Part shown: in pieces, positions 1 to 64,000 of the stretch
How the letters are laid out: each line of letters begins with the position of its first letter
Position numbering within the stretch: position 1 is the stretch's first letter
From: Escherichia coli
GTDB lineage: Bacteria > Pseudomonadota > Gammaproteobacteria > Enterobacterales > Enterobacteriaceae
NCBI RefSeq assembly: GCF_046105845.1
Contig: NZ_CP151004.1
Strand: one strand, 5' to 3'
DNA length: 64,000 nt
Made by a program: the position numbers and the translations under genes
The notes under the pieces: model-generated
The model's database searches: none
What the model saw: only the letters and a program-made list of their open reading frames with translations
What the model was told of the DNA's origin: nothing

Positions 1-379
1 TACTGCTGGTCTGCTGTTGTTGCCAGGCTGCTTCCAGTTTTTGCAGCATCCCGGTAATGCGTGACTCCTGATACGGTTTGAGAATGTAGTCAAACGCTTC
101 CAGTTCAAATGCTTCTACCGCATGTTCTTTCCACGCGGTGATGAACACAATAAACGGTTTATGGGCGAACTGGCTGATGTTTTGCGCCAGCAACACACCG
201 TCCAGCGACGGAATATTGATATCCAGAAAAATGGCGTCGACGCGGTTATGCTGCAAAAACTTCAACACGTCCAGACCGTCGTCAAAGGTGCCGACAATCT
301 CCATCTGGCTGTGCTCTTTAATTAGCCAGCTCAGTTCCTGTTGTGCCAGGAATTCGTCTTCAACAATGATGACTTTCAC
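1..379 (-). CDS. ypdB: LytTR-family response regulator, N-terminal receiver part (3' end outside window)
   Basis: Minus-strand ORF starting GTG at 379 (VKVIIVEDEFLAQQEL...) with receiver-domain motifs; immediately downstream of ypdA as in the K-12 ypdABC operon. Confidence 0.85.
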   Translation of the reverse strand, partial: MKVIIVEDEFLAQQELSWLIKEHSQMEIVGTFDDGLDVLKFLQHNRVDAIFLDINIPSLDGVLLAQNISQFAHKPFIVFITAWKEHAVEAFELEAFDYILKPYQESRITGMLQKLEAAWQQQQTSS

Positions 380-393
380 AATATCACTCCGGC

Positions 394-2091
394 TCAAAGC
401 AATAACGTAGCCTGTGAGGCGACTGGGGTGCGTTGGTTAGGAATGTAAAACGCAATTTCCGTCCCCGGTTCCAGGCGGCGGATATGCAGCCCCTCGCCAT
501 ACAATAACTTCACGCGATGATGGACATTCAGCAGGCCAATTTTATTGCCCGGCATTTCGTTCGCTTCGACCCGCTCAATCACCTTTGGATCGATGCCGTG
601 CCCGGTATCCCGCACCGCAATGCGTACCCGATTACCGCACTCTGCAACGCTGATGGTGACAACGCCTTTACCTTTGCAAGGCTGAATACCGTGGACAATG
701 GCGTTCTCCACCAGCGGCTGGATCAGCAGGCTGGGAATGCAGCAATTCACCTCTTCATCAATATCATAGATAACCGTCAGCTTGTCGCCAAAGCGGGCCT
801 GCTCAATGGCAATATAGTCTTTAATTTGATACAGCTCTTTTTTGATATCGATTTGCTCATCATCTTTTAATTCAATGTTATAGCGCAGATAACGCGACAG
901 ATTAAAGATCAGCTGGCGAGCGGTATCCGGATTCAGACGGATTGACGATGAAATAGCGTTCAAAGCGTTAAACAGGAAATGGGGATTAATTTTGCTTTGC
1001 AGGGCGCGAAGCTCTGCCTTATTTGCCATTTCACGTAGCTGCTCGGCGCGTGAAACCTCCAGTTGCGTGGAGATGATTTGCGACAGACCGACCGCCATTT
1101 CCTGTAATGATGACGTAATCTGATGCGCGTGGCAGTAGTAAATTTTCAGTGTTCCGGTCACAACGCCTTTCTCCCACAATGGGATCACCAGCATGGAATG
1201 AATCTCTGGTGTGCGGTGGGCTTCATCATTGTTTTTAATGATGATTTTTCCGTAATTCATCGCCTGTCGGGTAGTCGGGCTAATGAAGTCATCGCCATTC
1301 TGATAGTTGTGTTCACCCACGCCAACATAGGCCAGCACATGATCGGTATTGGTAATCGCCACCGCATCGGCGTGAATATCATCGCGGATAATTTCACAAA
1401 CTTTGCGTAATGACTCGCTATTGACATGGCGAAACAGCGGCAGCGTTTTGTTGGCGATATCCAGCGCCAGCTTGGCCTGCCGCGCGGCGCTGGCCTCTTT
1501 TTCGCCCTCAACGCTTTGTACCAGCAACACAATAAAGCCGATACAGACGCTGCCGAGGATCATTGGAATCCCGATTTTAGAGACGATATCGATCCCCAAC
1601 GCGGTAGTTGGTGCCCAGACAATCACCAGAATCATGGTCAACGTTTCACATAACATGCCGCCGAGAATACCGACGCGCCAGCGCTGTGCTTTAGGGATTT
1701 TCAGGTTGATCCAGCCCGATATACAACCCGCCAGAATGCTGGTGATAAAGCAGGGGATCGCCGTCACGCCGCCGATATCAATTAAATAACGGTGAATACC
1801 TGCGATCACGCCGGTAATAATGCCTACCCACGGGCCAAACAGAATTCCGCCTGACATCACCGCGATAATACGTACGTTCACCAGCGAGCCTTCTACGGGA
1901 ACGCCGGACCAGGTGCTGAACAGGGCGAACAGCGAGAAAATGGCGGTAACGGCGAGCAGCTCTTTCGGTGAGTGTGCCGACTTGTGCAACAGTTCGCGAA
2001 ACAGGCGGATACGGATGAGAAAGAACAGGCAGATAAGCATTAACGCTGCCCGATCGAAGACCGCCAGCAGCATGTTGAATATTTCGTGCAC
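394..2091 (-). CDS. ypdA: LytS-type sensor histidine kinase
   Basis: 565-aa ORF with N-terminal multi-TM region, GAF-like middle and His-kinase/HATPase C-terminus; synteny with alaC and lpxP. Confidence 0.9.
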
Positions 2092-2467
2092 GGGTGACTC
2101 TGAATAAGGATTAAACCTCTATGATAGGTAACCTGAAGGCTGATGACCAGCAGGCCGTTTTTGAGGAAAAACCACAATTTTAAAAGGGGATTGAAAGATA
2201 AATGGTGTATTAGCAATGCATCTCTTGATAATGCACATCTGCTTGGTAAATTTATTGAAATTATAATGTTAATAAAATGAGTGGTAATTTTCTTGTTAGC
2301 GCAGATAAATTTCCTGTTTTTGAAGTGGAGTTCCTCATTTAAAGCCATTGATAAAAATGTTCTAAAACGCTGGACAGACAGAAATTAATCAGGCTATTTT
2401 CAAAACAGCCACCATCGTGGCAGCGTCGCTCGGACGGTCCGGGCGCTAACGTTAATCTGAGGAAATT

Positions 2468-3706
2468 ATGGCTGACACTCGCCCTGAACGTCGCTTTACG
2501 CGCATTGATCGTCTCCCGCCCTACGTTTTTAATATTACCGCTGAACTGAAAATGGCTGCGCGTCGGCGCGGCGAAGATATTATCGATTTCAGTATGGGTA
2601 ACCCGGACGGTGCGACTCCGCCGCACATCGTCGAAAAATTATGTACGGTGGCCCAGCGCCCGGACACGCATGGTTACTCCACTTCACGCGGCATTCCGCG
2701 GCTACGTCGCGCCATTTCACGCTGGTATCAGGATCGCTACGACGTTGAAATCGACCCGGAATCAGAAGCCATCGTCACTATTGGTTCGAAAGAGGGACTG
2801 GCACATCTGATGCTGGCGACGCTGGATCATGGTGACACGGTGCTGGTGCCGAATCCAAGCTACCCCATTCATATTTATGGCGCGGTGATTGCCGGGGCGC
2901 AGGTACGCTCAGTGCCGCTGGTGGAAGGTGTCGATTTCTTCAATGAACTGGAGCGCGCCATTCGCGAAAGTTATCCGAAACCGAAGATGATGATCCTCGG
3001 CTTCCCGTCGAATCCAACCGCGCAATGCGTGGAGCTGGAGTTCTTCGAAAAGGTTGTGGCGCTGGCGAAACGCTACGATGTGCTGGTGGTCCATGACCTG
3101 GCCTATGCCGATATCGTCTACGATGGCTGGAAAGCGCCGTCAATCATGCAGGTGCCGGGTGCACGCGATGTGGCGGTCGAGTTCTTTACGCTGTCGAAAA
3201 GCTACAACATGGCGGGCTGGCGTATCGGCTTTATGGTTGGCAACAAAACGCTGGTCAGCGCGCTGGCACGTATTAAAAGCTATCACGATTACGGCACCTT
3301 TACGCCGTTGCAGGTGGCAGCGATTGCGGCGCTGGAGGGCGATCAACAGTGCGTGCGCGACATTGCTGAACAGTACAAACGCCGCCGTGATGTACTGGTA
3401 AAAGGGCTGCATGAAGCGGGCTGGATGGTCGAAATGCCGAAGGCTTCGATGTATGTCTGGGCGAAAATCCCGGAACCGTATGCTGCCATGGGCTCGCTGG
3501 AATTTGCCAAGAAGCTGCTGAACGAAGCGAAGGTCTGTGTCTCTCCGGGGATTGGCTTTGGCGACTACGGCGACACGCATGTTCGCTTTGCACTGATTGA
3601 AAACCGCGACCGTATTCGTCAGGCGATTCGTGGAATTAAAGCGATGTTCCGTGCCGATGGTTTACTACCCGCCAGCAGCAAACATATTCACGAAAATGCG
3701 GAATAA
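2468..3706 (+). CDS. alaC: glutamate-pyruvate aminotransferase (PLP-dependent class I aminotransferase)
   Basis: 412-aa ORF starting [21 protein letters not shown]; aminotransferase fold motifs; K-12 synteny. Confidence 0.9.
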
Positions 3707-3728
3707 ACACCGACCTCAAAAATGCAAA

Positions 3729-3755
3729 CAGGAGCCTGATGGCTCCTGTTTTTCA
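3729..3755 (+). terminator. rho-independent terminator downstream of alaC
   Basis: Hairpin CAGGAGCC-TGAT-GGCTCCTG followed by a T-run. Confidence 0.7.
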
Positions 3756-3770
3756 TTGCACAGTTTGCTT

Positions 3771-3842
3771 TTAGATCATCAGGGCAAAAGTACCGGCCCA
3801 AACGATGACCATAAAAGAAATGCCCATAAAGAAATATTTCAC
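3771..3842 (-). CDS. ypdK: small membrane protein (23 aa)
   Basis: Minus-strand 24-codon ORF translating to (V/M)KYFFMGISFMVIVWAGTFALMI, matching the recalled K-12 YpdK small protein; GTG start. Confidence 0.5.
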   Translation of the reverse strand: MKYFFMGISFMVIVWAGTFALMI

Positions 3843-4197
3843 TTTACATCTCTCCGCGTAATTACTGTTACGCCTGAATGACTTCATTACACCTGATACA
3901 GTGAGTTGACACCGGGCAAAACGACCTTAAAAGTCCTGTATTTTACCGTGGGCATCACCCCAGAATTCTGAGCTAAACTGCTCCAGACGGCGCTAATGTA
4001 CGCCTAAAACTGAAACGAGACAAGAGGCATTTTCTTATTTACTTTTAGTAACTTACAGGTGTCTCATATCGGCGACAGTTTAATTTCTGGCGGTAATAAT
4101 TAGAGATTCAGCGAAGGAAAAAACCTTAAGAAAAAAGCCATAAAAACCATGAGGTTATTATGGCTGATTTGAGGAGGGAAAGAGTAAGAGCAGTTTG

Positions 4198-5118
4198 TTA
4201 AATGTATAGCGACGATTCTCCCACCGGGCGCGTTTTAAAGCGACGGTGGATCCAGAGGTACTGCTCCGGTGCGCGCATGATCTCTTTTTCGATAATCTTG
4301 TTCATATAGGCAGCGGCTTGATTTTCATCTGCCGGGTAGCCTTCCATCTCTGGGGTGATGTACAAACGATATCCGCTGTAATCCGCTTTTCTTACCATCG
4401 TTACGGTTAACATGGCTGCGCCAGAGAGACGTGAAAGGACATACGTACCATTGGTTGTGGCAACATTTTCCACCGCAAAGAACGGCGCGAAGGAGCTGCC
4501 TTTACGACCATAATCCTGATCGGGAGCAAACCATACCGCTTCACCTTTCTTCAGTGCACCGACAATGCCGCGCAGATTATTTCTGCCGATCATCGCTTTG
4601 TTAGAGCGCATGCGCCCACGGGTCTGCACCCATTCCATCAGCTGATTATTATGTGGACGATAGGTAGCCATCATTGGTTGGCACAGTCCCATCACGCGGC
4701 CGCCCAGTTCCAGCGACATAAAATGGACGCCGACAACCATTACGCCGCGATTTTGCATTTGTGCGCGTTTAAGGTTATCCAACCCTTCAACATCAAACCA
4801 TTTACGTACGCGACTGTCGGGCCAGAACCACGCCATGCCGGTTTCTACCAGCGCCATGCCGAGTGAACGAAAGTTTTCGGCAATCATCTTCTCGCGTTCT
4901 TCCGCAGAATGCTGTGGGAAACAAAGTTCCAGGTTTTTACGGGCGATAGATTCACGCCGTTTCAGGAATGGTCGCGCTATTGCGCCAATACGCGTGCCGA
5001 GAAAGCAGAGAACAGGATAAGGAAGCTGTACCCAAAGCCAGAGTACACCAAGCCCAAACCATGTGAGCCAGTAGCGAGGATGTAGAAACTCGCGGGAAAA
5101 TTTGCATTGTGGAAACAT
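4198..5118 (-). CDS. lpxP: lipid A palmitoleoyl acyltransferase (cold-induced)
   Basis: ORF track 4198..5184; the start is placed at the internal Met (MFPQCKFSREFLHPRYW...) to give the 306-aa length recalled for LpxP; LpxL/LpxP family. Confidence 0.85.
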   Translation of the reverse strand: MFPQCKFSREFLHPRYWLTWFGLGVLWLWVQLPYPVLCFLGTRIGAIARPFLKRRESIARKNLELCFPQHSAEEREKMIAENFRSLGMALVETGMAWFWPDSRVRKWFDVEGLDNLKRAQMQNRGVMVVGVHFMSLELGGRVMGLCQPMMATYRPHNNQLMEWVQTRGRMRSNKAMIGRNNLRGIVGALKKGEAVWFAPDQDYGRKGSSFAPFFAVENVATTNGTYVLSRLSGAAMLTVTMVRKADYSGYRLYITPEMEGYPADENQAAAYMNKIIEKEIMRAPEQYLWIHRRFKTRPVGESSLYI

Positions 5119-5470
5119 AGTTACCTTCTGTAGATACGAATTGTTGTATCGCAGAAGATTCCATGTCGACAGCGGTACACTCAATTGGTTGGGCCATCAT
5201 GTACGACAATGGTTCCTGTAAAGAGTGTAAAGACTAGTCAGGACATAACCACGAGGAGCATGAATGCGGTGGCTCTACTTTATCACTGGCTGACTGCTTT
5301 CAGCTACTGATTATTAATCGTGCAAAGTAAAAAGTTTTCCCCACGCAATAGTGTTGCATTTAAGGTGCTGTTTTCATTGATGCTTAGCAAAAATTGCCAG
5401 AGGTTAAGGATTGTCTTACTATTAAAGTGACTGAAGTTACAGGTTTTTTAGCGCGGCAGGAGGTTGAGCT

Positions 5471-5713
5471 ATGATTTATTTATGGATGTTTCTCGCCCTG
5501 TGTATTGTCTGCGTAAGCGGCTACATTGGTCAGGTCCTGAACGTGGTATCGGCGGTCTCTTCTTTCTTCGGCATGGTGATCCTCGCTGCACTCATTTATT
5601 ACTTCACCATGTGGTTAACTGGCGGTAATGAACTGGTGACGGGGATATTTATGTTTCTTGCCCCTGCTTGTGGCTTGATGATTCGCTTTATGGTGGGGTA
5701 TGGCAGGCGGTAG
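5471..5713 (+). CDS. yfdY: small inner-membrane protein
   Basis: 80-aa hydrophobic ORF; position between lpxP and ypdI as in K-12. Confidence 0.75.
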   Translation: MIYLWMFLALCIVCVSGYIGQVLNVVSAVSSFFGMVILAALIYYFTMWLTGGNELVTGIFMFLAPACGLMIRFMVGYGRR

Positions 5714-5789
5714 TGGGTCAGGATGGTTCATTTGGGCAGGTGTTCACATCAGCATCAGACATGATTGTTCACCTGCCATGTGACAGACG

Positions 5790-6065
5790 CTATCGCACAG
5801 GATGAATAAGATAATTCGCCTTTGTCGAAAAAGGGGGCGTAATGTCTTCTGTGAGATTTAATGGTGGCGCATCTTCTCTCATCTTAAACAAAATCGCCTG
5901 TGATGGCTGAAGTTTTGTAGAGTGTGTGGTCGTCATCGCTGACGTTTTTTCCGTCTCTTTATAGCTCGCCTCACTACCACCACCAGAAATAGAAAATGCA
6001 AAAACATTGCATGCCATAATAGAGACCAATAAAAATAAGCTAAAAAGCATTAAGTTTACTTTCAT
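5790..6065 (-). CDS. ypdI: predicted lipoprotein
   Basis: 91-aa ORF with signal peptide and lipobox (SIMAC); K-12 synteny. Confidence 0.75.
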   Translation of the reverse strand: MKVNLMLFSLFLLVSIMACNVFAFSISGGGSEASYKETEKTSAMTTTHSTKLQPSQAILFKMREDAPPLNLTEDITPPFSTKANYLIHPVR

Positions 6066-6207
6066 AGAAAGTTATCCTGAAAATGGTTCACTGAAAACCT
6101 ACGACGTTATTGCTGTATTTACATATAATTAATCAGTATTTACATCGATATAATAAATGACATCTCTTTTTGGTATATAAGAATAGTTCTCTGTGACAGG
6201 AAGCATA

Positions 6208-6225
6208 TTCCTACAATTGTAAGAC
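6208..6225. promoter_or_regulatory. EvgA box upstream of yfdX
   Basis: TTCCTACAATTGTAAGAC matches the 18-bp EvgA inverted-repeat consensus TTCPyTACA-N2-TGTAPuGAA. Confidence 0.65.
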
Positions 6226-6360
6226 TAAAATACTTCTTGCGATAATAACTACAACTGTAAGATAACCCTTTCAAAATGACCGTTGCTCTCTGATTTCTCA
6301 TTTCATACTCACCCAATATGATGGCGGCGTTTTCTAAAACTGTTAAAGAATGAGGTAAGT

Positions 6361-6993
6361 ATGAAACGTTTAATTATGGCTACGATGGTCACAGCAATTC
6401 TGGCATCTTCAACTGTATGGGCGGCTGATAATGCACCGGTAGCGGCACAACAGCAAACTCAGCAAGTTCAGCAAACCCAGAAAACGGCAGCAGCAGAGCG
6501 TATCTCTGAACAAGGTTTATATGCGATGCGTGACGTGCAGGTAGCGCGCCTGGCTCTGTTTCATGGCGATCCGGAAAAGGCAAAAGAACTGACCAATGAA
6601 GCTTCAGCTTTGTTGTCAGATGACAGTACCGAATGGGCAAAGTTCGCTAAGCCAGGTAAAAAAACCAATGTCAATGATGACCAATATATTGTCATTAATG
6701 CATCTATCGGAATTTCTGAGAGTTATGTAGCGACACCCGAAAAAGAAGCCGCGATAAAAATTGCCAACGAAAAAATGGCGAAAGGGGATAAAAAGGGCGC
6801 AATGGAAGAGCTTCGCCTGGCCGGTGTTGGCGTAATGGAAAACCAATATCTGATGCCGCTCAAACAGACTCGTAATGCACTTGCTGATGCGCAGAAACTG
6901 CTTGATAAAAAGCAATACTACGAGGCAAACCTGGCGCTTAAAGGTGCGGAAGATGGAATCATCGTCGATAGCGAAGCACTGTTTGTGAACTAA
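6361..6993 (+). CDS. yfdX: EvgA-regulated periplasmic protein (YfdX family)
   Basis: 210-aa ORF with signal peptide ([21 protein letters not shown]); K-12 synteny. Confidence 0.85.
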
Positions 6994-7236
6994 TGCTGAC
7001 AGGCAGTATATTGAGGTAAAGGATTTAACTCCCTCCAGCCGACAATTTTTTATGACCACAATACGACAGATTGTGGTCATAAAATTATTTGGCGCTCGCG
7101 GTTCTATAAACTCGCATTTTATCTTCCTCAAAGTAAACCGCAATAATCCCGTGTCATCACAAATCATTTATTATGTTATGTTTTATGGTACGCTTTAAAA
7201 AGCGTAATCATACCCTTACTTGTAAATCACCGGCGC

Positions 7237-7254
7237 TTCTTACAGTTGTAAGAA
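7237..7254. promoter_or_regulatory. EvgA box upstream of frc
   Basis: TTCTTACAGTTGTAAGAA is a perfect match to the EvgA inverted-repeat consensus. Confidence 0.7.
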
Positions 7255-7505
7255 TAACATCACAAATGTCGCGGCTCTCTCTGATTACCGCGAACCAATA
7301 TTTATCATATTCTTCTTTTCGTCCTCACTACTTACCATGCAGAAAGGAATTGGAAGTGGCGATGAAATGATTTTCAGCACTTGATACAGGAATTTAAAAA
7401 TATCGAGTGCAGCTACGACGATATTTTGCGGATTATTTATAGAGGGCGTTATGCCTTAAATAAACGCTAAATTAACATATATTTAATTAACTAATAGGTA
7501 TTGCT

Positions 7506-8756
7506 ATGTCAACTCCACTTCAAGGAATTAAAGTTCTCGATTTCACCGGTGTGCAATCTGGCCCATCTTGTACTCAAATGCTGGCCTGGTTTGGCGCTGA
7601 CGTCATTAAAATTGAACGTCCCGGCGTTGGTGACGTAACGCGTCACCAGCTGCGAGATATTCCTGATATCGATGCGCTTTACTTCACCATGCTTAACAGT
7701 AACAAACGTTCTATTGAATTAAATACCAAAACAGCGGAAGGCAAAGAGGTAATGGAAAAGCTGATCCGCGAAGCTGATATCTTAGTCGAGAACTTTCATC
7801 CTGGGGCCATTGATCACATGGGCTTCACCTGGGAGCATATTCAAGAAATCAATCCACGTCTGATTTTTGGTTCGATCAAAGGGTTTGATGAGTGTTCGCC
7901 TTATGTGAATGTAAAAGCCTATGAAAACGTTGCTCAGGCAGCGGGTGGCGCGGCATCCACTACGGGTTTTTGGGACGGTCCGCCGCTGGTAAGCGCTGCA
8001 GCGTTGGGTGACAGCAACACCGGAATGCATTTACTGATCGGTTTACTTGCTGCTTTGCTGCATCGCGAAAAAACGGGGCGTGGGCAACGAGTCACCATGT
8101 CAATGCAGGATGCCGTATTGAACCTTTGCCGCGTGAAATTACGCGACCAGCAGCGTCTCGATAAATTGGGTTATCTGGAAGAATACCCGCAGTATCCGAA
8201 TGGCACATTTGGTGATGCAGTTCCCCGCGGAGGTAATGCGGGTGGTGGCGGTCAGCCTGGCTGGATCCTGAAATGTAAAGGCTGGGAAACCGATCCTAAC
8301 GCCTATATTTATTTCACTATTCAGGAGCAAAACTGGGAAAACACCTGTAAAGCCATCGGCAAACCAGATTGGATTACCGATCCGGCATACAGTACAGCCC
8401 ATGCCCGACAGCCACATATTTTCGATATTTTTGCTGAAATCGAAAAATACACTGTCACTATTGATAAACATGAAGCGGTGGCCTATTTGACTCAGTTTGA
8501 TATTCCTTGTGCACCGGTTTTAAGTATGAAAGAAATTTCACTTGATCCCTCTTTGCGCCAAAGTGGCAGTGTTGTTGAAGTGGAACAACCGTTGCGTGGA
8601 AAATATCTGACAGTTGGTTGTCCAATGAAATTCTCTGCCTTTACGCCGGATATTAAAGCTGCGCCGCTATTAGGTGAACATACCGCTGCTGTATTGCAGG
8701 AGCTGGGTTATAGCGACGATGAAATTGCTGCAATGAAGCAAAACCACGCCATCTGA
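7506..8756 (+). CDS. frc: formyl-CoA:oxalate CoA-transferase
   Basis: 416-aa ORF, family III CoA-transferase ([40 protein letters not shown]); synteny with oxc. Confidence 0.9.
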
Positions 8757-8809
8757 TATTAACGGGGGCTTCTGGCTCCCAATTTATAAAAATTTCGAGG
8801 TTATTAATC

Positions 8810-10504
8810 ATGTCAGATCAACTTCAAATGACAGATGGTATGCATATCATCGTTGAAGCATTAAAACAGAATGATATTGACACTATTTATGGTGTTGTAG
8901 GTATTCCTGTGACGGATATGGCACGCCATGCCCAGGCGGAAGGCATTCGTTATATTGGTTTTCGTCATGAGCAGTCGGCAGGCTATGCCGCTGCGGCAAG
9001 CGGTTTTCTTACCCAAAAACCGGGGATCTGCCTGACAGTTTCTGCGCCAGGATTCCTCAATGGTTTGACCGCATTGGCCAATGCAACGGTAAATGGTTTT
9101 CCGATGATCATGATTAGCGGCTCCAGCGACCGCGCGATCGTCGACCTACAGCAAGGTGATTATGAAGAGCTGGACCAAATGAATGCGGCAAAACCGTATG
9201 CCAAAGCAGCATTCCGCGTTAATCAGCCGCAGGATCTTGGCATTGCATTGGCACGCGCTATCCGGGTCTCAGTATCGGGTCGCCCTGGCGGAGTTTATCT
9301 TGATTTACCAGCAAATGTCCTGGCCGCGACGATGGAAAAAGACGAAGCGTTAACCACGATTGTAAAAGTTGAAAATCCGTCGCCAGCATTATTGCCATGC
9401 CCGAAGTCAGTCACTAGCGCAATTTCGCTTTTAGCAAAAGCTGAACGTCCATTAGTTATCCTTGGCAAAGGCGCGGCGTATTCACAAGCGGATGAACAGC
9501 TTCGTGAATTTATTGAAAGTGCCCAGATTCCATTCCTGCCAATGTCTATGGCGAAAGGGATCCTCGAAGATACACATCCACTTTCTGCGGCAACTGCGCG
9601 TTCGTTTGCCCTGGCAAATGCTGACGTTGTCATGCTTGTTGGTGCACGACTGAATTGGTTACTGGCACACGGTAAAAAAGGATGGGCGGCAGATACACAG
9701 TTTATTCAACTGGATATTGAACCGCAGGAAATTGACAGCAACCGCCCCATTGCTGTGCCAGTCGTTGGCGATATTGCATCCAGTATGCAAGATATGCTGG
9801 CAGAACTGAAAAAAAACACATTTACGACTCCACTGGTATGGCGCGATATTTTAAATATCCACAAGCAGCAAAATGCACAAAAAATGCATGAAAAATTAAG
9901 TACAGATACTCAACCATTAAATTACTTTAATGCATTAAGTGCTGTGCGCGATGTATTGCGCGAGAACCAGGATATTTATTTAGTTAATGAAGGTGCAAAT
10001 ACCCTGGATAATGCACGAAATATTATTGATATGTATAAACCACGTCGCCGTCTGGATTGTGGTACCTGGGGTGTCATGGGCATCGGTATGGGCTATGCCA
10101 TCGGTGCTAGCGTGACCTCTGGTTCTCCGGTTGTCGCCATTGAAGGTGATAGTGCTTTTGGTTTCAGTGGGATGGAGATTGAAACGATTTGTCGATATAA
10201 CCTGCCGGTGACGGTCGTTATTTTTAATAATGGCGGCATCTACAGAGGAGACGGTGTTGATCTCAGTGGCGCTGGTGCACCATCACCAACAGATCTATTG
10301 CACCATGCAAGGTATGACAAATTAATGGATGCGTTTCGTGGCGTTGGCTATAACGTCACTACGACAGATGAACTTCGTCATGCTTTAACCACCGGTATTC
10401 AGTCGCGCAAACCGACCATTATTAATGTGGTCATCGACCCTGCAGCAGGAACTGAAAGTGGCCATATTACCAAACTTAACCCAAAACAAGTCGCTGGTAA
10501 TTAA
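8810..10504 (+). CDS. oxc: oxalyl-CoA decarboxylase (ThDP-dependent)
   Basis: 564-aa ORF with ThDP-binding motif ([31 protein letters not shown]). Confidence 0.9.
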
Positions 10505-10572
10505 ATACTGACATCGTCTCCTCTTGCCAACTCATTATCGATGGTGAGGGGACCCTTATCGGAAATACTATT

Positions 10573-11517
10573 ATGCTAACATTTTTTATTGGCGATTTAT
10601 TGCCTATTATCGTAATCATGCTGTTGGGTTATTTTAGCGGCAGACGAGAAACTTTTTCAGAAGATCAAGCCCGGGCATTTAATAAACTGGTATTAAACTA
10701 CGCTCTTCCTGCGGCCCTATTTGTTTCTATTACCCGGGCAAATAGGGAAATGATTTTTGCGGACACTCGCCTGACCCTTGTATCACTTGTGGTTATTGTC
10801 GGATGTTTCTTTTTCTCCTGGTTTGGTTGCTACAAATTTTTTAAACGTACTCATGCAGAAGCAGCAGTATGTGCATTAATTGCAGGTTCACCTACCATCG
10901 GATTCCTGGGATTTGCAGTTCTCGATCCTATTTATGGTGATTCCGTATCAACAGGTTTAGTTGTAGCAATTATTTCTATTATTGTTAACGCAATTACTAT
11001 TCCTATTGGTCTGTATTTGCTGAATCCTTCCTCAGGAGCAGATGGTAAGAAGAATAGTAATCTGAGCGCATTAATTTCTGCGGCAAAGGAGCCAGTAGTA
11101 TGGGCACCTGTTCTGGCAACGATCCTGGTGTTGGTTGGGGTAAAAATTCCGGCAGCATGGGACCCAACCTTTAATCTGATTGCGAAGGCTAACTCAGGGG
11201 TAGCGGTATTCGCTGCGGGGTTGACTCTGGCTGCACATAAATTCGAGTTCAGTGCTGAAATTGCTTATAACACCTTCCTGAAGCTGATTCTGATGCCACT
11301 GGTGCTGCTTCTCGTGGGTATGGCATGTCATTTGAACAGCGAACATTTGCAGATGATGGTACTGGCAGGCGCCTTACCGCCGGCATTCTCCGGAATCATT
11401 ATTGCCAGCCGGTTTAATGTCTACACCCGCACTGGTACAGCATCATTGGCTGTGAGCGTACTGGGCTTTGTCGTCACGGCTCCTTTGTGGATTTATGTCA
11501 GTCGACTGGTTTCATAA
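10573..11517 (+). CDS. yfdV: AEC-family membrane transporter
   Basis: 314-aa polytopic membrane ORF; K-12 synteny. Confidence 0.85.
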
Positions 11518-11590
11518 TTAATCATGTTATTGATTTTACATAAATGCCGAAGTGTCTTTTCACCTTCGGCTTTTTTCAAGGCATAAGCAA

Positions 11591-12736
11591 ATGACAAATA
11601 ATGAATGCAAAGGGCCGTTTGAAGGCTTATTAGTTATCGATATGACACATGTCCTTAATGGACCTTTCGGAACTCAACTTCTTTGTAATATGGGCGCAAG
11701 GGTAATTAAAGTTGAGCCGCCGGGCCATGGTGATGATACCCGCACATTTGGTCCCTATGTGGATGGACAGTCACTCTATTACAGTTTTATTAATCATGGC
11801 AAAGAGAGTGTGGTTCTTGATTTAAAGAATGATCACGATAAAAGTATATTTATAAATATGCTTAAACAAGCTGATGTATTAGCTGAGAATTTTCGCCCTG
11901 GTACAATGGAAAAACTGGGGTTTTCATGGGAAACGCTACAAGAAATCAACCCGCGTCTCATATATGCTTCATCGTCAGGTTTTGGGCATACCGGCCCGCT
12001 AAAAGATGCTCCTGCCTACGATACCATCATTCAGGCAATGAGCGGGATAATGATGGAAACGGGATACCCTGATGCTCCGCCAGTTCGCGTGGGTACCTCT
12101 CTTGCGGATTTATGTGGCGGTGTCTATTTATTCAGTGGAATAGTGAGTGCACTTTATGGCCGCGAAAAGAGCCAACGAGGGGCGCATGTCGATATAGCGA
12201 TGTTTGATGCCACTCTGAGTTTTCTGGAGCACGGACTGATGGCATATATCGCGACTGGGAAGTCACCACAACGTCTGGGAAATCGTCACCCCTACATGGC
12301 ACCTTTTGATGTTTTCGATACTCAGGATAAGCCGATTACGATTTGTTGTGGTAATGACAAGCTTTTTTCTGCGTTATGTCAGGCACTGGATCTGACGGAG
12401 CTGGTTGATGATCCCCGATTTATCAGCAATATTTTACGCGTACAAAACCAGGCTATTCTTAAACAATATATTGAGCGGACGTTAAAAACACAGGCAGCTG
12501 AAGTTTGGTTAGCCAGAATACATGAAGTTGGTGTACCCGTAGCGCCGTTATTAAGTGTGGCTGAGGCCATTAATTTGCCACAAACTCAGGCGAGAAATAT
12601 GTTGATTGAAGCCGGGGGAATAATGATGCCGGGTAATCCGATAAAAATCAGCGGCTGCGCGGACCCGCATGTTATGCCGGGAGCGGCAACGCTCGACCAG
12701 CATGGGGAACAAATTCGCCAGGAATTCTCATCGTAA
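11591..12736 (+). CDS. yfdE: acetyl-CoA:oxalate CoA-transferase (family III CoA-transferase)
   Basis: ORF track 11552..12736; start placed at the internal ATG (MTNNECKGPFEGLLVIDMTHVLNGPFG...); paralogous to Frc. Confidence 0.85.
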   Translation: MTNNECKGPFEGLLVIDMTHVLNGPFGTQLLCNMGARVIKVEPPGHGDDTRTFGPYVDGQSLYYSFINHGKESVVLDLKNDHDKSIFINMLKQADVLAENFRPGTMEKLGFSWETLQEINPRLIYASSSGFGHTGPLKDAPAYDTIIQAMSGIMMETGYPDAPPVRVGTSLADLCGGVYLFSGIVSALYGREKSQRGAHVDIAMFDATLSFLEHGLMAYIATGKSPQRLGNRHPYMAPFDVFDTQDKPITICCGNDKLFSALCQALDLTELVDDPRFISNILRVQNQAILKQYIERTLKTQAAEVWLARIHEVGVPVAPLLSVAEAINLPQTQARNMLIEAGGIMMPGNPIKISGCADPHVMPGAATLDQHGEQIRQEFSS

Positions 12737-12790
12737 ATTAAGATGTGCTGGTAAATAGCTCCCACATTTGAACATTGTGGGAGCCGCTAT

Positions 12791-15700
12791 TTAGTCATTT
12801 TGTTGACAGAAAACAGCAATCTCCTGGTCTAACTCTGCAATGTGTTCTTTAACAGAGTTCAGCAACTTAAGAATTTCAGGCTTGCTGTCATCTGAAACGG
12901 GCGTTATTTCTAACTGATGGCTAAGATTAATCAACTTTTGCAAATTCAGGATGTTAGCCGCACCGTGGATGCGATGAATACACTGATGGAAAATTCTGTT
13001 GTCGCCAGCTTCTAGTGCATGAAACGCAGCGGGTAGATCTTTATGCGTTTCATGCTGGAAAGTCATGAGAATCTCCTGCATCAGTTGTAGATCGTTCGCC
13101 GTATTATTTTTCAGGGCCTCGATATCAAGGTGGCGATACTGAGGTGCAATATGCGCAACCTGGTGTAACTGACTTAAATGTGTTTTCAGTACATCCAGGG
13201 TCAACGGTTTGAACAAACATAAGTTCATGCCGCAATTTAACCCTTTTTCACGTTCGTTAGCCTGTGCGTTGGCTGTAAGCCCCCAGATAGGTAAGGAAGA
13301 ATTTTGCTCACGGAGTTTGCGAGTCAACTCAAAACCATCCATATTCGGCATATTAACGTCAGTAATAAGCAGATCATAATGTTGCATACTGACTTTGTGT
13401 AGCGCTTGCACACCATCAGTGGCTTCATCAACATCATATCCTAATAGGTTTAGCTGGCGTTTGAGTAATAGCCTGTTGGTCGGATGATCATCCGCGATTA
13501 ATATACTCAACTTTTCAGGGAGTGTCATAGGTTGTTCTGCTTTTGCCTCGACAGTCGCCACTTGTTGGGTAATTTCTACCGGGATTGTGATCGTAAATGT
13601 CGTTCCTATGCCTGGATGACTTTCTAATGACAAATCGCCCTGCATGTTTTTAATTAATTCTTTGCAGATCATTAAGCCTAAACCAGAACCTGTTTGCTGA
13701 CGACCTGCACTTGTTTGGCTATAGCGTTTAAACAGTTGTTGTTGTTCTTCCTGCGATAATCCACTTCCAGAATCCATAATCGTCATTTTGATAACAGCGT
13801 GGTTGTCATCAATGTCACCCAGGGAGGTCGTAATTTTTACTGCCCCCTCGGTGGTAAATTTGAGAGCATTGCTCAGTAAATTAGATAAGACCTGCTTAAA
13901 CGCCTGAGGGTCGATCTTAACCTGGTAATGTTCAGGAAACGTACTGCTGCAACTTAATGCGATGGATTTGCTTGCAGCAATCGCACCGAAAGAGTGACAA
14001 GTGTTCTGGACTAAAGTAGGGATATCGACCCATTGTGGTTGAAGTTGATAGTTACCCGACTCAATTTTGTCGACATCAAGGATTTCACCAATTAAGCCGA
14101 GGAGTGATTGTCCGGTGGCGTAGGCAAGTGAAATCGCCTCCACCCGTTGCTCCTTGCTAAGACCAGAACCCGACAAAAGTTCCAGGAAGCCCATAATGGA
14201 GCTTATTGGTGTTCTTATTTCGTGACTCATTGTTGCCAGAAACTGGCTTTTTGCGACAGTTGCATTGATCGCTTTATTTCTCTCTACTTCGAGTGCATGA
14301 ATTAAATCACGCGTCTCGGTAATATCTTGCCAACCACAAATATAAACAGCATGATCGCTGGCTGGCAGATTGCATAATGTATGCCAGTGATTAATGCATC
14401 TTTTCTCGATGCCATTATCAATTTCAAATACCTGTGTGTATATTGTTCGATTTTCTTTCGTTTCTGCTGTGACTTCATGCGCATTAGAAAAAACATCTTT
14501 AAAGGGTGAGTCACTGTTTTCTAATGGTAACATTGCATTTTTGTAGTAATCCGCAGTGAAATAATGTTCAAAAGCACTATTATGACTAATGACATTACCT
14601 TGCCAGTTTACAACATAAGTTGGATTCGGTAAGGAATCCGAGAGTGCTTTTCGGAATGATATTTGGTTTTCTAAATCACCCTGAATGACTTTACGACGAC
14701 GAACTGAGCGTAACAGGTAGAATCCCCATAAAAGGCTACTGCCAACTAATAAAACGGATAATGTCGTGACAATATAAAATTGCTCGCTATAGAGGTCCCA
14801 TGTGTCAATGGTCACATTGGGCATTTTAATCCATTTTTCCGTCAGGCGCAGAACTTCGCTTGGGGGAATTGCATTCAGTGCTTTATTAATAATATCCTTA
14901 AGTTCCGGTTCTCCGCGAGGAAAAGCGAACGAAAGCGATGCATTCTGAACGCCGGGAATAAGAAAATGATAAAGTTCATTAGGATAGTAATGGTCGATCA
15001 TGTAACGCGAATTTAGCTGTGTCGCGACCAGAGCATCAAGTTCACCTTCTTTAACCTTGTGAAATGCAGCGCTGGCATTATCGACTTTTATCCACTCTAC
15101 CTCCGGATACATCTCTTTTAATTGCGAATGAAGCTCATAATAATATGGAATGGCAACTTTCATTCCTTTTTTTAATGTTTGTTCACTGTCAGGCGCTTTT
15201 TGCATGACAAAAACGTAAGGCGTTGTTATGAAGGCTTCAGCAAATGAAACATTATTTTCTCGATCTTCACTATAAATAGCGGCGGGCAATATATCCCATC
15301 CACCGGGATTAAGCTGTGTCCCCGCATGAATATTGTGTGAAACGGTGATCGGAGAAAAATTTAAACCTGTTTGCAAGGTAATAATATTAAGAATATCACC
15401 CATCACGCCCCGAACTGAGCCAGTTTCATCTGTCATAGAATAGGGTGGCGAGTAAGGATTTTCCAGCACCTTTAAATCGGGATGCTGCTTAATCCACTGT
15501 TTTTCATGTTCAGTGAGTTCTAATGGTTTGTTCAGAAAGGCCAGGTTTCCTGTATCAAGCCAATTTTGTGATACTTCATAGCGAACTTCATTTGTTAAAG
15601 CATCAACAAATCGATTGAGTACTTCATTAAGAACGACTGAATCTTTTCTGGTTAAGAAAAAGTTATATTGACGCGGCGAGTTATAATATTTCACTACATT

Positions 15701-16384
15701 TAAGGAGTGAGTGAAATAGCGGGAAATCATACTGCTGGTAATAATGTTACTACCAATAAAGTAATCATTCTGTCCGGCTGAGACGGATGCTAATGCCTGA
15801 TATAAATTTGTAAAAGAGATAATTGTTGCTTTTGGAAATGATTGATGAATTACCTCATCTGGAGGGTAATTTGCTACCCGAGCAATATTTACTGGTTTTG
15901 ATGAGGTAAGCGGTCTCATTGAATCGTGAAGGGTGGTGACCAGCGCCGGAAAGGTAATTATCAGCGGTTTGGTTGCAGCAATGTCATCATTAAGAGGCGG
16001 CGAAGCAACTAAATGTGATAACACTATATCGACTTCCCCTTCTGTAAGCGCGTCCATTGCTTTTTGATGATCTGCGTATTCCCGGAGTGTTAATTTGATA
16101 TTTAACGCTCTTTTTAAAAGATTTAAATAATCAGCATTAATACCACGAACCCGTTGCTGCGAATCGGTATGCAACAAAGTAGCCGTTTGGGACTTGTGTA
16201 CTGCAATCACAAGATTTTTTTTGCTCGCTAACCAACGTAATTCCTTGTTGCTCAGACGTAGTGGATCAAGCGTGACACGGTTGTTACTACTGATGCCACG
16301 ATATTCGATGTAATCTTCGTCTGCGAAAATTATGGTCGACCAAAGACCACAACAGAGAAGAATAATATAGGGTAAAAACTTCAT
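12791..16384 (-). CDS. evgS: hybrid sensor histidine kinase (periplasmic sensor, HisKA, HATPase, receiver, HPt)
   Basis: 1197-aa ORF with H-box (ATMSHEIRTP), receiver and HPt domains. Confidence 0.92.
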   Translation of the reverse strand: MKFLPYIILLCCGLWSTIIFADEDYIEYRGISSNNRVTLDPLRLSNKELRWLASKKNLVIAVHKSQTATLLHTDSQQRVRGINADYLNLLKRALNIKLTLREYADHQKAMDALTEGEVDIVLSHLVASPPLNDDIAATKPLIITFPALVTTLHDSMRPLTSSKPVNIARVANYPPDEVIHQSFPKATIISFTNLYQALASVSAGQNDYFIGSNIITSSMISRYFTHSLNVVKYYNSPRQYNFFLTRKDSVVLNEVLNRFVDALTNEVRYEVSQNWLDTGNLAFLNKPLELTEHEKQWIKQHPDLKVLENPYSPPYSMTDETGSVRGVMGDILNIITLQTGLNFSPITVSHNIHAGTQLNPGGWDILPAAIYSEDRENNVSFAEAFITTPYVFVMQKAPDSEQTLKKGMKVAIPYYYELHSQLKEMYPEVEWIKVDNASAAFHKVKEGELDALVATQLNSRYMIDHYYPNELYHFLIPGVQNASLSFAFPRGEPELKDIINKALNAIPPSEVLRLTEKWIKMPNVTIDTWDLYSEQFYIVTTLSVLLVGSSLLWGFYLLRSVRRRKVIQGDLENQISFRKALSDSLPNPTYVVNWQGNVISHNSAFEHYFTADYYKNAMLPLENSDSPFKDVFSNAHEVTAETKENRTIYTQVFEIDNGIEKRCINHWHTLCNLPASDHAVYICGWQDITETRDLIHALEVERNKAINATVAKSQFLATMSHEIRTPISSIMGFLELLSGSGLSKEQRVEAISLAYATGQSLLGLIGEILDVDKIESGNYQLQPQWVDIPTLVQNTCHSFGAIAASKSIALSCSSTFPEHYQVKIDPQAFKQVLSNLLSNALKFTTEGAVKITTSLGDIDDNHAVIKMTIMDSGSGLSQEEQQQLFKRYSQTSAGRQQTGSGLGLMICKELIKNMQGDLSLESHPGIGTTFTITIPVEITQQVATVEAKAEQPMTLPEKLSILIADDHPTNRLLLKRQLNLLGYDVDEATDGVQALHKVSMQHYDLLITDVNMPNMDGFELTRKLREQNSSLPIWGLTANAQANEREKGLNCGMNLCLFKPLTLDVLKTHLSQLHQVAHIAPQYRHLDIEALKNNTANDLQLMQEILMTFQHETHKDLPAAFHALEAGDNRIFHQCIHRIHGAANILNLQKLINLSHQLEITPVSDDSKPEILKLLNSVKEHIAELDQEIAVFCQQND

Positions 16385-16388
16385 GTGG

Positions 16389-17003
16389 TTAGCCGATTTT
16401 GTTACGTTGTGCGAATGTGTAAAGATCCATCAGTGATTTACATTCTAATTTTTCCATCAGGCGACTTTTATAAGTGCTGACAGTTTTGTTGCTGATGAAC
16501 ATTTTTTCCGCAATATCATTATTATCCTTGCCATCAAGAATATATCGCATGACACTAATTTCTTGTTTCGATAAGGAGTCGAGTTTTTGCTGGTCGGACG
16601 TTAAACTTCCAACAAACCGGTTGAGAGAGAAGGGGAAATAGCAGTAGCCATTTTTTGCAGCTTCAATAGCCGCAATGATATTGTTCATGCCTTCTTTTTT
16701 ACTCACGAATCCATTAGCGCCAGCATCAGCACAATGTTTCCCGTAAAAATGGTCATTTTTAGCGGAGACGATAATAATAATTCCGCTATATTGGCGCTTC
16801 CTCAGCGTTTCTAACACCTGGATACCGTTAACTCCGGGGATATCGACATCAATGATGACGATATCAGGTTTAAGTGTTTCCACCCGCTGAACGGCACTTC
16901 CCCCTTCAGTCAACTCCGCTAAGATTTCAATATCGTTTTTGATCAATAAATTACGAATTGCTGCGATAGCAAGAGGATGGTCATCAATAATTATTGCGTT
17001 CAT
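16389..17003 (-). CDS. evgA: NarL/FixJ-family response regulator
   Basis: 204-aa ORF with receiver and LuxR-type HTH; immediately upstream of evgS. Confidence 0.92.
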   Translation of the reverse strand: MNAIIIDDHPLAIAAIRNLLIKNDIEILAELTEGGSAVQRVETLKPDIVIIDVDIPGVNGIQVLETLRKRQYSGIIIIVSAKNDHFYGKHCADAGANGFVSKKEGMNNIIAAIEAAKNGYCYFPFSLNRFVGSLTSDQQKLDSLSKQEISVMRYILDGKDNNDIAEKMFISNKTVSTYKSRLMEKLECKSLMDLYTFAQRNKIG

Positions 17004-17227
17004 AGATTATTCCCTTTGCAATGAAGCATCTCCCTTCTCCCTGTAGTAATACAGACATAAGGCATCATCTCATTTTCTCAATAAAAATAAGAAAATTTGA
17101 GCTTCCTTTAAGATAATTCGACAAGTATACCATATAAATAGTCGGCATATATGAAATGTCAACAATAAAATCAGGGATTGTACCGATTATTTATAGTTTC
17201 ACATTAGTACTATAAGTCTTCTCACTA

Positions 17228-17245
17228 ATCCTACATGCGTAAGAA
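17228..17245. promoter_or_regulatory. EvgA box-like site in the evgA-emrK divergent region
   Basis: ATCCTACATGCGTAAGAA, one mismatch per half-site to the EvgA consensus. Confidence 0.5.
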
Positions 17246-17418
17246 TTGTATTGCAAAAGCCACGGTTTAGTCCTCTGTTGTTTTTTTTGCACCTCATTTA
17301 AATTAGGCCTCCAACGTTCCTGGGATAATGTGCAACACATGCACTGTGTTTGATATGAAGAATGAATAATCATTTCATTCAATTCATAAATTTCATCTAT
17401 GCGAAATGAGAGATAATA

Positions 17419-18582
17419 GTGGAACAGATTAATTCAAATAAAAAACAATCTAACAGAAGAAAATACTTTTCTTTATTGGCGGTAGTTTTATTTATTGCGT
17501 TTTCAGGTGCCTATGCCTATTGGTCAATGGAATTAGAAGACATGATTAGTACAGATGACGCCTATGTCACGGGGAATGCAGATCCAATTTCTGCACAAGT
17601 CTCAGGTAGTGTCACTGTCGTTAATCATAAAGATACGAACTACGTTCGACAAGGTGACATTTTAGTCTCACTGGATAAGACTGATGCCACTATCGCACTC
17701 AATAAAGCTAAAAATAATCTGGCCAATATTGTTCGGCAAACGAATAAACTGTACTTACAGGATAAACAATACAGTGCCGAAGTCGCTTCAGCTCGTATTC
17801 AGTATCAACAATCTTTAGAAGATTATAACCGTCGTGTACCTTTAGCGAAGCAGGGGGTTATTTCAAAAGAAACGCTGGAGCATACCAAAGATACGTTAAT
17901 AAGTAGCAAAGCGGCATTGAATGCTGCTATTCAGGCTTATAAAGCGAATAAAGCTTTAGTAATGAACACACCATTAAACCGTCAGCCACAAGTCGTTGAA
18001 GCGGCGGATGCAACCAAAGAAGCCTGGTTAGCGCTTAAACGTACGGATATTAAGAGTCCGGTTACCGGCTATATTGCCCAGCGAAGTGTTCAGGTCGGCG
18101 AAACAGTGAGTCCCGGACAATCGTTAATGGCTGTCGTACCGGCACGTCAAATGTGGGTTAATGCCAACTTTAAAGAAACACAACTCACGGATGTACGGAT
18201 TGGTCAATCGGTCAATATTATCAGCGATCTTTATGGTGAAAATGTTGTGTTTCATGGTCGGGTGACAGGGATCAATATGGGAACCGGCAATGCGTTCTCC
18301 TTATTACCTGCACAAAATGCGACAGGGAACTGGATCAAAATCGTTCAGCGTGTACCGGTTGAAGTTTCTCTTGATCCAAAAGAACTCATGGAACATCCCT
18401 TACGTATTGGTTTATCGATGACAGCAACTATTGATACGAAGAACGAAGACATTGCCGAGATGCCTGAGCTGGCTTCAACCGTGACGTCCATGCCTGCTTA
18501 TACCAGTAAGGCTTTAGTTATCGATACCAGCCCGATAGAAAAAGAAATTAGCAACATTATTTCGCATAATGGACAACTTTAA
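17419..18582 (+). CDS. emrK: multidrug efflux membrane fusion protein (EmrA/HlyD family)
   Basis: 387-aa ORF with N-terminal TM anchor and periplasmic coiled-coil; paired with an MFS pump gene. Confidence 0.9.
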   Translation: MEQINSNKKQSNRRKYFSLLAVVLFIAFSGAYAYWSMELEDMISTDDAYVTGNADPISAQVSGSVTVVNHKDTNYVRQGDILVSLDKTDATIALNKAKNNLANIVRQTNKLYLQDKQYSAEVASARIQYQQSLEDYNRRVPLAKQGVISKETLEHTKDTLISSKAALNAAIQAYKANKALVMNTPLNRQPQVVEAADATKEAWLALKRTDIKSPVTGYIAQRSVQVGETVSPGQSLMAVVPARQMWVNANFKETQLTDVRIGQSVNIISDLYGENVVFHGRVTGINMGTGNAFSLLPAQNATGNWIKIVQRVPVEVSLDPKELMEHPLRIGLSMTATIDTKNEDIAEMPELASTVTSMPAYTSKALVIDTSPIEKEISNIISHNGQL

Positions 18583-20120
18583 TGGCAATCACTAAATCAA
18601 CTCCGGCACCATTAACCGGTGGGACGTTATGGTGCGTCACTATTGCATTGTCATTAGCGACGTTTATGCAAATGTTGGATTCCACTATTTCTAACGTCGC
18701 AATACCGACAATATCTGGCTTTCTGGGAGCATCAACAGACGAAGGCACCTGGGTTATCACTTCGTTTGGCGTAGCAAATGCCATTGCGATCCCTGTTACC
18801 GGCAGGCTGGCACAAAGAATAGGCGAATTAAGATTATTTTTACTTTCAGTCACTTTTTTTTCGCTGTCTTCATTAATGTGTAGCCTATCGACCAATCTTG
18901 ATGTGCTGATATTTTTTAGAGTCGTTCAGGGGTTAATGGCGGGGCCGTTAATTCCACTGTCACAGAGTTTATTATTAAGGAATTATCCGCCAGAAAAAAG
19001 AACATTTGCTTTGGCATTATGGTCAATGACCGTAATTATCGCTCCGATATGTGGGCCGATATTGGGCGGCTATATTTGCGATAACTTTAGCTGGGGTTGG
19101 ATATTTTTAATCAATGTCCCTATGGGGATTATCGTTCTGACATTATGCTTAACCTTACTTAAAGGAAGAGAAACTGAGACTTCACCGGTCAAAATGAATC
19201 TACCAGGACTAACCCTGTTAGTGCTCGGTGTTGGTGGCTTGCAGATAATGCTTGATAAAGGGCGCGACCTGGATTGGTTCAACTCGAGTACAATAATAAT
19301 ACTAACAGTAGTGTCAGTTATTTCTCTGATTTCTTTAGTCATTTGGGAGTCGACCTCAGAGAACCCGATTCTTGATCTCAGTTTGTTTAAGTCCCGTAAT
19401 TTCACCATTGGTATTGTGAGTATCACATGCGCGTATTTATTTTACTCTGGAGCGATCGTCCTTATGCCGCAGTTACTCCAGGAAACTTTGGGGTATAATG
19501 CGATATGGGCCGGACTTGCTTATGCGCCCATCGGCATCATGCCACTATTAATTTCACCTTTGATAGGACGTTATGGCAACAAAATAGACATGCGGGTGTT
19601 AGTGACATTTAGTTTTTTGATGTATGCGGTTTGCTATTACTGGCGTTCTGTGACATTTATGCCAACGATTGATTTTACAGGCATTATTTTGCCACAGTTT
19701 TTCCAGGGATTCGCCGTTGCCTGTTTCTTTTTACCCTTAACAACGATTTCGTTTTCAGGGTTGCCAGATAATAAATTTGCCAATGCCTCGAGTATGAGTA
19801 ATTTTTTTCGTACCTTGTCAGGATCAGTTGGTACGTCGTTGACAATGACGCTGTGGGGACGACGCGAATCGTTACACCATAGTCAGTTGACAGCAACCAT
19901 CGATCAATTTAACCCCGTGTTTAATTCATCGTCACAAATTATGGATAAATACTATGGTTCGCTTTCAGGAGTTCTTAATGAGATTAATAATGAAATAACC
20001 CAGCAGTCACTTTCTATTTCTGCAAATGAGATTTTCCGTATGGCGGCTATTGCTTTTATCTTACTTACGGTTTTGGTTTGGTTTGCGAAACCGCCCTTTA
20101 CAGCGAAAGGCGTTGGGTGA
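18582..20120 (+). CDS. emrY: MFS multidrug efflux pump (EmrB family, 14 TM)
   Basis: 512-aa polytopic ORF; start overlaps the emrK stop. Confidence 0.9.
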   Translation: MAITKSTPAPLTGGTLWCVTIALSLATFMQMLDSTISNVAIPTISGFLGASTDEGTWVITSFGVANAIAIPVTGRLAQRIGELRLFLLSVTFFSLSSLMCSLSTNLDVLIFFRVVQGLMAGPLIPLSQSLLLRNYPPEKRTFALALWSMTVIIAPICGPILGGYICDNFSWGWIFLINVPMGIIVLTLCLTLLKGRETETSPVKMNLPGLTLLVLGVGGLQIMLDKGRDLDWFNSSTIIILTVVSVISLISLVIWESTSENPILDLSLFKSRNFTIGIVSITCAYLFYSGAIVLMPQLLQETLGYNAIWAGLAYAPIGIMPLLISPLIGRYGNKIDMRVLVTFSFLMYAVCYYWRSVTFMPTIDFTGIILPQFFQGFAVACFFLPLTTISFSGLPDNKFANASSMSNFFRTLSGSVGTSLTMTLWGRRESLHHSQLTATIDQFNPVFNSSSQIMDKYYGSLSGVLNEINNEITQQSLSISANEIFRMAAIAFILLTVLVWFAKPPFTAKGVG

Positions 20121-20227
20121 TGGTAAAAGCAAGGGGTTATAGCGGGTAAGACCGGGGATCTTAAGTCTGCGCCATCGGCAGCATCGCTCACCCAGGGAAA
20201 GGATGGCGATGCTGCATTGAAAATTAA

Positions 20228-21556
20228 TTAGCGGCCTTTTGCCAGATATTGCTCCATCTCTTCTTCCGGCACCATTCCACCTCCCGTCGCCCACACCAGA
20301 TGAGTGGCATTACGCAGTTGTTCTGCGCTGAAACCGTGCATCTGTTGGTAACTTACTGATGCACACACGCGCTGAGGTCCGGCCATACCCGCCAGTGCCG
20401 AAGGTTCAAGACGAATACCTTCTTCCTGCGCCAGCCAGCCAAGCATGTCATACATGGATTGATCGCTAAGGGTATAGAAGCCATCCAGTAGACGCTCCAT
20501 TGCCCGCCCGACAAAGCCTGATGCGCGACCAACTGCAAGGCCATCCGCTGCGGTAAGGTTGTCGATACCAATATCCTGAACAGAAATCTGATCGTGTAAT
20601 CCTGTATGGACGCCTAACAGCATACAAGGGGAGTGCGTTGGTTCGGCAAAAAAGCAGTGAACATGATCGCCAAATGCCAGTTTAAGCCCGAATGCGACGC
20701 CACCAGGACCACCGCCAACACCACACGGCAGATAGACAAACAGAGGGTTATCAGCATCGACAATACGACCTTGCTCGGCAAATTGCGCTTTAAGACGCTG
20801 GCCTGCGACGGAATACCCAAGGAACAACGTGCGGGAATTTTCGTCATCAATAAAGAAACAGTTCGGGTCAGACTGCGCTGCTTTACGTCCTTCCTCGACG
20901 GCAACACCATAATCTTGCTCATATTCCACGACCGTAACGCCATGGCTGCGCAGTTTCGCTTTTTTCCATGCCCGGGCATCAGCAGACATATGCACTGTCA
21001 CCTTAAAGCCAATGCGGGCGCTCATTATGCCGATTGATAACCCCAGATTTCCGGTTGAGCCCACAGCAATGCTGTATTGACTAAAGAACTGTTTAAACTC
21101 CGGAGACAGTAGTTTGCTGTAGTCATCTTCAGGCGTCAGCAACCCCGCTTCCAGAGCCAGTTTTTCTGCGTGTGCCAGGACTTCATAAATCCCGCCGCGT
21201 GCTTTTATGGAGCCGGAAATGGGCAAATGGCTATCTTTTTTCAGTAACAGTTGTCCGCTGATCGGTTGTTGATATTCCTTTTCCAGCCGTTTTTGCATAG
21301 CCGGAATGGCAACCAGTTCTGATTCAATAATCCCCCCAGTGGCAGCAGTTTCAGGAAATGCTTTTGCCAGATAGGGTGCAAAACGAGATAAGCGCGCATG
21401 GGCGTCCTGAACATCCTGTTCGGTCAGGCCAACATAAGGTAAACCTTCAGCCAATGAGGTCGTGCCAGGATTAAACCAGGTGGTTTCTTTAAGAGCAACC
21501 AGATCCTTTACCAACGGATACTGGGCGATGAGCGAGTTCATTTTAGCGTTTTCCAT
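20228..21556 (-). CDS. dsdA: D-serine ammonia-lyase (D-serine dehydratase), PLP-dependent
   Basis: 442-aa ORF containing SGSIKARGG (PLP-lysine motif). Confidence 0.92.
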
Positions 21557-21573
21557 AGTACGTCTCTTTGCGC

Positions 21574-21792
21574 TTAGATGATAAATGACAGCAGGAATGT
21601 GCCCGCCAGAGCGACGACTGAAGCGATAAATGTCGCTGTCGTATAGTATTTAAATGTTTCATTGAGCGTAGCGCCGCAATATTGCTTCACCAGCCAGAAA
21701 AGCGAGTCTGTAACGATCGTGCAGCCAATCGCACCTGAACCGATAGCAATCGCAATAATTTCCGGGCTGATGTCGGGATACAGCGGCAGCAC
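21574..21792 (-). pseudogene. dsdX: 3' remnant of D-serine permease gene (GntP family), truncated by the csc insertion
   Basis: Only a 72-aa hydrophobic C-terminal segment upstream of dsdA; the reading frame hits an in-frame TAA just upstream of 21792; full dsdX (about 445 aa) and dsdC are absent. Confidence 0.75.
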
Positions 21793-22034
21793 AATGATCC
21801 ATATTTATATTTTCTTCTCCAGGTTGGCGATGCCAGTTGGCATGTTTTACCTACTTGCCTATATGGTTACTCGTTGGCGAGAACAGAGGCGGAATTGGGC
21901 ACAATTGTCCGGGAATTATTGTTATTTTTTATTGTATTGCCGTGTCGGGTGATAGGGCGTTGAGAATATCGTTGGATCTCGCCAGTGACGTCTGTTTCTG
22001 CTACAGTGCCCGTTTTACGGCAAACGGCTTGGGT

Positions 22035-23030
22035 ATGGCTTCATTAAAGGATGTCGCACGCCTGGCGGGAGTGTCGATGATGACAGTCTCCCGGGTGATG
22101 CATAATGCAGAATCTGTGCGTCCTGCAACGCGTGACCGCGTATTGCAGGCAATCCAGACCCTGAATTATGTTCCTGATCTTTCCGCCCGTAAGATGCGCG
22201 CTCAAGGACGTAAGCCGTCGACTCTCGCCGTGCTGGCGCAGGACACTGCTACCACTCCTTTCTCTGTTGATATTCTGCTTGCCATTGAGCAAACCGCCAG
22301 CGAGTTCGGCTGGAATAGTTTTTTAATCAATATTTTTTCTGAAGATGACGCTGCCCGCGCGGCACGTCAGCTGCTTGCCCACCGTCCGGATGGCATTATC
22401 TATACTACAATGGGGCTGCGACATATCACGCTGCCTGAGTCTCTGTATGGTGAAAATATTGTATTGGCGAACTGTGTGGCGGATGACCCAGCGTTACCCA
22501 GTTATATCCCTGATGATTACACTGCACAATATGAATCAACACAGCATTTGCTCGCGGCGGGCTATCGTCAACCGTTATGCTTCTGGCTACCGGAAAGTGC
22601 GTTGGCAACAGGGTATCGTCGGCAGGGATTTGAGCAGGCCTGGCGTGATGCTGGACGAGATCTGGCTGAGGTGAAACAATTTCACATGGCAACAGGTGAT
22701 GATCACTACACCGATCTCGCAAGTTTACTCAATGACCACTTCAAATCTGGCAAACCAGATTTTGATGTTCTGATATGTGGTAACGATCGCGCAGCCTTTG
22801 TCGCTTATCAGGTTCTCCTGGCGAAGGGGGTACGTATCCCGCAGGATGTCGCCGTAATGGGCTTTGATAATCTGGTTGGCGTCGGGCATCTGTTTTTACC
22901 GCCGCTGACCACAATTCAGCTTCCACATGACATTATCGGGCGGGAAGCTGCATTGCATATTATTGAAGGTCGTGAAGGGGGAAGAGTGACGCGGATCCCT
23001 TGCCCGCTGTTGATCCGTTGTTCCACCTGA
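22035..23030 (+). CDS. cscR: LacI-family sucrose-operon repressor
   Basis: 331-aa ORF from the ATG at 22035 (MASLKDVARLAGVSMMTVSRVMHN, LacI-type HTH) with periplasmic-binding-protein-like core. Confidence 0.88.
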   Translation: MASLKDVARLAGVSMMTVSRVMHNAESVRPATRDRVLQAIQTLNYVPDLSARKMRAQGRKPSTLAVLAQDTATTPFSVDILLAIEQTASEFGWNSFLINIFSEDDAARAARQLLAHRPDGIIYTTMGLRHITLPESLYGENIVLANCVADDPALPSYIPDDYTAQYESTQHLLAAGYRQPLCFWLPESALATGYRRQGFEQAWRDAGRDLAEVKQFHMATGDDHYTDLASLLNDHFKSGKPDFDVLICGNDRAAFVAYQVLLAKGVRIPQDVAVMGFDNLVGVGHLFLPPLTTIQLPHDIIGREAALHIIEGREGGRVTRIPCPLLIRCST

Positions 23031-23037
23031 TATTATG

Positions 23038-24471
23038 TTAACCCAGTTGCCAGAGTGCTCCATGTTGCAGCACAGCCACTCCGTGGGAGGCATAGAGCGA
23101 CAGTTCCCGTTCTTCTGGCTGCGGATAGATTCGGCTACTCATCACCGTTTCCCCGTCGTTAATAAATACTTCCACGGATGATGTATCGATAAATATCCTT
23201 AGGGCGAGCGTGTCACCCTGCGGGAGGGGAATACTACGGTAGCCGTCTAAATTCTCGTGTGGGTAATATCGCCACAAAACAAGTCGCTCAGATTGGTTAT
23301 CAATATACAGCCGCATTCCAGTGCCGAGCTGTAATCCGTAATGTTCGGCATCACTGTTCTTCAGCGCCCACTGCAACTGAATCTCAACTGCTTGCGCGTT
23401 TTCCTGCAAAACATATTTATTGCTGATTGTGCGGGGAGAGATAGATTGATGCTGCTGGCGTAACGACTCAGCTTCGTGTACCGGGCGTTGTAGGAGTTTG
23501 CCATTGCTCTCTGATAGCTCGCGCGCCAGCGTCATGCAGCCTGCCCAGCCTTCACGTTTTGAGGGCATTGGCGATTCCCACATATCCATCCAGCCGATAA
23601 CAATACGCCGACCATCCTTCGCTACAAAGCTTTGTGGTGCATAAAAGTCATGCCCGTTATCAAGTTCAGTAAAATGCCCGGATTGTGCAAAAAGTCGTCC
23701 AGGCGACCAAATTCCGGGTATTACGCCACTTTGAAAGCGATTTCGATAACTGTATCCCTCGGCATTCATTCCCTGCGGGGAAAACATCAGATAATGCTGA
23801 TCGCCAAGGCTGAAAAAGTCCGGACATTCCCACATATAGCTTTCACCCGCATCAGCGTGGGCCAGTACGCGATCGAAAGTCCATTCACGCAATGAACTGC
23901 CGCGATAAAGCAGGATCTGCCCCGTGTTGCCTGGGTCTTTCGCCCCGACTACCATCCACCATGTGTCGGCTTCACGCCACACTTTAGGATCGCGGAAGTG
24001 CATGATGCCTTCTGGTGGAGTGAGGATCACACCCTGTTTCTCGAAATGAATACCATCCCGACTGGTAGCCAGACATTGTACTTCGCGAATTGCATCGTCA
24101 TTACCTGCACCATCGAGCCAGACGTGTCCGGTGTAGATAAGTGAGAGGACACCATTGTCATCGACAGCACTACCTGAAAAACACCCGTCTTTGTCATTCT
24201 CGTCTCCTGGCGCTAGCGCAATAGGCTCATGCTGCCAGTGGATCATATCGTCGCTGGTGGCATGTCCCCAGTGCATTGGCCCCCAGTGTTCGCTCATCGG
24301 GTGATGTTGATAAAACGCGTGATAACGATCGTTAAACCAGATCAGGCCGTTTGGATCGTTCATCCACCCGGCAGGAGGCGCGAGGTGAAAATGGGGATAG
24401 AAAGTGTTACCTCGGCGCTCGTGAAGTTTTGCTAGTGCGTTTTGCGCCGCATGTAATCGAGATTGCGTCAT
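23038..24471 (-). CDS. cscA: sucrose-6-phosphate hydrolase / invertase (GH32)
   Basis: ORF track 23038..24480; start placed at MTQSRLHAAQ...; GH32 motifs (WMNDPNG, FRDP, WECPD). Confidence 0.9.
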   Translation of the reverse strand: MTQSRLHAAQNALAKLHERRGNTFYPHFHLAPPAGWMNDPNGLIWFNDRYHAFYQHHPMSEHWGPMHWGHATSDDMIHWQHEPIALAPGDENDKDGCFSGSAVDDNGVLSLIYTGHVWLDGAGNDDAIREVQCLATSRDGIHFEKQGVILTPPEGIMHFRDPKVWREADTWWMVVGAKDPGNTGQILLYRGSSLREWTFDRVLAHADAGESYMWECPDFFSLGDQHYLMFSPQGMNAEGYSYRNRFQSGVIPGIWSPGRLFAQSGHFTELDNGHDFYAPQSFVAKDGRRIVIGWMDMWESPMPSKREGWAGCMTLARELSESNGKLLQRPVHEAESLRQQHQSISPRTISNKYVLQENAQAVEIQLQWALKNSDAEHYGLQLGTGMRLYIDNQSERLVLWRYYPHENLDGYRSIPLPQGDTLALRIFIDTSSVEVFINDGETVMSSRIYPQPEERELSLYASHGVAVLQHGALWQLG

Positions 24472-24505
24472 TTTTATCATCCTGGTTAAGCAAACTTGGT
24501 GAATT

Positions 24506-24581
24506 GTTAACGTTAACCTTTATAAAAATAAAGTCCCTTGCTTTCATAAATGCGATGAATATCACAAATGTTAACGTTAAC
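24506..24581. promoter_or_regulatory. cscA-cscKB divergent promoter region with two identical 12-bp palindromes (candidate CscR operators)
   Basis: GTTAACGTTAAC occurs at 24506-24517 and 24570-24581; each is a perfect palindrome. Confidence 0.55.
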
Positions 24582-24686
24582 TATGACGTTTTGTGATCGA
24601 ATATGCATGTTTTAGTAAATCCATGACGATTTTGCGAAAAAGAGGTTTATCACTATGCGTAAGTCAGATGAATTTAAGGGAAAAAA

Positions 24687-25610
24687 ATGTCAGCCAAAGT
24701 ATGGGTTTTAGGGGATGCGGTCGTAGATCTCTTGCCAGAATCAGACGGGCGGCTACTGCCTTGTCCTGGCGGTGCGCCAGCTAACGTTGCGGTGGGAATC
24801 GCCAGATTAGGCGGAATAAGTGGGTTTATAGGTCGGGTGGGGGATGATCCTTTTGGTGCGTTAATGCAAAGAACGCTGCTAACTGAGGGTGTCGATATCA
24901 CGTATCTGAAGCAAGATGAATGGCACCGGACATCCACGGTGCTTGTCGATCTGAACGATCAAGGAGAACGTTCATTTACGTTTATGGTCCGCCCCAGTGC
25001 CGATCTTTTTTTAGAGACGACAGACTTGCCCTGCTGGCGACATGGCGAATGGTTACATCTCTGTTCAATTGCGTTGTCTGCCGAGCCTTCGCGTACCAGC
25101 GCATTTACAGCGATGACGGCGATCCGGCATGCCGGAGGTTTTGTCAGCTTCGATCCCAATATTCGTGAAGATCTATGGCAAGACGAGCATTTGCTCCGCT
25201 TGTGTTTGCGGCAGGCGCTACAACTGGCGGATGTCGTCAAGCTCTCGGAAGAAGAATGGCGACTTATCAGTGGAAAAACACAGAACGATCGGGATATATG
25301 CGCCCTGGCAAAAGAGTATGAGATCGCCATGCTGTTGGTGACTAAAGGTGCAGAAGGGGTGGTGGTCTGTTATCGAGGACAAGTTCACCATTTTGCTGGA
25401 ATGTCTGTGAATTGTGTCGATAGCACGGGGGCGGGAGATGCGTTCGTTGCCGGGTTACTCACAGGTCTGTCCTCTACGGGATTATCTACAGATGAAAGAG
25501 AAATGCGACAAATTATCGATCTCGCTCAACGTTGCGGAGCGCTTGCAGTAACAGCGAAAGGGGCAATGACAGCGCTGCCATGTCGACAAGAACTGGAAAG
25601 TGAGAAGTAA
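24687..25610 (+). CDS. cscK: fructokinase (PfkB/ribokinase family)
   Basis: 307-aa ORF with PfkB signatures (GGAPANVAVG, DSTGAGDAF). Confidence 0.9.
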   Translation: MSAKVWVLGDAVVDLLPESDGRLLPCPGGAPANVAVGIARLGGISGFIGRVGDDPFGALMQRTLLTEGVDITYLKQDEWHRTSTVLVDLNDQGERSFTFMVRPSADLFLETTDLPCWRHGEWLHLCSIALSAEPSRTSAFTAMTAIRHAGGFVSFDPNIREDLWQDEHLLRLCLRQALQLADVVKLSEEEWRLISGKTQNDRDICALAKEYEIAMLLVTKGAEGVVVCYRGQVHHFAGMSVNCVDSTGAGDAFVAGLLTGLSSTGLSTDEREMRQIIDLAQRCGALAVTAKGAMTALPCRQELESEK

Positions 25611-25671
25611 ACGGCGAGGCCGCTCTTATCTCTAAATAGGACATGAATTTTTTAACGACAGGCAGGTAATT

Positions 25672-26919
25672 ATGGCACTGAATATTCCATTCAGAAATGC
25701 GTACTATCGTTTTGCATCCAGTTACTCATTTCTCTTTTTTATTTCCTGGTCGCTGTGGTGGTCGTTATACGCTATTTGGCTGAAAGGACATCTAGGATTA
25801 ACAGGGACTGAATTAGGTACACTTTATTCGGTCAACCAGTTTACCAGCATTCTATTTATGATGTTCTACGGCATCGTTCAGGATAAACTCGGTCTGAAGA
25901 AACCGCTCATCTGGTGTATGAGTTTCATTCTGGTCTTGACCGGACCGTTTATGATTTACGTTTATGAACCGTTACTGCAAAGCAATTTTTCTGTAGGTCT
26001 AATTCTGGGGGCGCTCTTTTTTGGCCTGGGGTATCTGGCGGGATGCGGTTTGCTTGACAGCTTCACTGAAAAAATGGCGCGAAATTTTCATTTCGAATAT
26101 GGAACAGCGCGCGCCTGGGGATCTTTTGGCTATGCTATTGGCGCGTTCTTTGCCGGTATATTTTTTAGTATCAGTCCCCATATCAACTTCTGGTTGGTCT
26201 CGCTATTTGGCGCTGTATTTATGATGATCAACATGCGTTTTAAAGATAAGGATCACCAGTGCATAGCGGCGGATGCGGGAGGGGTAAAAAAAGAGGATTT
26301 TATCGCAGTTTTCAAGGATCGAAACTTCTGGGTTTTTGTCATATTTATTGTGGGGACGTGGTCTTTCTATAACATTTTTGATCAACAACTCTTTCCTGTC
26401 TTTTATGCAGGTTTATTCGAATCACACGATGTAGGAACGCGCCTGTATGGTTATCTCAACTCATTCCAGGTGGTACTCGAAGCGCTGTGCATGGCGATTA
26501 TTCCTTTCTTTGTGAATCGGGTAGGGCCAAAAAATGCATTACTTATCGGTGTTGTGATTATGGCGTTGCGTATCCTTTCCTGCGCGCTGTTCGTTAACCC
26601 CTGGATTATTTCATTAGTGAAGCTGTTACATGCCATTGAGGTTCCACTTTGTGTCATATCCGTCTTCAAATACAGCGTGGCAAACTTTGATAAGCGCCTG
26701 TCGTCGACGATCTTTCTGATTGGTTTTCAAATTGCCAGTTCGCTTGGGATTGTGCTGCTTTCAACGCCGACTGGGATACTCTTTGACCACGCAGGCTACC
26801 AGACAGTTTTCTTCGCAATTTCGGGTATTGTCTGCCTGATGTTGCTATTTGGCATTTTCTTCTTGAGTAAAAAACGCGAGCAAATAGTTATGGAAACGCC
26901 TGTACCTTCAGCAATATAG
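25672..26919 (+). CDS. cscB: sucrose:H+ symporter (MFS, LacY family)
   Basis: 415-aa 12-TM ORF, LacY-like. Confidence 0.9.
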   Translation: MALNIPFRNAYYRFASSYSFLFFISWSLWWSLYAIWLKGHLGLTGTELGTLYSVNQFTSILFMMFYGIVQDKLGLKKPLIWCMSFILVLTGPFMIYVYEPLLQSNFSVGLILGALFFGLGYLAGCGLLDSFTEKMARNFHFEYGTARAWGSFGYAIGAFFAGIFFSISPHINFWLVSLFGAVFMMINMRFKDKDHQCIAADAGGVKKEDFIAVFKDRNFWVFVIFIVGTWSFYNIFDQQLFPVFYAGLFESHDVGTRLYGYLNSFQVVLEALCMAIIPFFVNRVGPKNALLIGVVIMALRILSCALFVNPWIISLVKLLHAIEVPLCVISVFKYSVANFDKRLSSTIFLIGFQIASSLGIVLLSTPTGILFDHAGYQTVFFAISGIVCLMLLFGIFFLSKKREQIVMETPVPSAI

Positions 26920-27360
26920 ACGTAAACTTTTTCCGGTTGTTGTCGATATCTCCATATCCCTCAACCGGAAAATAGTAATACAAAAATGCTTAGCCCAACT
27001 AATAATCACCTAATCCAAACGCCTCATTCATGTTCTGGTACAGTCGCTCAAATGTACTCCGGATACGCGGTTCGCTGATTTCCAGGACATTGTCGTCATT
27101 CAGCGACCTGTCCCGAGTATCACGGGCCTGCGAATTCATCAAGGAATGCATTGCAGAGTGAAGTATCGAGTCACGCCATATTTCGCTATCAGGATTCTGT
27201 ATGATGGTTACATCGCCCGGCCCAGGGCTGTTTAGTCATCAGCGCTTTCTGACAGTGCTGAGATTTCAACCTGTTGCAGTAAAAATGAGTAGATATAGGG
27301 CAAGTGTGCTGCCAAACCCATCTTTTACGGGGTGAAGGTAGATATTGTTAGAAGGGTATC

Positions 27361-27375
27361 TGGTGTCCCCTGCAG
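27361..27375 (-). repeat. attR core: duplicated 3' end of tRNA-Arg (argW)
   Basis: TGGTGTCCCCTGCAG is the reverse complement of the argW acceptor 3' end CTGCAGGGGACACCA (recalled tRNA sequence). Confidence 0.7.
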
Positions 27376-27448
27376 ACATCTACTTGACGCGGCAGGGGAT
27401 TGATTGGAATGGTGTTTTTTGGATGTGAGAAATATTTTACCCGCTATT

Positions 27449-27649
27449 TTACCCATTGGCGCGGCTTAAGAGCTTATTTTTGAATTCACAATGGTCACGA
27501 TATAACCATCTTGCTCGCCCGTGGATAACTTTAGCTTTTGGCAGGTCGCCGGACTTAATCCGGTCATAGATGAAGGTTTTACCGAAGCCAGTATCGGCCA
27601 TGATGAATTTCAAATCAACCAGTGAATCAGGTTGTAGTTCGTGTTGCAT
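27449..27649 (-). CDS. torI: excisionase / recombination directionality factor (TorI family, winged helix)
   Basis: 66-aa product MQHELQPDSLVDLKFIMADTGFGKTFIYDRIKSGDLPKAKVIHGRARWLYRDHCEFKNKLLSRANG matches recalled K-12 KplE1 TorI; the ORF track gives a longer 27449..27664 version. Confidence 0.85.
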   Translation of the reverse strand: MQHELQPDSLVDLKFIMADTGFGKTFIYDRIKSGDLPKAKVIHGRARWLYRDHCEFKNKLLSRANG

Positions 27650-27706
27650 GAGTGCTATCTCCAAATAGGGAATCGAACCTGCAAATCAGGCAATAAAAAA
27701 CCGCCA

Positions 27707-27874
27707 TCAGGCGGCTTGATGTTCTTTCAGTTCTTCAATTCGAATATTGGTTACGTCTGCATGTGCTATCTGCGCCCATATCATCCAGTGGTCATAGCAG
27801 TCGTTGATGTTCTCTGCTTCGATAACTCTGTTGAATGGTTCTCCATTCCATTCACCTGTGACTCGGAAGTGCAT
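27707..27874 (-). CDS. small hypothetical prophage protein (55 aa)
   Basis: ORF MHFRVTGEWNGEPFNRVIEAENINDCYDHWMIWAQIAHADVTNIRIEELKEHQAA, below the ORF-track cut-off; followed on the minus strand by hairpin CCGCC-TGAT-GGCGG plus T-run. Confidence 0.4.
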   Translation of the reverse strand: MHFRVTGEWNGEPFNRVIEAENINDCYDHWMIWAQIAHADVTNIRIEELKEHQAA

Positions 27875-27962
27875 TTATCATCTCCATAAAACAAAACCCT
27901 CCGTAGCGAGTTCAGATAAAAGAAATCCCCGCGAATGCGAGGATTGTTATGTAATATTTGGT

Positions 27963-28244
27963 TTAATCATCTATATGTTTTGTACAGAGAGGGCAAGTAT
28001 CGTTTCCACCGTACTCGTGATAATAATTTTGCACGGTAGCAGTCATTTCTCGCACATTGCAGAATGGGGATTTGTCTTCATTAGACTTATAAACCTTCAT
28101 GGAATATTTGTATGCCGACTCTATATCTATACCTTCATCTACATAAACACCTTCGTGATGTCTGCATGGAGACAAGACACCGGATCTGCACAACATTGAT
28201 AACGCCCAATCTTTTTGCTCAGACTCTAACTCATTGATACTCAT
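27963..28244 (-). CDS. hypothetical Cys-rich protein (93 aa)
   Basis: ORF with AAGGAG RBS 8 nt upstream; five Cys including a CPLC pair; AT-rich; about 200 bp untranslated upstream. Confidence 0.5.
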   Translation of the reverse strand: MSINELESEQKDWALSMLCRSGVLSPCRHHEGVYVDEGIDIESAYKYSMKVYKSNEDKSPFCNVREMTATVQNYYHEYGGNDTCPLCTKHIDD

Positions 28245-28446
28245 TTATAAACTCCTTGCAATGTATGTCGTTTCAGCTAAACGGTATCAGCAATGTTTAT
28301 GTAAAGAAACAGTAAGATAATACTCAACCCGATGTTTGAGTACGGTCATCATCTGACACTACAGACTCTGGCATCGCTGTGAAGACGACGCGAAATTCAG
28401 CATTTTCACAAGCGTTATTTTTTACAAACCCGTATTCCTGCTCATA

Positions 28447-29070
28447 TCACTCTCCTTTGATGCGAATACCAGCAGTGCGCTCGGCTTCACTTTGTTCCCA
28501 AAACCACTTGTGAAGCTCCATAAGCTTTTCGTCAATCGGTGCATATTTGCGATTAAAGTAGGCCTGAGCATCTTTCTCAGATTCGTCCGGCAATTCGCCT
28601 GGGCCAAACAGTGTGTTATAAATCCATGCCAGTCCGCTTTTAGCGTCGCCAGTTGCCTGCCATTCGATAATCGCAGCCTGCATGACCAGAATGTTTTTCC
28701 CGATTAACAGGTCCAGTTCTTTGAACCGGTTGCGGATGTATGCATTCTCGCTTTGTAATTTTGCGTTGCGCTTCTCTGCGGCTTCCAGCTCAACACGCAG
28801 TTTCCCTACCGCTAGCGCAATTTCCTCGTTCTCCTGGTCGCGGCGTTTGATGTATTGCTGGTTTCTTTCCCGTTCATCCAGTAGTGCCAGCACGGTTTCT
28901 GGTCCGGCCAGAAATTTGAAGGCGTTGAGCGCATCAATATCCACACCGTAATCTTTAAGTTCCTGTTCACTTAACAAATCATCATCAGCTGGCAACATTA
29001 ACAGGCGTTCCATTGCTGGAATTGCACGTTCCGCCACCTCACGCAGTGCCTGGTAATTAATTTCGCTCAC
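28447..29070 (-). CDS. hypothetical prophage early protein, Ea22-like coiled-coil
   Basis: 207-aa ORF in the PL-distal region; central coiled-coil (ALAVGKLRVELEAAEKRNAKLQSEN); family assignment is by resemblance only. Confidence 0.5.
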   Translation of the reverse strand: MSEINYQALREVAERAIPAMERLLMLPADDDLLSEQELKDYGVDIDALNAFKFLAGPETVLALLDERERNQQYIKRRDQENEEIALAVGKLRVELEAAEKRNAKLQSENAYIRNRFKELDLLIGKNILVMQAAIIEWQATGDAKSGLAWIYNTLFGPGELPDESEKDAQAYFNRKYAPIDEKLMELHKWFWEQSEAERTAGIRIKGE

Positions 29071-29516
29071 TGGTTGCCTCCTTTGCGAAGCTGGGCAGCA
29101 AAGTCACGGATAGTGTCATCAAGGTCTGGGCACAACAGATGGTCAGCAAACATCTCTACCCCCTGCGCCCGTACTTCAGCCAGGAAAGCATCGGTGGTTG
29201 GGGTTTCAGTAACATCATCTTCCCATTCGCCAAACTCCTCACGACAAAAGTCATTAAATTCCTTCTCAGATTGCTTAAGCGAGGTATTTTCTGCAGCCAT
29301 CTTCGCGCATTTAGCCTCAAGGTTATCAATCGTGATTCCAGCAGAACGACACTCCCGCAACGCCGTTTCCAGTTTTGATTCAAGCTCACCGAACTTACGC
29401 ACCAGATATTCAGCGTTTGTTTCGTTAACCTTTAAATCTCGTGGAAAGCATTTACCTTTCAGAAAACCATCCATCTCAATTAGTGACATTAGTTTCATTT
29501 CTTCCCACTCCGCCAC
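29067..29516 (-). CDS. hypothetical prophage early protein (Ea22-like N-terminal type)
   Basis: 149-aa ORF overlapping the next gene by 4 bp (ATGA). Confidence 0.5.
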
Positions 29517-29655
29517 ATAGCATTCAGATATTTGTTGTCATTAACAGAACCGAAACTATTTCTCTTAAGTAATTCCTCTCTCGATGGCATTGGCTTTACG
29601 CGTTGGCGAATAATCATTTCTGCCGGAAGAATGCCGGGATTGTATGCAAGTCCTC

Positions 29656-29946
29656 TCATGATTTACTCTCCACGAACTGGTCAACAGCCATGCTAAGTGA
29701 CACACCTAAAGTCTCGATATGTTGCTGAATATCCTGTAGCGTCTGCGCCTGAGATAACAGGATTTCACGGTTGCATAACTCTTTAGCCAGATGCTCAAAC
29801 TTGCTGTAATAACCGATACGACTTAGTGTTTCTTTGCCTGCATTCTCGCCTTCTTTGATAATTCCTCTTTCGCTAAGAATCAGATCGTGTTTGGTTCCGG
29901 TAATAACGTATTTTCCGAGGTCGATGTTTAGCTTCATTGTTTTCAT
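29656..29946 (-). CDS. hypothetical early protein (96 aa), in the position of P22 abc genes
   Basis: ORF track 29656..30099; start placed at the internal ATG with GAGGAA RBS ([17 protein letters not shown]...); functional assignment is by synteny with erf only. Confidence 0.45.
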
Positions 29947-29956
29947 TGTTAATTCC

Positions 29957-30253
29957 TCAGTCATTACTGATAGCGCCATAGCGTGAGCGGTAATTACGCA
30001 GGCGCGGGTCGATATATTCAGGGAAGTGGGTATATGTGGCTTTGCGGAATGGTCGGATTGATGTCTGGTAAATTCGCTCGCGTTCTTCTTTCTCTGCAAG
30101 CCATATACAATGGCGAAATTCCTTTTCCTCTTTCGTTTCCTGCGGTAGCGACATTATCCGGTCGTAGTTTTTCCTGAATTTATCCAGCACCTCCGATACG
30201 GAATTGCCGGAACAGCGGCGCGGGTCATCCGCACCATACAGAGGCGCTGGCAT
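29957..30253 (-). CDS. hypothetical early protein (98 aa), in the position of P22 abc genes
   Basis: ORF in the PL operon downstream of erf. Confidence 0.45.
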   Translation of the reverse strand: MPAPLYGADDPRRCSGNSVSEVLDKFRKNYDRIMSLPQETKEEKEFRHCIWLAEKEERERIYQTSIRPFRKATYTHFPEYIDPRLRNYRSRYGAISND

Positions 30254-30276
30254 AATGGAATCCTTATGTTGCTAAT

Positions 30277-30660
30277 TTAGAAGGGAATTGAATCGTCGTA
30301 TTCAGGATGATTTTGATGATTGCTACTTTGTTGCTGTTGGCTGTTTCCTGAAGTTGCAAATCCAATCTTTGCATTCAGTAATTCAAGAGTGATTGATTGA
30401 CCATTTTGCCCCTGATAAACATCAACCCTGATGTTTTCTCCGGTAATTTCTACAATGCCACCTTCAACAAGAACACTACGGTAGTAATCCGCTTGCGCTC
30501 CCGGCTTGGCAAATACAACGGCGCTGTAGTTTGTCCATTCTTTCTTTTTTGTCTGGCGATCGTAATACTGAACGCCAGCACGGATGTTGAATCCGATATT
30601 TTCCCCGGCCTGAAACTCTCTTGCGGGCTTGTTTAGTCTTACAGTAATCGAATGTGCCAT
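30277..30660 (-). CDS. hypothetical early protein (127 aa), possibly OB-fold-like
   Basis: Start ATG overlaps the erf stop (TAATG coupling); product MAHSITVRLNKPAREFQAGENIGFNIRAGVQYYDRQTKKKEW... Confidence 0.5.
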   Translation of the reverse strand: MAHSITVRLNKPAREFQAGENIGFNIRAGVQYYDRQTKKKEWTNYSAVVFAKPGAQADYYRSVLVEGGIVEITGENIRVDVYQGQNGQSITLELLNAKIGFATSGNSQQQQSSNHQNHPEYDDSIPF

Positions 30661-31265
30661 TAAGCAGCCGCTCCTTCTAATTCGTCTCGTCTGATGTTGT
30701 AAACGTCCTGCGCTTTGTGCTGCTCCGGTGTGCCTTCGAGCATCTTCCACGCTTTGGCGAACGCCTGTTTAAGCTCTTCTACGGTGTTTTTCTGCAATGC
30801 TGCGTCAGTGAATGCTTTTAGAACCTGTTCAGATGTAGGTGATGGTTTTGATTGCTTTGCTGCTGCGTTCTGCTGATGTTTATGCTCGTCGGTATCTGCA
30901 TCTTTCGCATCATCAATGCCGAACAAACCATTGAGGCAATACTTGCGTGCATAAGAGCTTGTAGCTCCAGTAACTTGTGCAGAATCCATTCCTTTCTTGC
31001 TTTCTTCCTCTCGTGCAAGGGCGGTTGCTGTATGACTGTTTTCGCCATCAGTAATAGTTGCTGTTGCTTTCACGTAATACCGATCACCAATCAACACAAC
31101 TTCATCGCTGATTGATAAAAACAGGCCATTCAGTAACGGCTTAACGCCTTCAAGAATGTCTTCGCAGCTTCTGTATTTATATTTACCGAATGAGTTGTAC
31201 TGATTCTTTGGCGCGTTCAGATTCTCCTGAATGGCTGCCAGTCTTGCGTAAAATTCTTTGCTCAT
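30660..31265 (-). CDS. erf: ssDNA-annealing recombinase (Erf family)
   Basis: Product MSKEFYARLAAIQENLNAPKNQYNSFGKYKYRSCEDILEGVKPLL... closely matches recalled P22 Erf; ORF track 30660..31295 with an upstream alternative start. Confidence 0.85.
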   Translation of the reverse strand: MSKEFYARLAAIQENLNAPKNQYNSFGKYKYRSCEDILEGVKPLLNGLFLSISDEVVLIGDRYYVKATATITDGENSHTATALAREEESKKGMDSAQVTGATSSYARKYCLNGLFGIDDAKDADTDEHKHQQNAAAKQSKPSPTSEQVLKAFTDAALQKNTVEELKQAFAKAWKMLEGTPEQHKAQDVYNIRRDELEGAAA

Positions 31266-31366
31266 ATGTTTGTTCTCAGAATGGACACGGCCCAAGGAAA
31301 TAACGCTGATTTAATACTTCGACTCGGGACAAATTAAGGCATACCCGCATTCCTTCGCGGTCACCA

Positions 31367-31525
31367 TTATGGCGATACCAGAGAGCTTTCTGCGTGTACA
31401 TGCGTCTCTGTAACTTGCTCTCCTTCACTGTGGTTGCAAGTGACATGAATATCTCCTTCGTTACCGATTAAATCTTTCATCTGACGAATGAATTCTTCGT
31501 CTGACCAGTTATCTGTAAAACTCAT
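31367..31525 (-). CDS. small protein in the position of P22 arf (52 aa)
   Basis: ORF MSFTDNWSDEEFIRQMKDLIGNEGDIHVTCNHSEG... whose ATG overlaps the kil stop (ATGA); assignment by synteny. Confidence 0.35.
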   Translation of the reverse strand: MSFTDNWSDEEFIRQMKDLIGNEGDIHVTCNHSEGEQVTETHVHAESSLVSP

Positions 31526-31674
31526 TTCCTGCGATACCACGGAAGGTTGATAGCTGATTTCATCGCTTTATTTGCTTCAAGCCACATTTTGGAATCACCA
31601 ATAAATCTGGCTATTACTGCTTTGTTTTGTGCCGCACGAAGCATCTGGTGATTAATGGCTATTTCATTTCGCAT
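31522..31674 (-). CDS. kil: Kil-like host cell-division inhibitor (50 aa)
   Basis: ORF MRNEIAINHQMLRAAQNKAVIARFIGDSKMWLEANKAMKSAINLPWYRRK; the FIGD-KM...EA...A-K pattern resembles recalled lambda Kil; lies in the c3-kil-erf order. Confidence 0.45.
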   Translation of the reverse strand: MRNEIAINHQMLRAAQNKAVIARFIGDSKMWLEANKAMKSAINLPWYRRK

Positions 31675-31793
31675 AACGCCTCCAGTTGTTTCTTTGCTGC
31701 TCTGATTAATTGTTTAACTCGGCGTGATAATTCAGATTCGTGCGGGTAGAAAGCGGACATGACGCCGCTACCCGCGAGCTGAAAGTGCATCAT
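31659..31793 (-). CDS. CIII-like protease inhibitor (P22 c3 position)
   Basis: Short ORF MMHFQLAGSGVMSAFYPHESELSRRVKQLIRAAKKQLEALCEMK, resembling the lambda CIII N-terminus (MQYAIAGWPVAGCPSESLLERI...); its 3' end overlaps the kil start. Confidence 0.5.
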   Translation of the reverse strand: MMHFQLAGSGVMSAFYPHESELSRRVKQLIRAAKKQLEALCEMK

Positions 31794-32019
31794 GGGTAAC
31801 TCCTTATATTTGATTGCATAACGAAAACGCCTCAAGTGAAGCGTTATTGGTATGCATATAAAAAAGCCCTCACACTGGAGGGCAAAGAAGATTTCCAATA
31901 ATCAGAACAAGTCGTCTCCTGTTTAGTTACGAGCGACATTGCTCCGTGTATTCACTCGTTGTAATGAATACACAGTGCAGTGTTTATTCTGTTGTTTATG
32001 CCAAAAATAAAGTCCACCG

Positions 32020-32220
32020 TCAGGCAGCCTTGTTATTCTGTTCACCAAGTTCTCTGGCAATCATTGCCGTCGTTCGTATTGCCCATTTATCGACATATTT
32101 CCCATTCTCCATTACAGGAAACATTTCTTCAGGCTTAACCATGCATTCCGATTGCAGCTTGCATCCATTGCATCGCTTGAATTGTCCACACCATTGATTT
32201 TTATCAATAGTCGTAGTCAT
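32020..32220 (-). CDS. ral: restriction alleviation protein Ral
   Basis: 66-aa ORF MTTTIDKNQWCGQFKRCNGCKLQSECMVKPEEMF... matches recalled lambda Ral. Confidence 0.7.
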   Translation of the reverse strand: MTTTIDKNQWCGQFKRCNGCKLQSECMVKPEEMFPVMENGKYVDKWAIRTTAMIARELGEQNNKAA

Positions 32221-32352
32221 AAGGATAGTCCTGGTATTGTTCCATCACATCCTGCGGATGCTCTTCGAACTCTTCAAATTCTTCTTCCATATATCACCTC
32301 AAATAAGTGGTTTGCTGCCAAAACAATGAACCATCCGGAAATTCCAGATAGT

Positions 32353-32580
32353 TCATAATTCACTCTTCAATACTTCCAACTTACTAATCGCCGATAGATA
32401 TCCGCGCTGATAGGGCATCATCATTCCTTCGAGCTTGACACTTCTTAACTCCTTCCTGAGCAATTGTATTGCTTGATCAATAACCTCTGCCTTAGCGTCC
32501 TTTATGGCTTGCTTGCGGGGCTTTGCTTTCTGCTTTGGCAGATTTCTCAAGCATGATGGAATGTATGTCTGATTCATCAC
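32353..32580 (-). CDS. hypothetical PL-operon protein (75 aa)
   Basis: ORF immediately downstream of the N-like gene. Confidence 0.4.
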   Translation of the reverse strand: MMNQTYIPSCLRNLPKQKAKPRKQAIKDAKAEVIDQAIQLLRKELRSVKLEGMMMPYQRGYLSAISKLEVLKSEL

Positions 32581-32853
32581 TTACCTCGCTGTCAGTTGTT
32601 TTGATTTCCGATAGCCTGCCGCGTAAATAGCTACGTTTGGCAGGCAAATACTTCCACTGCATTCATCTGCCTTCTTGCAGCAAAGGCTTCCTAGTGATGC
32701 TGCTTTGTCTGCTCTGACGCAACCAGAGAGCTTTAGCGCAATTTTTCGCGCCAGTGCTTCATTACTGCGTCGCTCGGCAATAAGTTCTGCTCTGCGAGCT
32801 TTGTAGCGGCTTTTTGCCGTACCTTTGGATTCTTTCCAGACAATGGTTACCAT
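32581..32853 (-). CDS. N-type transcription antiterminator (P22 gene 24-like)
   Basis: Arg-rich N-terminus (KSRYKARRAELIAERR) and C-terminus LPNVAIYAAGYRKSKQLTAR resembling P22 gp24; AAGGAG RBS before the ATG at 32853. Confidence 0.7.
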   Translation of the reverse strand: MVTIVWKESKGTAKSRYKARRAELIAERRSNEALARKIALKLSGCVRADKAASLGSLCCKKADECSGSICLPNVAIYAAGYRKSKQLTAR

Positions 32854-33050
32854 GATGGTCTCCTTTAAGTGGCTTTGGCGCATGACGCGTCGAGGTGCTT
32901 ATCTTCTCGATCGCTGTCTTGCAGCTGCAATTCGCGCCATCCCCAAAACCACTCAAGTTCTGGTCTCAACGGTTAGGTTGAGAGTCCGTCGATGTTAAAG
33001 AGCCTGCCAATCTGTTCCGTTTGGCTTCCAGCGTCCTGCTGATGGCTTAA

Positions 33051-33068
33051 ATTTAAGACTTCTTAATT
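33051..33068. promoter_or_regulatory. OL-type operator for the C2 repressor
   Basis: ATTTAAGACTTCTTAATT fits the P22 operator pattern AnTnAAGnnnnCTTnAnT. Confidence 0.55.
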
Positions 33069-33142
33069 TATTGGTCAAGTGCATTTTTGAAGAAAACTTA
33101 ATTTTATGGGCGTGAATTTAGTTTGCCTTTGATTTTTAACGG

Positions 33143-33167
33143 GAAATAAAAAAGGGGCGAAAGCCCC
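33143..33167 (-). terminator. rho-independent terminator immediately after c2
   Basis: GGGGC-GAAA-GCCCC hairpin followed by a U-run on the minus strand. Confidence 0.6.
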
Positions 33168-33818
33168 TTAAGGAAGGTTTGCTAGCTTGGCATCAACGAC
33201 AACGCCAATGATTTTACAGTTCCCATTGATTTCAATCATTGGGTATTGTGGATTGAGTGGTTTCAGGAATTTTCTACCGGCATCAATAACTAACTTTTTG
33301 AATGTCGCCTCGTTTTCTCCTTCAAGTTTGGCGACTACCAGCTTTCCATTACGTGGTTCGACTTCTGGGTCGACGAGAATAATCATCCCCTCAGGAATAC
33401 TCAGTCCTGCCGGGGCAGTCATTGAATCGCCTTTAACGTCGAGCCAAAAAGAGTCTTCAGAACAATCTACCGTTGTGTCGTACCAGTTATCTATTGCACG
33501 CCTATGATATGGCTCTACAGCTTCCATCCAACATCCTGCGCTTACCCAACTAATTAGAGGATACGAACCTCTTGGATCATGCCTGCTGTGATAGGCAATG
33601 TTTGAAAGACTATCCTCTCCTTTCAACAGGTAATCAGGGGAGCACTGCAAAGCCTTGGCTAAGGCCAATAGGTTTTCGCCATTGGGCTCAGTTTCAGATC
33701 GCTCCCATTGGGAAATAGCAACATTAGACACGCCAACCATCTTGCCAAGGGCAGCCTGCCTAATCTTGAGTTCTTTTCTGCGAGCGCGAATACGCTCACC
33801 CATCAGTTGTGTATTCAT
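33168..33818 (-). CDS. c2: prophage repressor (P22 C2 / lambda CI functional equivalent), HTH plus LexA-like peptidase
   Basis: 216-aa ORF MNTQLMGERIRARRKELKIRQAALGKMVGVSNVAISQWERSE... with C-terminal S24-like domain; near-identical to recalled P22 C2. Confidence 0.9.
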   Translation of the reverse strand: MNTQLMGERIRARRKELKIRQAALGKMVGVSNVAISQWERSETEPNGENLLALAKALQCSPDYLLKGEDSLSNIAYHSRHDPRGSYPLISWVSAGCWMEAVEPYHRRAIDNWYDTTVDCSEDSFWLDVKGDSMTAPAGLSIPEGMIILVDPEVEPRNGKLVVAKLEGENEATFKKLVIDAGRKFLKPLNPQYPMIEINGNCKIIGVVVDAKLANLP

Positions 33819-33884
33819 AGTTAAGACATCTTAAATAAACTTGACTTAAGATTCCTTTGGTGGATAATTTAAGTGTTCTTTAAT
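33819..33884. promoter_or_regulatory. OR operators and PRM/PR in the c2-cro intergenic region
   Basis: Two 18-bp sites fit AnTnAAGnnnnCTTnAnT: AGTTAAGACATCTTAAAT (33819-33836) and ATTTAAGTGTTCTTTAAT (33867-33884). Confidence 0.65.
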
Positions 33885-33898
33885 TTCGGAGCGAGTCT

Positions 33899-34084
33899 AT
33901 GTACAAAAAAGATGTTATTGACCACTTCGGAACCCAGCGTGCTGTTGCTAAAGCACTAGGCATTAGCGATGCAGCAGTCTCTCAGTGGAAAGAAGTTATC
34001 CCAGAGAAAGACGCCTATCGATTGGAAATCGTTACAGCTGGCGCCCTGAAGTATCAAGAAAGTGCTTACCGCCAAGCGGCATAA
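33899..34084 (+). CDS. cro: Cro repressor
   Basis: 61-aa HTH ORF (MYKKDVIDHFGTQRAVAKALGISDAAVSQWKE...) divergent from c2. Confidence 0.85.
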   Translation: MYKKDVIDHFGTQRAVAKALGISDAAVSQWKEVIPEKDAYRLEIVTAGALKYQESAYRQAA

Positions 34085-34199
34085 GCAAATTGCTCTTTAA
34101 CAGTTCTGGCCTTTCACCTCTAACAGGGTGAGCAAACATCAGCGGCAAATCCATTGGGTGTGCCGCTATAACTCAATATCAATATAGGAAAATTAACAA

Positions 34200-34496
34200 A
34201 TGGCACAAGCAAGCTACAGCAAGCCAACACAGCGAGAAATTGATCGCGCTGAAACTGATTTACTCATCAACCTGTCAACGCTTACCCAGCGCGGTCTGGC
34301 AAAGATGATTGGCTGTCATGAATCGAAGATAAGCAGAACGGACTGGAGATTTATTGCTTCGGTCTTGTGTGCTTTCGGAATGGCATCAGACATCAGTCCG
34401 ATTAGCAGGGCTTTTAAGTATGCATTGGATGGAATCGCAAAGAAAAAATCCCCGGCTGCCACCGAGGATTCTGAGCAAATTGATATGCAATTCTGA
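34200..34496 (+). CDS. CII-type transcriptional activator (P22 c1)
   Basis: 98-aa ORF; C-terminus KKKSPAATEDSEQIDMQF resembles the lambda CII C-terminus. Confidence 0.75.
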   Translation: MAQASYSKPTQREIDRAETDLLINLSTLTQRGLAKMIGCHESKISRTDWRFIASVLCAFGMASDISPISRAFKYALDGIAKKKSPAATEDSEQIDMQF

Positions 34497-34676
34497 GGTA
34501 ATTACTGGATCAATCCACAGGAGTAATTATGACAAAACGTCGTAAGAAATACCAGGAAAAAGAAGAGATTCGACACCCTGATTCACCTGAGGGATTAGTG
34601 GTAGCCGCAGCAAATAACAGGGCGTTCGCAGAGCGCCTTGTTGGTGTTTACAGACTAGCCAAAGCAGGAGTGAAAC

Positions 34677-35507
34677 ATGGGCGTCGTTAAGTTAGCTGAT
34701 TACAGGCCTCAACTGGAGGTCGTGGAGCATCGCGTGGCAGAACTCGAAGATGGCTACACTCGGACTGCAAACACACTGTTAGAAGCCGCCATGCTTTCTG
34801 GGCTTACTCTACATCAGTTACTGATTGTTATGGCTGTGTGGCGCAAGACATACGGTTACAACAAAAAAATAGATTGGATCGGAAACGAACAGTTCGCTGA
34901 ACTCACTGGCATGGCACCAACCAAATGTTCTACCGCCAAAAACGAGCTTATCAGAATGGGAGTTCTCATTCAGGTGGGGCGTCAAGTTGGTATGAATACA
35001 AACATTTCCGAGTGGAAAACGAAAGTTAACGGATTCGGTAAAACATTTACCAATTCGGTAAAACAAACCTTCACCAAATCGGTAAAAAGCAATTTACCGA
35101 ATCAGTCAAACACAAAAGACAATATACAAAAGACAATAAATACAAATACCCCCTTACCCCCTAACGGGGGCGGCGATGGGCAGGTTAAACCTGAACGTCG
35201 CAAGGCAGAACGAATCGACTATGAATCCTTCCTGAACGCCTACAACACCGAAGTCGGTGACAGACTGCCACACGCTGTTGCGGTCAACGAGAAACGCAAA
35301 CGCCGCCTGAAGAAAATCATCCCGCAACTGAAAACGCCAAACGTGGACGGTTTCAGAGCGTATGTCAGGGCGTTTGTACATCAGGCCAAGCCGTTTTACT
35401 TCGGAGACAACGACACTGGCTGGACGGCAGATTTTGATTACCTGCTGAGGGAAGATTCGTTAACGGGAGTACGGGAAGGGAAGTTTGCAGACAGGGGGAT
35501 TGCATGA
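34677..35507 (+). CDS. replication initiator (lambda O-like / P22 gene 18)
   Basis: 276-aa ORF immediately upstream of a DnaB-like helicase gene; N-terminal DNA-binding region. Confidence 0.7.
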
Positions 35508-36880
35508 GACAGGATATCGAAGCGAGCGTTATCGGTGGCCTGCTGATTGGTGGATTAACACCAACCGCCAGCGACGTTCTGGCAACGCTGGAGCCGGAAG
35601 CGTTTTCAATTCCGCTCTACCGGAAAGCCTTCGAGGTTATCCGCAAGCAGGCGAGAAACAGAAACCTAATCGACGCGCTGATGGTTGCAGAGGCGTGCGG
35701 AGAGGAGCATTTCACGTCAATCCTGATGACCAGCAAGAACTGCCCGAGTGCCGCAAACCTGAAGGGATATGCTGGAATGGTCGCGGATAACTATCACCGC
35801 CGTCTGGTGCTGGAAATCATGGACGAAATGCGTGAACCAATTCAGAGCGGAACCATCGACGCATCGAGTCAGGCGATGGACGAGCTGGTAAAGCGTCTTT
35901 CAGCCATCAGAAAGCCACGTGACGAGGTAAAACCTGTACGGTTAGGGGAAATCATCACCGACTACACTGACACGCTTGACAGGCGTCTGAGGAACGGAGA
36001 AGAGTCAGATACCCTGAAGACCGGAATCGAAGAACTTGATGCCATCACCGGAGGGATGAACGCGGAAGACCTGGTGATAATCGCTGCTCGTCCTGGTATG
36101 GGGAAAACCGAGCTGGCGCTGAAGATTGCCGAAGGCGTTGCAAGCCGCGTTATTCCTGGTTCTGACGTCCGGCGCGGGGTATTGATTTTCTCAATGGAAA
36201 TGAGCGCATTGCAGATTGCAGAGCGAAGCATTGCCAACGCCGGGAGGATGTCGGTTAGCGTACTGCGAAATCCTGCATCGATGGATGACGAAGGCTGGGC
36301 GCGTGTTGCTAACGGCATGAGTCAGCTTGCAGATTTGGATGTATGGGTAGTCGATGCCTCGCGGTTATCGGTAGAAGAAATTCGCTCAATCGCAGAGCGG
36401 CACAAACAGGAAAATCCAAACCTGTCACTCATCATGGCGGATTATCTTGGCCTGATTGAGAAGCCGAAAGCAGACCGCAACGACCTCGCAATTGCTCACA
36501 TCTCAGGAAGCCTGAAGGCGATGGCGAAAGACCTGAAAACGCCTGTTATCTCCCTAAGTCAGCTTTCGCGCGATGTTGAGAAGCGACCAAACAAACGCCC
36601 GACAAACGCAGATTTGCGTGATTCAGGAAGCATTGAGCAGGACGCAGACTCAATCATCATGCTCTATCGGGAAGCGGTATATGACGAGAACAGTAGCGCC
36701 GCGCCATTTGCTGAAATCATCGTGACGAAAAACCGTTTTGGCTCACTTGGTACGGTTTACCAGCGGTTCTGTAACGGACACTTTGTTGCATGTGACCAGG
36801 ATGAAGCCAGACAGATTTGCACAGCATCAAATGCACCTGCTGCGCGTGGCAGACGATATGCACAAGGGGCGGACGTATGA
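35504..36880 (+). CDS. replicative DNA helicase (DnaB family, P22 gene 12-like)
   Basis: 458-aa ORF with Walker A ([12 protein letters not shown]) and DnaB C-terminal motifs. Confidence 0.85.
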
Positions 36881-36905
36881 CCATCTACATCACTGAGCTA
36901 ATAAC

Positions 36906-36936
36906 AGGCCTGCTGGTAATCGCAGGCCTTTTTATT
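36906..36936 (+). terminator. rho-independent terminator after the replication genes
   Basis: AGGCCTGC-TGGTAATC-GCAGGCCT hairpin followed by a T-run. Confidence 0.6.
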
Positions 36937-36953
36937 TGGGGGAGAGGGAAGTC

Positions 36954-37394
36954 ATGAAAAAACTAACCTTTGAAATTCGATCTCCAGCACATCAGCAAAA
37001 CGCTATTCACGCGGTACAGCAAATTCTTCCAGACCCAACCAAACCAATCGTAGTAACCATTCAGGAACGCAACCGCAGCTTAGACCAGAATCGAAAGCTT
37101 TGGGCTTGCCTTGGTGACGTCTCTCGTCAGGTTGAATGGCATGGTCGCTGGCTGGATGCAGAAAGCTGGAAGTGTGTGTTTACCGCAGCATTAAAGCAGC
37201 AGGACGTTGTTCCTAACCTTGCCGGGAATGGCTTTGTGGTAATAGGCCAGTCAACCAGCAGGATGCGTGTAGGCGAATTTGCGGAGCTATTAGAGCTTAT
37301 ACAGGCATTCGGTACAGAGCGTGGCGTTAAGTGGTCAGACGAAGCGCGACTGGCTCTGGAGTGGAAAGCAAGATGGGGAGACAGGGCGGCATGA
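36954..37394 (+). CDS. ninB: NinB recombination protein
   Basis: 146-aa product [23 protein letters not shown]... matches the recalled NinB family. Confidence 0.8.
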
Positions 37395-37567
37395 GGCGAC
37401 AGCGACGAAGTATCACCGACATCATCTGCGAAAACTGCAAATACCTTCCAACGAAGCGCTCCAGAAATAAACGCAAGCCAATCCCAAAAGAATCTGACGT
37501 AAAAACCTTCAATTACACGGCTCACCTGTGGGATATCCGGTGGCTAAGACATCGTGCGAGGAAATGA
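37391..37567 (+). CDS. ninD: NinD-like small Zn-ribbon protein
   Basis: 58-aa ORF ([24 protein letters not shown]...) with ATGA overlap to ninB. Confidence 0.6.
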
Positions 37568-37971
37568 CAATGCTTTTAATTCAACTTGGATTTGGCCTTA
37601 GCATCAAAAAATGTCACATGTTTGGCGAGAAAGAGTCTCAACGAAAAATGGTGCTTATCAAGTTGCCATTTATCAGTATTTGTTGGCTAAACAGGGAGGC
37701 CGCAAATTATTTGTCTACATGCGCCAGAGCAGCATTTAACGACCCTGAGTGGTTTGTAGAAAACCATCACGCTGTTCGTCAGGCAAAGAGAAAGGCCGAA
37801 ACGACATACATGAAGGCGTATCGAAAAGCATGGAAAGAACACCGCGATCGATACCAACAAGACATGGAAAAGCTTGAATCAGAAAACATGGAATTAAGAC
37901 GAAAGCTCGGTGAAGCAAAACGAGACATTGATGCTTACAAGCGACTTTTTAATGGTGAAAGCCATGCTTAG
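37564..37971 (+). CDS. hypothetical nin-region protein (135 aa), hydrophobic N-terminus plus C-terminal coiled coil
   Basis: ORF coupled to the ninD stop (ATGA); C-terminal heptad-like [30 protein letters not shown]. Confidence 0.45.
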
Positions 37972-38140
37972 TCCATCCCAATCTCTTCAATACCAGAAAG
38001 AAAGCGTCGAGCGGGCTTTAACGTGCGCTAACTGCGGTCAGAAGCTGCATGTGCTTGAAGTTCACGTGTGCTCCGATTGCTGCGCAGAACTGATGAGCGA
38101 TCCGAATAGCTCAATGTACGAGGAAGAAGACGATGAGTGA
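37964..38140 (+). CDS. ninF: NinF
   Basis: 58-aa [39 protein letters not shown]... matches recalled lambda NinF. Confidence 0.7.
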   Translation: MLSPSQSLQYQKESVERALTCANCGQKLHVLEVHVCSDCCAELMSDPNSSMYEEEDDE

Positions 38141-38402
38141 TTTCGCTGAGCTTATTTCCTTCAAAAAAGACAGAGAAGAAATGCGGACTGAATCTGTCTA
38201 TTACGTTCAACACCGGAATAAACGCTCGGTGCTTGATCAGGAGTTGGTTATTACCGGAGACCTGGCATTCAGAACATATAAGGCCAGCATGGAAATGAAG
38301 GATTTCCCTAAATGTGGTTCTGAAAGAGAAGCCGCGTTAAAGCTGGCTGAGTGGATGCAGAGAATGGCTGCTGCAATTGAGAATTACTGGAGTGAACCAT
38401 AA
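38133..38402 (+). CDS. hypothetical nin-region protein (89 aa)
   Basis: ORF in the coupled nin gene string. Confidence 0.5.
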   Translation: MSDFAELISFKKDREEMRTESVYYVQHRNKRSVLDQELVITGDLAFRTYKASMEMKDFPKCGSEREAALKLAEWMQRMAAAIENYWSEP

Positions 38403-38692
38403 TGGCTAACCTACGCAAAGAAGCGCGCGGCAGAGAATGCCAGGTACGTATTTACGGCATATGCAATGGCAATCCTGAAACTACAGTTCTGGCACATTAC
38501 CGGATGGCTGGAATTTGCGGAACGGGAATGAAACCTGACGACCTGATTGGCGCATGGGCTTGTAGCGCGTGTCACGATGAAATCGACCGACGCACCCATA
38601 ATCTCGACAACAAAGACGCCAGACTTTACCACCTCGAAGGTGTGATCAGGACGCAGGCGATACTGCTGAAGGAGGGGAAGATTAAGCCATGA
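38402..38692 (+). CDS. hypothetical Cys/His-rich nin-region protein (96 aa)
   Basis: ORF with CxVRIxGxCNGNPETTVLAHYR...AWACSACHDEIDRR, suggesting a zinc-binding fold. Confidence 0.5.
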   Translation: MANLRKEARGRECQVRIYGICNGNPETTVLAHYRMAGICGTGMKPDDLIGAWACSACHDEIDRRTHNLDNKDARLYHLEGVIRTQAILLKEGKIKP

Positions 38693-39051
38693 ACGAATAT
38701 CAGTTTGTGCTTCCTTACCCGCCGTCGGTGAACACCTACTGGCGAAGACGGGGAAGCCAATACTACATCAGCGATAAAGGCCAGAAATACCGAAAAGACG
38801 TTCAGCAAATTATCCGCCAACTCAAGTTAGACATTTTCACCAAATCACGACTCCGCATCAAAGTCATCGCAGACGTTCCAGACTCACGCCGCCGCGACCT
38901 CGATAACATCCTGAAAGGTTTACTCGACTCCCTTATCCACGCCGGATTTGCGGAAGACGACGAGCAATTCGATGACATTCGCGTAATTCGTGGTGTGAAA
39001 GTACCAGGTGGAAGGCTTGGAATAAAAATCACCGAACTGGAGAACGCATGA
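38689..39051 (+). CDS. rusA: Holliday-junction resolvase RusA
   Basis: 120-aa ORF with RusA motifs (PDSRRRDLDNILKGLLDSL, GGRLGIKITEL). Confidence 0.85.
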   Translation: MNEYQFVLPYPPSVNTYWRRRGSQYYISDKGQKYRKDVQQIIRQLKLDIFTKSRLRIKVIADVPDSRRRDLDNILKGLLDSLIHAGFAEDDEQFDDIRVIRGVKVPGGRLGIKITELENA

Positions 39052-39236
39052 ACGCCACAATTCAAACGATACCAGAGCTTCTTATCCAGACACGAGGCAA
39101 TCAGACCGAAGTGGCAAGGATGCTTTCCTGCGCAAGAGGAACAGTGCTCAAGTACAACCGAGACAGCAAAGGCGAGCGTCATGTAATAGTTAACGGCGTC
39201 CTGATGGTCAAACAGGGCAAGAGGGGAAGACGATGA
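39048..39236 (+). CDS. ninH: NinH-like protein
   Basis: 62-aa ORF with GNQTEVARMLSCARGTVLKY resembling lambda NinH. Confidence 0.65.
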   Translation: MNATIQTIPELLIQTRGNQTEVARMLSCARGTVLKYNRDSKGERHVIVNGVLMVKQGKRGRR

Positions 39237-39856
39237 GACTCGAAAGCGTAGCTAAATTTCATTCGCCAAAAAGCCCGATGATGAGCGACTCACCACGGGC
39301 TACGGCTTCTGACTCTCTTTCCGGTACTGATGTGATGGCTGCTATGGGGATGGCACAATCACAGGCCGGATTCGGGATGGCTGCATTTTGCGGTAAGCAC
39401 GAACTCAGCCAGAACGACAAACAAAAGGCTATCAACTATCTGATGCAATTTGCACACAAGGTATCGGGGAAATACCGTGGTGTGGCAAAGCTCGAAGGAA
39501 ATACTAAGGCAAAGGTACTGCAAGTGCTCGCAATATTCGCTTATGCGGATTATTGCCGTAGTGCCGCGACGCCGGGTGCAAGATGCAGAGATTGCCACGG
39601 TACAGGCCGTGCGGTTGATATAGCCAAAACGGAGCAGTGGGGGAGAGTTGTTGAGAAAGAGTGCGGAAGATGCAAAGGTGTCGGCTATTCAAGAATGCCA
39701 GCAAGCGCCGCATATCGCGCTGTAACGATGCTAATCCCAAACCTTACCCAACCCACCTGGTCACGCACTGTTAAGCCGCTGTATGACGCTCTGGTGGTGC
39801 AATGCCACAAAGAAGAGTCAATCGCAGACAATATTTTGAATGCGGTCACACGTTAG
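39233..39856 (+). CDS. Q: late-gene antiterminator Q (lambda type)
   Basis: 207-aa ORF MRLESVAKFHSPKSPMMSDSPRATASDSLSG... near-identical to recalled lambda Q. Confidence 0.9.
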   Translation: MRLESVAKFHSPKSPMMSDSPRATASDSLSGTDVMAAMGMAQSQAGFGMAAFCGKHELSQNDKQKAINYLMQFAHKVSGKYRGVAKLEGNTKAKVLQVLAIFAYADYCRSAATPGARCRDCHGTGRAVDIAKTEQWGRVVEKECGRCKGVGYSRMPASAAYRAVTMLIPNLTQPTWSRTVKPLYDALVVQCHKEESIADNILNAVTR

Positions 39857-39898
39857 CAGTATGATTGCCACGGATGGCAACATATTAACGGCATGATA

Positions 39899-39927
39899 TT
39901 GACTTATTGAATAAAATTGGGTAAATT
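39899..39927 (+). promoter_or_regulatory. late promoter PR' with adjacent qut region
   Basis: TTGACT(-35)...TAAATT(-10), identical to the recalled lambda PR' core. Confidence 0.7.
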
Positions 39928-39961
39928 TGACTCAACGATGGATAAATGCACTCGTTAAATA

Positions 39962-39994
39962 AAGCCCTGAGTTAATAGCTCGGGGCTTTTTGCG
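39962..39994 (+). terminator. tR'-type terminator downstream of PR'
   Basis: AGCCCTGAG-TTAATAG-CTCGGGGCT hairpin followed by a T-run. Confidence 0.65.
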
Positions 39995-40289
39995 TTTTAA
40001 ACACGACCTTTCTGAAAGCACATCAAACCAAATACCAGACAGACAAAAATAATCACCTTATCCGCTGTGGCTACGGTGCGGTGTGCTTTGCATAAAAGAA
40101 AACCAGCTCAATGGCTGGCTTCGTGAAAGCGGGTGGCAAGAGGTTGCGCTAACAACCTCCTGCCGTTTTGCCCGTGCATATCGGTCACGAACAAATCTGA
40201 TTACTAAACACAGTAGCCTGGATTTGTTCTATCAGTAACCGACCTTATTCCTAATTAAATAGAGCAAATCCCCTTATTGGGGGTAAGAC

Positions 40290-40613
40290 ATGAAGATGCC
40301 AGAAAAACATGACCTGTTAGCCGCCATTCTCGCGGCAAAGGAACAAGGCATCGGGGCAATCCTTGCGTTTGCAATGGCGTACCTTCGCGGCAGATATAAT
40401 GGCGGTGCGTTTACAAAAACAGTAATCGACGCAACGATGTGCGCCATTATCGCCTGGTTCATTCGTGACCTTCTCGACTTAGCAGGACTAAGTAGCAATC
40501 TCGCTTATATAACGAGCGTGTTCATCGGCTACATCGGTACTGACTCGATTGGTTCGCTTATCAAACGCTTCGCTGCTAAAAAAGCCGGAGTAGAAGATGG
40601 TGGAAATCAATAA
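40290..40613 (+). CDS. S: class I holin (lambda S type)
   Basis: 107-aa [23 protein letters not shown]... with the dual-start Met1/Met3 motif. Confidence 0.9.
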
Positions 40614-41073
40614 TCAACGTAAGGCGTTCCTCGATATGCTGGCGTGGTCAGAGGGAACAGATAACGGACGACAGAAAACCAGAAATCATGGTTATGACGT
40701 CATTGTTGGCGGAGAGCTATTCACTGATTACTCCGATCACCCTCGCAAACTTGTCACGCTAAATCCAAAACTCAAATCAACAGCAGCCGGGCGCTATCAG
40801 CTTCTTTCCCGTTGGTGGGATGCCTACCGTAAGCAGCTTGGCCTGAAAGACTTCTCTCCCAAAAGCCAGGACGCTGTTGCGCTGCAGCAGATTAAGGAAC
40901 GTGGCGCTTTGCCGATGATTGATCGCGGTGATATTCGTCAGGCTATCGACCGTTGCAGCAATATCTGGGCTTCACTGCCGGGCGCTGGCTATGGCCAGTT
41001 CGAGCATAAGGCTGACAGCCTGATTGCAAAATTCAAAGAAGTTGGCGGAACGGTCAGAGAGATTGAGGTATGA
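40597..41073 (+). CDS. R: endolysin (lambda R lytic transglycosylase)
   Basis: 158-aa [27 protein letters not shown]... Confidence 0.9.
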
Positions 41074-41537
41074 GCAGAGTAACCGCGATTATCTCAGCTC
41101 TGGTTATCTGCATCATCGTTTGCCTGTCATGGGCTGTTAATCATTACCGTGATAACGCCATCGCCTACAAAGAACAGCGTGATAAAAAAGTCAGTGAGCT
41201 GAAGCAGGCGACCGCCACCATTACTGACATGCAGCAACGCCAGCGTGCTGCTGATGCACTCGATGCTAAATACACGAAGGAGTTAGCTGATGCGAAAGCT
41301 GAAAATGATGCTCTTCGGCGCAAGCTTGATAATGGTGGCAGGGTGCTCGTCAAAGGAAAATGCCCTGTGCCATCCTCAGCCGAAACCTCCGGCGCCTCCG
41401 GCATGGGCAATGATGCCACCGTCGAACTCTCTCCAGTTGCTGGACGAAACGTTCTCGGTGTCCGGGACGGAATTATCCGCGACCAAACAGCACTGAGAAC
41501 GCTTCAGGAATACATCAGGACGCAATGCCTTCGATGA
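41070..41537 (+). CDS. Rz: i-spanin
   Basis: 155-aa ORF with N-terminal TM helix and coiled-coil periplasmic domain. Confidence 0.85.
41290..41496 (+). CDS. Rz1: o-spanin lipoprotein embedded in Rz (+1 frame)
   Basis: Embedded [24 protein letters not shown]... with lipobox and a Pro-rich segment. Confidence 0.75.
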
Positions 41538-41711
41538 TAGCGATAATTTTACTCATCATCCTTCACATCTGGCTCTGTAGACAGGGTGGTGAACACTTCT
41601 GGAGTGAATCCAGATTAAACATCTCATTGCTGATGCTTGATATTGAGCATCTGGCGCGCGGTAAGGGGCTGCGTTGAGATAAGAGCCAGTCATTACAAAT
41701 ACCAGGATTTA

Positions 41712-41736
41712 GCCTCGCATTTGCGGGGCTTTTTTA
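41712..41736 (+). terminator. terminator-like hairpin downstream of the lysis cassette
   Basis: GCCTCGC-ATTT-GCGGGGC followed by TTTTTT. Confidence 0.5.
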
Positions 41737-41880
41737 CATCTGCAGTAAACCGCGCATCGCAGCGCGTAACAATCCCGAGTCTTTCAGAAAGCTGAGCCTG
41801 AGAACTGCCGTATATGGTGGCGACCATCTCGGGGCGGCTTTTCTGTGCGAACAGGCTCATCTTTCTAAAAGGTAAACGCT

Positions 41881-52088: not shown

Positions 52089-52936
52089 TGGCGGATTCGA
52101 ATCTCAATGTGCCGGTAATCATCCAAGCTACGCGGCTCGATACATCAATCCTTCCACGCAATATCTTCTCGCAGTCATATCTGCTGTACGTTATTGCACA
52201 GGGTACTGATGTTGGTAACGTGGCTAACAAGGCCAACGAGGCCGGACAGGGCGCTTATGATGCACAAGTCAGGAACGATGAGCAGGATGTGATTCTCGCT
52301 GACCATGAGCAGCGAATTTCTGCTGCGGAAGCAACGCTTGTTAATCATGAGGAGCGAATCAGCCAGGCAGAATCAACTCTTCAGGAACATGAAACGCGAA
52401 TCGCTCAGAATGAAAGCGATATTGCGTCGCTTGATACCAGAGTTCAGTCGCTGGAATCGCAGGTTTCAGAACATGAAACGCGCATCGATGCTCTGGAGTA
52501 TGCCACTACTCGCAAGAAGTCAGAGGTTGTTTACTCTGGCGTATCAGTAACCATCCCGACAGCGCCGACCAACCTTGTTAGCCTGCTGAAAACGCTCACG
52601 CCGTCATCCGGCTCGTTGACACCATTCTTCGACACCGTTAACAACAAGATGGTTGTGTTCAACGAGAACAAAACCCTGTTCTTCAAGCTGTCGATTGTCG
52701 GGACGTGGCCCAGCGGAACCGCCAACAGGTCAATGCAGCTAACCTTTTCCGGCTCTGTTCCTGACACTCTGGTAAGCAGTCGTAACTCGGCGACAGCAAC
52801 CGATAACATCTTGTTAGCTACGTTCTTCAGCGTGGATAAAGACGGATTTCTTGCCACAAATGGCAGTACGTTAACCATCCAGTCAAATGGTGCGGCGTTT
52901 ACTGCCACAACCATCAAGATAATCGCGGAGCAGTGA
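52088..52936 (+). CDS. tail needle (P22 gp26 / Sf6 gp9-like) with C-terminal knob
   Basis: 282-aa ORF; conserved N-terminus ([34 protein letters not shown]) followed by trimeric coiled-coil heptads ([47 protein letters not shown]). Confidence 0.85.
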
Positions 52937-53391
52937 TGATTCAGTTCAAACCAACGCGAAACATCGACCTGATCGAAGCAGTCGGAAATCACCCTGACAT
53001 TATCGCCGGGAGCAACAACGGTGATGGATACGACTACAAACCTGATTGCCGTTACTTTGAGGTGAACGTGCACGGGCAGTTCGGCGGCATTGTTTACTAT
53101 CAGGAGATTCAGCCGCTGACATTCGATTGCCACGCCATGTACCTGCCAGAGGTTCGTGGATTCAGCAAGGAAATCGGGCTGGCGTTCTGGCGATACATTC
53201 TGACTAACACCACCGTTCAGTGCGTCACATCGTTCGCCGCACGCAAATTCCGCCACGGTCAGATGTACTGCGCAATGATTGGACTTAAGCGTGTAGGAAC
53301 CATCAAGAAATACTTCAAAGGCGTGGATGACGTGACATTTTACAGTGCTACACGCGAAGAACTAATCGAATTCCTGAATCACGGGAGATAG
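52933..53391 (+). CDS. head assembly protein (P22 gp14-like)
   Basis: 152-aa ORF in the gp14 position. Confidence 0.65.
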
Positions 53392-53393
53392 CC

Positions 53394-54086
53394 ATGTTAT
53401 ATGCATTTAAGCTGGGCAGAAAACTGCGCGGCGAGGAACCTTATTGCCCTGAAAAAGGCGGGAAAGGTGGCAGCTCTGATAAAAGCGCAAAGTATGCAGC
53501 AGAAGCTCAGAAGTATGCCGCAGACCTGCAAAATCAGCAGTGGCAGACGATCATGAAAAACCTTGCTCCGTTCACGCCACTCGCTCAGCAGTACGTATCA
53601 CAATTGCAGAATCTTTCCTCTCTTCAGGGGCAAGGCCAGGCACTTAACCAGTATTACAACTCTCAGCAGTACAAAGATCTTGCTGGTCAGGCTCGCTATC
53701 AGAGTCTGACTGCAGCGGAAGCAACAGGTGGATTGGGTTCCACTGCAACCGGTAATCAGTTAGCAACAATCGCACCAACGCTTGGTCAGCAGTGGCTGTC
53801 TGGTCAGATGAACAACTACCAGAATCTGGCAAACGTTGGGCTTGGTGCTCTGCAAGGTCAGGCAAACGCAGGGCAGACATATGCCAACAACATGAGTCAG
53901 ATTTCGCAGCAAAGTGCGGCTCTTGCAGCGGCAAATGCCAACAGACCATCAGCAATGCAATCTGCTATTGGCGGAGGTGCGTCTGGTGCTATTGCTGGGG
54001 CCGGACTTGCGAAATTAATTGGTTCATCAACTCCGTGGGGGGCTGCGATCGGCGGCGGTCTTGGTCTGCTTGGCTCGTTGTTTTAA
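53394..54086 (+). CDS. ejection (internal virion) protein, P22 gp7-like
   Basis: 230-aa Gln/Ala-rich ORF with Gly-rich hydrophobic C-terminus. Confidence 0.7.
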   Translation: MLYAFKLGRKLRGEEPYCPEKGGKGGSSDKSAKYAAEAQKYAADLQNQQWQTIMKNLAPFTPLAQQYVSQLQNLSSLQGQGQALNQYYNSQQYKDLAGQARYQSLTAAEATGGLGSTATGNQLATIAPTLGQQWLSGQMNNYQNLANVGLGALQGQANAGQTYANNMSQISQQSAALAAANANRPSAMQSAIGGGASGAIAGAGLAKLIGSSTPWGAAIGGGLGLLGSLF

Positions 54087-54096
54087 GGGGTAATCA

Positions 54097-55512
54097 ATGG
54101 CTACGTGGCAACAGGGTATTAATTCTGGTGGTTTTCTGGCTGGCATCGGTACGCAAAATGAGAATGCGCCAAAGGCAAGCGACATTAACGCAACGCTTGG
54201 TCTGATCCGCGAAAACAATGAACTGGCTCGCTCAGGTGCAAATAACGTTAGTCTGACCGCGTTACGTGGTCTGGCTGGAGTTGCTGATATTTACAATCAG
54301 GAACAGCAACAGAAAGCGATTAGTGCGTTCAATAAGGTTCACGCTGATGCATGGGCTTCTGGTGATCCATCGGGACTATTTAAGTTTGCCCAGGAAAATC
54401 CAGCGTTTGTTGCACAGGCACAACAGGCGTTTTCCGGTCTTAATGATCAGCAACGCAACGATATGGGCGATTTAGCCATGAGGGCTAACGTCGCTCTTTC
54501 TCAGGGACCGGAAGCCTACAGTAAATTCATTACTGACAACAAGGACAGGTTAAATCGCGTGGGGGCGAATGCTGACTGGATGATTCAGACAGGTATCCAG
54601 AATCCAGAGCAGCTATCACACATGCTGACTACTATGTCTCTCGGTGCGCTTGGACCAGAAAAGGCGTTTGCTGTTCAGGACAAGATGGCTGGTCGTGAAA
54701 TTGACCGAGGCAAACTTGCAGAGACAATCCGCAGCAATCAGGCTGGAGAAGCACTTCAGGCGAGAGGGCAAAACCTTTCCTATCAGTCAGCAATGACTGG
54801 ACACAATATCGCAGCACAACGCTTGGCTCTGGATCAGCAAGAGTTCGGGTTTAAGATGCAGCAAGCGCAGGAAAAGGCTCAGCAGTTGATTAGCGAAGCA
54901 CCTAAGCTGTCAGTAAACATGGAAAAAGGCATCGAGACGGCTGTAAACAATGCCACAGCATCATCAAACTCAGCCAATTCCATGAGTGCGCTTGCTCAAC
55001 AGTTCAGAGCAGAAAAACCAACGACAGGTTTGTTCGGTAACGCACAGAACATGTTCGCAAAACTTACCGGAAGCGATACGACATTGCGTGATTTGCGCAT
55101 TCGCCAAAATGCCCTTGTTAACAGTCAGGTTCTTAAATTCCTACCTCCCGGCCCAGCAACGGATAAAGACGTTGAGATCGTTAGACAGGGTGCGCCAACT
55201 GACATGGATAACCCTGAGACGGTCGCAAGATGGCTTGATGCAATGGCAAACCTTGAGCGACGAAACGCGCAGTTTAATGAGTTTAAAGCTGAGTGGATGA
55301 GCGCGAATGGCAACCCTGGACAATCGCGTAATGGCGGTCAGATATTGGGGTTGGATGTTAAAAAAGGTGAATCATTGGGGAGTGCCGTTAAGCGGTATAT
55401 GTCATTGAATACTGACGCAGCGCCAGCACAAGATTCGATACCTTCAGGAGAACCACGGAATCAGGTTGGATCATATACCTCAAAATCAGGCATTCAATTT
55501 ACGGTGGAATGA
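54097..55512 (+). CDS. ejection protein, P22 gp20-like
   Basis: 471-aa ORF, same length and position as P22 gp20. Confidence 0.7.
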
Positions 55513-57350
55513 TGAAAGTAACTGCAAACGGAAAGACATTTACCTTCCCTGATGGTACGAGCACGGAAGATATTGGCACCGCCATTGATGAGTATTTTGC
55601 TGGTCAGGCTGTTCAGCAACAAACAGTTAATCAGGCCAATAATGCACCAACACGGGAAGAACCATCATTGATGCAACAAGCTGGCGATTGGCTCACAGGT
55701 GGTCAAAGTGCAGGGCAAATTGCAGAGCAGGCTGGTCGTGGTCTGGTAAACATACCATTTGACGTATTGCAGGGTGGCGCAAGTCTGATTAATGCAATCA
55801 GCCAGGGGCTTGGTGGCCCCAAGGTTTTGGACGATGTCTATCGTCCAGTAGATCGACCAACAGACCCTTATGCGCAAGCTGGAGAAACAATTGGCGGGTA
55901 TTTAGTTCCAGGAGTTGGAACTGCAGGAAGCATGGCTATTGGATCACTGGCAGAAGCCGCAAACCAGAAAGGCGATTTCGCGCAAAATGCAGCCATAAAC
56001 GCCGGAGTTAACCTTGCCGCTCAGGGTGTTCTTTCCGCAGCAGCAAAGGGAATAGGGCGTGGAATAACGGCTATAAAAGGCGATATCGCGCCAGAAGTAG
56101 CGAAAAAAATTGCCACCTCAGAATCGATGGGCGTGACACCAATGACATCTGATGTTATCCCGCCGAAAAATGCTTTCACTCGCGGCCTTACTCAGGATGC
56201 CGAGGGGGCTTTGCTCGGGACAGGCTCAAAGCGAGCGGAGCAATATGCAACGCGTAGTAAGTTGGTAAGTAATTATTTTGACCGTTTTGGTGAGTACAAC
56301 CCGGATGATGTGGTGAAATCTCTGACCACCACGTTAAGGGGACGGAAGGATGCCGCTGGCGCTGTTATCAATGACGTCACCAATAAAATGGGTAATGCCG
56401 CAGTTGATACCACAAACACTATGAATGCTCTGAATACAGCGATCGCAAGACAGGAACGGCTTGGGACGTCTGCCAATCAAAGCCTGCTTACATCCTTGCG
56501 TAACCTACGTGAAGAATTAGCAAACCCTGCAACTGATTTGGATGTTACGTTTGATCTCTTGCGTCAGCACAGAACAGCATTTAGATCTAATGTTCAGGGA
56601 GATGCTATGGTCTTCCCCAACCAGGCAAAAGCAGCTACCAATATGGTAGAGAATGCAATGTCAAAAGACCTTCGTAACGCAGTTGCTAAAAACCTCGGTG
56701 CATCAGACGCAGCAAAATACCTTAAAGCAAATTCAGATTATGCAAACGTTTATAATAAGGTGCTTAATAAAAACATTGCTAACAAGCTCAACAAGGCAAG
56801 CAGTGAAGCCAGTCCTGAACTTATAAATACCGTTGTATTAAGCAGAAAACCATCTGACGTGAAACGAATCTGGAGCGCATTGGATGATAAAGGGAAAGAT
56901 GCTATGCGTGCAGCTTACGTCAGCAAAATAGCGGAAAAGGCCGGTGACTCTCCAGCCAAGTTCATCACTGAAGTTAATAAGCTGAAATCTCAGTCAGGCG
57001 GTGAAATTTACAACACTATTTTTTCTGGAAAGCACATGAAAGAACTTGATGCTCTTCATGAAGTTCTGCAGCAAACAGCAAGGTCAGACACCGCAAATGT
57101 AGTAACTCAGACGGGGCAATCGCAAGCCAACAGGATAAGGACGATTGGCGCAACTGCGACTCTTGGCGTATCAATGGGGCTTGAGGCTGGTTTCGGTGCA
57201 ATGATGCGCTTGTATGAGTCTAAAGCAGCAAGAAACATGCTTCTCCGCCTTGCAAACGTCAAGCCTGGAACTCCGGCATATGAGCGAGCGTTAAATCAGG
57301 CTGCTAACGCCGTTCGCCCTCTCCTAACTAACGAAGCTACCAGGCAGTAG
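55509..57350 (+). CDS. ejection protein, P22 gp16-like
   Basis: 613-aa ORF in the gp16 position. Confidence 0.7.
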
Positions 57351-57369
57351 AAATGAACGCCAAGGAAGG

Positions 57370-57699
57370 CTATTTAATTCTCTTTTCAATGGCTGCAATT
57401 ATTGCTTTTCCTGATGTTTCAGGAGATTTTGTAGCCATATAAGACGAAAAAATCATGTCGGTCATTCTTTCATAACTTACTATTTCCCACTTAGCCAATG
57501 CATGGGACAGTTTGTAGTTGTCATCAGTTAGTGCCCTTATGGAATTTTTTAAGTGTTTATTCTCTTCTGTTAATCGCGCAATTTTTGTATCAATTTCATG
57601 TGAGCGATCTAATTCCTTAACCTGTTTCTTGAGGGCAGCTAACCCTGCATATAGTACGCAACAGGATATCCCAAGAGCGAGTACGACTATTTCTAACAC
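57370..57699 (-). CDS. hypothetical membrane-anchored coiled-coil protein (109 aa)
   Basis: N-terminal TM helix (MLEIVVLALGISCCVLYAGLAAL) plus coiled-coil; convergent with the ejection genes; low GC. Confidence 0.55.
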   Translation of the reverse strand: MLEIVVLALGISCCVLYAGLAALKKQVKELDRSHEIDTKIARLTEENKHLKNSIRALTDDNYKLSHALAKWEIVSYERMTDMIFSSYMATKSPETSGKAIIAAIEKRIK

Positions 57700-57817
57700 A
57701 CCAACCTCCTTAGTTTTTCGCAGGATACCATGAAAAAAGTAAACATCTTTTGCCTACTTCACATTTGAATGGTTTGTCATTAGGATGTTTCCGGTTTTTT
57801 CAAATATGGAAATTGAT

Positions 57818-58237
57818 ATGAAGAGGATTATCGGCGTTGTTGCTGGCGCTATATTGTTATCTGGGTGCGCAACTATTGTTGGTGACGAAACACAGCTCGT
57901 GCAAGTGAACAGCAATCCTTCCGGTGCGAGCTTTAAAGTAAAAGACGAATCAGGCGTGATTGTTGCGCAAGGCAAGACCCCGCAAGGAGTAACTCTTGCC
58001 AAGTCAGATGGGAGTTATTTTGGCAAAAAGAGCTACCAGATCACTATGGAAAAGGATGGGTACGAACCAGTTACCCTGCCAATCAAAGCCAATGCTAATG
58101 GTTGGTATATTGGTGGAAACCTTGTGTTTGGTGGGTTAATTGGTTGGCTTGCTGTAGATCCTTTTAATGGTGGGATGTATACCTTGAAGCCAAAAGAGGC
58201 AAACGCATCTCTTATACCATCAACAAAGCAAGACTAA
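57818..58237 (+). CDS. predicted lipoprotein with PEGA-like beta domain and Gly-zipper C-terminus (140 aa)
   Basis: Signal peptide and lipobox MKRIIGVVAGAILLSGC; PSGASFKVKDESGVIVAQGKTPQGVTL...KDGYEPVTLPI resembles a PEGA domain; ORF track offers a longer 57785 start. Confidence 0.6.
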   Translation: MKRIIGVVAGAILLSGCATIVGDETQLVQVNSNPSGASFKVKDESGVIVAQGKTPQGVTLAKSDGSYFGKKSYQITMEKDGYEPVTLPIKANANGWYIGGNLVFGGLIGWLAVDPFNGGMYTLKPKEANASLIPSTKQD

Positions 58238-58245
58238 TAAATAGG

Positions 58246-58268
58246 ACCCACCTTCAGGTGGGTTTTTT
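58246..58268 (+). terminator. terminator after the lipoprotein gene, overlapping the mnt 3' end
   Basis: ACCCACC-TTCA-GGTGGGT hairpin followed by TTTTTT. Confidence 0.65.
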
Positions 58269-58505
58269 GTACAAATCCTTCAGCGTATCAAACACCATCT
58301 TCTTAACAAGCTCTGACTGCTCATCAGCGAGTCGTTCTGCATCGTCGCGATATCCAGTCACAGGCGATGGTTTTGATAGAGCATCTTGGACGATTTGTAA
58401 CAACTCGGAGTTCATTGATCTCCCATTCGCCTCCGCCCTGAATTTTAATTTCTCCCTTACTTCCATAGGCATACGGAAGTTAAAGTGCGGATCATCTCTA
58501 GCCAT
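58254..58505 (-). CDS. mnt: Mnt repressor (ribbon-helix-helix), immI
   Basis: 83-aa ORF MARDDPHFNFRMPMEVREKLKFRAEANGRSMNSELLQIVQDALSKP... near-identical to recalled P22 Mnt. Confidence 0.9.
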   Translation of the reverse strand: MARDDPHFNFRMPMEVREKLKFRAEANGRSMNSELLQIVQDALSKPSPVTGYRDDAERLADEQSELVKKMVFDTLKDLYKKPT

Positions 58506-58527
58506 GCCATCACTCCAAGTTAGTGTA

Positions 58528-58579
58528 TTGACATGATAGAAGCACTCTACTATATTCTCAATAGGTCCACCGTGGACCT
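58528..58579. promoter_or_regulatory. Pant promoter with Oarc and Omnt operators
   Basis: TTGACA (58528-58533), 17-bp spacer, TATATT (58551-58556); Oarc ATGATAGAAGCACTCTACTAT (58533-58553) as recalled for P22; Omnt palindrome AGGTCCACCGTGGACCT (58563-58579). Confidence 0.8.
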
Positions 58580-58595
58580 ATATTGTGAGGTGAAT

Positions 58596-58757
58596 ATGAA
58601 AGGAATGAGCAAGATGCCGCAGTTCAATTTGCGGTGGCCTAAAGAAGTATTGGATTTGGTACGCAAGGTGGCGGAAGAGAATGGTCGGTCTGTTAACTCT
58701 GAGATTTATCAGAGAGTAATGGAAAGCTTTAAGAAGGAAGGGCGCATTGGCGCGTAA
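58596..58757 (+). CDS. arc: Arc repressor (ribbon-helix-helix), immI
   Basis: 53-aa product [53 protein letters not shown] matches recalled P22 Arc. Confidence 0.9.
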
Positions 58758-58825
58758 AGTTGAAGCCCCAACTGCGGGAACAGTCAGGGCTTCGGTATCA
58801 ACAAATCGGATTAGGAAATATTGAC

Positions 58826-59704
58826 ATGAAAAGTATAGCAAAGGCACAAAACGATTTCACCATCTTCAAATTCGGCGACAGTGAAATCCGCGTCATCAAC
58901 AAATGCGGTGAGCCGTGGTTTGTAGCAAAAGATGTTTGTGATGCTTTAACCCTGACTAACTCACGCAAGGCGCTTACTGCACTTGATGACGATGAAAAGG
59001 GAGTAACTTTAAGTTACACCCTTGGTGGTGAGCAGAATCTAAGCATTGTTAGCGAATCAGGTATGTATACATTGGTTCTGCGCTGCCGCGATGCTGTCAA
59101 TAAAGGTTCGGTCCCGCACAAATTCCGCAAGTGGGTAACAGCAGAAGTTCTACCTTCAATTCGCAAACATGGCGAGTATGTGAAAGGCAAGAAAACCACT
59201 GTTGAGGAAAGAACGCCGCTACGCGATGCAGTAAACATGCTGGTAGGAAAGAAAGGACTTCGCTATGACGATGCATACAATATGGTTCATCAGCGTTTTG
59301 GTATTGACAGCATTGATGAACTTTCAATTGAACAAATCCCGCTGGCCGTAGAGTACATCCACAGGGTAGTGCTTGAAGGCGAGTTTATCGGCAAACAAGA
59401 GAAGAAAGCAAACGAGCTTTCTGCAAAAGAAGCAAACAGCCTTGTATGGCTATGGGATTATGCTAACCGTTCACAGGCATTATTCCGCGAACTGTATCCG
59501 GCATTAAAACAAATTCAATCGAACTATTCCGGCAGATGCTACGACTACGGTCATGAATTCTCGTATGTTATCGGAATGGCGAGAGACGTTTTAATCAATC
59601 ACACACGAGATGTTGATATCAATGAGCCAGACGGACCAGCGAATCTTTCCGCATGGATGAGACTTAAGAATAAAGAATTACCTCCTTCAGTACATAACTA
59701 CTGA
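58826..59704 (+). CDS. ant: antirepressor Ant
   Basis: About 292-aa ORF from [41 protein letters not shown], immediately downstream of arc. Confidence 0.8.
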
Positions 59705-59804
59705 CAGATAACCAACGCGACAACCCAGCTTCGGCTGGGTTTTTTTATGCCCAAAATTCATCGTAGCCATGCTTCGGTGATTCCTTGTATCTGGAGCAAA
59801 TTAA

Positions 59805-62144
59805 ATGACAGATTCAATAAATGCCAATGTTGTGGTAAGCATGCCTTCGCAACTCTTCACTATGGCTCGTTCTTTTAAAGCCGTAGCCAATGGCAAAATT
59901 TATATCGGTAAAATTGACACGGACCCGGTAAATCCTGAAAACCAGATTCAGGTTTATGTGGAGAACGAAGACGGTTCTCACGTTCCTGTTTCGCAACCAA
60001 TAATCATTAACGCTGCTGGATATCCGGTATATAACGGACAGATTGCCAAATTCGTTACCGTGCAAGGCCATTCTATGGCTGTTTATGATGCGTATGGTTC
60101 GCAGCAGTTCTATTTTCCGAATGTGTTGAAGTACGACCCTGATCAGTTTTCCTTGTGGGCAAAGGGAAATTTCGAAATATCAGAATACAGTCGAATAATT
60201 GATGGCGATTTTGCGTCTGGATATACTATTACCAATAGAAAACAGGTCCTTAAATACACTGATGGACTTTATTACCAATGGCTTGGTTCCCTTCCGAAAA
60301 CTGTAGCGCCAACAGAAAATCCAAATCTTAATAGTCAATGGTTATGCGTCATGGATGGTTCTAATTTCAATGATGCGATCATGTGCAGTCGCTACATTCA
60401 TAGCGGAGTTGACTGCGCATCGGTAATAAATAAATTACAAATATTATCAGAATATAAAAGGGTTCCTCTAGATTTTAGAGGTATAGATGTGATCTCGTTT
60501 AGTGGTAGTGTGCAAATTGGCGACTGGTTTCATTGGATTGGTGCAGGGAAGTCAAGTACTACTATCAGACCAATCTCACTAACAAAGCAAGACGTTGAGA
60601 ATAATGGCTTTGGCTATTACTCTTGGTTCATCCGTAAGAACCCTGACAAGGATCTATATTTTGCGATGCTGCAGGATATTTGTTTTGATGGACAATACCA
60701 AGACGGTTACGAAATAAATAACATTGCGCCGCAGAAGATTATTCGCGCATTCTGCTGGCATTTCAATAACGGTGCCATTGGTCGCAATATTACTGCTTTA
60801 AGATGTCATTTCAAAAACTGCCCACATGAAGCATGGGAAGGATACACAACTAATGGTGGAATGATTGATGGTATTAATTATTTGTATTGTTCATCAGAGG
60901 GAACAGACCCAATGCTTACCGCTGTTGGATTCAATGCATTTAAGTGTATGAATGGCTCTATTGATTCACCTGGCGAATACGGTACATATACCATTAAAAA
61001 CATCTTCAGTTTCGGCAACACTGCTTTCGGCCATCGTACATTGAATGACTTTAAGAGAGGTTGCGAAAATTGGGTTATCGATGCATGCCAAACATTCGAC
61101 ATGAACGATTGCCATCACTCTACGGATGGTTCACGCCGTGGTGTATTCCTTGCTGGCAATATCGGAATTCAAACAGGAAAATCAAAAGCAACTAAAAATT
61201 TTCTTGAAATTCAAGGAGAGAATATTGATGTTCTTGGTGGAAAGTATGTTGCTGCAGCAACCAGTGTGGCTGGCTTGGCTGGTATATTCGTGACTAATTA
61301 CTCGTATCCTTCTGAGTCTACAGACTTCCAATCACAGCACATTCGAATTAAAAATGTCTATGTCGAAAGGGTAAACAATAATGCGGTACGCATTGTCAAT
61401 GGGTATGACATCAACGTTGAAGATATCACGGCTGTTAGCTGTAACGGTGTTGGTGTATCATTCGAATTTGTGCCTGGACTAATTAGCGGAATTGACAATC
61501 AAGAGATAAAACCAAGATTTAACTCTGTAGGTAAGATCATAACTAGTTCGTGTTCAGGTGAAGTGCTTGTAGACAATAACCAAGACGTATTTATCACTGC
61601 CAATAGCCAGAATACAGGAGGTGGTTTTCGTGTTGGAAGAAGTGATGCTGTCCATAGTACTAACCCTCTACCGATGCGTTCCATAGCTGGTCATATTCTA
61701 GCTAATCAGGATAGATTTTTTCAGTCTGTTATATCTATTGCGCCAGAGAAAACAGATGCAACTACAAAGCCTGTAGGTACGCCTTATGCATTCACTCTTA
61801 ACGATAAGAATACCGCATCAGTACAGAGTTTATTAGTGGCAACACTTCGAGTAGCTCAACGAAGCGCTGTCTATGTAAGACTATGGACGTTATCAGAAAC
61901 ATCAATATCATCGGCGGTCATTTTTCGCGAATTGGATTCTACAGGTAATTCGTTATCTAATACTGCAATAAAATTATTATCTGATAATTCGTGGCTTGAG
62001 CGTCAGGCAATATATCATGTTAAAAGATCAGAATGTGTAGCTGTAGAGGTTTTTCTTGCTCCTGCTTGTGATGAACGCATGGATATTTCCTTGACAGGAA
62101 CAACTAGTTTTGCTGATGTTAGAGTAAGTAATTATCCAATCTGA
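59805..62144 (+). CDS. tailspike protein (P22 gp9-type head-binding N-terminus plus divergent receptor-binding domain)
   Basis: 779-aa ORF; the first ~110 aa ([47 protein letters not shown]...[10 protein letters not shown]) match the recalled P22 tailspike N-terminus, the remainder does not. Confidence 0.85.
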
Positions 62145-62152
62145 AAAGGCGA

Positions 62153-62180
62153 GTCCACGCCCGCCTTTTTATTACCAACA
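62153..62180. terminator. bidirectional terminator between tailspike and acyltransferase genes
   Basis: GGCG-n6-CGCC hairpin flanked by an A-run and a T-run. Confidence 0.5.
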
Positions 62181-62203
62181 ACCATCTCATTTGTGAGGTG
62201 GTT

Positions 62204-63382
62204 TTACTGAAGTTTTCTTCTTGTGTATGTTAGTACATTAAATTTTTTAAACTTACTACACGGTGTCTCAATATATCTAAAACATAGCAATGATATAAGC
62301 GTGATAAACCCAGAGAGGATTATAATAATAGCTGAAAATACAAGGCTGTTAATTTGATTAACATAGCTAACCGGAAGTATTATTTTAAATGTTATAAAAA
62401 GTATAATGCCATGTAGAAGATACATGCTATATGTAGCTTCTCCAAAAACTTGACAGGTTTTTATCTTAAGAACTCCAAAAATATCGCATCCATTTGATAT
62501 CAGAATAAATGCAATACCACAGAGTGATATTGTTATTGGATTGTAAGGATTTGGAATTAAAAAACAAGTTACACATAAGATAACGATGACGAATAAGCTT
62601 GATAATATTTTATTGAAAGGCAAGCCGTTAGGCAGTTTGTGATTTATTTTTGCTGCCAGATAACCAAAAACAAATGATAAAATATGTATTTTTAATGATG
62701 GATAGAAAATAAAAGCAAATACACTCGCAATACTAAGAATTGTGTAAGTATTAAATTTGTCTCTTCTCATTATAAAAGCCATAAAAGGAAGAGATAAATA
62801 AAAAAACCATTCATAAACAAGTGACCACGGAACTCCGGCCATGATAAGCGACGTCTTGTGAAGACCGTTAACATCAGGCATTCCAAGGAAAGAAAAAGGA
62901 ACCCATCTCGCCATAGATATTATGAGATTGGCAATTCCTGTGTTAATTTTCCAATCAGAAACATAGAACACAATTATGAATAGTAGAGATAACGAAACCA
63001 GATACATAGGTGTTAGTCTCATTATTCTTGACCAAAATAAATCTTCCCAATTTACTGATTTATTCGAAATCAATTTCCCGAAGAACAAGAAGCCTGTAAT
63101 CATAAAAAAGAAAATAACAGCTATTTTTCCAATATTAGTATAAAATAACGAATCAGGATCAGACCAAACCCCAGTATGTATGTATTGCCACCAGAAACTG
63201 GAATGATGAAGGAAAACCATTAAAGCAAGAAATCCTCTAAGCCCATCAATTGATTCACTCCTTCCTTTGATAGGTGATAAGTGTGTTTCTGTGACAAATA
63301 TTCTTGCAACCGAAAGTGAAGTAATCACCGATAAAGAAGCAATTAAAAAGCCATTAAATCCGTCAAACATAGAAATCTCCAT
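62204..63382 (-). CDS. oac: integral-membrane acyltransferase (acyltransferase-3 family), probable O-antigen acetylase
   Basis: 392-aa polytopic ORF; very AT-rich; position between tailspike and integrase as recalled for Sf6 oac. Confidence 0.75.
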   Translation of the reverse strand: MEISMFDGFNGFLIASLSVITSLSVARIFVTETHLSPIKGRSESIDGLRGFLALMVFLHHSSFWWQYIHTGVWSDPDSLFYTNIGKIAVIFFFMITGFLFFGKLISNKSVNWEDLFWSRIMRLTPMYLVSLSLLFIIVFYVSDWKINTGIANLIISMARWVPFSFLGMPDVNGLHKTSLIMAGVPWSLVYEWFFYLSLPFMAFIMRRDKFNTYTILSIASVFAFIFYPSLKIHILSFVFGYLAAKINHKLPNGLPFNKILSSLFVIVILCVTCFLIPNPYNPITISLCGIAFILISNGCDIFGVLKIKTCQVFGEATYSMYLLHGIILFITFKIILPVSYVNQINSLVFSAIIIILSGFITLISLLCFRYIETPCSKFKKFNVLTYTRRKLQ

Positions 63383-63698
63383 TACCCCTGTGTTTTTTGT
63401 ACAATCAAAGATTTTGTGGGCACTAAGAAAATTAGTGTATATAAACCATGCTTAAATTGCATAAATATTGAATATGGCATCGATGGCTCACTATCCTTAC
63501 GTTATCAAAAAAATGTGTATACCGTGATTATGCTTGATAATTATTTGACCGCAGTGTTGTATAGTCTACTGCTTTCTAATCTACAAGCATCATGGCATAA
63601 ATCCAGTATCTAGAACTAATAAGATTAACAATTGGAGATCACAAGTGATTGGCTTAGTTCACTGAGCCATGCATTGTTACCCTCTGATTAAAGATTAA

Positions 63699-64000
63699 TT
63701 ACTCAGCCTTCCCATCAAGCCAGTCCGCCCACCACTGCATCATTTCTCTGCGCTTATCGAGATACTGAGCATGGTTGTAAATCCCGCGCACAGATCCGCC
63801 GTTGGCATGTGCCAGTTGCACTTCAATAGCATCAGCAGGCCATTCGTGCTCGTTCATAATCGTGCTGAATTCATGCCTGAATCCGTGACCGCTTTCCAGA
63901 CCTTCATAGCCGATTTGTTTGATCACAAGCAATACCGCGTTCTCGCAGATTGGCTTCTTCTTATCGTTACGCCCGGAAAAAACAAACTCTGATACTGGTT
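63699..64000 (-). CDS. intS: tyrosine integrase, C-terminal catalytic part (5' end outside window)
   Basis: Frame is open to the window edge; C-terminal catalytic motifs HGFRHEF and GIYNHAQY; at the prophage end opposite torI. Confidence 0.8.
   Translation of the reverse strand, partial: PVSEFVFSGRNDKKKPICENAVLLVIKQIGYEGLESGHGFRHEFSTIMNEHEWPADAIEVQLAHANGGSVRGIYNHAQYLDKRREMMQWWADWLDGKAE

Follow-up and report, generated by a model that had tools for sequence, protein, structure and literature searches.

Three 18-bp inverted repeats in the 64,000-nucleotide stretch of Escherichia coli DNA analysed here (the window) are very probably operators of the phosphorylated response regulator EvgA, and a weaker fourth repeat at 6246-6263 probably serves the same role. 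On our side, this assignment is based on the existence of the repeats, on statistics beyond chance, on boxes found at independent genes, on constraint of the half-sites and on the presence of an intact regulator. The literature contributes EvgA binding in vitro and EvgA-dependent expression, partly through secondary citations.

Position, sequence and chance level of the EvgA boxes

The first-pass annotation had placed sites matching the EvgA repeat upstream of yfdX and frc, the latter as a perfect match, and a weaker one with one mismatch per half in the divergent evgA-emrK region. Direct reading and a pattern scan for TTCYTACANNTGTARGAA confirmed all of them. The box upstream of yfdX at 6208-6225 reads TTCCTACAATTGTAAGAC and has a single mismatch, a C at position 18, a count that was absent from the earlier annotation. 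The box upstream of frc at 7237-7254 (TTCTTACAGTTGTAAGAA) is free of mismatches, and the site at 17228-17245 (ATCCTACATGCGTAAGAA) carries indeed one mismatch in each half, an A at position 1 and a C at position 11. Measured against the inverted repeat TTCYTACA-NN-TGTARGAA, the frc, yfdX and evgA-emrK boxes deviate at 0, 1 and 2 positions, respectively, and a further site at 6246-6263 deviates at 3. According to open reading frames and RefSeq annotation, the three boxes are all intergenic and situated upstream of yfdX, frc and emrK/evgA, at 0.2 to 10 kb from evgA within the same cluster. Their centres precede the yfdX ATG by 144.5 nt, the frc ATG by 260.5 nt and the emrK GTG by 182.5 nt; the centre of the emrK box is also 233.5 nt away from the divergent evgA ATG.

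The three reported repeats are far beyond chance. For the base composition of the window, the analytic expectation per 64 kb amounts to 9e-5 sites without mismatch, 0.004 with at most one, 0.08 with at most two and 1.0 with at most three mismatches. Two sites with at most one mismatch and three with at most two were observed, the latter corresponding to a Poisson P of ~1e-4. When up to three mismatches were allowed, five matches appeared in the window; dinucleotide shuffles yielded 0.74, and a count of five was not attained in any of the 100 shuffles. The three boxes and the weaker site are all found inside three intergenic regions that make up 1.9% of the window.

Other candidates were discarded. 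A match with 3 mismatches at 41731, in the prophage lysis region, and a matrix match at 60913 inside a 779-codon open reading frame are at chance level, and the half-palindrome CTTAC-TT-GTAAA at ~7215-7226, upstream of the frc box, has the wrong spacing. The three regulatory regions gave no match when compared with Rfam. Farther along the window, sar RNA was matched in Rfam (58758-58824, minus strand, 71.6 bits), and phage lysis genes at 40900-42500 encode a GIY-YIG nuclease, a lysis protein and a GH24 lysozyme; both indicate that the distal part contains a prophage of the P22/lambdoid type that is unrelated to the boxes.

Gene order and the cognate regulator

The window belongs to the E. coli chromosome. 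Among 5,426 complete E. coli genomes, 5,423 matched a 1.9-kb query around the boxes, the best of them at 99.7% identity. Gene identities and order were taken from the open reading frames together with the RefSeq annotation of K-12 MG1655 and other matching genomes. On the plus strand, yfdX (6361-6993), encoding a 210-aa protein of the YfdX family, lies downstream of the sites at 6208 and 6246, and ypdI (5790-6065) precedes it on the minus strand. The frc box is followed by the plus-strand operon frc-oxc-yfdV-yfdE (7506-12736) with genes of oxalate/formyl-CoA metabolism, namely frc (also yfdW, 7506-8756), oxc (8810-10504), yfdV (10573-11517) and yfdE (11552-12736). The minus-strand genes evgS (12791-16384) and evgA (16389-17003) come next, and the third box is located upstream of the plus-strand efflux operon emrK-emrY (17419-20120), which is composed of emrK with a GTG start (17419-18582) and emrY (18582-20120).

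The genome encodes the complete cognate pair, the hybrid sensor kinase EvgS, which phosphorylates EvgA, and the response regulator EvgA proposed to bind the boxes; both genes are intact. EvgA of the window is identical to the K-12 protein. It consists of a receiver domain (Response_reg) and a LuxR-type helix-turn-helix (GerE) domain and matches the EvgA structures 5F64, 8ZWN and 3F6C, with NarL being the closest solved protein after EvgA itself (E = 5.5e-23). The 9-codon leader open reading frame evgL (17000-17029, minus strand, MLHCKGNNL), which is annotated in K-12 and has been described as translationally coupled to evgA (PMC11210196), is intact in the window as well.

While EvgA is identical, EvgS of the window differs from K-12 EvgS at 31 of 1,197 residues. 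EvgS variants of this divergence, as present in B2 strains and MP1, did not respond to mild acid (PMC5706723). Hence, the boxes of this strain may rarely be occupied under the condition that is inducing in K-12.

Independent test of the motif

To avoid a circular motif definition, K-12 regions with well-known genes of the EvgA regulon were fetched and scanned. The 18-bp repeat was also found upstream of safA (TGCCTACAGCTGTAAGAA, centre 120 nt before the start codon), ydeP (AGCCTACACCTGTAAGAA, 252 nt) and yegR (TTCCTACTTATGTAGGAA, 115 nt); the K-12 scan upstream of gadE revealed no comparable site. The occurrence of the same repeat at safA, ydeP and yegR, which are independent EvgA-regulon genes, means that the motif is not circular. 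A half-site matrix was then built by us from these three boxes only. In the resulting scan of the window, the three claimed sites ranked 1 to 3 among ~64,000 positions, with scores of 24.8 bits (7237), 20.8 bits (6208) and 18.6 bits (17228), and the weaker site at 6246 followed with 13.1 bits to complete the best four. The mean best score in composition-preserving shuffles was 12.3. At yfdX and frc, K-12 has exactly the boxes of the window, and the K-12 emrK box differs in one spacer base only.

Sequence variation across genomes

Three spacer regions were aligned from 12 genomes, comprising the window, nine E. coli genomes spanning 96-99.8% identity, K-12 and L003. The latter, deposited as E. 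coli and serving as a species-representative genome, belongs to a divergent Escherichia lineage, being 84-87% identical to the window in the spacer regions, 92.9% in frc and 88.9% in evgS. Variable columns were rare in the half-sites (4/64, 6%), frequent in the spacer (5/8, 62%) and of intermediate frequency in other intergenic DNA (242/1150, 21%). The difference between half-sites and other intergenic columns (Fisher P = 0.002) is indicative only given the relatedness of the genomes, and the same applies to that between spacer and half-sites (P = 0.0004), as the genomes are related and the columns not independent. The two central bases occurred in several forms (AT/AC; AC/AG/GT/AT; GT/GC; TG/GG), and the boxes at 6208 and 7237 varied among the 12 genomes exclusively at spacer position 10. 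Judged from these columns, constraint acts on the half-sites and spares the 2-bp spacer, which is the pattern that a symmetric dimer site should show.

The evgA-emrK region deserves separate mention. The version of this site with two mismatches is shared by all E. coli sampled, and in L003 (19729-19746) the site is the perfect box TTCCTACAGGTGTAAGAA, in which both mismatches of the window are replaced by consensus bases. Outside the genus, 79 frc loci of other genera among the matches listed (1.49 Mb) contained no box with at most two mismatches, including those of Moellerella and Providencia with an Frc that is 86% identical. This frc-based comparison, with L003 as the one Escherichia locus among the matches listed, is useful as a negative control but does not amount to footprinting in E. 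albertii or E. fergusonii.

A weaker site and a variable 38-bp unit upstream of yfdX

The fourth site at 6246-6263 (TAACTACAACTGTAAGAT, 3 mismatches, matrix rank 4) had been missed in the earlier annotation. It is located 38 bp downstream of the yfdX box, and its centre is 106.5 nt before the yfdX ATG. Taken alone, its matrix score is no better than that of the best chance match in 64 kb, and it becomes significant only because it shares the same 295-bp spacer region with the yfdX box. Among the 12 genomes, its cores CTACA and TGTAAGA were invariant and its spacer appeared in four forms. The site at 6246-6263 is probably an EvgA operator as well.

The copy number of the 38-bp unit reaching from the yfdX box to the weak site is not the same in all E. 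coli. Two sites are present at the yfdX promoter of the window, of K-12 and of most E. coli, and among the 5,426 complete genomes at least 414 contain the duplication junction that signifies three sites. In strain 0H15 (L087), a 38-bp tandem duplication has created the third site TAACTACAATTGTAAGAC, a hybrid of the left flank of site 2 and the right part of box 1. Strain IBS28, the top match of a query of three concatenated 38-bp units (coverage counts of that query were left out), contains 3.4 units and thereby four sites (TRF: period 38, 3.4 copies, 98% matches). The array is found at 6208-6263 in the window, at 11643-11736 in L087 and at 401-528 in L094. In 0H15, insertions of IS903B (L087 12979-15295 and 19332-23991) disrupt frc and evgS, which amounts to a natural knockout of both the sensor and one target operon in a strain whose yfdX promoter has three sites.

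We tentatively propose, as an idea with less than even chances, that the yfdX promoter might be an expandable array of EvgA sites which would act as a natural copy-number dial for the induction of yfdX in mild acid. A search of the open literature for a tandem repeat at yfdX returned only irrelevant papers. The weak site and the 38-bp variation are the only new details of this study; they were not found described in open papers, and the primary papers may hold them.

Transcription units and promoter geometry

Between yfdX and frc, a terminator-like hairpin is found on the plus strand at 7048-7084. It has a 15-pair stem followed by a T-rich tract (TTATTTGG; UUAUUUGG), a folding energy of -20.9 kcal/mol (z = -5.3), and the stem is kept in 12 of 12 genomes. 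This strong hairpin after yfdX argues that frc forms a separate unit with its own promoter and box. Scans with sigma-70 and terminator consensus sequences did not reveal any promoter with a consistent spacing to the boxes. Elements resembling -10/-35 sequences that were picked by eye, for example TGCGATAAT after the yfdX box and TATCAT after the frc box, differ between the promoters; hence, no transcription start is claimed. The evgA leader was reported to be 114 nt long (PMC11210196), which allows the evgA transcript start to be placed such that the centre of the emrK box is ~119.5 nt upstream of it. Promoter-like sequences in RNA-polymerase SELEX peaks (PMC3946193), which are sequence guesses and not mapped starts, would have the box lie near -148 in the case of emrK and downstream of the start in that of frc.

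The 40 nt downstream of the boxes were compared ungapped and anchored on the boxes (7255-7294 for frc, 6264-6303 for yfdX site 2 and 17246-17285 for emrK). The frc box and yfdX site 2 share 20 of 40 downstream positions, which is the best register of ~1,180 tested, and all three regions agree in 10 of the 40 columns where 2.9 would be expected (P = 0.002). In the same register, the regions have CAAA (+9 to +12) and CG (+18/+19) in common, to which GCTCTCTGATT is added in frc and yfdX; these features are retained in L003 with its ~85% identity and could not be matched to any promoter element or regulator site already known. In K-12, the yegR box is found 20 nt before a perfect TATAAT. The shared register suggests a fixed geometry between box and promoter, and also suggests that the frc box would correspond in position to site 2 and not to box 1, the stronger of the two, with box 1 as a putative upstream auxiliary site.

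The long frc leader contains a highly conserved block on the plus strand (7337-7384) with a 15-codon open reading frame, MQKGIGSGDEMIFST, that has no obvious ribosome-binding site, and with two close GGA motifs, AAGGAATTGGAAG. These motifs could represent a candidate CsrA-type site. No gene is annotated for the block in K-12, and it has no Rfam match.

Mechanism and alternative explanations

Mild acidity would be sensed by EvgS and lead to phosphorylation of EvgA. The EvgA dimer, being of the NarL/FixJ type with a LuxR-type helix-turn-helix, would then insert one recognition helix into each 8-bp half-site (TTCYTACA and TGTARGAA), whereas the two central bases would not be read. Binding is expected to switch on the yfdX, frc-oxc-yfdV-yfdE and emrKY promoters, which are AT-rich and would otherwise be silent, and the divergent evgAS promoter may in addition receive feedback from the emrK site. 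As to the geometry of activation, i.e. a site contacting RNA polymerase, the pair of a strong distal and a weak proximal site at yfdX and the relief of H-NS silencing, this is only what we infer from the arrangement of the sites.

It is hardly conceivable that the matches are palindromes which arose by chance in AT-rich intergenic DNA and have no regulatory role. AT-rich spacers raise the background for an AT-rich motif, and the prophage match at 41731 with its three mismatches is evidently such a case; however, two and three sites were observed where 0.004 (at most one mismatch) and 0.08 (at most two) are expected, the observed count was reached in 0 of 100 shuffles, the half-sites are conserved while the spacer varies, and the emrK box is perfect in the diverged lineage L003. 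Shuffles, column counts and expectations effectively refute chance. It is also very unlikely that another regulator of the NarL/FixJ family such as RcsB mainly reads the repeats, so that EvgA dependence would be indirect. Half-sites are generally known to be alike within this family, and yfdX is reported to be under RcsB control in Klebsiella pneumoniae (PMC6394985). Nevertheless, the same 18-bp repeat precedes safA, ydeP and yegR as independent EvgA-regulon genes, the sites cluster around evgAS, and direct binding or activation by EvgA at yfdX, yfdWUVE and emrKY has been described (PMC3720670, PMC5706723, PMC9496106).

The more serious question is whether EvgA, once bound to the boxes, acts mainly by displacing or remodelling H-NS and not by direct recruitment of RNA polymerase from a fixed promoter-proximal position. 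The AT-rich cluster, with a GC content of 0.31-0.39 in the three intergenic regions and ~0.37-0.47 across the genes, was probably acquired, and H-NS is listed for the emrK/evgA and frc/yfdX spacer regions (PMC3946193). The long and unequal distances between boxes and start codons (107 to 260 nt) and the failure of the sigma-70 scans to find a canonical promoter at a fixed offset from the boxes are compatible with such a role. On the other hand, the same-register features in the sequences that follow the frc and emrK boxes and yfdX site 2 (10 columns versus 2.9, P = 0.002) and the 20-nt distance of the yegR box from a perfect TATAAT, which is typical of a directly acting activator, speak against it. 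We regard it as rather unlikely that this is the main mode of action, and anti-silencing is kept as a live alternative or additional mechanism next to direct activation by EvgA.

Relation to published work and known systems

In 2003, Masuda and Church reportedly found that seven operons under direct EvgA control have an 18-bp inverted repeat in a total of six upstream regions, and are said to have obtained gel shifts with EvgA for all six. This number fits ydeP, safA-ydeO, yegR, yfdX, yfdWUVE and the shared emrKY/evgAS region. Compared with the EvgA boxes of the K-12 regulon, the window has the same sites with the same motif, and there is no difference in substance for the three reported ones.

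Published work on the individual targets is in line with this view. The legend of Fig. 2 in PMC3720670, which cites Masuda & Church 2003, mentions inverted repeats before yfdX and yfdWUVE that are bound by EvgA, and the operon frc-oxc-yfdV-yfdE is reported to be EvgA-activated (PMC3720670, PMC4283999). Moreover, frc was the most induced gene in evgS-constitutive mutants, and an EvgA binding site was found in all directly regulated genes (PMC4283999). In tables on acid stress, yfdX, frc, oxc and yfdV are among the genes with the strongest induction (PMC10746267). Fusions of the yfdX and emrK promoters to yfp (PyfdX-yfp and PemrK-yfp) have been used as EvgA reporters and described as 'directly activated by phosphorylated EvgA' (PMC5706723). 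The emrKY promoter is reported to be bound by EvgA (PMC9496106, citing Kato 2000); expression of emrK-gfp was lost in an evgA deletion (PMC6393483), and EvgA dependence of emrKY has been reported repeatedly (PMC5706723, PMC6393483, PMC9496106). Finally, Frc, EmrK and EmrY have been listed among the EvgA-regulated proteins (bioRxiv 10.64898/2026.05.06.723403). Neither the consensus string nor the phrase 'EvgA box' was found in the open literature searched.

BvgA is the closest well-studied relative of EvgA and has its sites at Bordetella promoters such as fha. Both are known as regulators of the NarL/FixJ family that bind as dimers to an inverted heptad-type repeat. The combination of a strong upstream site with weaker promoter-proximal sites in Bordetella resembles the strong-plus-weak pair at yfdX; however, the half-site sequences differ, and BvgA dimers are spaced by ~22 bp as opposed to 38 bp here. 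The 7-2-7 sites of NarL and the RcsB boxes are generally known to share with EvgA sites the inverted half-sites 2 bp apart that accommodate a dimer with GerE/LuxR-type helix-turn-helix. In contrast, the NarL half-site TACYYMT differs from the EvgA half-site TTCYTACA, and so do regulon and signal, the latter being mild acid via EvgS in the case of EvgA.

Biological meaning

The proposal made from the bare sequence, that the boxes belong to the acid- and drug-resistance regulon surrounding evgAS, is supported by the gene order, the identity of EvgA, the independent matrix, the half-site constraint and the literature. The three sites are already-known EvgA operators, i.e. the observation is correct and ordinary. 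Its confirmation adds no new biology and has its value as a positive control for the sequence-only reading of genuine operators. Experiments might possibly be worthwhile on the weak yfdX site, on the 38-bp copy number and on the same-register downstream features, which could define the geometry of EvgA promoters. Regarding the physiology of E. coli, the sites place the efflux pump EmrKY and YfdX, a periplasmic protein, together with oxalate/formyl-CoA metabolism under one acid-sensing phosphorelay. If extra high-affinity copies change the occupancy by EvgA, the copy-number dial would set the strength of yfdX induction among E. coli lineages and would, if true, act alongside the known natural variation in EvgS.

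Follow-up and report, generated by a model that had tools for sequence, protein, structure and literature searches.

Among the closest described counterparts of the locus analysed here is the csc regulon of Escherichia coli EC3132 and W. The replacement of dsdC and most of dsdX by csc genes has been known since 1979, with sequence-level mapping in 2002-2006 (Jahreis 2002; Moritz and Welch 2006; Connolly 2015; O'Boyle 2020). The csc-type locus is further supported by PMC7486766, PMC4366372, PMC3032704, PMC11251922, PMC3938415 and PMC13054288. Like EC3132 and W, the window (the whole 64-kb stretch of E. coli DNA that was analysed) carries the same four csc genes in the same order and orientation, inserted in dsdX beside the variable argW region (PMC3032704), with two 12-bp inverted repeats in the spacer between cscA and cscK (PMC11251922). 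One of these two repeats is the site of an up-mutation, as Stephens 2024 (PMC11251922) reports from Jahreis 2002. Against the csc loci compared here only allelic differences were seen, and the window has in addition a P22-like prophage at argW right after the csc tail.

Enterohaemorrhagic E. coli (EHEC) O157:H7 EDL933/TUV93-0 has a dsdX breakpoint identical to that of the window and a 72-codon dsdX remnant with 0 amino acid differences. Relative to the window, DsdA has 2 residue differences, CscR 1 and CscB 2. The O157:H7 dsdA is silent and D-serine toxic to the strain, and deletions that bring the gene under cscA promoter control can re-activate it (PMC7486766). Unlike the window, O157:H7 encodes a 304-aa CscK (307 aa here) and has a different, decayed element with a recombinase-family gene right of the att core. 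This gene appears, from the published deletion size, to be z3622. A z3622-promoter route to dsdA re-activation was rejected for the window, since a different element lies right of the att core in O157:H7 and z3622 has no counterpart here.

The K-12 dsdCXA locus with its KplE1/CPS-53 prophage shares both flanks with the window at 97-98% identity; emrKY plus dsdA form the left flank, the att core plus torI the right one. Between them K-12 has 2,368 bp comprising the rest of a full-length dsdX, the dsdX-dsdC control region, dsdC and 95 bp, where the window has 5,569 bp of csc DNA. The K-12 argW prophage is a decayed remnant, whereas the window has a P22-like one that exceeds 36 kb. The PTS-dependent scr regulon of Klebsiella, pUR400 and E. 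coli B2 lineages also serves sucrose use and also has a LacI-type repressor and a GH32 hydrolase. It differs in using the PTS and the ScrY porin in place of a proton symporter, in its locus and in supporting fast growth (PMC11251922). No scr genes were found within the 64-kb window.

We are highly confident that the dsdA-argW region of the window has the csc-type form that is common in E. coli, including the origin, spread and mechanism proposed below. The structure, breakpoints, gene integrity, population frequency and allele sharing of this form come directly from the comparisons made here. By blastn and MAFFT alignment, homology to K-12 ends at position 21791 inside dsdX and is back at 27361, the first base of the att core. 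To the left lie emrY (18582-20120, plus strand) and an intact dsdA (20228-21556, minus strand; 442 aa, D-serine ammonia-lyase). DsdA is 98.6% identical to the K-12 protein over 443 positions, stop included, and matches NCBIfam TIGR02035 over its full length with 809 bits. What is left of dsdX is its last 71 codons and stop (21574-21791, minus strand), called as a 72-codon ORF at 21574-21792. This remnant matched K-12 DsdX residues 374-446 at 98.6% identity by tblastn and positions 374-445 of the 445 in the NCBIfam DsdX profile. The left breakpoint lies at 21791, and on the minus strand an in-frame TAA stands at 21805-21807, four codons upstream of the junction codon. RefSeq labels the same dsdX stretch a partial pseudogene in AST215, in O157:H7 and in 14 others. 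Thus of the complete 445-aa DsdX with its DsdC-dependent promoter region only residues 375-445 are left, and the dsdX-dsdC intergenic region falls within the lost 2,368 bp. The LysR-type activator gene dsdC, which a functional dsdCXA D-serine tolerance locus needs, was absent from the window: neither the K-12 DsdC protein (tblastn), nor dsdC (blastn), nor the DNA of the deleted K-12 segment matched anywhere in the 64 kb. A sequence-only reading of this DNA had proposed that csc genes replaced dsdC and most of dsdX, leaving a C-terminal dsdX remnant with an in-frame stop at the junction and an intact dsdA without its activator in the window. Alignment of the junction with K-12 and with csc-positive strains upheld each of these points, with dsdX incomplete in the window and no dsdC there.

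The replacing 5,569 bp consist of intact cscR, cscA, cscK and cscB and a 441-bp tail. The first csc-specific DNA is the 243-bp region upstream of cscR (21792-22034, plus strand), which is conserved in csc-type genomes and showed no K-12 homology by blastn or MAFFT. It is followed by cscR (22035-23030, plus strand; 331 aa), the LacI-family repressor gene of the regulon, and by cscA (23038-24471, minus strand as dsdA; 477 aa), encoding a GH32 sucrose hydrolase (invertase). The cscA/cscKB control region (24472-24686) separates cscA from cscK (24687-25610, plus strand; 307 aa, fructokinase) and cscB (25672-26919, plus strand; 415 aa, LacY-like sucrose:H+ symporter). The csc genes named in the sequence-only reading are all present, but it had called cscA, listed after cscR, divergent; cscA is in fact convergent with cscR, their stop codons 7 bp apart, and the divergent pair is cscA and cscKB. 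The csc gene set of LacI-type repressor, GH32 invertase, fructokinase and LacY-like symporter is complete. All four products and DsdA are full length by NCBIfam and show 0-7 residue differences from AST215, O157:H7 and MG32. CscR gave full-length LacI-family matches, is identical to CscR of AST215 and differs by 1 residue from that of O157:H7. CscA matched TIGR01322 over its full length (478 bits), with 3-5 aa differences from three other strains. CscK scored 506 bits against the NCBIfam fructokinase model NF006957, above its cut-off of 450. CscB matched TIGR00882 over its full length (595 bits) and is identical to the MG32 protein. Two of the RefSeq csc loci compared carry the names cscR, cscA, cscK and cscB, and RefSeq uses the name 'sucrose operon repressor CscR' in loci L011 and L015. 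The control region contains the 12-bp palindrome GTTAACGTTAAC at 24506-24517 and at 24570-24581, the sole two exact copies in the window, and we regard them as putative CscR operators.

The tail of the csc segment (26920-27360, minus strand) runs 441 bp from the cscB stop to the att core. It had been described as about 440 bp of non-coding remnant; the length was right, but the tail holds a fragment of a DUF4942 gene. The fragment includes an ORF at 26999-27181 that matched Pfam DUF4942 at model positions 8-62 of 190 (E = 1e-8). Similarity at the DNA level reaches about 27217, and the tail DNA is about 73% identical to complete DUF4942 genes that lie in other islands of E. coli. The 15-bp att core TGGTGTCCCCTGCAG (27361-27375, one copy in the window) is the attR of the prophage, is identical to the 3' end of tRNA-Arg argW and forms the right boundary of the csc/dsdCX variable segment. 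In a prophage-free csc genome (L004), the 3'-terminal tRNA-Arg base is the counterpart of position 27361. In this and other prophage-free csc strains the order is dsdA-dsdX'-cscRAKB-DUF4942'-argW, with the tail abutting an intact argW. Both the breakpoints and these strains place the csc regulon between dsdA/dsdX' and argW.

Regulation and phenotypes of the locus may be read from published experiments on strains of the same architecture. Sucrose would enter through CscB and be split by CscA, and the fructose would be phosphorylated by CscK. The divergent cscA and cscKB promoters would be repressed by CscR at the two 12-bp palindromic operators until sucrose is high. Sucrose-inducible, CscR-repressed, CRP-dependent csc expression and growth on sucrose have been published for EC3132, W and EHEC (PMC3938415, PMC7486766). 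Without a mutation in cscR or cscB, sucrose must exceed 1% for induction (PMC3938415). By analogy, sucrose use should be slow or occur only at high concentration. A plain sucrose-positive call, as had been made from the sequence, agrees with the intact csc genes and with the published strains but is too simple, as csc-only strains mostly grow slowly on sucrose or require it at more than 1%. There is a lesser but appreciable chance that the cluster, though intact by sequence, gives no useful growth on sucrose and that the strain is phenotypically sucrose-negative. In a set of 29 csc+ scr- isolates none grew fast and 5 did not grow, four of them without a visible lesion and the fifth with a cscB frameshift (PMC11251922). 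The window has the wild-type CscR for which more than 1% sucrose is required, and its CscB is wild type at the known up-mutation sites L51, C327, Q353, L363 and F371. Against a sucrose-negative strain, 23 of the same 29 isolates did grow, slowly or very slowly (PMC11251922), the four ORFs are complete and differ little from their counterparts in strains that use sucrose, and both operators and the spacer are intact.

For D-serine, dsdA would stay intact yet silent because neither DsdC nor its target promoter remains. A cell with silent dsdA should therefore fail to use D-serine and should be D-serine-sensitive. This D-serine-negative phenotype, also predicted earlier from the sequence, matches published experiments on identically organised strains. 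D-serine utilisation is lost in E. coli W (Archer 2011, PMC3032704), D-serine use was consistently associated with the dsd locus in a 2026 strain panel (PMC13054288), and D-serine use and csc-type sucrose use are reported to be mutually exclusive (PMC11251922, PMC13054288). We predict that the strain cannot use D-serine and is probably sensitive, which bears on its ability to colonise the urinary tract and other sites rich in D-serine. Where the LEE pathogenicity island is present, D-serine also represses the type 3 secretion system; no LEE was seen in the window. Deletions that bring dsdA under cscA promoter control could restore D-serine tolerance.

The orphan dsdA was intact in 17/17 sampled csc-type loci, with a piN/piS of 0.109, similar to the 0.125 of cscA, and among variants found only in csc-type genomes neutrality was rejected (p=2e-6). 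These values show an orphan gene that is not decaying and that, judged from its variants, is under purifying selection. The variant codons of the dsdX remnant, 9 nonsynonymous to 6 synonymous, are consistent with drift. In a gene that is always silent one would not expect the selection signature of dsdA, unless recombination keeps re-importing alleles from dsd+ strains. Frequent recombination with dsd+ strains would be the main competing explanation of the signature, visible in shared alleles. In two csc-type genomes (L011 and L013) the dsdA DNA is identical to that of K-12, with only 1-2 nt differences from K-12 over the 1,792 nt that precede the junction on its left side. Purifying selection on dsdA as proof of its function in csc strains is weakened, as identical alleles are common to csc-type and dsd-type genomes.

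If the orphan dsdA were selected and expressed without DsdC, D-serine detoxification would be rewired to a sucrose signal and not lost. Its transcripts could, for instance, stem from a weak promoter within the dsdX remnant or read through from the cscA promoter, which sucrose induces. Such read-through would come from the same strand, 1.5 kb upstream, and pass through antisense cscR and the dsdX remnant. Expression of dsdA without DsdC would give conditional D-serine detoxification and explain the intact gene. We consider this rather unlikely. It draws on the contrast between the conserved dsdA and cscA and the drifting dsdX remnant, and on a consensus scan in which the minus strand from the cscA stop to the dsdX remnant had no terminator-like site. 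In EHEC, deletion of cscR alone led to D-serine tolerance and dsdA read density follows that of cscA (PMC7486766). The same study called wild-type EHEC dsdA silent or nonfunctional, and a wild-type fusion of cscAp to dsdA gave a weaker reporter signal than did the deletion alleles (PMC7486766). Rho termination would probably be favoured by the antisense cscR RNA, about 1.2 kb of which is not translated, and with alleles common to dsd+ strains the selection signature may be inherited. A silent dsdA is the reading that we retain for the window.

A second dsdCXA or an scr locus elsewhere in the genome could change both phenotypes. We think it very improbable that D-serine catabolism is kept through a second complete dsdCXA copy, a situation reported for K1 strains and for some of the B2 strains. 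Even with DsdC supplied in trans, the window dsdA would not be activated, since its DsdC-dependent promoter is deleted; the second operon itself would give the D-serine-positive phenotype. Two copies do occur: dsdC was found at 2,936 places in 2,734 of 5,426 complete E. coli genomes, which leaves about 200 genomes with two copies, and the title of Moritz and Welch 2006 gives two copies in K1 strains. A few strains with both loci complete were seen by Stephens 2024 (PMC11251922), and from the counts at least about 20 genomes bearing the csc junction must also carry dsdC. On the other side, AST215, the closest csc-type genome, has one place matching a query that contains dsdA, and the reported mutual exclusion of D-serine and csc-type sucrose use also speaks against it. 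The genomes with the junction (2,662) and with dsdC (2,734) together fall below 5,426, therefore co-occurrence can concern at most a small minority.

The 200-bp junction with the same breakpoint was present in 2,662 of the 5,426 complete E. coli genomes (about 49%), and the whole 7.8-kb arrangement in 2,645. Junction and dsdC counts are nearly complementary. Over the 21.5-kb left flank of the window, none of the complete genomes reaches 99% identity. The replacement of dsdCX by csc is real but ordinary, since about half of the complete genomes have it, and it is already known and of little weight as a discovery, but of use for annotation. An assembly chimera or a chance resemblance has practically no chance of being correct and was refuted by the recurrence of the whole arrangement and of the identical junction in independent complete genomes, together with annotation that agrees across 16 fetched loci and divergence from other strains that is mostly synonymous.

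We infer a single origin and recombinational spread of the csc form. One ancient event would have placed the cscRAKB regulon between the argW 3' end and a point inside dsdX, and the same event would have removed dsdC, the initial 374 codons of dsdX and the promoter region through which DsdC acts on dsdX. The csc and dsdCX forms would since have been alternative cassettes in the species, swapped by homologous recombination between the dsdA/dsdX' flank and argW. Csc-type genomes with a K-12-identical dsdA exist, which therefore points to exchange of the two forms by recombination. The original insertion mechanism left no trace in the form of a second att copy, flanking repeats or IS. Direct or inverted repeats and IS ends were looked for at the csc boundaries and none was found, and a search of the window for a second argW att core, as the far end of an old island, returned only that at 27361 with up to 3 mismatches allowed. 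Other repeats in the interval are the operator palindromes and a 17-nt repeat with 16/17 matches between the dsdX remnant and cscR, which is probably due to chance. A promoter consensus scan of 21400-27500 returned no promoter-like sites; published promoters exist in this interval, so the scan is uninformative and not evidence of absence.

A P22-like prophage would later have integrated at argW, and therefore the attR core adjoins the csc tail. A P22-like prophage follows the csc tail directly in 372 of the complete genomes as well. The attR end of the window prophage (HK620/Sf6/KplE1 module) consists of the att core and an adjoining gene for a TorI-type excisionase (27449-27649, minus strand), the first prophage gene and outside the csc segment. 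Its homologue is annotated torI by RefSeq in AST215 and K-12. The window contains no tRNA, and argW and attL are expected beyond its end, behind the prophage. An Rfam scan of the whole window gave no match inside the csc interval; its sole match was sar RNA, within the prophage. The prophage matches HK620, Sf6 and Gally, and an integrase-like gene with an HGFRH motif enters the window with its last 99 codons (63699-63998, minus strand).

We aligned the window to the K-12 region for breakpoint mapping. Homology was 98% over 17001-21791, was then lost, and restarted at TGGTGTCCCCTGCAG (27361-27375), which occurs as a single copy in the window. The gap holds 5,569 bp in the window compared with 2,368 bp in K-12, the latter comprising dsdX codons 1-374, the control region between dsdX and dsdC, and dsdC itself with 95 bp downstream of it. 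The replacement of dsdC and most of dsdX by csc genes, proposed in the sequence-only reading, thus holds to the exact base. The window and K-12 last agree, on the minus strand, at bases 1 and 2 of the Met374 codon, and because this codon is GTG in the window, the ORF finder gives a 72-codon ORF (21574-21792, minus strand). This ORF matches only positions 374-445 of the 445-position NCBIfam DsdX profile, as expected of the 72-aa C-terminal remnant described. The in-frame stop placed at the junction is a TAA at 21805-21807, four codons upstream of the Met374-position codon. Junction alignment against K-12, suggested as a check, thus gave an incomplete dsdX with its first 374 codons replaced. The K-12 DsdC protein and the DNA of the segment deleted from K-12 found no match across the 64-kb window, which agrees with the claimed absence of dsdC.

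The genes around the junction were located by ORF map. dsdA (20228-21556, minus strand), next to emrY (18582-20120, plus strand), encodes 442 aa and covers the whole NCBIfam D-serine ammonia-lyase profile at 809 bits, so it is intact as stated. The four csc genes also match NCBIfam profiles over their full length: cscR (22035-23030, plus strand, start as in RefSeq) a LacI-family regulator, cscA (23038-24471, minus strand) a GH32 sucrose hydrolase, cscK (24687-25610, plus strand) a fructokinase at 506 bits (cut-off 450), and cscB (25672-26919, plus strand) an oligosaccharide MFS transporter. AST215 encodes an identical CscR and ESBLEC_MG32 an identical CscB, and CscA and CscK show 2-7 residue differences from the three csc-type comparison strains. 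CscK has 307 aa in the window; the O157:H7 allele has 304 aa, as in most of the 16 fetched csc-type loci (L003, L005, L008-L017). One of these 16, from the urine isolate S115 (L013), has an internal stop in cscB (5674-6921 of that locus).

The csc-for-dsdCX swap has been described before and is very common. Of 5,426 complete E. coli genomes, 2,645 cover the 7.8-kb arrangement (window 20000-27800) to 80% or more, and 2,662 do so for a 200-bp probe with the dsdX'/csc junction at its centre. The probe stayed below 80% coverage in the other 2,714 matching genomes, with the dsdX half alone found in the matches listed. One breakpoint common to about 49% of genomes implies that the swap was one ancient event. 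dsdC was found at 2,936 places in 2,734 genomes, and about 200 genomes therefore have two copies. Junction and dsdC are nearly complementary across genomes; those with the junction and dsdC elsewhere are a small minority, yet at least about 20 by the counts.

At the right boundary, the 15-bp core at 27361-27375 forms the attR end of a prophage that has inserted at argW. It is followed by a torI-like gene for a torI-type excisionase (27449-27649, minus strand) and further phage genes, and this csc-attR-torI junction is common to 372 complete E. coli genomes. Prophage-free csc-type genomes such as ESBLEC_MG32 have the 441-bp tail after cscB joined directly to an intact tRNA-Arg gene argW, to whose 3'-terminal base window position 27361 aligns. 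The variable segment thus runs from an arbitrary point in dsdX to the exact 3' end of argW. The tail had been described as about 440 bp of non-coding remnant; the length holds, but the tail contains a DUF4942 gene fragment (ORF 26999-27181, minus strand; Pfam E=1e-8, model positions 8-62 of 190), and 27016-27217 has about 73% DNA identity with full DUF4942 genes of other E. coli islands. A right boundary exactly at the tRNA 3' end and an island-type gene fragment in the tail together fit an origin in which an element integrated at argW would have brought in the csc genes and would later have lost its distal end in a deletion that also took dsdC and most of dsdX. No second att copy was found in the window, nor flanking repeats or IS elements at the csc boundaries.

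Two csc-type loci (L011 and L013) have dsdA DNA identical to that of K-12, and left of the junction their positions 1-1792 depart from 3001-4792 of the K-12 region (L002) at just 1-2 of 1,792 nt; the difference common to both sits 73 nt from the breakpoint. Such a flank implies recent switching, the csc and dsdCX forms having evidently been swapped onto the same flank by homologous recombination, which agrees with published descriptions of a "recombination hotspot".

Whether the orphan dsdA is decaying was addressed as a side result on a small sample, 16 csc-type loci fetched across the identity range and nine dsd-type loci including K-12. dsdA was intact in 17/17 csc-type loci, with piS 0.041 and piN/piS 0.109, against 0.073 in the nine dsd-type loci; over the same 17 loci piN/piS was 0.125 for cscA, 0.146 for cscR and 0.054 for cscB. 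The dsdX remnant, with nine nonsynonymous and six synonymous variant codons, differs from dsdA in this ratio (Fisher p=0.016). Variants of dsdA private to csc-type loci (19 synonymous, 10 nonsynonymous) depart strongly from neutrality (binomial p=2e-6), and relaxation was not significantly greater than among dsd-type-private variants (53:11; p=0.11). Since csc-type and dsd-type dsdA alleles are intermixed, this constraint may be inherited from time in dsd+ backgrounds. A DsdC-independent role of dsdA in csc strains has a low probability.

The D-serine-negative phenotype predicted earlier is supported by published work on strains of the same architecture, D-serine use being consistently tied to the dsd locus in a 2026 strain panel (PMC13054288); a second dsdCXA copy outside the window would overturn the prediction. 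O'Boyle et al. reported that deletions setting the silent dsdA under the cscA promoter re-activate it, and that cscR deletion alone gives D-serine tolerance. As cscA, cscR, dsdX' and dsdA are laid out identically in the window, this route is predicted to be open in its strain. The second route of O'Boyle et al. uses the promoter of z3622, a gene that appears to be specific to O157 and to lie to the right of the att core in O157:H7; it is absent here. A consensus scan between cscA and the dsdX remnant gave no minus-strand terminator-like site; an untranslated antisense cscR RNA of about 1.2 kb would favour Rho termination. A 17-nt direct repeat with 16/17 identical bases, GTAACGATCG[T/C]GCAGCC, lies at 21710-21726 (dsdX remnant) and 22780-22796 (3' part of cscR). 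It is probably a chance match; recombination between its copies would remove most of cscR and move cscA nearer dsdA, a deletion of the kind that re-activates dsdA in EHEC.

The cscA-cscK spacer contains the palindrome GTTAACGTTAAC in two exact copies 64 bp apart, with no further copies in the window. They agree with the two 12-bp inverted repeats, one with an up-mutation, of Jahreis 2002 as given by Stephens 2024 (PMC11251922). Growth on low sucrose is enabled by mutation at CscB L51, C327, Q353, L363 or F371 or by CscR truncation (PMC3938415). All five sites are wild type here and CscR is untruncated, so the ordinary csc phenotype is expected, in which growth is slow and induction requires more than about 1% sucrose. 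Growth of 29 csc+ scr- isolates was slow or very slow in 23, absent in five and fast in none (PMC11251922). The sucrose-positive prediction is too plain as worded, and slow or conditional growth describes it better.

Everything right of 27361 (27361-64000) is a P22-like prophage running past the window end. Its matches to phages Gally, N7, HK620 and Sf6 have a query coverage of 52-66% and an identity of 96-97%. An integrase-like gene (63699-63998, minus strand; last 99 codons, HGFRH motif) extends beyond the window end, and no tRNA gene was found across the window, so argW lies beyond it. A sar RNA (58758-58824, minus strand; Rfam 71.6 bits, gathering score 43) overlaps the start of the anti-repressor gene ant (58760-59704, plus strand; PHROG 245, E=4e-114). 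Together these are a P22-type immI region, which is not always present in HK620/Sf6 relatives. PHROG matches to the 779-aa tailspike (59805-62144, plus strand) are nearly all limited to the N-terminal 116-126 or so residues, the head-binding domain, and two extend to about 200. The receptor-binding part had no good PHROG family match, so its O-antigen specificity may be uncommon. An O-acetyltransferase-like gene of 392 aa (62204-63382, minus strand; PHROG 3333, E=1e-52), followed by an AT-rich spacer, lies between tailspike and integrase and probably serves lysogenic conversion by O-antigen modification.

The left flank (1-21500) is core E. coli sequence with ypdA, oxc, evgS, emrKY, dsdA and others. 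Its top identity over 21.5 kb was 98.8% among the 5,426 complete genomes, with none at 99% or above, and the window dsdA is at least 16 nt from each sampled allele. The flank may come from a poorly sampled lineage or be mosaic near the argW hotspot.

Follow-up and report, generated by a model that had tools for sequence, protein, structure and literature searches.

Twin 12-bp palindromes between cscA and cscK as probable operators of the sucrose repressor CscR in a conserved cassette with two CRP-like sites

Two identical palindromes lie between the divergent genes cscA and cscK in the sucrose (csc) locus of Escherichia coli. Are these palindromes bound by CscR, the repressor encoded next door, and if so, how could one pair of sites govern two transcription units? 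The locus was studied in a window of 64,000 nucleotides (the whole stretch of DNA that was analyzed). It consists of cscR, cscA, and cscKB and is situated at the argW-dsd hotspot. Between positions 3 and 27375 the window shares 98.75% identity with a collinear E. coli chromosome, whose RefSeq annotation agrees with the gene assignments given here:

20228 to 21556, minus strand: dsdA, followed in the gene order by a dsdX fragment and then by cscR
22035 to 23030, plus strand: cscR, LacI-family repressor (LacI-family profile matches; start as annotated in the collinear genome), convergent with cscA
23038 to 24471, minus strand: cscA, sucrose hydrolase (invertase) of the sucrose-6-phosphate hydrolase family (NCBIfam TIGR01322, 478 bits; RefSeq annotation of the collinear genome)
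24687 to 25610, plus strand: cscK, fructokinase (NCBIfam NF006957, 506 bits)
25672 to 26919, plus strand: cscB, sucrose:H+ permease of the LacY family (oligosaccharide MFS; NCBIfam TIGR00882, 595 bits)

The cscA-cscK spacer (24472-24686) is 215 bp long and has a G+C content of 31%. The earlier note had described two identical 12-bp perfect palindromes here, 64 bp apart, and both exact copies are indeed found in this gap:

24506 to 24517, no strand: proximal putative CscR operator, GTTAACGTTAAC, on the cscA side, 34 nt upstream of the cscA ATG at 24471
24570 to 24581, no strand: distal putative CscR operator, GTTAACGTTAAC, on the cscK side, between two CRP-like sites

The two copies are 64 bp apart from start to start, with 52 bp in between. 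Measured from the cscA ATG, the center of the proximal copy is at 40 bp and that of the distal copy at 104 bp; the distal center is 111 bp from the cscK ATG. LacI-family operators are typically located about 30-140 bp ahead of a regulated start codon, and all three distances fall in this range. Reading and pattern search found no third exact copy in the 64 kb. The same spacer exists in 2,662 of 5,426 complete E. coli genomes. The spacer in the window differs from that of most E. coli by a few substitutions (95-99% identity, 2659 genomes), and both operators are unchanged. An Rfam search of the spacer for RNA elements gave no match at E <= 1.

The sequence GTTAACGTTAAC is a perfect even palindrome whose axis lies on the central CG, and it reads GTTAAC and again GTTAAC on the two sides of that axis. 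The window has 15 perfect 12-bp palindromes, of which no other occurs twice, and 0.005 copies of this one per 64 kb are expected from the base composition. The statistics taken from the window alone are weaker than they appear because the relaxed pattern is not significantly enriched (five matches with two or fewer mismatches against 1.97 +/- 1.5 in shuffled sequences) and because some 12-bp palindrome occurs twice in 13 of 200 first-order Markov simulations. When further CscR sites were sought in the window (e.g., upstream of cscR or dsdA), only three matches with two mismatches were obtained, at 2445, 4400, and 16821. Their number is at chance level, and none is close to cscR or dsdA. The decisive evidence is conservation across species.

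Both the twin palindrome and its reading as a CscR operator are already known. According to PMC11251922 and PMC3938415, Jahreis et al. (2002) described a 12-bp inverted repeat that occurs twice in the cscA-cscK spacer and regarded the two copies as putative CscR operators, and one of these repeats carried a mutation that raised expression (Jahreis et al. 2002, as cited in PMC11251922). In this account, the repeats flank the -35 and -10 elements of cscA, the downstream repeat overlaps the start site, a Crp site adjoins the -35 element, and the 12-bp repeats are conserved in five species (PMC11251922). That GTTAACGTTAAC is the published repeat can safely be inferred, since it is the only 12-bp inverted repeat that the spacer has in duplicate. 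A full-text literature search for the 12-mer returned unrelated primer matches only and no csc paper.

Genetic data come from two further studies. The bidirectional csc promoter is described as having operator sites for cscA and cscKB and two cAMP-Crp sites, and a de-repressing mutation in the putative cscKB operator, which had been reported earlier, was isolated again independently (PMC3938415). CscR represses all three genes in vivo: when cscR is lost in EHEC (the LCV2 deletion mutant), expression of cscA, cscK, and cscB goes up 58-fold, 156-fold, and 28-fold, respectively, and an isogenic strain with cscR deleted shows higher expression of a cscAp-gfp fusion (PMC7486766). The form of the site is also typical of the family. 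An even palindrome with a central CG was found for 1173 of 1303 LacI-family transcription factors surveyed, and CscR is included among the sucrose regulators in that work (PMC4052901). The perfect symmetry of the operators in the window extends over 12 bp only, whereas LacI-family operators are usually 16-22 nt long (PMC4052901). The label "operator" rests on genetics and comparative genomics.

For the comparison across species, a protein-guided scan with CscA was performed using one genome per species, which gave 80 Enterobacterales loci (859 kb) with CscA identities of 54-98%. These loci contain 96 exact copies of GTTAACGTTAAC, whereas 0.05 are expected. With one mismatch or none, 137 sites were found, and 128 of them belong to pairs 62-69 bp apart. 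The palindrome pair is present in 64 of the 80 loci with a CscA homologue. Its spacing is 64 bp in 43 loci, 63 bp in 11, 62 bp in three, and 68-69 bp in seven Proteus loci. The pair is always located directly upstream of an operon including the cscA homologue, while the DNA between the copies has diverged freely. The first gene of the operon downstream of the pair is either cscA (the E. coli arrangement) or the gene of a LacY-family permease that shares about 40% identity with CscB, in which case cscA comes after it. The end of the proximal site is typically about 30-40 bp ahead of the first start codon in the other loci.

A CscR homologue (48-99% identity) exists within the fetched locus in 61 of the 64 loci that have the pair. 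Among the 16 loci that have no pair, four are cut off upstream (L016, L028, L059, and L072), seven retain one good site (Providencia, Morganella, and Moellerella), and five have no CscR homologue in the fetched DNA either (Lonsdalea L040, L042, and L043, as well as L055 and L050); the association between site and CscR is not a clean test, as several loci without a CscR match are incomplete. The recognition helix of the CscR homologues, VS[M/L]MTVSR, is invariant over this range of identity. Mean identity among the homologues is 65% in the N-terminal 60 residues and 61% in the rest, so it is the recognition helix itself that stands out in conservation, which fits an invariant half-site. Taken with the published model and the cscR genetics, this co-occurrence across species supports the other proposal of the earlier note, that the palindromes are candidate CscR operators controlling both units, and we consider it very probably correct.

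Many Enterobacterales have loci that combine a LacY-family permease (only about 40% identity to CscB) with a GH32 hydrolase (54-71% identity to CscA) and a regulator resembling CscR. All of these loci have the cassette of two operators and two CRP sites described below; examples among the loci L007-L081 are L024 (3641-3716), L075 (3635-3710), and L049 (3632-3707). This spread sits oddly with the description of csc as rare outside E. coli (PMC11251922). Another observation concerns Providencia. In L009, L010, and L014 (at about 1651-1726 or 3631-3706), both operators have mirror-image changes at the central CG (GTTAATGTTAAC and GTTAACATTAAC). The CscR homologues of these three loci are the most divergent ones (48% identity), with an unchanged recognition helix.

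What is conserved between the operators, apart from a short TT motif, is a single CRP site, and a second one exists on the cscK side of the distal operator:

24551 to 24566, no strand: inner CRP-like site, TGCGATGAATATCACA, with one mismatch to TGTGAN6TCACA
24592 to 24607, no strand: outer CRP-like site, TGTGATCGAATATGCA, on the cscK side of the distal operator, with a perfect left half and a right half that is weak in the window

Read from the cscK side toward cscA, the cassette thus comprises the outer CRP site, the distal operator, the inner CRP site, the core promoter, and the proximal operator, where the CRP sites and the promoter are predicted. When the 44 loci with 64-bp spacing are stacked without gaps, the consensus is tGTGAt..t.gATCACA, 10 bp, aatGTTAACGTTAACatTtGTGATTAACATCAca, 33 bp in which only cTTt is conserved, and aaaaGTTAACGTTAACAAT. 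The distal operator has the 18-bp palindrome AATGTTAACGTTAACATT as its consensus across species, and the flanks of the proximal operator are asymmetric. The inner CRP position has 8-10 of 10 half-site matches in 53 of the 64 loci. The outer position has 7-10 of 10 in 57 of the 64 and is conserved in the cscK-side alignment as well. The centers of the two CRP sites are 41 bp apart; from the center of the distal operator it is 17 bp to the inner CRP center and 24 bp to the outer one, and from that of the proximal operator 47 bp to the inner one. The outer CRP site is kept even where the upstream neighbor is unrelated and co-directional (Serratia, Yersinia, and Cedecea). Therefore, it is part of the module and does not belong to a divergent promoter alone. 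These alignments suggest that csc-like loci of many genera (Yersinia, Serratia, Rahnella, Klebsiella, Providencia, Proteus, Erwinia, and others) are governed by the same cassette of two operators and two CRP sites. As a whole, the conservation of the cassette is a modest extension of the published comparison of five species and is probably covered by the regulon databases for LacI-family factors, too.

Where are the promoters in relation to these sites? A scan of the spacer for the sigma-70 consensus gave no promoter match, and a literature search for data on the cscA transcription start returned nothing relevant. Since there is no such match, we infer the positions of the operators relative to the promoters from conservation and CRP phasing. 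The candidate elements are as follows:

24648 to 24653, plus strand: candidate cscKB -10 element, TATCAC, within the GTTTATCA.T block
24503 to 24524, minus strand: two candidate cscA -10 elements, TATAAA (24524 to 24519) and TAACAAT (24509 to 24503)

On the cscK side, the block GTTTATCA.T (24645-24654) is the only one conserved from the outer CRP site to the cscK start in seven csc loci of four genera. If TATCAC in this block is the -10 element of cscK, which is plausible, the outer CRP site would be centered near -61.5 and the distal operator near -85. At about -85 a repressor would not block the polymerase directly, and its mode of action on cscKB is therefore uncertain.

On the cscA side, taking TATAAA as the -10 element fits the published layout, in which the -35 and -10 elements lie between the operators. 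The inner CRP site would then be centered at about -46.5, an unusual distance; with the alternative TATTTT, it would be at -41.5. If TAACAAT is taken instead, the inner CRP site would be at -61.5, the -35 element would start with the conserved TT, and the proximal operator would extend over -20 to -9. Directly after the proximal operator, the flanking AAT is retained in 44 of the 64 loci, though it breaks the palindrome. It persists as a TAAcAAT-like sequence where the operator has decayed, and Klebsiella-type loci have TACCAT. This conservation would fit a -10 element overlapping the proximal operator equally well as the published layout, or better. With either choice, part of the sequence required by RNA polymerase at cscA is shared with the proximal operator.

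The mechanism that we propose follows from the palindromes being operators of CscR. When there is no inducer, one CscR dimer would occupy each palindrome. At the proximal operator (24506-24517), which would overlap the -10 element or the transcription start of cscA, RNA polymerase would be excluded. At the distal operator (24570-24581), which is located between the two CRP-like sites, bound CscR would hinder CRP-dependent activation. This would affect the cscA promoter and, on the opposite side, the divergent promoter of cscKB (likely -10 element about 70 bp further on). This interference could come about by competition with CRP, by blocking the alpha subunit of RNA polymerase, or by a contact like that of CytR. 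Inducer (presumably sucrose or a product of it) would free CscR from the DNA, and cAMP-CRP would then drive both units.

A bolder version of this proposal is offered tentatively, as a possibility rather than an expectation. It holds that the operator pair belongs to a cassette of about 130 bp whose order and distances are fixed: a CRP site, 10 bp, an operator, 3 bp, a second CRP site, 33 bp, and a second operator. The distal operator would have evolved to lie between tandem CRP molecules and act by anti-activation, the outer CRP site and this operator would have been taken over later by the cscKB promoter of E. coli, and the true -10 element of cscA-type promoters would be TAACAAT (overlapping the proximal operator, with CRP at -61.5) instead of TATAAA. 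If so, the distal operator would repress by excluding CRP or the alpha subunit of the polymerase, or by a CytR-like contact, and not by blocking the polymerase itself.

Could the two operators act only as an obligatory pair, with CscR on both sites in contact and the 52 bp between them, including a CRP site and the cscA core promoter, looped out as by LacI? The spacing is strongly conserved (64 bp in most loci, and 63 or 62 bp in several others), 64 bp corresponds to about 6.1 turns at 10.5 bp per turn, which places the sites roughly on the same face of the helix, and CRP, whose site lies between the operators, is a DNA bender. However, the fixed geometry of the CRP site and the core promoter between the operators already accounts for a fixed spacing. 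Looping by a tetramer becomes less likely because the alignment of CscR (331 aa) with LacI covers LacI residues 5-329, where CscR stops, so that the C-terminal tetramerization helix is missing, and because the seven Proteus loci with 68-69 bp are about half a turn out of phase. The seven loci of Providencia, Morganella, and Moellerella that have one good site only also speak against an obligatory pair. We therefore regard looping as unlikely.

The identity of the protein is a separate matter. Many LacI-family operators, including the sites of Cra, PurR, and RbsR, have AACGTT at the center, so another regulator (e.g., Cra/FruR, ScrR, or a different LacI-family protein) might bind the palindromes while CscR acts elsewhere or indirectly. 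The searchable literature reports no direct binding of E. coli CscR to DNA (EMSA, footprint, or ChIP), which leaves room for such a protein. Nevertheless, the sites track CscR homologues (61 of the 64 loci with the pair, and no pair in the five loci without CscR), the recognition helix of CscR is as invariant as the site, deletion of cscR and mutation of the operator have the same phenotype, and CscR itself matches the fructose/sucrose repressor subfamily TIGR02417 weakly. It is very improbable that a regulator other than CscR is the one that binds here. A chance or non-regulatory repeat, such as duplicated HpaI sites or the remnant of a mobile element, would draw on the within-window figures only, i.e., on the simulations that duplicate a 12-bp palindrome and on the absence of enrichment of the relaxed pattern. 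Set against this are the exact copies found in the 80 loci, in a constant place and with diverged DNA between them, and recent transfer of one identical segment is argued against by protein identities ranging from 54 to 98%. Duplication by chance or of a restriction site was thus rejected on the basis of cross-species conservation, and its probability is close to nil. CscR at both palindromes, without an obligatory loop, is the reading that we prefer.

The closest known system is the csc regulon of E. coli EC3132 and W (Jahreis et al. 2002; Sabri et al. 2013). It is the same locus with the same gene order, cscR-cscA-cscK-cscB, and the pair of 12-bp repeats, the dependence on CRP, and the repression by CscR are alike; nothing substantive differs from the accounts in PMC11251922 and PMC3938415. 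The scr regulons of pUR400 and Klebsiella are based on a PTS, and ScrR binds the operators O1 and O2 at the scrY promoter, which have 14-bp repeats in contrast to the 12-bp repeats for CscR. ScrR belongs to the FruR/ScrR branch (PMC4052901), a subfamily that CscR matches weakly. In the lac operon, the operators O1 and O3 likewise enclose a CRP site together with the core promoter, and LacI is of the same family as CscR. LacI is a tetramer that loops 92 bp, while CscR has no tetramerization helix and its sites have a spacing of 64 bp.

In CytR promoters (deoP2, cdd, and udp), a LacI-family repressor sits between tandem CRP sites. The distal csc operator resembles this arrangement, as it lies between two CRP-like sites, with centers 41 bp apart compared with about 52 bp in CytR promoters. 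CytR sites are weak and need CRP for binding. The CscR site, in contrast, is a perfect palindrome and is accompanied by a second operator overlapping the promoter. The best NCBIfam match of CscR is CytR, far below the cut-off.

The csc regulon enables E. coli W and engineered strains to use sucrose, a cheap substrate, for growth. At low sucrose it is tightly repressed, a practical obstacle that is usually overcome by deleting cscR. Knowledge of the operators, which were described in 2002 and have been re-found since, is useful for promoter engineering. The rigid geometry of the cassette also raises a testable question of how a dimeric LacI-family repressor and CRP interact.

Several minor features of the locus are worth recording. 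The cscA frame is open for three more codons upstream, to an ATG at 24480 (MIKM...); an AGGA Shine-Dalgarno sequence is better placed for the annotated start at 24471 (MTQSRLH). CscK is named "aminoimidazole riboside kinase" in RefSeq and "fructokinase" by the NCBIfam equivalog (506 bits, cut-off 450), an inconsistency of annotation. The stop codons of the convergent genes cscR and cscA (23030-23038) are 7 bp apart. As this leaves no room for terminators, the two transcripts should overlap. In E. coli UTAK-5 (L084, 3683-5700), an IS100 element of the IS21 family has inserted in the cscA-cscK spacer downstream of the cscK-side CRP site and splits cscKB from its control region.

On the dsd side (20228-21792), dsdA is intact, dsdX is a 219-bp fragment, and dsdC is absent, the classic pattern seen when csc has replaced the D-serine locus. 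Deletions that remove cscR let the cscA promoter read through and reactivate the silent dsdA, on which CscR was concluded to have no direct action (PMC7486766). On the other side, a 153-bp DUF4942 fragment (26999-27151), probably a leftover of an earlier mobile element, exists between cscB and a remnant of argW. Of this tRNA-Arg gene, only the 3' 15 nt are in the window (27361-27375), and ARAGORN detected no tRNA genes in the whole window. Homology to the reference E. coli chromosome ends at 27375, within argW. From 27376 on, the best matches are to a mosaic of prophage genes (portal, PBSX-type terminase, replicative helicase, RecT, KilAC antirepressor, and LexA-family repressor), and the stretch from 27361 to 64000 looks like a lambdoid-type prophage integrated in argW that reaches or passes the end of the window.

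Follow-up and report, generated by a model that had tools for sequence, protein, structure and literature searches.

The argW-dsdCXA / cscRAKB region of Escherichia coli is a well-known variable locus, as presented in PMC11251922, PMC3032704 and PMC4366372, which cite Jahreis 2002 and Moritz & Welch 2006. The DNA analysed here, a 64-kb stretch that we refer to as the window, has the layout of this locus (dsdA, truncated dsdX, cscR, cscA, cscK, cscB and argW/att) and shares with it the mutual exclusion of the csc and dsdC arrangements. It adds to these accounts at the argW end. Whereas they place csc beside a variable argW region and make no mention of a DUF4942 fragment, we found such a fragment in the roughly 440 bp (26920-27360) that extend from the stop codon of the sucrose gene cscB to the 3′-end core of argW. 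In our assessment, this segment is very probably a functionless neutral scar, in which positions 27008-27294 represent an internally deleted DUF4942 fragment, perhaps the last trace of an island at argW.

Described relatives of the fragment are the DUF4942 genes of CP4-type islands, such as WP_001290180.1, L0010 of O157:H7 and orf56 of the Shigella SRL pathogenicity island. The last of these, similar to L0010, is located at the distal end of its island, after YeeU, YeeV, YeeW and DUF957 (PMC6980539). In the locus of WP_001290180.1 (L012), the order is DUF932, an antirestriction gene, YeeS, YeeT, CbeA, CbtA, DUF5983 and DUF957, then the intact DUF4942 gene and then another integrase; in a further locus (L011), an intact DUF4942 gene is preceded by RadC, YeeU and CbtA. 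Among plasmids, over 4600 records contain more distant homologues, and 4279 of these are conjugative. The usual home of DUF4942 is the distal end of CP4-type integrative islands at tRNA genes, together with conjugative plasmids. As to function, DUF4942 had no match in NCBIfam, PADLOC or PDB sequences, and its PHROG matches were confined to two function-unknown families and the N-terminal part of a family labelled ‘DNA methyltransferase’. The remnant resembles the island genes in sequence (51% amino-acid and 73-75% nucleotide identity, in two collinear blocks) and, like them, stands beside a tRNA gene and reads away from it. Unlike them, it lacks both ends and about 55 internal nucleotides, and its pieces are in different frames. 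It also lacks the island partners (CbeA/CbtA, DUF5983, DUF957) and an integrase.

On the prophage side, the system to compare with is the attR of K-12 CPS-53/KplE1, with its argW pseudo-copy pawZ. The window shares with it the 15-nt core, a near-identical arm and TorI. On the bacterial side, however, K-12 has 95 bp of unrelated sequence followed by dsdC, whereas the bacterial arm of attR in the window is the DUF4942 remnant followed by cscB.

The junction between the csc genes and argW

The features of the segment and its borders are listed in Table 1. The initial annotation had described the segment as the junction between the csc genes and the argW attachment site, designated attR. The coordinates of the cscB stop codon and of the core confirm the first part of this description, and the sequence beyond the core confirms the second. 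The 15-nt core is the sole copy in the window, which contains no tRNA gene. When the whole 64 kb was searched with the 21-nt argW 3′-end sequence, allowing up to 3 mismatches, only 27361-27381 was found and no second repeat. In prophage-free genomes, an annotated tRNA-Arg has the core bases at its 3′ end. The first prophage gene past the core is the excisionase gene torI (27449-27649, minus strand), the product of which is 100% identical to K-12 TorI (66/66 residues), and the prophage arm beside the core is near-identical to that in the attR of K-12 CPS-53/KplE1. Taken together, the argW 3′ end, torI on the prophage side and the near-identical arm identify the site as the attR of a KplE1/CPS-53-like prophage.

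Table 1. Features at the csc-argW junction (window coordinates)
Feature	Position	Strand	Description
cscB	25672-26919	+	415 codons; directly precedes the segment
Spacer beside the cscB stop	26920-27007		88 bp without DUF4942 homology
Hairpin	26929-26972	+	11-nt perfect arms TTTTCCGGTTG / CAACCGGAAAA
50-codon ATG ORF	26999-27151	-	Open frame reaches 27235 (78 codons)
DUF4942 pseudogene, distal piece	27008-27216	-	Corresponds to nt 244-453 (codons 82-151) of the 288-codon paralogue
DUF4942 pseudogene, proximal piece	27207-27294	-	Corresponds to nt 112-199 (codons 38-67); other frame, in-frame stop
argW-adjacent piece	27295-27360		66 bp, not collinear DUF4942 sequence
Attachment core	27361-27375	-	Last 15 nt of tRNA-Arg(CCU) argW, reverse complement TGGTGTCCCCTGCAG

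Several other observations concern the attachment site itself. At 27669-27684, just upstream of torI, 16 nt (GGAATCGAACCTGCAA) are identical to the argW bases that come directly after the 15-nt core in the tRNA (with a 1-nt overlap), so that argW sequence, interrupted by a torI-containing stretch of about 293 bp, continues exactly on the far side of that stretch. In 100 shuffles, such a match arose by chance 0 times. K-12 CPS-53 has this 16-mer upstream of torI as well (L004:12276-12291); it might go back to an attP/argW homology that was once longer. A tandem direct repeat (27433-27454; two copies of TATTTTACCC with 12-nt spacing) in the prophage arm, between the core and the torI end, could be a candidate protein-binding site of the attR arm. 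In E. coli O157:H7 M1300706002 (L005:1941-1960), one nucleotide is missing from the argW-derived core next to the remnant (TGGTGT-CCCTGCAG), and this core is followed by a tRNA-like GAATCGA and then by an element encoding a ‘recombinase family protein’, not by a torI-type prophage. Many ‘viral’ contigs of argW prophages in IMG/VR (L016-L095) end exactly at the cscB start codon; these overshoot attR by about 1.7 kb and include the host remnant and the entire cscB gene.

The DUF4942 pseudogene fragment

Within the segment, the initial annotation had noted a 55-codon ORF on the minus strand, ending in ...RSTFERLYQNMNEAFGLGDY*, and had proposed that this might be a gene relic, namely a 3′ fragment of a displaced gene, in otherwise non-coding DNA. 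An ORF with this ending does exist, but it has 50 codons when counted from its ATG and 78 from stop to stop. The statement that the segment contains no full gene is borne out by the ORF listing. The label ‘non-coding’ is apt in so far as no intact gene is present, but about two thirds of the segment is pseudogene, which continues upstream of the ORF to 27294 in another frame. The suspicion of a gene relic was well founded, as a homology search returned coding homologues rather than none.

In RefSeq, the ORF is entered as WP_001316510.1, a ‘DUF4942 domain-containing protein’ without a pseudogene flag. The 50-aa product matches the Pfam family DUF4942 (PF13708) with 26.1 bits at profile positions 18-62, and the 78-codon frame matches it with 38.3 bits (E 1.5e-9) at positions 5-62 of 190; both scores exceed the gathering threshold of 25 bits. 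ORFs of 30-60 codons are common nearby, with dozens in all frames, and the size of this one is unremarkable, but its homology exceeds chance. It is the abundance of such ORFs, together with a Pfam score of the 50-aa product only 1 bit above the cut-off, that might lead one to see in it a chance ORF of ordinary intergenic DNA with a spurious family label. We consider the probability of this negligible, given the score of the longer frame, the exhaustive phmmer search against 1.8 billion representative proteins, in which the ORF aligned with residues 84-151 of a 261-aa DUF4942 protein (E 2.8e-10, 53% identity), and the alignment with an intact E. coli DUF4942 gene, in which 73% of nucleotides are identical over 202 nt and a second collinear block is present.

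To describe the anatomy of the fragment, we used as a reference the intact E. coli paralogue WP_001290180.1 (288 aa, 867 nt; L012:6890-7756). In blastn alignments, a proximal block (window 27294-27207) corresponds to nt 112-199 of the gene, with 67 of 89 positions identical (75%, E 1e-11), and a distal block (window 27216-27016) corresponds to nt 244-445, with 147 of 202 identical (73%, E 5e-29). At the protein level, tblastn aligned the distal piece with the paralogue over 76 residues (51% identity, E 2.9e-20), while the proximal piece, which contains an in-frame stop, was detected with an E-value of 0.002 in a different frame. Between the two blocks the alignment offset changes from 174 to 229, a net internal loss of about 55 nt (some 18 codons). 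The intact gene has an imperfect repeat, GCGATGAAAC / GCAATGAAAG, and the junction coincides with 10 nt of the fragment that can be aligned with either copy; a deletion at this short repeat has put the two pieces of the fragment in different frames. Homology extends to 27294 on the argW side and to about 27008-27016 on the cscB side. Relative to the intact gene, the first ~37 codons, the last ~137 and ~18 inside have been lost, leaving about 290 of the 867 nt. The 50-codon ORF is whatever the decayed sequence chances to leave open, and its tail, ‘GLGDY*’, is, judging by where the alignment stops, read-through into unrelated DNA.

These alignments bear directly on the proposed 3′ end. Intact DUF4942 proteins (277-288 aa) match the full profile, 1-190, at residues 83-276, whereas the ORF at 26999-27151 offers neither the complete domain nor an intact reading frame of about 280 aa. 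What it covers is the first third of the domain, which lies in mid-gene, and so it does not represent a 3′ end. It is true that its stop codon lies only 79 nt from cscB and that its coding homology is genuine, as expected for the end of a gene displaced or truncated upon arrival of the csc island or the prophage. However, the homology covers positions 5-62 of the 190-position profile and codons 82-151 of the 288 in the paralogue, the true 3′ half, ~137 codons long, is missing, and the last residues, GLGDY*, fall past the end of detectable homology. Nor does ‘displaced’ fit, because the DUF4942 family travels on mobile islands and plasmids and is not a resident chromosomal gene of the argW locus. 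A 3′ end is thus highly improbable. The sequence at 26999-27151 is instead a family-derived pseudogene, not a member protein of DUF4942.

We also looked for a full-length progenitor of the fragment. A word search of 5.8 billion proteins gave short orthologous fragments only, and the best match in the exhaustive search of 1.8 billion representatives had 53% identity. On plasmids, identity reached at most 53% at the amino-acid and 75% at the nucleotide level; complete E. coli genomes contained paralogues of at most ~74%, and IMG/VR contained orthologous copies only. A scan of the GTDB species representatives for exact 25-mers of the remnant returned no match. The remnant is more diverged than any sampled full-length member, with at most ~53% amino-acid identity.

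Variation, linkage to csc and possible functions

The remnant is present in 2644 of 5426 complete E. coli genomes, as a single copy in each and always on the chromosome; the cscB 3′ end (last 420 nt) is present in 2645 of the 5426. A more sensitive search of the complete E. coli genomes revealed no extra copies with at least 90% identity, only the paralogous intact DUF4942 genes at ~72-74%. At every remnant-bearing locus that we opened, cscB lies beside the remnant, and in five prophage-free genomes the last base of the remnant directly adjoins the annotated tRNA-Arg. In K-12, which is of the dsdC type, the remnant is absent and unrelated sequence follows straight after the core. Given this strict linkage to csc, the position flush against argW and the unrelated K-12 flank, the remnant is part of the csc haplotype, whose difference from the dsdC haplotype reaches all the way to the final argW base.

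A few individual loci stand out, two of which are variants with later erosion of the remnant. In ETEC L7_E1373 (L003:6078-8284), only 77 bp of it are left, the rest having been replaced by ISEc46 (TnpB and TnpA) and an Arm-domain fragment of an integrase. Strain BKQ37E (L013:2261-3144) has a rearranged csc locus that retains about 65 bp of the DUF4942 fragment; there, the csc genes adjoin an Hha/YmoA-family gene, IS1 and an amino-acid antiporter gene, with no argW in the 6-kb locus. In strain CFSAN061763, the genome closest to the window (remnant 99.8% identical), dsdA is annotated as frameshifted; dsdA of the window (ORF 20228-21556, 442 aa) looks intact.

Sequence variation was assessed in 74 copies (the window, nine RefSeq loci and 64 IMG/VR prophage calls reaching into cscB), which represent 30 haplotypes. 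In the frame of the fragment, there are 10, 15 and 13 variable sites at codon positions 1, 2 and 3, compared with 22, 6 and 73 in cscB. The whole remnant has a pairwise diversity of 0.033, on a par with that of cscB third positions (0.026) and above that of cscB positions 1+2 (0.005), and it has 14 indel columns where cscB has none. A premature TGA at 27059-27061, where the window has CGG, interrupts 51 of the 74 copies (14 of the 30 haplotypes); one more copy has a different premature stop and another a 1-nt frameshift. The 78-codon frame is open in 21 of the 74, the window included. Neither the spread over codon positions nor the frequency of the TGA indicates purifying selection on the coding frame; the pattern is that of a pseudogene in neutral decay. 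All 74 copies have the deletion junction and the 3′ end in common, which means that the truncations go back to a single event that preceded the diversification of the csc haplotype.

The CDS annotation in RefSeq implies a different reading, in which a functional mini DUF4942, a small protein, would be made from the 50-codon ORF. The ORF does have a protein accession, many genomes carry an ordinary CDS call with no pseudogene flag, the frame is open in the window as in the other copies just mentioned, and the Pfam gathering score is passed. Yet the annotation itself is inconsistent: the lengths given are 35 (from coordinates 1832-1936), 50, 60, 73 and 79 aa, the product is elsewhere ‘hypothetical’, and in 13 of the 29 full-length rows listed the ORF has no annotation. 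Only one third of the domain is represented, no promoter-like site was found, and variable sites are distributed evenly over codon positions. The stop codons in most copies refute a conserved small-protein function, and we give the small-protein reading hardly any credence.

If the coding frame is not maintained, the DNA might still be kept for a non-coding function, with the hairpin acting as a terminator or stabiliser and/or the argW-proximal part serving as an arm for phage integrases. The hairpin speaks for this. It begins 10 nt past the cscB stop codon and has a predicted folding energy of -19.5 kcal/mol (z -4.2), with 0 of 200 shuffles as stable. Among the 74 copies, its arms contain 1 variable site in 22, compared with 13 in 88 for the whole spacer. 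This lower variability hints at some constraint, and the hairpin may end or stabilise the cscB transcript, as far as folding predictions can tell. However, the sequence that follows the stem is A-rich on both strands. As there is no U-tract on either strand, the hairpin is not a canonical intrinsic terminator; it was not reported by the terminator scan, and no Rfam match or sigma-70-like promoter was found in 26700-27700. Besides, invariant arms among closely related copies prove little.

The case for an integrase arm starts from the use of the argW core by several different elements. Against it stands the 66-bp piece beside the core, which is the most polymorphic part of the remnant: 20 of its 66 sites are variable, about twice the rate in the rest (~15%), and it has indels as well. 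This is the opposite of what a conserved recognition arm would look like, and recurrent integration or excision of phages, or recombination, at argW may be the source of the high polymorphism. Neither flanking piece could be traced to DUF4942. Compared with the intact paralogue, the 88-bp spacer showed 19-32% identity in a register scan and 27% in the collinear register, and the 66-bp piece showed 26% in the collinear register, all of which correspond to random similarity. For the spacer, blastn-short gave orthologous copies only (L003, L013); the 66-bp piece is present at the orthologous site in 2630 genomes, with no paralogues found, and is unrelated to the K-12 flank after the core. A retained non-coding function would explain no more than ~110 of the 441 bases, and the DUF4942 homology not at all; we consider it unlikely, though much less so than a functional protein. 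Under the preferred reading of a neutral scar, the only plausible present roles would be passive ones: a spacer between cscB and argW, a hairpin after cscB and a bacterial arm beside the prophage attachment core.

Origin at argW and significance

The family context raises the question of how a piece of a DUF4942 gene came to lie at argW. Its location has two attributes of an island relic. The remnant is immediately 3′ of the tRNA gene in the five prophage-free genomes and beside the argW core in the window, and the fragment is derived from a typical island gene oriented away from the tRNA, with its 5′ end facing argW. The family, the position flush against the tRNA gene and the orientation all fit the distal part of a CP4-type island at argW. 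Two other attributes are absent. Between the core and the fragment there are only 66 bp without a homologue, which leaves no integrase beside the tRNA, and the 64-kb window contains no distal direct repeat of the tRNA 3′ end. The Arm-domain integrase fragment of L003 belongs to a different arrangement, one without the remnant. From argW to dsdX, neither an integrase nor a second argW repeat was found, nor any other island gene, and the DNA at the dsdX-cscR junction has no paralogues and no mobile relic. With no integrase, second repeat or island gene left, it is family context and orientation that point to a former island.

Such a history could have proceeded as follows. A CP4-type island would once have integrated at argW and would later have been gutted by deletions, the fragment being its last trace. 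What remains would be the argW-side end of a block with cscBKAR, and this block would have replaced dsdC together with the 5′ part of dsdX. One version of this scenario, which we put forward tentatively and regard as less likely than not, is that the fragment is the last piece of a CP4-type island at argW that carried cscRAKB as distal cargo. This version is compatible with the near-perfect linkage (2644 vs 2645 genomes), with the orientation and with a haplotype difference that extends up to the last base of argW. If true, it would mean that the csc ‘island’ is a decapitated tRNA-integrated mobile element and not the product of simple recombinational replacement. Alternatively, an island may already have been present at argW when dsdC and the 5′ portion of dsdX gave way to csc.

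Overall, the remnant is an ordinary genomic scar that opens no new mechanism. The argW csc/dsd variable locus was already known, as was the DUF4942 label of the ORF in RefSeq. What is new is modest: the ‘protein’ is an internal pseudogene fragment, longer than the ORF, and neither a 3′ end nor a real CDS. For annotation, the 50-aa ‘DUF4942 domain-containing protein’ of RefSeq should accordingly be corrected to a pseudogene fragment, broken by a stop codon in most strains. For the study of the locus, the common deletion junction and truncation points make the fragment a fixed molecular marker of the csc haplotype. It also provides a modest clue that the sucrose genes may have come to the argW hotspot with, or beside, a CP4-type island.

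Follow-up and report, generated by a model that had tools for sequence, protein, structure and literature searches.

Phages that use tRNA genes as attachment sites carry the 3′ end of the gene in attP, and integration thus restores the gene. At such sites generally, the half-site beside the overlap is derived from the T-loop, and the prophage junction considered here, at positions 27361-27700 of a 64,000-nt stretch of Escherichia coli DNA (the window), is alike in this respect. It differs in holding a second, better-preserved copy of the T-arm 293 bp away, beyond the gene for the recombination directionality factor (RDF), and this copy raises the question of whether it is a part of the attachment site, a leftover of earlier recombination, or an element in its own right. 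The arrangement is otherwise well described; what is new is that this 16-base T-arm copy, just ahead of the RDF gene torI, has been conserved as an element of the recombination module.

The attR end of a P22-like prophage at argW

The region is the attR end of a full-length P22-like prophage (Lederbergvirus, related to HK620 and Sf6) at the 3′ end of argW. On the host side, cscK and cscB (24687-26919, + strand) are followed by about 440 bp of flanking E. coli chromosome, which includes a 50-aa DUF4942 remnant ORF, and phage DNA begins at 27376 (Table 1). The prophage beside these csc genes spans about 36 kb, and its body shows 96% identity to HK620 and Sf6 across 42-57% of the query. It is near certain that its recombination module is of the KplE1/HK620/Sf6 type. 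In the published account of this module, which is common to KplE1, HK620, Sf6 and CUS-3, the core is duplicated, intS lies beside argW, torI lies at the far end, and attP lies between the two (PMC2951348). Phage Kapi1 has the same split IntS-TorI arrangement, with attB placed at the argW 3′ end by experiment (PMC8787464), and the annotation of Sf6 and HK620 agrees with an attP located between intS and torI. The original prediction had put the excisionase about 36 kb from the integrase, at the opposite prophage junction, in an intS/torI arrangement with attP between int and xis. Both points hold, with 36.2 kb between torI and the intS fragment and a layout that matches the published module and the annotated phages. 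The phage circle runs from the terminator through T-arm box, torI, P arm, core and P′ arm to intS, so that integration would place intS beside argW (attL) and torI beside the displaced 15-nt tRNA end (attR). The split module is another instance of a well-studied system whose arrangement is already published.

At the far end of the prophage, the intS fragment is preceded by an acyltransferase gene and a P22-type tailspike gene, and intS continues past the window end (64000). No tRNA gene was found within the window by ARAGORN, argW lying outside it. A related genome has tRNA-Arg about 160 bp after intS and then yfdC, and by analogy argW would here lie about 1 kb past the end of the window.

Table 1 Features of the torI-attR region and of the integrase end, in window coordinates
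Feature	Position	Strand	Basis and remarks
attR identity block (core)	27361..27375	-	sense CTGCAGGGGACACCA = argW nt 61-75; unique exact match in window
Putative 7-bp overlap (crossover) TGCAGGG	27368..27374	-	sequence symmetry, 23 lineages
GCAGGGG, inverted partner of CCCCTGC (27367-27373), P arm	27392..27398	.	read from sequence
Two direct repeats TTTTACCC (sense GGGTAAAA)	27435-27442, 27447-27454	-	read from sequence
torI, excisionase (RDF), 66 aa	27449..27649	-	PDB 1Z4H match
torI Shine-Dalgarno GGAG	27659..27662	-	9 nt upstream of ATG; GGAGAT kept in 14 lineages
T-arm box	27668..27684	-	sense TTGCAGGTTCGATTCC+C; 27669-27684 = argW nt 46-61 exactly
Intrinsic terminator hairpin and T-run	27698..27717	-	terminator scan; directly upstream of T-arm box
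55-aa ORF of lambda-like module	27707..27874	-	ORF list; 96% DNA identity to region just upstream of lambda xis
intS 3′ part (integrase C-terminal ~100 aa)	63699..64000	-	Pfam Phage_integrase E=6e-16; 96.8% DNA identity to annotated intS

A 15-bp copy of the argW 3′ end had been predicted beside torI, and it is there as the only match in the window: TGGTGTCCCCTGCAG at 27361-27375 equals the final 15 nt of argW in reverse complement, as taken from an empty-site genome (L001). In the empty-site genomes, homology to the window stops exactly at 27375, and tRNA-Arg sits at that point. The published KplE1 core, CTGCAGGGGACACCAT, which is the argW 3′ end, has 16 nt (PMC2951348), and these bases account for 15 of them; the sixteenth is G where K-12 has T, the host flank being of the csc rather than the dsdC type. 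Within the core, TGCAGGG is probably the 7-bp overlap region, being invariant among the 23 lineages compared and flanked by inverted half-sites, GATGTC (27375-27380) and GACACC (27362-27367), that covary between lineages (GATGTC/GACACC in E. coli, GGTGTC/GACACC in g341c, and GGCGTA/AACGCC in Edwardsiella). In most lineages the overlap recurs in inverted form 16-23 nt upstream of the core, and the Edwardsiella pair (TCCCTGCA/TGCAGGGA) is altered on both sides. The two TTTTACCC repeats are interpreted as arm-type integrase sites of the P arm: the second overlaps the torI stop codon, the repeat region is homologous to the repeat_region annotated as ‘attP’ in HK620 (1441-1463), and GGGTAAA repeats are also seen in the P′ arm of Sf6 and HK620.

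The product of torI, a winged-helix type RDF encoded beside attR, matches PDB 1Z4H (‘Tor inhibition protein’) over residues 1-66 (E=6.6e-43) with 100% identity to K-12 TorI, and is also 100% identical to HK620 HkaC and Sf6 gp18. In RefSeq the matching gene of K-12 and other genomes is torI (WP_001163428). Upstream of it, the terminator marks a mosaic boundary with a lambda-like module, with homology to lambda (29098-29171) starting at 27687; the 55-aa ORF of that module precedes the RDF gene and stands outside the recombination module. Lambda has the same ORF-plus-terminator module upstream of its RDF gene, but its int and xis lie together on the same side of attP, unlike the split genes here. 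Among IMG/VR prophages, two alternative terminators adjoin the same box-torI unit; these loci were found with TorI and are all 100% identical, so that they inform only this two-terminator comparison. Since two different terminators abut one and the same unit, the box belongs to the torI module and not to the upstream gene. A promoter scan found no sigma-70-like promoter upstream of torI; with a terminator directly upstream as well, torI would be reached only by read-through, which makes this interval a plausible control point. Consensus sequences for sigma-54, sigma-32 and sigma-E, as well as IHF and TorR boxes, gave only lineage-specific partial matches when compared by eye and were set aside.

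The closest relatives differ from this locus mainly outside the module. In the KplE1 (CPS-53) remnant of E. coli K-12, the TorI protein is identical, intS and torI occupy the same ends, and the core, P-arm repeats and T-arm 16-mer are all shared, the K-12 homology covering exactly 27361-27699. KplE1 is, however, a 10.2-kb remnant rather than a full-length prophage of about 36 kb; it is flanked by dsdC instead of cscB and DUF4942, has an identity block of 16 instead of 15 nt, and lacks the intrinsic terminator found here before torI. The attP regions of HK620 and Sf6 are 97-98% identical to this locus across core, P arm, torI, box and terminator, with the annotated attP core in the same place. 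In HK620, Sf6 and Kapi1 the module itself shows no differences from the present one, whereas differences are found in the adjoining O-antigen modification genes and the tailspike. A parallel was sought in Pseudomonas phages with AlpA-like RDFs (phi297, F116), which proved uninformative, as their int and alpA are adjacent and the architecture differs.

A T-arm copy kept upstream of torI

The original prediction had noted a 17-nt match to the argW T-arm just upstream of torI. The match itself stands, as an exact 16-mer, GGAATCGAACCTGCAA, but at 27669-27684 instead of 27666-27682, and the 17-mer begins with a G that does not belong to argW. The 16-mer is the sole match in the window even when up to two mismatches are allowed; it shares a strand with the core, from which it is 293 bp away, close to the distance of about 290 bp originally given. 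Both this match and that to the tRNA end were predicted to recur in related att sites, and both are found in K-12 KplE1, Sf6, HK620 and CUS-3.

Across the family, the core of the box is CAGGTTCGATTCCC (27668-27681), located 3-6 nt upstream of the torI Shine-Dalgarno sequence. Its invariant part in a 14-lineage alignment (A5), GTTCGATT, corresponds to tRNA position G53 plus the seven bases of the T-loop. The box lies 28-29 nt upstream of the start codons of TorI-family genes (26 nt in one phage). So that the motif played no part in the selection, species-representative genomes were searched with a TorI-family protein alignment. In 12 of the 21 species-level TorI-family loci with upstream sequence, GTTCGATT(C/T)C(C/T) was found at -28/-29 from the start codon. 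The box is absent from the other 9 loci, one of which resembles a clean 25-nt deletion of it, and it is thus dispensable.

Where the box is present, it is far better conserved than its surroundings. In the 14-lineage alignment, mean pairwise identity was 0.88 for the 14-nt box, a figure inflated because these lineages were chosen for carrying it (the 12/21 count is unaffected), compared to 0.33 for the 22 nt upstream and 0.53 for the RDF coding sequence. With RDF proteins that are only 39-50% identical, lineages still share an invariant core of 8 nt, and 11-13 nt scarcely vary. Individual phages illustrate this range: Erwinia phage Midgardsormr38 (RDF 88% identical at the amino-acid level) has two tandem copies of the box, Salmonella phages g341c and Emek (~51%) have CCAAGTTCGATTCCC, and Erwinia phage phiEt88 (39%) has CTAGGTTCGATTCCC. 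The edges of the tRNA-like sequence vary, as the E. coli copy extends 5′ to TTGCAGG and that of Pantoea (L220) extends 3′ to ...CCTG.

These comparisons argue that the box is no chance match but a conserved element of the torI module, and one apparently undescribed as such: among the papers covered by a literature search, none contained the 16-mer, and no description of a second T-arm copy beyond an RDF gene was found. The pattern of conservation very probably reflects selection for a function of some kind, so that the fragment would not be merely a relic, and the box appears to descend from a copy of the argW T-arm. A coding role, as an in-frame GSIP extension of TorI, was considered and rejected, given a TGA stop just upstream in E. 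coli and a box that is out of frame in 3 of 14 lineages.

Candidate roles in torI expression

The reading that we place first, though only tentatively, is that the box is a cis control element for torI expression, namely an operator that would be bound by TorI and/or the integrase. Such an operator would sit within the translation-initiation region of torI and be recognized by DNA-binding proteins of the module itself; together with the terminator just upstream, it would keep RDF synthesis low. TorI is one candidate binder, its published binding sites containing GTTCG, and the integrase is another, as the left half-site of attB is the same T-arm sequence. Five TorI sites, I1-I5, have been described on attL (Panis et al. 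2010, PMC2951348), as 8-mers with GTTCG, GATCG or GTCCG; in the same work, both TorI and IntS are repressors of PintS, and excision control targets the RDF gene according to the authors. No cis element for control of the RDF gene is described in PMC2951348 or PMC3509656, and a tRNA-derived box on the ribosome-binding region of torI would be a concrete candidate for the excision control point.

Considered as sequence only, the box fits the 8-bp definition of a TorI site (GTTCG, GATCG or GTCCG): GGTTCGAT includes the pentamer GTTCG and agrees with site I4, GGTTCGCT, in 7 of 8 positions. The likeness is incomplete. The base after GTTCG is C or T in sites I1-I5 and always A in the box, ATTCC lies outside the TorI-site consensus, and I1-I5 form an array in the P′ arm on attL, whereas the box is a single site upstream of torI. 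In phiEt88, moreover, all five RDF sites of the P′ arm are of the GTAACC type and the box is still GGTTCGATTCCC; the box therefore does not track the RDF specificity of its lineage, and a pure RDF operator cannot explain all lineages. For the integrase, the box equals the attB half-site to the left of the putative overlap, and the integrases of all these lineages must recognize that half-site, whatever their arm-type sites (GGGTAAAA vs. GGGCATAA). The half-sites at the core itself keep only TT.GAT and have an invariant GT at -3/-2; the tRNA-specific G(-10), C(-7) and T(-3), all invariant in the box, are not conserved there, so that an integrase half-site does not fully explain the pattern either. 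Taking the module identity, the selected box and the operator mechanism as one package, a single compromise judgment leaves us evenly divided on the whole.

A related and less probable version, which we consider rather unlikely, is that the box mimics the target site: the phage would have copied the T-arm half of attB into the torI ribosome-binding region, where it would be read by the integrase or by a host factor that recognizes T-loops. This version presumes that the core-binding specificity of the integrase is pinned to the argW T-arm. If the box were such a mimic, RDF synthesis would be linked to the recombination machinery, and the invariance of G53 and the T-loop across Enterobacterales, while arm and RDF sites drift, would be explained.

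Two other proposals for a role of the box appear improbable to us, and to a similar degree. One would make it the spacer of a cII-activated promoter of the pI type that starts downstream of the torI Shine-Dalgarno sequence and gives integrase across attP without excisionase after infection. HK620 is annotated with a ‘phage integration’ promoter (1664-1702) and a cII site (1689-1701, TTGCCTGATTTGC) that cover the fragment, and the proposed logic, a promoter beside or inside the RDF gene that yields integrase without excisionase, parallels that of the pI promoter within lambda xis. The first TTGC is also kept, along with the bases that follow it, in a subset of lineages (the E. coli phages, L217-L219 and L229). 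The repeat has a spacing of TTGC-N5-TTGC, however, compared to the canonical TTGC-N6-TTGC, and is not conserved: its second TTGC is replaced by TTCC or TTTC in L218, L219 and L229, and the whole repeat is absent, with the box kept, from g341c, phiEt88, Midgardsormr38, L220, L222-L224 and L234. A promoter spacer would also not be expected to be the most conserved part, and there is no sigma-70-like hexamer pair.

The other proposal would have the box act at the RNA level in the torI leader, either as a T-loop mimic for a host factor of the tRNA T-arm or as a weak anti-Shine-Dalgarno sequence (AUUCC:GGAGAU) that damps translation. Its invariant part is exactly G53 and the seven T-loop bases, as would be expected of a sequence recognized as a T-loop, and the box fits GUUCNANNC, which we take to be a TruB/Pus4-type motif. 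When sequences are folded singly, the box pairs with the Shine-Dalgarno region in g341c, phiEt88 and L222, but the E. coli leader adopts another register, the z-scores of the folds fall short of significance, and no T-stem is possible in most lineages (only 2 bp in E. coli). A conserved RNA hairpin found no support in the RNAalifold consensus, which reached only -0.5 kcal/mol with no compensatory pair. In Rfam 15, no family matched at its gathering score, the best being STnc130 at 28 bits compared to a gathering score of 55 and driven by the terminator, and none matched in five homologous loci.

Relic and attachment-site readings

It is about equally doubtful that the box is a dead relic, persisting without function from an ancestral attP with at least 30 nt of argW or from an argW fragment taken up by aberrant excision. 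In favor of this reading, the tRNA 3′ end is covered without interruption by the 16-mer (argW nt 46-61) together with the core (nt 61-75), the different edges kept by the E. coli and Pantoea copies fit the decay of a longer copy, and the box is missing from those 9 of the 21 loci. Decay without function does not account for an 8-nt core that stays invariant beside adjacent non-coding sequence at 0.33 identity, nor for a fixed position relative to the start codon. In addition, the rest of the 5′-UTR has no similarity to the tRNA acceptor tail (p>0.3), and the half-site at the real core is itself already a T-loop derivative. In related phages this half-site reads as a degenerate T-loop directly before the overlap (TTCGATGTA|TGCAGGG and ATTCGATGTA|TGCAGGG, with CAGGTTAGATGTA|TGCAGGG in Klebsiella phage Chronis). 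As attP thus already holds a decayed T-arm, the upstream fragment is an extra, second copy and not a split-off half of the core. The suggestion that the fragment is a relic of an earlier recombination event may therefore be right about its origin, but not about its present state, given a fixed position across Enterobacterales between flanks that are random.

Two more specific scenarios for the origin were rejected. A clean insertion of torI and the P arm into a 30-nt argW copy is at odds with core half-sites that are T-loop derivatives themselves (TTCGATGTA, CAGGTTAGATGTA), and with the Pantoea (L220) box, which keeps its identity to the tRNA through ...CCTG and so overlaps the core segment. 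Descent of the whole torI 5′-UTR from a degenerate tRNA 3′ end (GGGGACACCA -> GGAGATAAAACCA) gave alignment scores no better than those of shuffled sequences (p 0.3-0.95).

The attachment site does not include the 16-nt T-arm copy, and the alternative that this copy extends the att homology, or is itself the core used in recombination, is very unlikely. That alternative draws on a perfect direct repeat of TTGCAGGTTCGATTCC, present in the argW T-arm at attL and again upstream of torI, which the CUS-3 record (CP000711) annotates as the core at both attL and attR. Excisive recombination in vitro nonetheless works with a 135-bp attR that does not include the repeat (PMC3509656): the inner primer of that fragment, attR-IHF2, ends at about 27472, some 200 bp short of the box, and core and box are separated by all of torI and by the arm-type sites, so that the extended att homology suggested by the original prediction is not borne out. 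CUS-3 is counted among the phages that share the KplE1 module (PMC2951348), and a prophage of strain NU14 whose end is 100% identical to CUS-3 continues past the repeat to torI, the 16-nt KplE1 core and dsdC. The CUS-3 record thus ends 293 bp before the true junction is reached, taking the repeat as the crossover and leaving torI outside the prophage. Loss of the prophage by recombination between the two 16-bp repeats was likewise rejected: the argW-box-torI junction that it would leave occurs in none of 5,426 complete E. coli genomes. The T-arm repeat is thus a trap for att-site annotation, since its use as the core, as in the CUS-3 record, severs torI and the real attR from the prophage.

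Finally, although T-loop sequences are short and frequent in genomes, a chance match is a negligible prospect for a fragment expected 0.03 times per window even with up to two mismatches, located 293 bp from the core of the same tRNA on the same strand, and kept across genera.

The prophage end and its host flank

On the host side of attR, K-12 carries dsdC where the window has sucrose genes and a DUF4942 remnant (see table), and this difference in flank explains why core identity extends over 15 nt instead of 16 nt. The record of phage CUS-3 (CP000711) annotates the T-arm 16-mer, the argW T-arm copy found here upstream of torI, as the attL and attR core (L006 2693-2708 and L007 1-16), and terminates at it. 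The prophage end of E. coli NU14, identical to that of CUS-3, runs on into torI and then dsdC (L236 1329-1529), so that both torI and the true attR are missing from the CUS-3 record.

Features of the prophage ends and flanks in the window
Feature	Position (window)	Strand	Remark
cscK, cscB (sucrose genes) and DUF4942 remnant ORF	24687-27360		Host side of attR
DUF4942 remnant ORF, 50 aa	26999-27151	-	
Inverted repeat CCCCTGC / GCAGGGG	27367-27373 and 27392-27398		P arm; flanks C half-site
55-aa ORF and terminator	27687-27874		Matches lambda 29098-29171 at 96% identity
Tailspike (P22 head-binding domain) and Acyl_transf_3 acyltransferase	59805-63382		Adjoin intS

Recombination sites across lineages

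Comparison of lineages showed that the inverted repeat around the P-arm C half-site is conserved: most of them carry, 16-23 nt upstream of the core, an inverted copy of the overlap (the inferred 7-bp TGCAGGG inside the core). The two copies of the repeat have changed jointly in Edwardsiella (TCCCTGCA / TGCAGGGA).

On the P' arm of Erwinia phage phiEt88, GTAACC- or GTTACC-type motifs replace GTTCG at all five positions homologous to the published TorI binding sites I1-I5 (L092 2805-2925), a replacement which, judged from these motifs, implies an altered DNA specificity of the excisionase (RDF), at 39% protein identity.

The T-arm box itself also varies, with two tandem copies at a 16-nt period in Erwinia phage Midgardsormr38 (CAGGTTCGATTCCCGT CAGGTTCGATTCCCACC; L008, about 2795-2835). 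The corresponding upstream region of Enterobacter sp. R1, TTTTTTATTGCC|CGGAGGAAATC ATG (L231, about 2965-3000), looks like the product of a precise ~25-nt deletion that would have removed the box while retaining the terminator and Shine-Dalgarno sequence.

Modules beside intS and torI

No place covering at least 80% of window 62900-64000 was found among 5,426 complete E. coli genomes. The adjoining tailspike and acyltransferase genes probably form a distinct module with O-antigen modification and receptor functions.

At the other end, the lambda counterpart of the 55-aa ORF and terminator lies directly upstream of xis, and their near-identity therefore places one small module ahead of two unrelated excisionase genes. 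Antisense to the beginning of torI, Rfam also returned a weak match to the sRNA STnc130 (window 27599-27726, + strand; E=0.02-0.04, 28 bits vs a gathering score of 55). This match is aligned chiefly via the terminator and is probably due to chance.

Follow-up and report, generated by a model that had tools for sequence, protein, structure and literature searches.

The segment at 27707–28446 of the window, by which we mean the whole 64,000-nucleotide stretch of Escherichia coli DNA analyzed in this study, contains two small genes, ea8.5 and orf55. Both are on the minus strand and are located between an ea22-like gene and torI (Table 1). Much of what the initial annotation had read from this segment was borne out. 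The 93-residue ORF contains five cysteines, which are C19, C27, C62, C84, and C87, with the CPLC motif at residues 84–87. It is preceded by a strong ribosome-binding site (RBS) and by about 200 bp without a plausible ORF, in which only a 21-residue ORF and a 7-codon ORF were found. The 55-residue ORF is also followed by a terminator-like hairpin before torI. The segment had in addition been described as AT-rich. Its GC content is lower than that of the window (40.4% versus 45.9%), but the difference is mild, as 11% of 740-bp windows had a GC content equal to or below this value. A strong hairpin between the two genes and a degraded third hairpin were absent from the initial annotation.

Table 1. 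Positions of the genes and sequence features identified at the ea8.5–orf55 locus.
Feature	Position	Strand	Evidence
ea22-like (Ead/Ea22-like) gene, 207 aa	28447..29070	minus	Pfam PF13935, E = 1.3e-30, residues 2–109
Non-coding spacer ("leader") 5' of ea8.5, 202 bp	28245..28446	minus	Alignment with lambda
Shine-Dalgarno sequence of ea8.5, AAGGAG, 7 nt 5' of ATG	28252..28257	minus	Sequence reading
ea8.5, 93 aa, acidic, predicted zinc-binding	27963..28244	minus	Lambda identity, PF20735, phrog_6325
Hairpin and T-tract after ea8.5 (lambda t3)	27924..27945	minus	Hairpin scan, PMC4195576 Table 4
Degraded lambda t4 hairpin	27894..27913	minus	Fold energy compared with lambda
RBS of orf55, GGAG, 7 nt upstream of the ORF	27882..27885	minus	Sequence reading
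orf55 (lambdap35), 55 aa, acidic	27707..27874	minus	Lambda identity, phrog_676
Terminator-like hairpin with T-tract, overlapping the stop codon of orf55 (lambda t5)	27698..27717	minus	Hairpin scan
torI, 66 aa, KplE1/HK620-type excisionase	27449..27649	minus	AR_0118 annotation, phrog_66

Operon context and prophage

The gene order on the minus strand is N, ral, cIII, erf, abc2, ea22-like, ea8.5, orf55, and torI. The cI gene is upstream of N on the same strand, and is followed by the divergently oriented cro, cII, O, and P. The ea8.5 and orf55 genes follow N on the same strand at a distance of about 4.3–5.2 kb. Given that cI, N, ral, cIII, erf, and abc2 are all upstream and on the same strand, the locus represents the distal end of a pL operon, in agreement with its initial annotation as PL-distal. 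Similar to the exo-xis genes, ea8.5 is part of the pL operon, is co-oriented with N and has the recombination genes on one side and the excisionase gene on the other. In this operon, a P22-type erf recombinase gene stands in for lambda exo/bet. Moreover, the operon stretch at 29957–32220 (minus strand) includes abc2 (anti-RecBCD; PF11043, E = 4e-62) and ral (antirestriction; PF11058, E = 8e-47).

The early region of the prophage was closest to those of CUS-3 and HK97, and its late region was closest to that of HK620. The left flank of the prophage is the chromosomal csc-dsdA region. The torI gene, which occupies the position of xis in lambda, is annotated as TorI (WP_001163428.1) in the AR_0118 region that is 99.7% identical to the window, and PHROGs assigned it to the excisionase family phrog_66. 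The torI end of the prophage abuts cscB (25672–26919), with a spacer of ~530 bp (26920–27448) in between that should contain the attachment site. No integrase gene adjoining torI was found within the window, which is consistent with the arrangement of HK620/KplE1 prophages, whose int and excisionase genes are at opposite ends. TorI/HK620-type prophages usually integrate at argW, and no tRNA gene was detected across positions 1–64000. Presumably, the integrase end and its tRNA gene lie beyond position 64000.

Identification of ea8.5 and orf55

The sequence at 27681–28432 of the window was 97.9% identical to positions 29091–29843 of phage lambda, an interval that in the lambda RefSeq record holds ea8.5 (lambdap36) and the 55-residue lambdap35 (orf55) between ea22 and xis. 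The 93-residue protein was identical to lambda Ea8.5 (NP_040611) at 92 of 93 positions, with D69A as the sole change. It matched PF20735 (Lambda_ea8_5) over positions 1–90 of the 90-position profile (E = 6.6e-48; 161.7 bits, with a cutoff of 27) and was assigned by PHROGs to phrog_6325. On these alignments, the cysteine-rich gene is a near-identical copy of the lambda early gene ea8.5. As evidence against its reading, the initial annotation had named a clear homolog among known early genes with a defined function. The first part of this description applies, as the protein is 99% identical to the product of a named lambda early gene, but the second part does not, as that product has no defined biochemical function. 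The earlier view of a real accessory gene that is translated and that lies in a leftward early operon at its variable int/xis end stands, and the exo-xis ORFs have been confirmed by ribosome profiling, as related in PMC8614690. The Ea8.5 family is small, as only 55 clusters had E ≤ 1e-3 when 1.84 billion representatives were scanned exhaustively with HMMER. The curated models of NCBIfam gave no match for any of the four proteins searched.

The 55-residue protein was identical to lambda Orf55 (NP_597778) at all 55 positions. It belongs to phrog_676 and had no Pfam family match. Similar to Ea8.5, Orf55 is small and acidic, with a pI of 4.9. Its model (pLDDT 90.6) contained a beta-beta-alpha-beta unit.

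The predicted lambda terminators t3, t4, and t5 that are named in PMC4195576 (Bloch 2014, Table 4) map to 27945–27924, 27913–27894, and 27717–27698, respectively. The t3 hairpin, in which the lambda stem is kept, has a 9-bp stem and a dG of -12.5 kcal/mol, and the t5 hairpin, which is identical to that of lambda, has an 8-bp stem and a dG of -12.4 kcal/mol. The t4 hairpin is weakened by a single C-to-A change, and its dG is -4.8 kcal/mol as compared with -10.5 kcal/mol in lambda; this degraded hairpin was not detected by the hairpin scan. Equating a local hairpin with the mapped lambda tL3 was also considered and dropped, as the literature consulted names tL3 solely as a component of vectors and gives neither its sequence nor its coordinates. 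The tL3 of the pKD46/CRIM vectors is presumably located just downstream of exo, not at the ea8.5–orf55 hairpins.

The identity to lambda sets in within the final ~30 nt of the ea22-like gene (shared ...GGTATTCGCATCAAAGGAGAGTGA end). Lambda identity ends at about 27681, just past the orf55 hairpin, where TorI-type sequence replaces xis. Judged from these boundaries, the lambda ea8.5–orf55 block is a mosaic insert that was recombined into an HK620/CUS-3-like prophage using TorI rather than Xis.

Only the N-terminal ~100 residues of the ea22-like protein aligned with lambda Ea22 (54%). The C-terminal half is unrelated to that of lambda Ea22, and Pfam detected the N-terminal Ead_Ea22 domain only. 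Residues 96–192 matched the PADLOC model PDLC02890 "DpdH" (E = 9e-37, 124 bits, profile positions 13–109 of 127). This match may reflect a real link to Dpd DNA-modification defence or a prophage passenger that was captured in model building. Neither a PDB relative nor relevant literature was found for the C-terminal domain of the ea22-like protein.

Zinc site, fold and charge of Ea8.5

The alignment of 32 full-length relatives (28–98% identity) revealed only four invariant columns, which were C27, H30, C84, and C87. The zinc-ligand pattern C27-X2-H30…C84-X2-C87 is therefore kept family-wide, with the CPLC pair as its second half, and C19 and C62 are lineage-specific cysteines. In addition, Ea8.5 had full-length homology to 2M7A, an NMR structure (E = 2.9e-17), and 2M7B was matched as well. 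The AF2 model of Ea8.5 had a pLDDT of 86.6, and a Foldseek search with this model returned 2M7A (TM 0.65/0.69) and 2M7B (TM 0.59/0.69), both with a probability of 1.00. All other matches of the model in the PDB had E > 2 and a probability of at most 0.15, and no fold relatives were found outside its own family. The hybrid of homeodomain-like helices and a zinc finger, as found in 2M7A and 2M7B, was also present in the AF2 prediction. On the four invariant ligands, the homology to 2M7A and the match of the model to both structures, Ea8.5 is a predicted zinc-binding protein with a CxxH…CxxC site, which agrees with the zinc-binding fold that the initial annotation had proposed to look for by homology and structure prediction. 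This fold has already been published by Kwan et al. (2013), as cited in PMC8614690, in which it is described as a hybrid homeodomain/zinc finger.

The pI of Ea8.5 is 4.93 and its net charge is -7. The median pI and the median net charge of the family were 4.59 and about -9, respectively, and none of the 32 members was basic. The net positive charge of the Ea8.5 helices never went beyond +2, and a basic DNA-contacting surface was found neither in Ea8.5 nor in the 32-member family. The uniform acidity of the Ea8.5 family is a new observation in this analysis, and it speaks for a modulator that binds proteins rather than a factor that binds DNA.

The leader and the promoter question

The leader corresponds to lambda 29656–29846, which is the ea22–ea8.5 spacer, plus an 11-bp insertion. 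It aligned with lambda over 188 bp at 98.9% identity, with two substitutions and the 11-bp insertion, which is beside the stop codon of the ea22-like gene. Several E. coli prophages have this insertion, whereas lambda does not. The insertion makes a 7-codon mini-ORF at 28421–28444 on the minus strand (ATG AGC AGG AAT ACG GGT TTG TAA), which sits behind a GGAG that overlaps the ea22-like stop codon. The 21-residue ORF within the leader is without a Shine-Dalgarno sequence. A conserved small ORF in the leader was rejected, as the 7-codon ORF arises from an insertion that is absent from lambda. An RNA element in the leader was also rejected, as no Rfam match was found there at E ≤ 1 and the minimum free energy of the leader RNA was no better than those of shuffled sequences (z = -0.20). 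At 27599–27726 on the plus strand, a match to Rfam STnc130, a Salmonella sRNA, had a score of 28 bits versus a gathering score of 55 bits (E = 0.25). It lies antisense to the start of torI and the t5 hairpin and is probably due to chance.

The initial annotation considered the ~200-bp spacer to be consistent with a promoter for ea8.5 alone. A consensus scan, which weak or non-sigma-70 promoters may escape, found no sigma-70-like site on either strand of 27300–28700, as compared with a mean of 3.3 in shuffled sequence. The same scan found no promoter upstream of the stand-alone homologs P0140 and P0133. Given that these two homologs are single genes oriented against their neighbors, they must be transcribed on their own, and the blank scan is thus weak evidence in both directions. 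In the literature, the exo-xis genes, including ea8.5, are described as transcribed from pL (PMC8614690, PMC7093339). With this assignment and the lack of a sigma-70-like site in 27300–28700, a promoter of its own is not supported for the 93-residue gene.

Distribution and cassette exchange

Among 50,697 phage records, Ea8.5 and its leader were found in lambda and its close derivatives only, and always together. The Ea8.5–leader pair was identified in 245 of 5,426 complete E. coli genomes, 210 of which had at least 99% identity. The ea8.5 cassette was absent from HK620, CUS-3, and HK97. Lambda-identical ea8.5 was also found in records of Campylobacter phage CJLB-4, Xanthomonas phage vB_XooS_NR08, Ancylomarina sp., and Acinetobacter baumannii, which most likely represent lambda DNA contamination or mislabelled assemblies.

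Locus L004 carries an Ea8.5 allele of the 2M7A type that is ~40% identical and has its own, unrelated 114-bp leader. This allele is directly 5' of an almost lambda-identical t3-t4-orf55-t5-xis block, in which t3-t4-orf55-t5 is >95% conserved. When positions 530–1200 of L004 were compared with positions 27640–28300 of the window, the identity jumped from ~55% to >95% at t3, ~20 nt past the stop codon. Given that the leader and the gene have been replaced together in L004 with the switch at t3, they form one exchangeable unit. As far as these alignments indicate, the leader and ea8.5 thus behave as an exchangeable cassette that is bounded by the 3' end of ea22 and the t3 hairpin.

Distant Ea8.5-family genes were also found in metagenomic phage-like contigs (L007, 4001–4291; L010, 4001–4300), in which they are opposed to the orientation of their neighbors. 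The neighbors of distant lone homologs include genes for HNH endonuclease, RecT/YqaJ, and SocA_Panacea. The swapping of cassettes and the existence of lone distant homologs indicate autonomous expression somewhere in the Ea8.5 family, with separate transcription units in the lineages of these lone genes.

Functional implications

Previous results showed that ea8.5 is non-essential by CRISPRi (PMC10695390), and plaques form without it. Multicopy ea8.5 represses the CII-dependent paQ and, weakly, pI (Los 2008, cited in PMC7093339), and the whole exo-xis region impairs lysogenization and enhances induction (PMC7093339, PMC3824215). The yeast two-hybrid partners of Ea8.5 are itself, Int, Q, Ren, tail-fibre proteins, and host MinE (PMC3224144, PMC8614690), and the authors of the two-hybrid study marked Ea8.5 as promiscuous (at least 10 interactions) and hence as less reliable (PMC3224144). 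Moreover, the orf73-ea22-ea8.5-orf55 interval has been implicated in a block of host replication initiation (PMC9239242, citing Sergueev 2002) and in an early cell-cycle synchrony phenotype (PMC8614690, PMC9239242). The initial annotation had pointed to lysogenic conversion or anti-defence as common roles of genes at this end of lambdoid prophages. For ea8.5, this suggestion found no support: neither Ea8.5 nor Orf55 matched a PADLOC defence-system model at E ≤ 0.01, neither role is reported in the ea8.5 literature, and the published phenotypes concern CII-dependent promoters, lysogenization and induction (PMC3824215, PMC7093339).

The uniform acidity of the Ea8.5 family, its four zinc ligands as the sole invariant residues and the swapping of leader and gene as a unit before the conserved terminator–orf55 block narrow the hypotheses toward a protein-binding modulator. 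We give a probability of about 60% to the reading that ea8.5 is expressed from pL as an N-dependent, delayed-early gene and that its small, acidic and zinc-stabilized product has a protein as its binding partner and shifts the balance between lysis and lysogeny. In the lysogen, ea8.5 and orf55 would be silent, with pL repressed by cI. After induction or infection, N-modified RNA polymerase would read through from pL, as in lambda, from which such N-dependent readthrough is extrapolated to this prophage, and the two proteins would be delayed-early products. Unmodified transcription would end at the hairpins that follow ea8.5 and orf55, and these hairpins would also stabilize the mRNAs at their 3' ends. 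As a zinc-stabilized modulator that binds proteins and not DNA, Ea8.5 would dampen the output of CII-dependent promoters and so tune the lysis-lysogeny decision, with lytic growth possible without it. Orf55 would be a second small acidic binder. The promoter effects behind this proposed role of Ea8.5 come from multicopy plasmids.

Instead of acting on CII-dependent phage promoters, Ea8.5, Orf55 or both might bind and neutralize a protein of the host, for example MinE, RNA polymerase, a defence protein or a factor of the cell cycle or of replication initiation. Both proteins are small and acidic (pI 4.9), the two-hybrid match to MinE and the cell-cycle synchrony phenotype (PMC8614690, PMC9239242) would fit a host target, ral and abc2 are in the same operon, and the 40%-identical alleles in a conserved frame are what an arms race would give. 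However, lambdoid mosaics commonly swap alleles whatever their function, the fold of Ea8.5 has no relatives outside its own family and there is no experimental anti-defence phenotype. We regard a host-directed role as rather unlikely. It appears improbable that ea8.5 is an autonomous moron, of which the ~200-bp leader would contain a weak or unconventional promoter and which would be expressed from the repressed prophage and alter the phenotype of the host. The order of leader, gene and terminator and the inheritance and exchange of leader and gene as a unit are compatible with such a moron. The distant homologs P0140 and P0133, which as single genes opposed to their neighbors need promoters of their own, point in the same direction, as do the mRNA levels of ea22 and ea8.5, which differ in behavior from those of the upstream exo-xis genes (PMC7093339, PMC4195576). 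On the other side, ea8.5 has the orientation of the entire pL operon and is at its 3' side, the literature gives transcription from pL (PMC8614690) and the promoter scan, which is weakly informative, found zero sites in 27300–28700 when 3.3 were expected by chance.

Quite improbable is also an autonomous and exchangeable leader–ea8.5 cassette with an unconventional promoter, whose acidic zinc protein would inhibit a protein of the host or of a rival phage and thus serve anti-defence or host takeover. If this were true, the 40%-identical alleles in a >95%-conserved frame would reflect an arms race with the target. The hybrid homeodomain/zinc finger fold (Kwan 2013, cited in PMC8614690) and the reduced activities of paQ and pI in the presence of multicopy ea8.5 (PMC7093339) could also be explained by a sequence-specific transcription factor that would bind operators of the phage or of the host through its zinc finger and its homeodomain-like helices. 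Such a factor is most unlikely given the acidity of the family (median pI 4.59, charge of about -9, 0/32 basic), helices that reach at most +2 and a structural search of the PDB in which no DNA-bound homeodomain or zinc finger was matched.

Comparison with known systems

Similar to the lambdoid morons, such as lom and bor of lambda and gp15 of HK97, ea8.5 is not needed for lytic growth and belongs to a discrete cassette, made up of a spacer, the gene and a terminator, that has sharp mosaic boundaries and is swapped as a unit. The terminator is the t3 hairpin, and the exchange is evident from the replacement of the unit in L004 and its absence from HK620, CUS-3, and HK97. Different from the morons, however, the ea8.5 cassette has no recognizable promoter, is co-oriented within an early operon and is reported to be pL-dependent. 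Thus, the autonomous expression from a prophage that defines morons was not found for ea8.5.

ECO111_1119 of an O111 prophage (PDB 2M7A) belongs to the same family as Ea8.5, is of the same length, has the same zinc ligands and occupies the same slot before t3-t4-orf55-t5-xis (L004). The two proteins are only ~40% identical. Moreover, the 114-bp leader of ECO111_1119 is unrelated, and its upstream neighbor is a DUF551 gene but not ea22.

The closest likeness is to lambda itself. The ea8.5 gene of this study and that of lambda share their length, RBS, upstream spacer of ~190 bp, downstream hairpins, orf55, zinc ligands and fold, and in both cases ea8.5 holds the penultimate place in the pL operon, ahead of the excisionase gene. 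Their Orf55 proteins are 100% identical, with the RBS and terminator of orf55 also alike. Different from lambda, the locus of this study has the D69A substitution, 11 extra bp inserted at the far end of the leader and a weakened second tandem hairpin. It is also preceded by a variant of Ea22 whose C-terminal domain differs, followed by TorI instead of Xis/Int, and located in an HK620/CUS-3-like (P22-type) phage. The ea8.5–orf55 module is already known from its names in GenBank, Pfam, and PHROGs, from the solved structures of homologs and from the exo-xis literature. What is new is its mosaic context, in which a lambda module is part of a P22/HK620-type prophage with a TorI excisionase.

Follow-up and report, generated by a model that had tools for sequence, protein, structure and literature searches.

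The two overlapping open reading frames at positions 28,447 to 29,516 of a 64,000-nucleotide stretch of Escherichia coli DNA (assembly GCF_046105845.1, contig NZ_CP151004.1; the whole stretch is called the window here) are, with a probability of roughly 0.93, two independent and intact genes of a lambdoid prophage of the P22/HK620 kind, located in its early-left (pL, exo-xis/ea) operon: an HkaH-type gene (ORF1) and an ea22 gene (ORF2), joined by a GTGA overlap. Both genes are identifiable and intact, their junction is conserved, and each assorts independently of the other. From the arrangement of the sequence, we infer that they are also cotranscribed and translationally coupled. A preliminary description of the window had regarded both frames as parts of Ea22-like proteins and had proposed either a genuine two-gene arrangement or a single frameshifted gene. 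The first of these options is the correct one, as indicated by the conservation of the junction, the precedent of phage HK620, and the RefSeq annotation; none of the observations speaks against it.

Layout of the locus

On the minus strand, the genes follow one another in the order erf, abc2 (anti-RecBCD), a DUF5405-like gene, the DUF2737 gene, ORF1, ORF2, ea8.5, an orf55 homologue, and a xis/TorI-type excisionase gene (Table 1). ORF2 has the location that characterizes the Ea22 family, with the recombination genes of the pL early-left operon on one side and xis on the other, and the ea8.5 homologue downstream makes it the positional counterpart of lambda ea22. Two frames of 149 and 207 amino acids with a 4-bp overlap, as given in the preliminary description, are indeed present on this strand.

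Table 1. Features of the ORF1-ORF2 locus (window coordinates)
Feature	Position	Strand	Details
ORF1, HkaH-type gene	29067..29498	-	143 aa from conserved ATG
ORF1, maximal ORF form	29067..29516	-	149 aa from GTG at 29516
ORF2, Ea22-family gene	28447..29070	-	207 aa, GTG start
GTGA overlap of the ORF1 TGA stop and the ORF2 GTG start	29067..29070	-	direct sequence reading
Shine-Dalgarno sequence AAGGAGG for ORF2	29077..29083	-	direct sequence reading
DUF2737 gene, 54 aa, 5′ of ORF1	29495..29659	-	Pfam PF10930, E = 4e-30; RefSeq annotation
ATGA overlap of the DUF2737 stop and the ORF1 ATG	29495-29498	-	junction sequence
Ea22 3′-end boundary block, ~27 nt, GCTGGCATTCGCATCAAAGGAGAGTGA	28447..28473	-	conserved across Ea22-type gene ends
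Remnant ORF, 7 codons, MSRNTGL	28422..28445	-	site of a full gene in related phages
ea8.5 homologue, 3′ of ORF2	27963..28244	-	Pfam PF20735, E = 7e-48

Part of the locus is close to lambda itself. Positions 27687-28473 of the window are 96.6% identical to positions 29098-29873 of lambda, a block running from orf55 through ea8.5 and the intergenic region into the last 27 nt of ea22. The lambda homology stops exactly at the Ea22 3′-end block (28447..28473).

A promoter and terminator scan found no promoter-like or terminator-like site between ORF1 and ORF2; the sites that it did report, at about 27700 and 27930, are located downstream of ea8.5 and close to the orf55 homologue. A tRNA scan returned no tRNA in the window, and an Rfam scan returned one P22-type sar RNA, located elsewhere in the window and distant from the locus.

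The upstream gene

ORF1 is 80% identical to HkaH of phage HK620 over its full length (E = 2e-90 by BLASTP) and matches PHROG 614 (E = 1e-58); judged by this similarity, it is a homologue of HkaH. Searches of Pfam and NCBIfam placed it in no family, with NCBIfam giving only subthreshold noise for ORF1 and ORF2 alike. All 48 aligned homologues begin with MK(Q/L)M, which points to the ATG at 29498 as the start codon and to a protein of 143 amino acids, the extent annotated by RefSeq as an intact coding sequence. The sizes in the preliminary description can therefore be kept for ORF2 (207 amino acids) and have to be revised for ORF1, for which 149 amino acids describes only the maximal open frame.

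From the N to the C terminus, the 48-sequence alignment shows an invariant region of ~70 amino acids, a variable linker, a conserved motif, a variable cassette, and a conserved tail ending in LRKGGNQ. Homologues of 143 to 172 amino acids mark ORF1 as a separate gene; the full span in the databases is 143 to 231 amino acids, and the longer homologues of both ORF1 and ORF2 are start-codon overextensions or DUF2737 fusions. The AlphaFold model of ORF1 (pLDDT, 73) is all helical, with helices at residues 26-52, 57-89, and 100-138. When this model was compared with the PDB by Foldseek, no match reached an E value of ≤0.001 (best, 2.3) and only generic helical proteins were returned; a PDB sequence search with both ORFs gave no meaningful match.

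The assignment of both frames to Ea22-like proteins does not hold for ORF1. We found no match to PF13935 (Ead_Ea22) in ORF1 at an E value of ≤0.1 in a Pfam search and no significant similarity to lambda Ea22 by BLASTP (E = 0.2). The BLASTP match between ORF1 and ORF2 (E = 0.017) is confined to the coiled-coil stretch, and ORF1 ends in KGGNQ, not in the +GE tripeptide (see below). On these sequence comparisons, ORF1 is not a member of the Ea22 family, and it should not inherit the label “Ea22-like” in annotation.

What ORF1 has in common with some Ea22-like proteins is, as far as profiles and alignments indicate, only a set of exchangeable modules. PHROGs 368, 492, and 14548 have matches in ORF1 as well as in ORF2, located in different parts: on the 378 profile positions of PHROG 14548, ORF1 is found at 3-140 and ORF2 at 200-276. 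Given this profile, distant proteins with both kinds of module may exist. In E. coli strain rl0044, a single 230-amino-acid “ead/Ea22-like” chimera combines the N-terminal 43 amino acids of HkaH with a lambda-type Ea22 coiled coil. The shared modules and this chimera are probably the source of the earlier impression that both frames are Ea22-like.

The downstream gene

[quoted passage not shown] It matches Pfam PF13935 with 107.3 bits (gathering cutoff, 27; E = 1.3e-30), residues 2-109 corresponding to positions 1-122 of the 139 in the profile, and it matches PHROG 250 with an E value of 4e-92. Lambda Ea22 and ORF2 are 54% identical in a BLASTP alignment that begins at Met1 (MSEINSQALRE in lambda) and extends through the coiled coil. 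The AlphaFold model has N-terminal helices at residues 6-54 and a continuous helix at residues 57-140 (pLDDT up to 95), followed by a C-terminal part that is helical at low confidence (pLDDT below 60).

In an alignment of 16 Ea22-family sequences, the invariant elements are the start MS(E/K)I(N/D)YQALRE, the core LLDERERNQQYIKRRDQENE-IAL-VGKLRVELE, and the end AGIRIKGE; the variable parts are the N-terminal insert and the C-terminal domain. Alignment to Ea22-family proteins, which the preliminary description had suggested as a check, shows that ORF2 has the complete architecture of the family, beginning at Met1 and ending in KGE. Its AGIRIKGE end carries the basic-Gly-Glu tripeptide (+GE) found at the C terminus of Ea22, the significance of which is listed as unknown (PMC7093339). 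Stand-alone homologues of 207 to 208 amino acids form >100 protein clusters (95 to 100% identity) in E. coli, Escherichia albertii, and Salmonella, and database homologues range from 205 to 256 amino acids. Taken by its sequence, ORF2 is a complete Ea22-family protein and not a fragment.

The Ea22 proteins of lambda and Stx phages form a tetrameric coiled coil and favor lysogeny (PMC7093339, PMC10834534). By analogy, we infer a prolysogenic role for this allele. Being an intact member of a family that biases lambda and Stx phages toward lysogeny, ORF2 may be functional in this prophage.

The junction between the two genes

The overlap is exactly 4 nt long, reading tcac on the plus strand and GTGA in the coding direction. 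The coding strand before ORF2 runs CGC AAA GGA GGC AAC CAG TGA (R K G G N Q stop), so that the K-G-G codons of the ORF1 tail contain an AAGGAGG motif 6 nt upstream of the ORF2 GTG. These features, namely, a stop/start overlap, a Shine-Dalgarno sequence within the upstream gene, no promoter-like or terminator-like site in between, and conservation in relatives, are those of a translationally coupled gene pair.

The same arrangement recurs in viral sequences. For each ORF, we scanned viral contigs and retained the best 80 matches, near-duplicates included, so the counts that follow describe nonindependent events. Among the best 80 contigs with an ORF1 homologue, an NTGA stop/start overlap was present at all 79 readable junctions and a Shine-Dalgarno-like motif was present at 71 of them. 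The gene that follows is of the Ea22 type in about 40, roughly half; the other contigs have members of unrelated families there (e.g., 99-amino-acid MSVYLI/MTVCLI proteins and 105-amino-acid MTITKQ proteins). A DUF7739 gene of 297 nt occupies the exact junction in E. coli W224N, and the flanking homology resumes at GTGA.

The scan with ORF2 gave 73 Ea22 loci. The start codon was GTG in 67 and ATG in 4 of these loci, with a Shine-Dalgarno-like motif upstream in 70 and a 4-nt overlap with some upstream gene in 52. The upstream genes themselves are diverse, including TraR/Orf73-type zinc-finger, DUF2737, HkaH-type (only 14/73), DUF7739, and other families.

The junction is also found unchanged in bacterial genomes. 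A 1,401-bp segment of the window is 100% identical in E. coli AR_0118, an independent complete genome, in which RefSeq annotates two intact coding sequences, as it likewise does in strains E7476 and 90-9281. Related prophages with the same two frames and a conserved stop and start, which the preliminary description had named as the observation that would speak against its suspicion of a frameshift, were thus found many times. Its proposal to resequence positions 29060-29075 is unnecessary, as identical junctions occur in many independent assemblies.

The following course of expression would fit these observations. ORF1 and ORF2 would be carried on one pL transcript with the gene run DUF2737, HkaH-type, Ea22. 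Translation of ORF2 would begin at its own GTG, served by the AAGGAGG in the last ORF1 codons. Ribosomes at the GTGA would either start afresh or reinitiate after completing ORF1, which would amount to translational coupling. The conserved junction is in addition a module boundary for recombinational gene exchange among lambdoid phages.

Phage HK620 as a precedent

Phage HK620 reportedly carries hkaH and hkaG in its early-left operon (Clark et al. 2001, J Mol Biol 311:657; PMC3029335). The gene order is the same as here, with a DUF2737 gene (hkaI), hkaH, and an Ea22-like gene (hkaG) joined by 4-nt stop/start overlaps, and it occurs in a viable phage. HkaG and ORF2 have the start, the coiled-coil core, and the AGIRIKGE end in common; HkaG is longer (238 versus 207 amino acids), and the two differ in the N-terminal insert and in the C-terminal domain. 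HkaH, at 160 amino acids compared with 143 for ORF1, contains a 17-amino-acid cassette near the C terminus that ORF1 lacks.

Lambda Ea22 (182 amino acids) resembles ORF2 in its IRIKGE tail and in its position upstream of ea8.5 and orf55. It differs in that its C-terminal domain, solved by nuclear magnetic resonance, is unrelated to that of ORF2, and in that the N-terminal part of ORF2 has a 23-residue insert. The upstream neighbors also differ, being orf73 in lambda and an HkaH-type gene here.

Coupled ATGA/GTGA overlaps are seen in lambdoid early operons, and here NTGA is present at both ends of ORF1, with the Shine-Dalgarno sequence in the last codons of the upstream gene. Short conserved boundary sequences have been proposed to mediate module exchange among lambdoid phages, a proposal summarized in PMC3029335 (Susskind & Botstein 1978; Clark et al. 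2001). The conserved junction blocks of ~20 to 30 nt that we find between unrelated modules do not differ from these in kind. The lambdoid gene organization of this locus is ordinary and already known.

One gene, two genes, or two relatives

Among the other readings, the one that survives best is that ORF1 and ORF2 lie in tandem as diverged members of one modular coiled-coil family, swapping modules and possibly forming a mixed oligomer. In both models, a short head of helices is followed by one long helix and a small C-terminal part that is again helical, and each gene ends in a boundary cassette containing AAAGGAG. The three PHROGs common to both ORFs, the rl0044 chimera, and the weak similarity that BLASTP finds in the coiled-coil stretch point in the same direction. 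However, the composition of coiled coils produces spurious similarity, and the Ead_Ea22 profile of Pfam finds no match in ORF1. The two genes also keep different company: the small share of Ea22 loci with an HkaH-type gene upstream is mirrored by about half of the HkaH-type genes preceding something else. That ORF1 and Ea22 are not obligate neighbors argues against an obligate heterocomplex. We consider this reading as a whole unlikely.

A second reading, the frameshifted single gene of the preliminary description, holds that one ancestral Ea22-like gene was split by a 1-nt indel near 29070, through mutation or sequencing error, leaving two pseudogene halves. The ORFs do abut in a −1 frame relation and share three PHROG profiles, and there is a precedent in Stx phage 933W, where the Ea22 region likewise consists of two adjacent genes, ea22 and L0065 (PMC8614690). 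In 933W, though, an insertion has moved the Ea22 C-terminal domain to L0065, whereas ORF2 keeps the whole architecture and ORF1 belongs to another family. ORF2 begins at the Met1 of its family and ORF1 ends at the conserved tail of its own, while the frame of ORF2 is open for just 33 nt upstream of the GTG. The recurrence of the junction at every readable site in the relatives, its presence in HK620 hkaH/hkaG and in RefSeq prophages, and the identical sequence in AR_0118 are equally at odds with a chance lesion.

Selection acts on both halves of the supposed gene. Against collinear relatives, dN/dS was 0.15 to 0.28 for ORF1 and 0.13 to 0.23 for ORF2 (0.13 to 0.28 over both), which indicates purifying selection on two frames of which the second has start signals of its own; a frameshifted pseudogene would be expected to show neither. 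Values of 0.5 to 0.65 obtained in some pairs are an artifact of the forced alignment of nonhomologous C-terminal modules and were set aside.

A fused homologue would have been the clearest sign of an ancestral single gene. We queried 5.8 billion proteins with an artificial 350-amino-acid ORF1-ORF2 protein, scoring the 8,000 candidates with the most words in common with the query. No natural fusion covering both halves was found among the scored candidates; the best were stand-alone 207-amino-acid proteins (441 bits, 59% coverage). A true fusion would have scored far higher. Two sets of apparent fusions were rejected. The first, at four loci, is an Ea22 frame that stays open for a further 72 codons upstream; this extension is fortuitous, overlaps a Lar-like gene, and has no homology to ORF1. 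The second comprises database proteins of 256 and 218 amino acids, which are start-codon overcalls. A split gene is highly improbable, and the comparative sequence data refute it.

The least credible reading of all is a programmed −1 ribosomal frameshift toward the 3′ end of ORF1, adding an ORF1-ORF2 fusion to the separate products. The −1 frame relation of the two ORFs speaks for it, as does the strong internal Shine-Dalgarno sequence (AAGGAGG) just upstream of the overlap, a kind of sequence that can promote frameshifting (dnaX is an example). Against it, the only 33 nt with an open −1 frame contain no X XXY YYZ slippery heptamer, and the partners vary both downstream of ORF1 and upstream of Ea22, so that a fusion product cannot be a conserved feature.

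With two separate genes as the preferred reading, the locus should be kept in annotation as two genes, with no pseudogene or sequencing-error flag.

The 3′ end of ea22

Of 47 Ea22-type genes compared at their ends, 46 share the same terminal 18 nt, CGCATCAAAGGAGAGTGA, and the remaining one has TAA for TGA. The wider block of ~27 nt at this end is conserved also at synonymous positions, with unrelated flanks on both sides (61 distinct contexts). The ATG of the next gene lies 1 nt past the Ea22 stop in 43 of the 47, with AAGGAG 6 nt upstream of that ATG. In 36 relatives, the frame opened by this ATG encodes 49 to 302 amino acids, with many different N termini; in the window, in AR_0118, and in five viral contigs, it is reduced to a 7-codon remnant.

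It is conceivable, at a little less than even odds, that the invariant protein tails (+GE in Ea22 and RKGGNQ in HkaH) are mainly a matter of the nucleotide level, representing the coding face of a boundary cassette of ~20 to 30 nt that would bear the Shine-Dalgarno sequence and the start of any gene that follows and would act as a recombination linker. Less likely is the further idea that the HkaH-type and Ea22 products of the coupled genes assemble together. The +GE motif falls on the boundary block and the ribosome-binding site of the gene that follows, and this coincidence could explain a motif for which no significance has been listed.

Prophage type and mosaic structure

The sar RNA match indicates a P22/HK620-like prophage. 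Within an early-left operon that is otherwise of the P22/HK620 type, we found a stretch (window positions 27687-28473) that is 96.6% identical to lambda positions 29098-29873; it spans orf55, ea8.5, and the 3′-terminal part of ea22. The presence of this lambda-like block inside such an operon is a clear mosaic joint. In E. coli strain AR_0118, the identical ea22 region adjoins an integrase, unlike in the window, showing that one module is carried by different prophage backbones. No tRNA gene was found in the window, and the transporter gene at the prophage end resembles that of the sucrose permease CscB.

Features of the prophage and its flank (window coordinates)
Feature	Position	Strand	Remarks
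Oligosaccharide MFS transporter gene	25672-26919		Adjoins prophage end (region 25672-27664)
TorI-type excisionase gene	27449-27649		Without adjacent integrase
abc2	29957-30253		P22/HK620-type early-left operon
157-aa ORF	30277-30750	minus	Between abc2 and erf
erf	30660-31295		P22/HK620-type early-left operon
sar RNA (Rfam RF00262)	58758-58824	minus	71.6 bits; P22 immI antisense RNA

The 157-aa ORF has no Pfam match and, as listed, shares ∼90 nt with the erf ORF. Hypothetical proteins of ∼127 aa are annotated at this position in related loci, and the real start of the ORF probably lies further downstream than listed.

Gene boundaries and coding-region recombination

Ea22-type genes are closed by a conserved block of ∼27 nt, GCTGGCATTCGCATCAAAGGAGAGTGA, both in the window (within 28422-28473, minus strand) and in the compared relatives (loci L001-L089). 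As the ATG of the variable next gene follows 1 nt past this block, the basic-Gly-Glu tail of Ea22 coincides with the Shine-Dalgarno sequence of the next gene and with a boundary cassette. In the window, the gene after ea22 (same interval and strand) is a mere 7-codon remnant, MSRNTGL.

Exchange has also occurred elsewhere than at gene boundaries. A 230-aa “ead/Ea22-like” protein of E. coli rl0044 (locus L007, 1436-2128) joins 43 N-terminal HkaH-type residues to lambda-type Ea22 sequence inside the coiled coil (NEQREYYEGVISDGSKRIA); this chimera is the product of recombination within the coding region. In another relative (L049), the ORF directly downstream of the HkaH-type gene encodes a 221-aa protein whose N-terminal half is unrelated but which terminates in the C-terminal HkaH-type module (...AAELRKGGNQ), showing that the module is mobile between proteins.

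HkaH-type genes also occur in decayed and fused forms: a viral contig (L010, 2501-2515) carries a nonsense codon at codon 5, and a 197-aa database protein (P0001) is a DUF2737-HkaH fusion over the ATGA junction.
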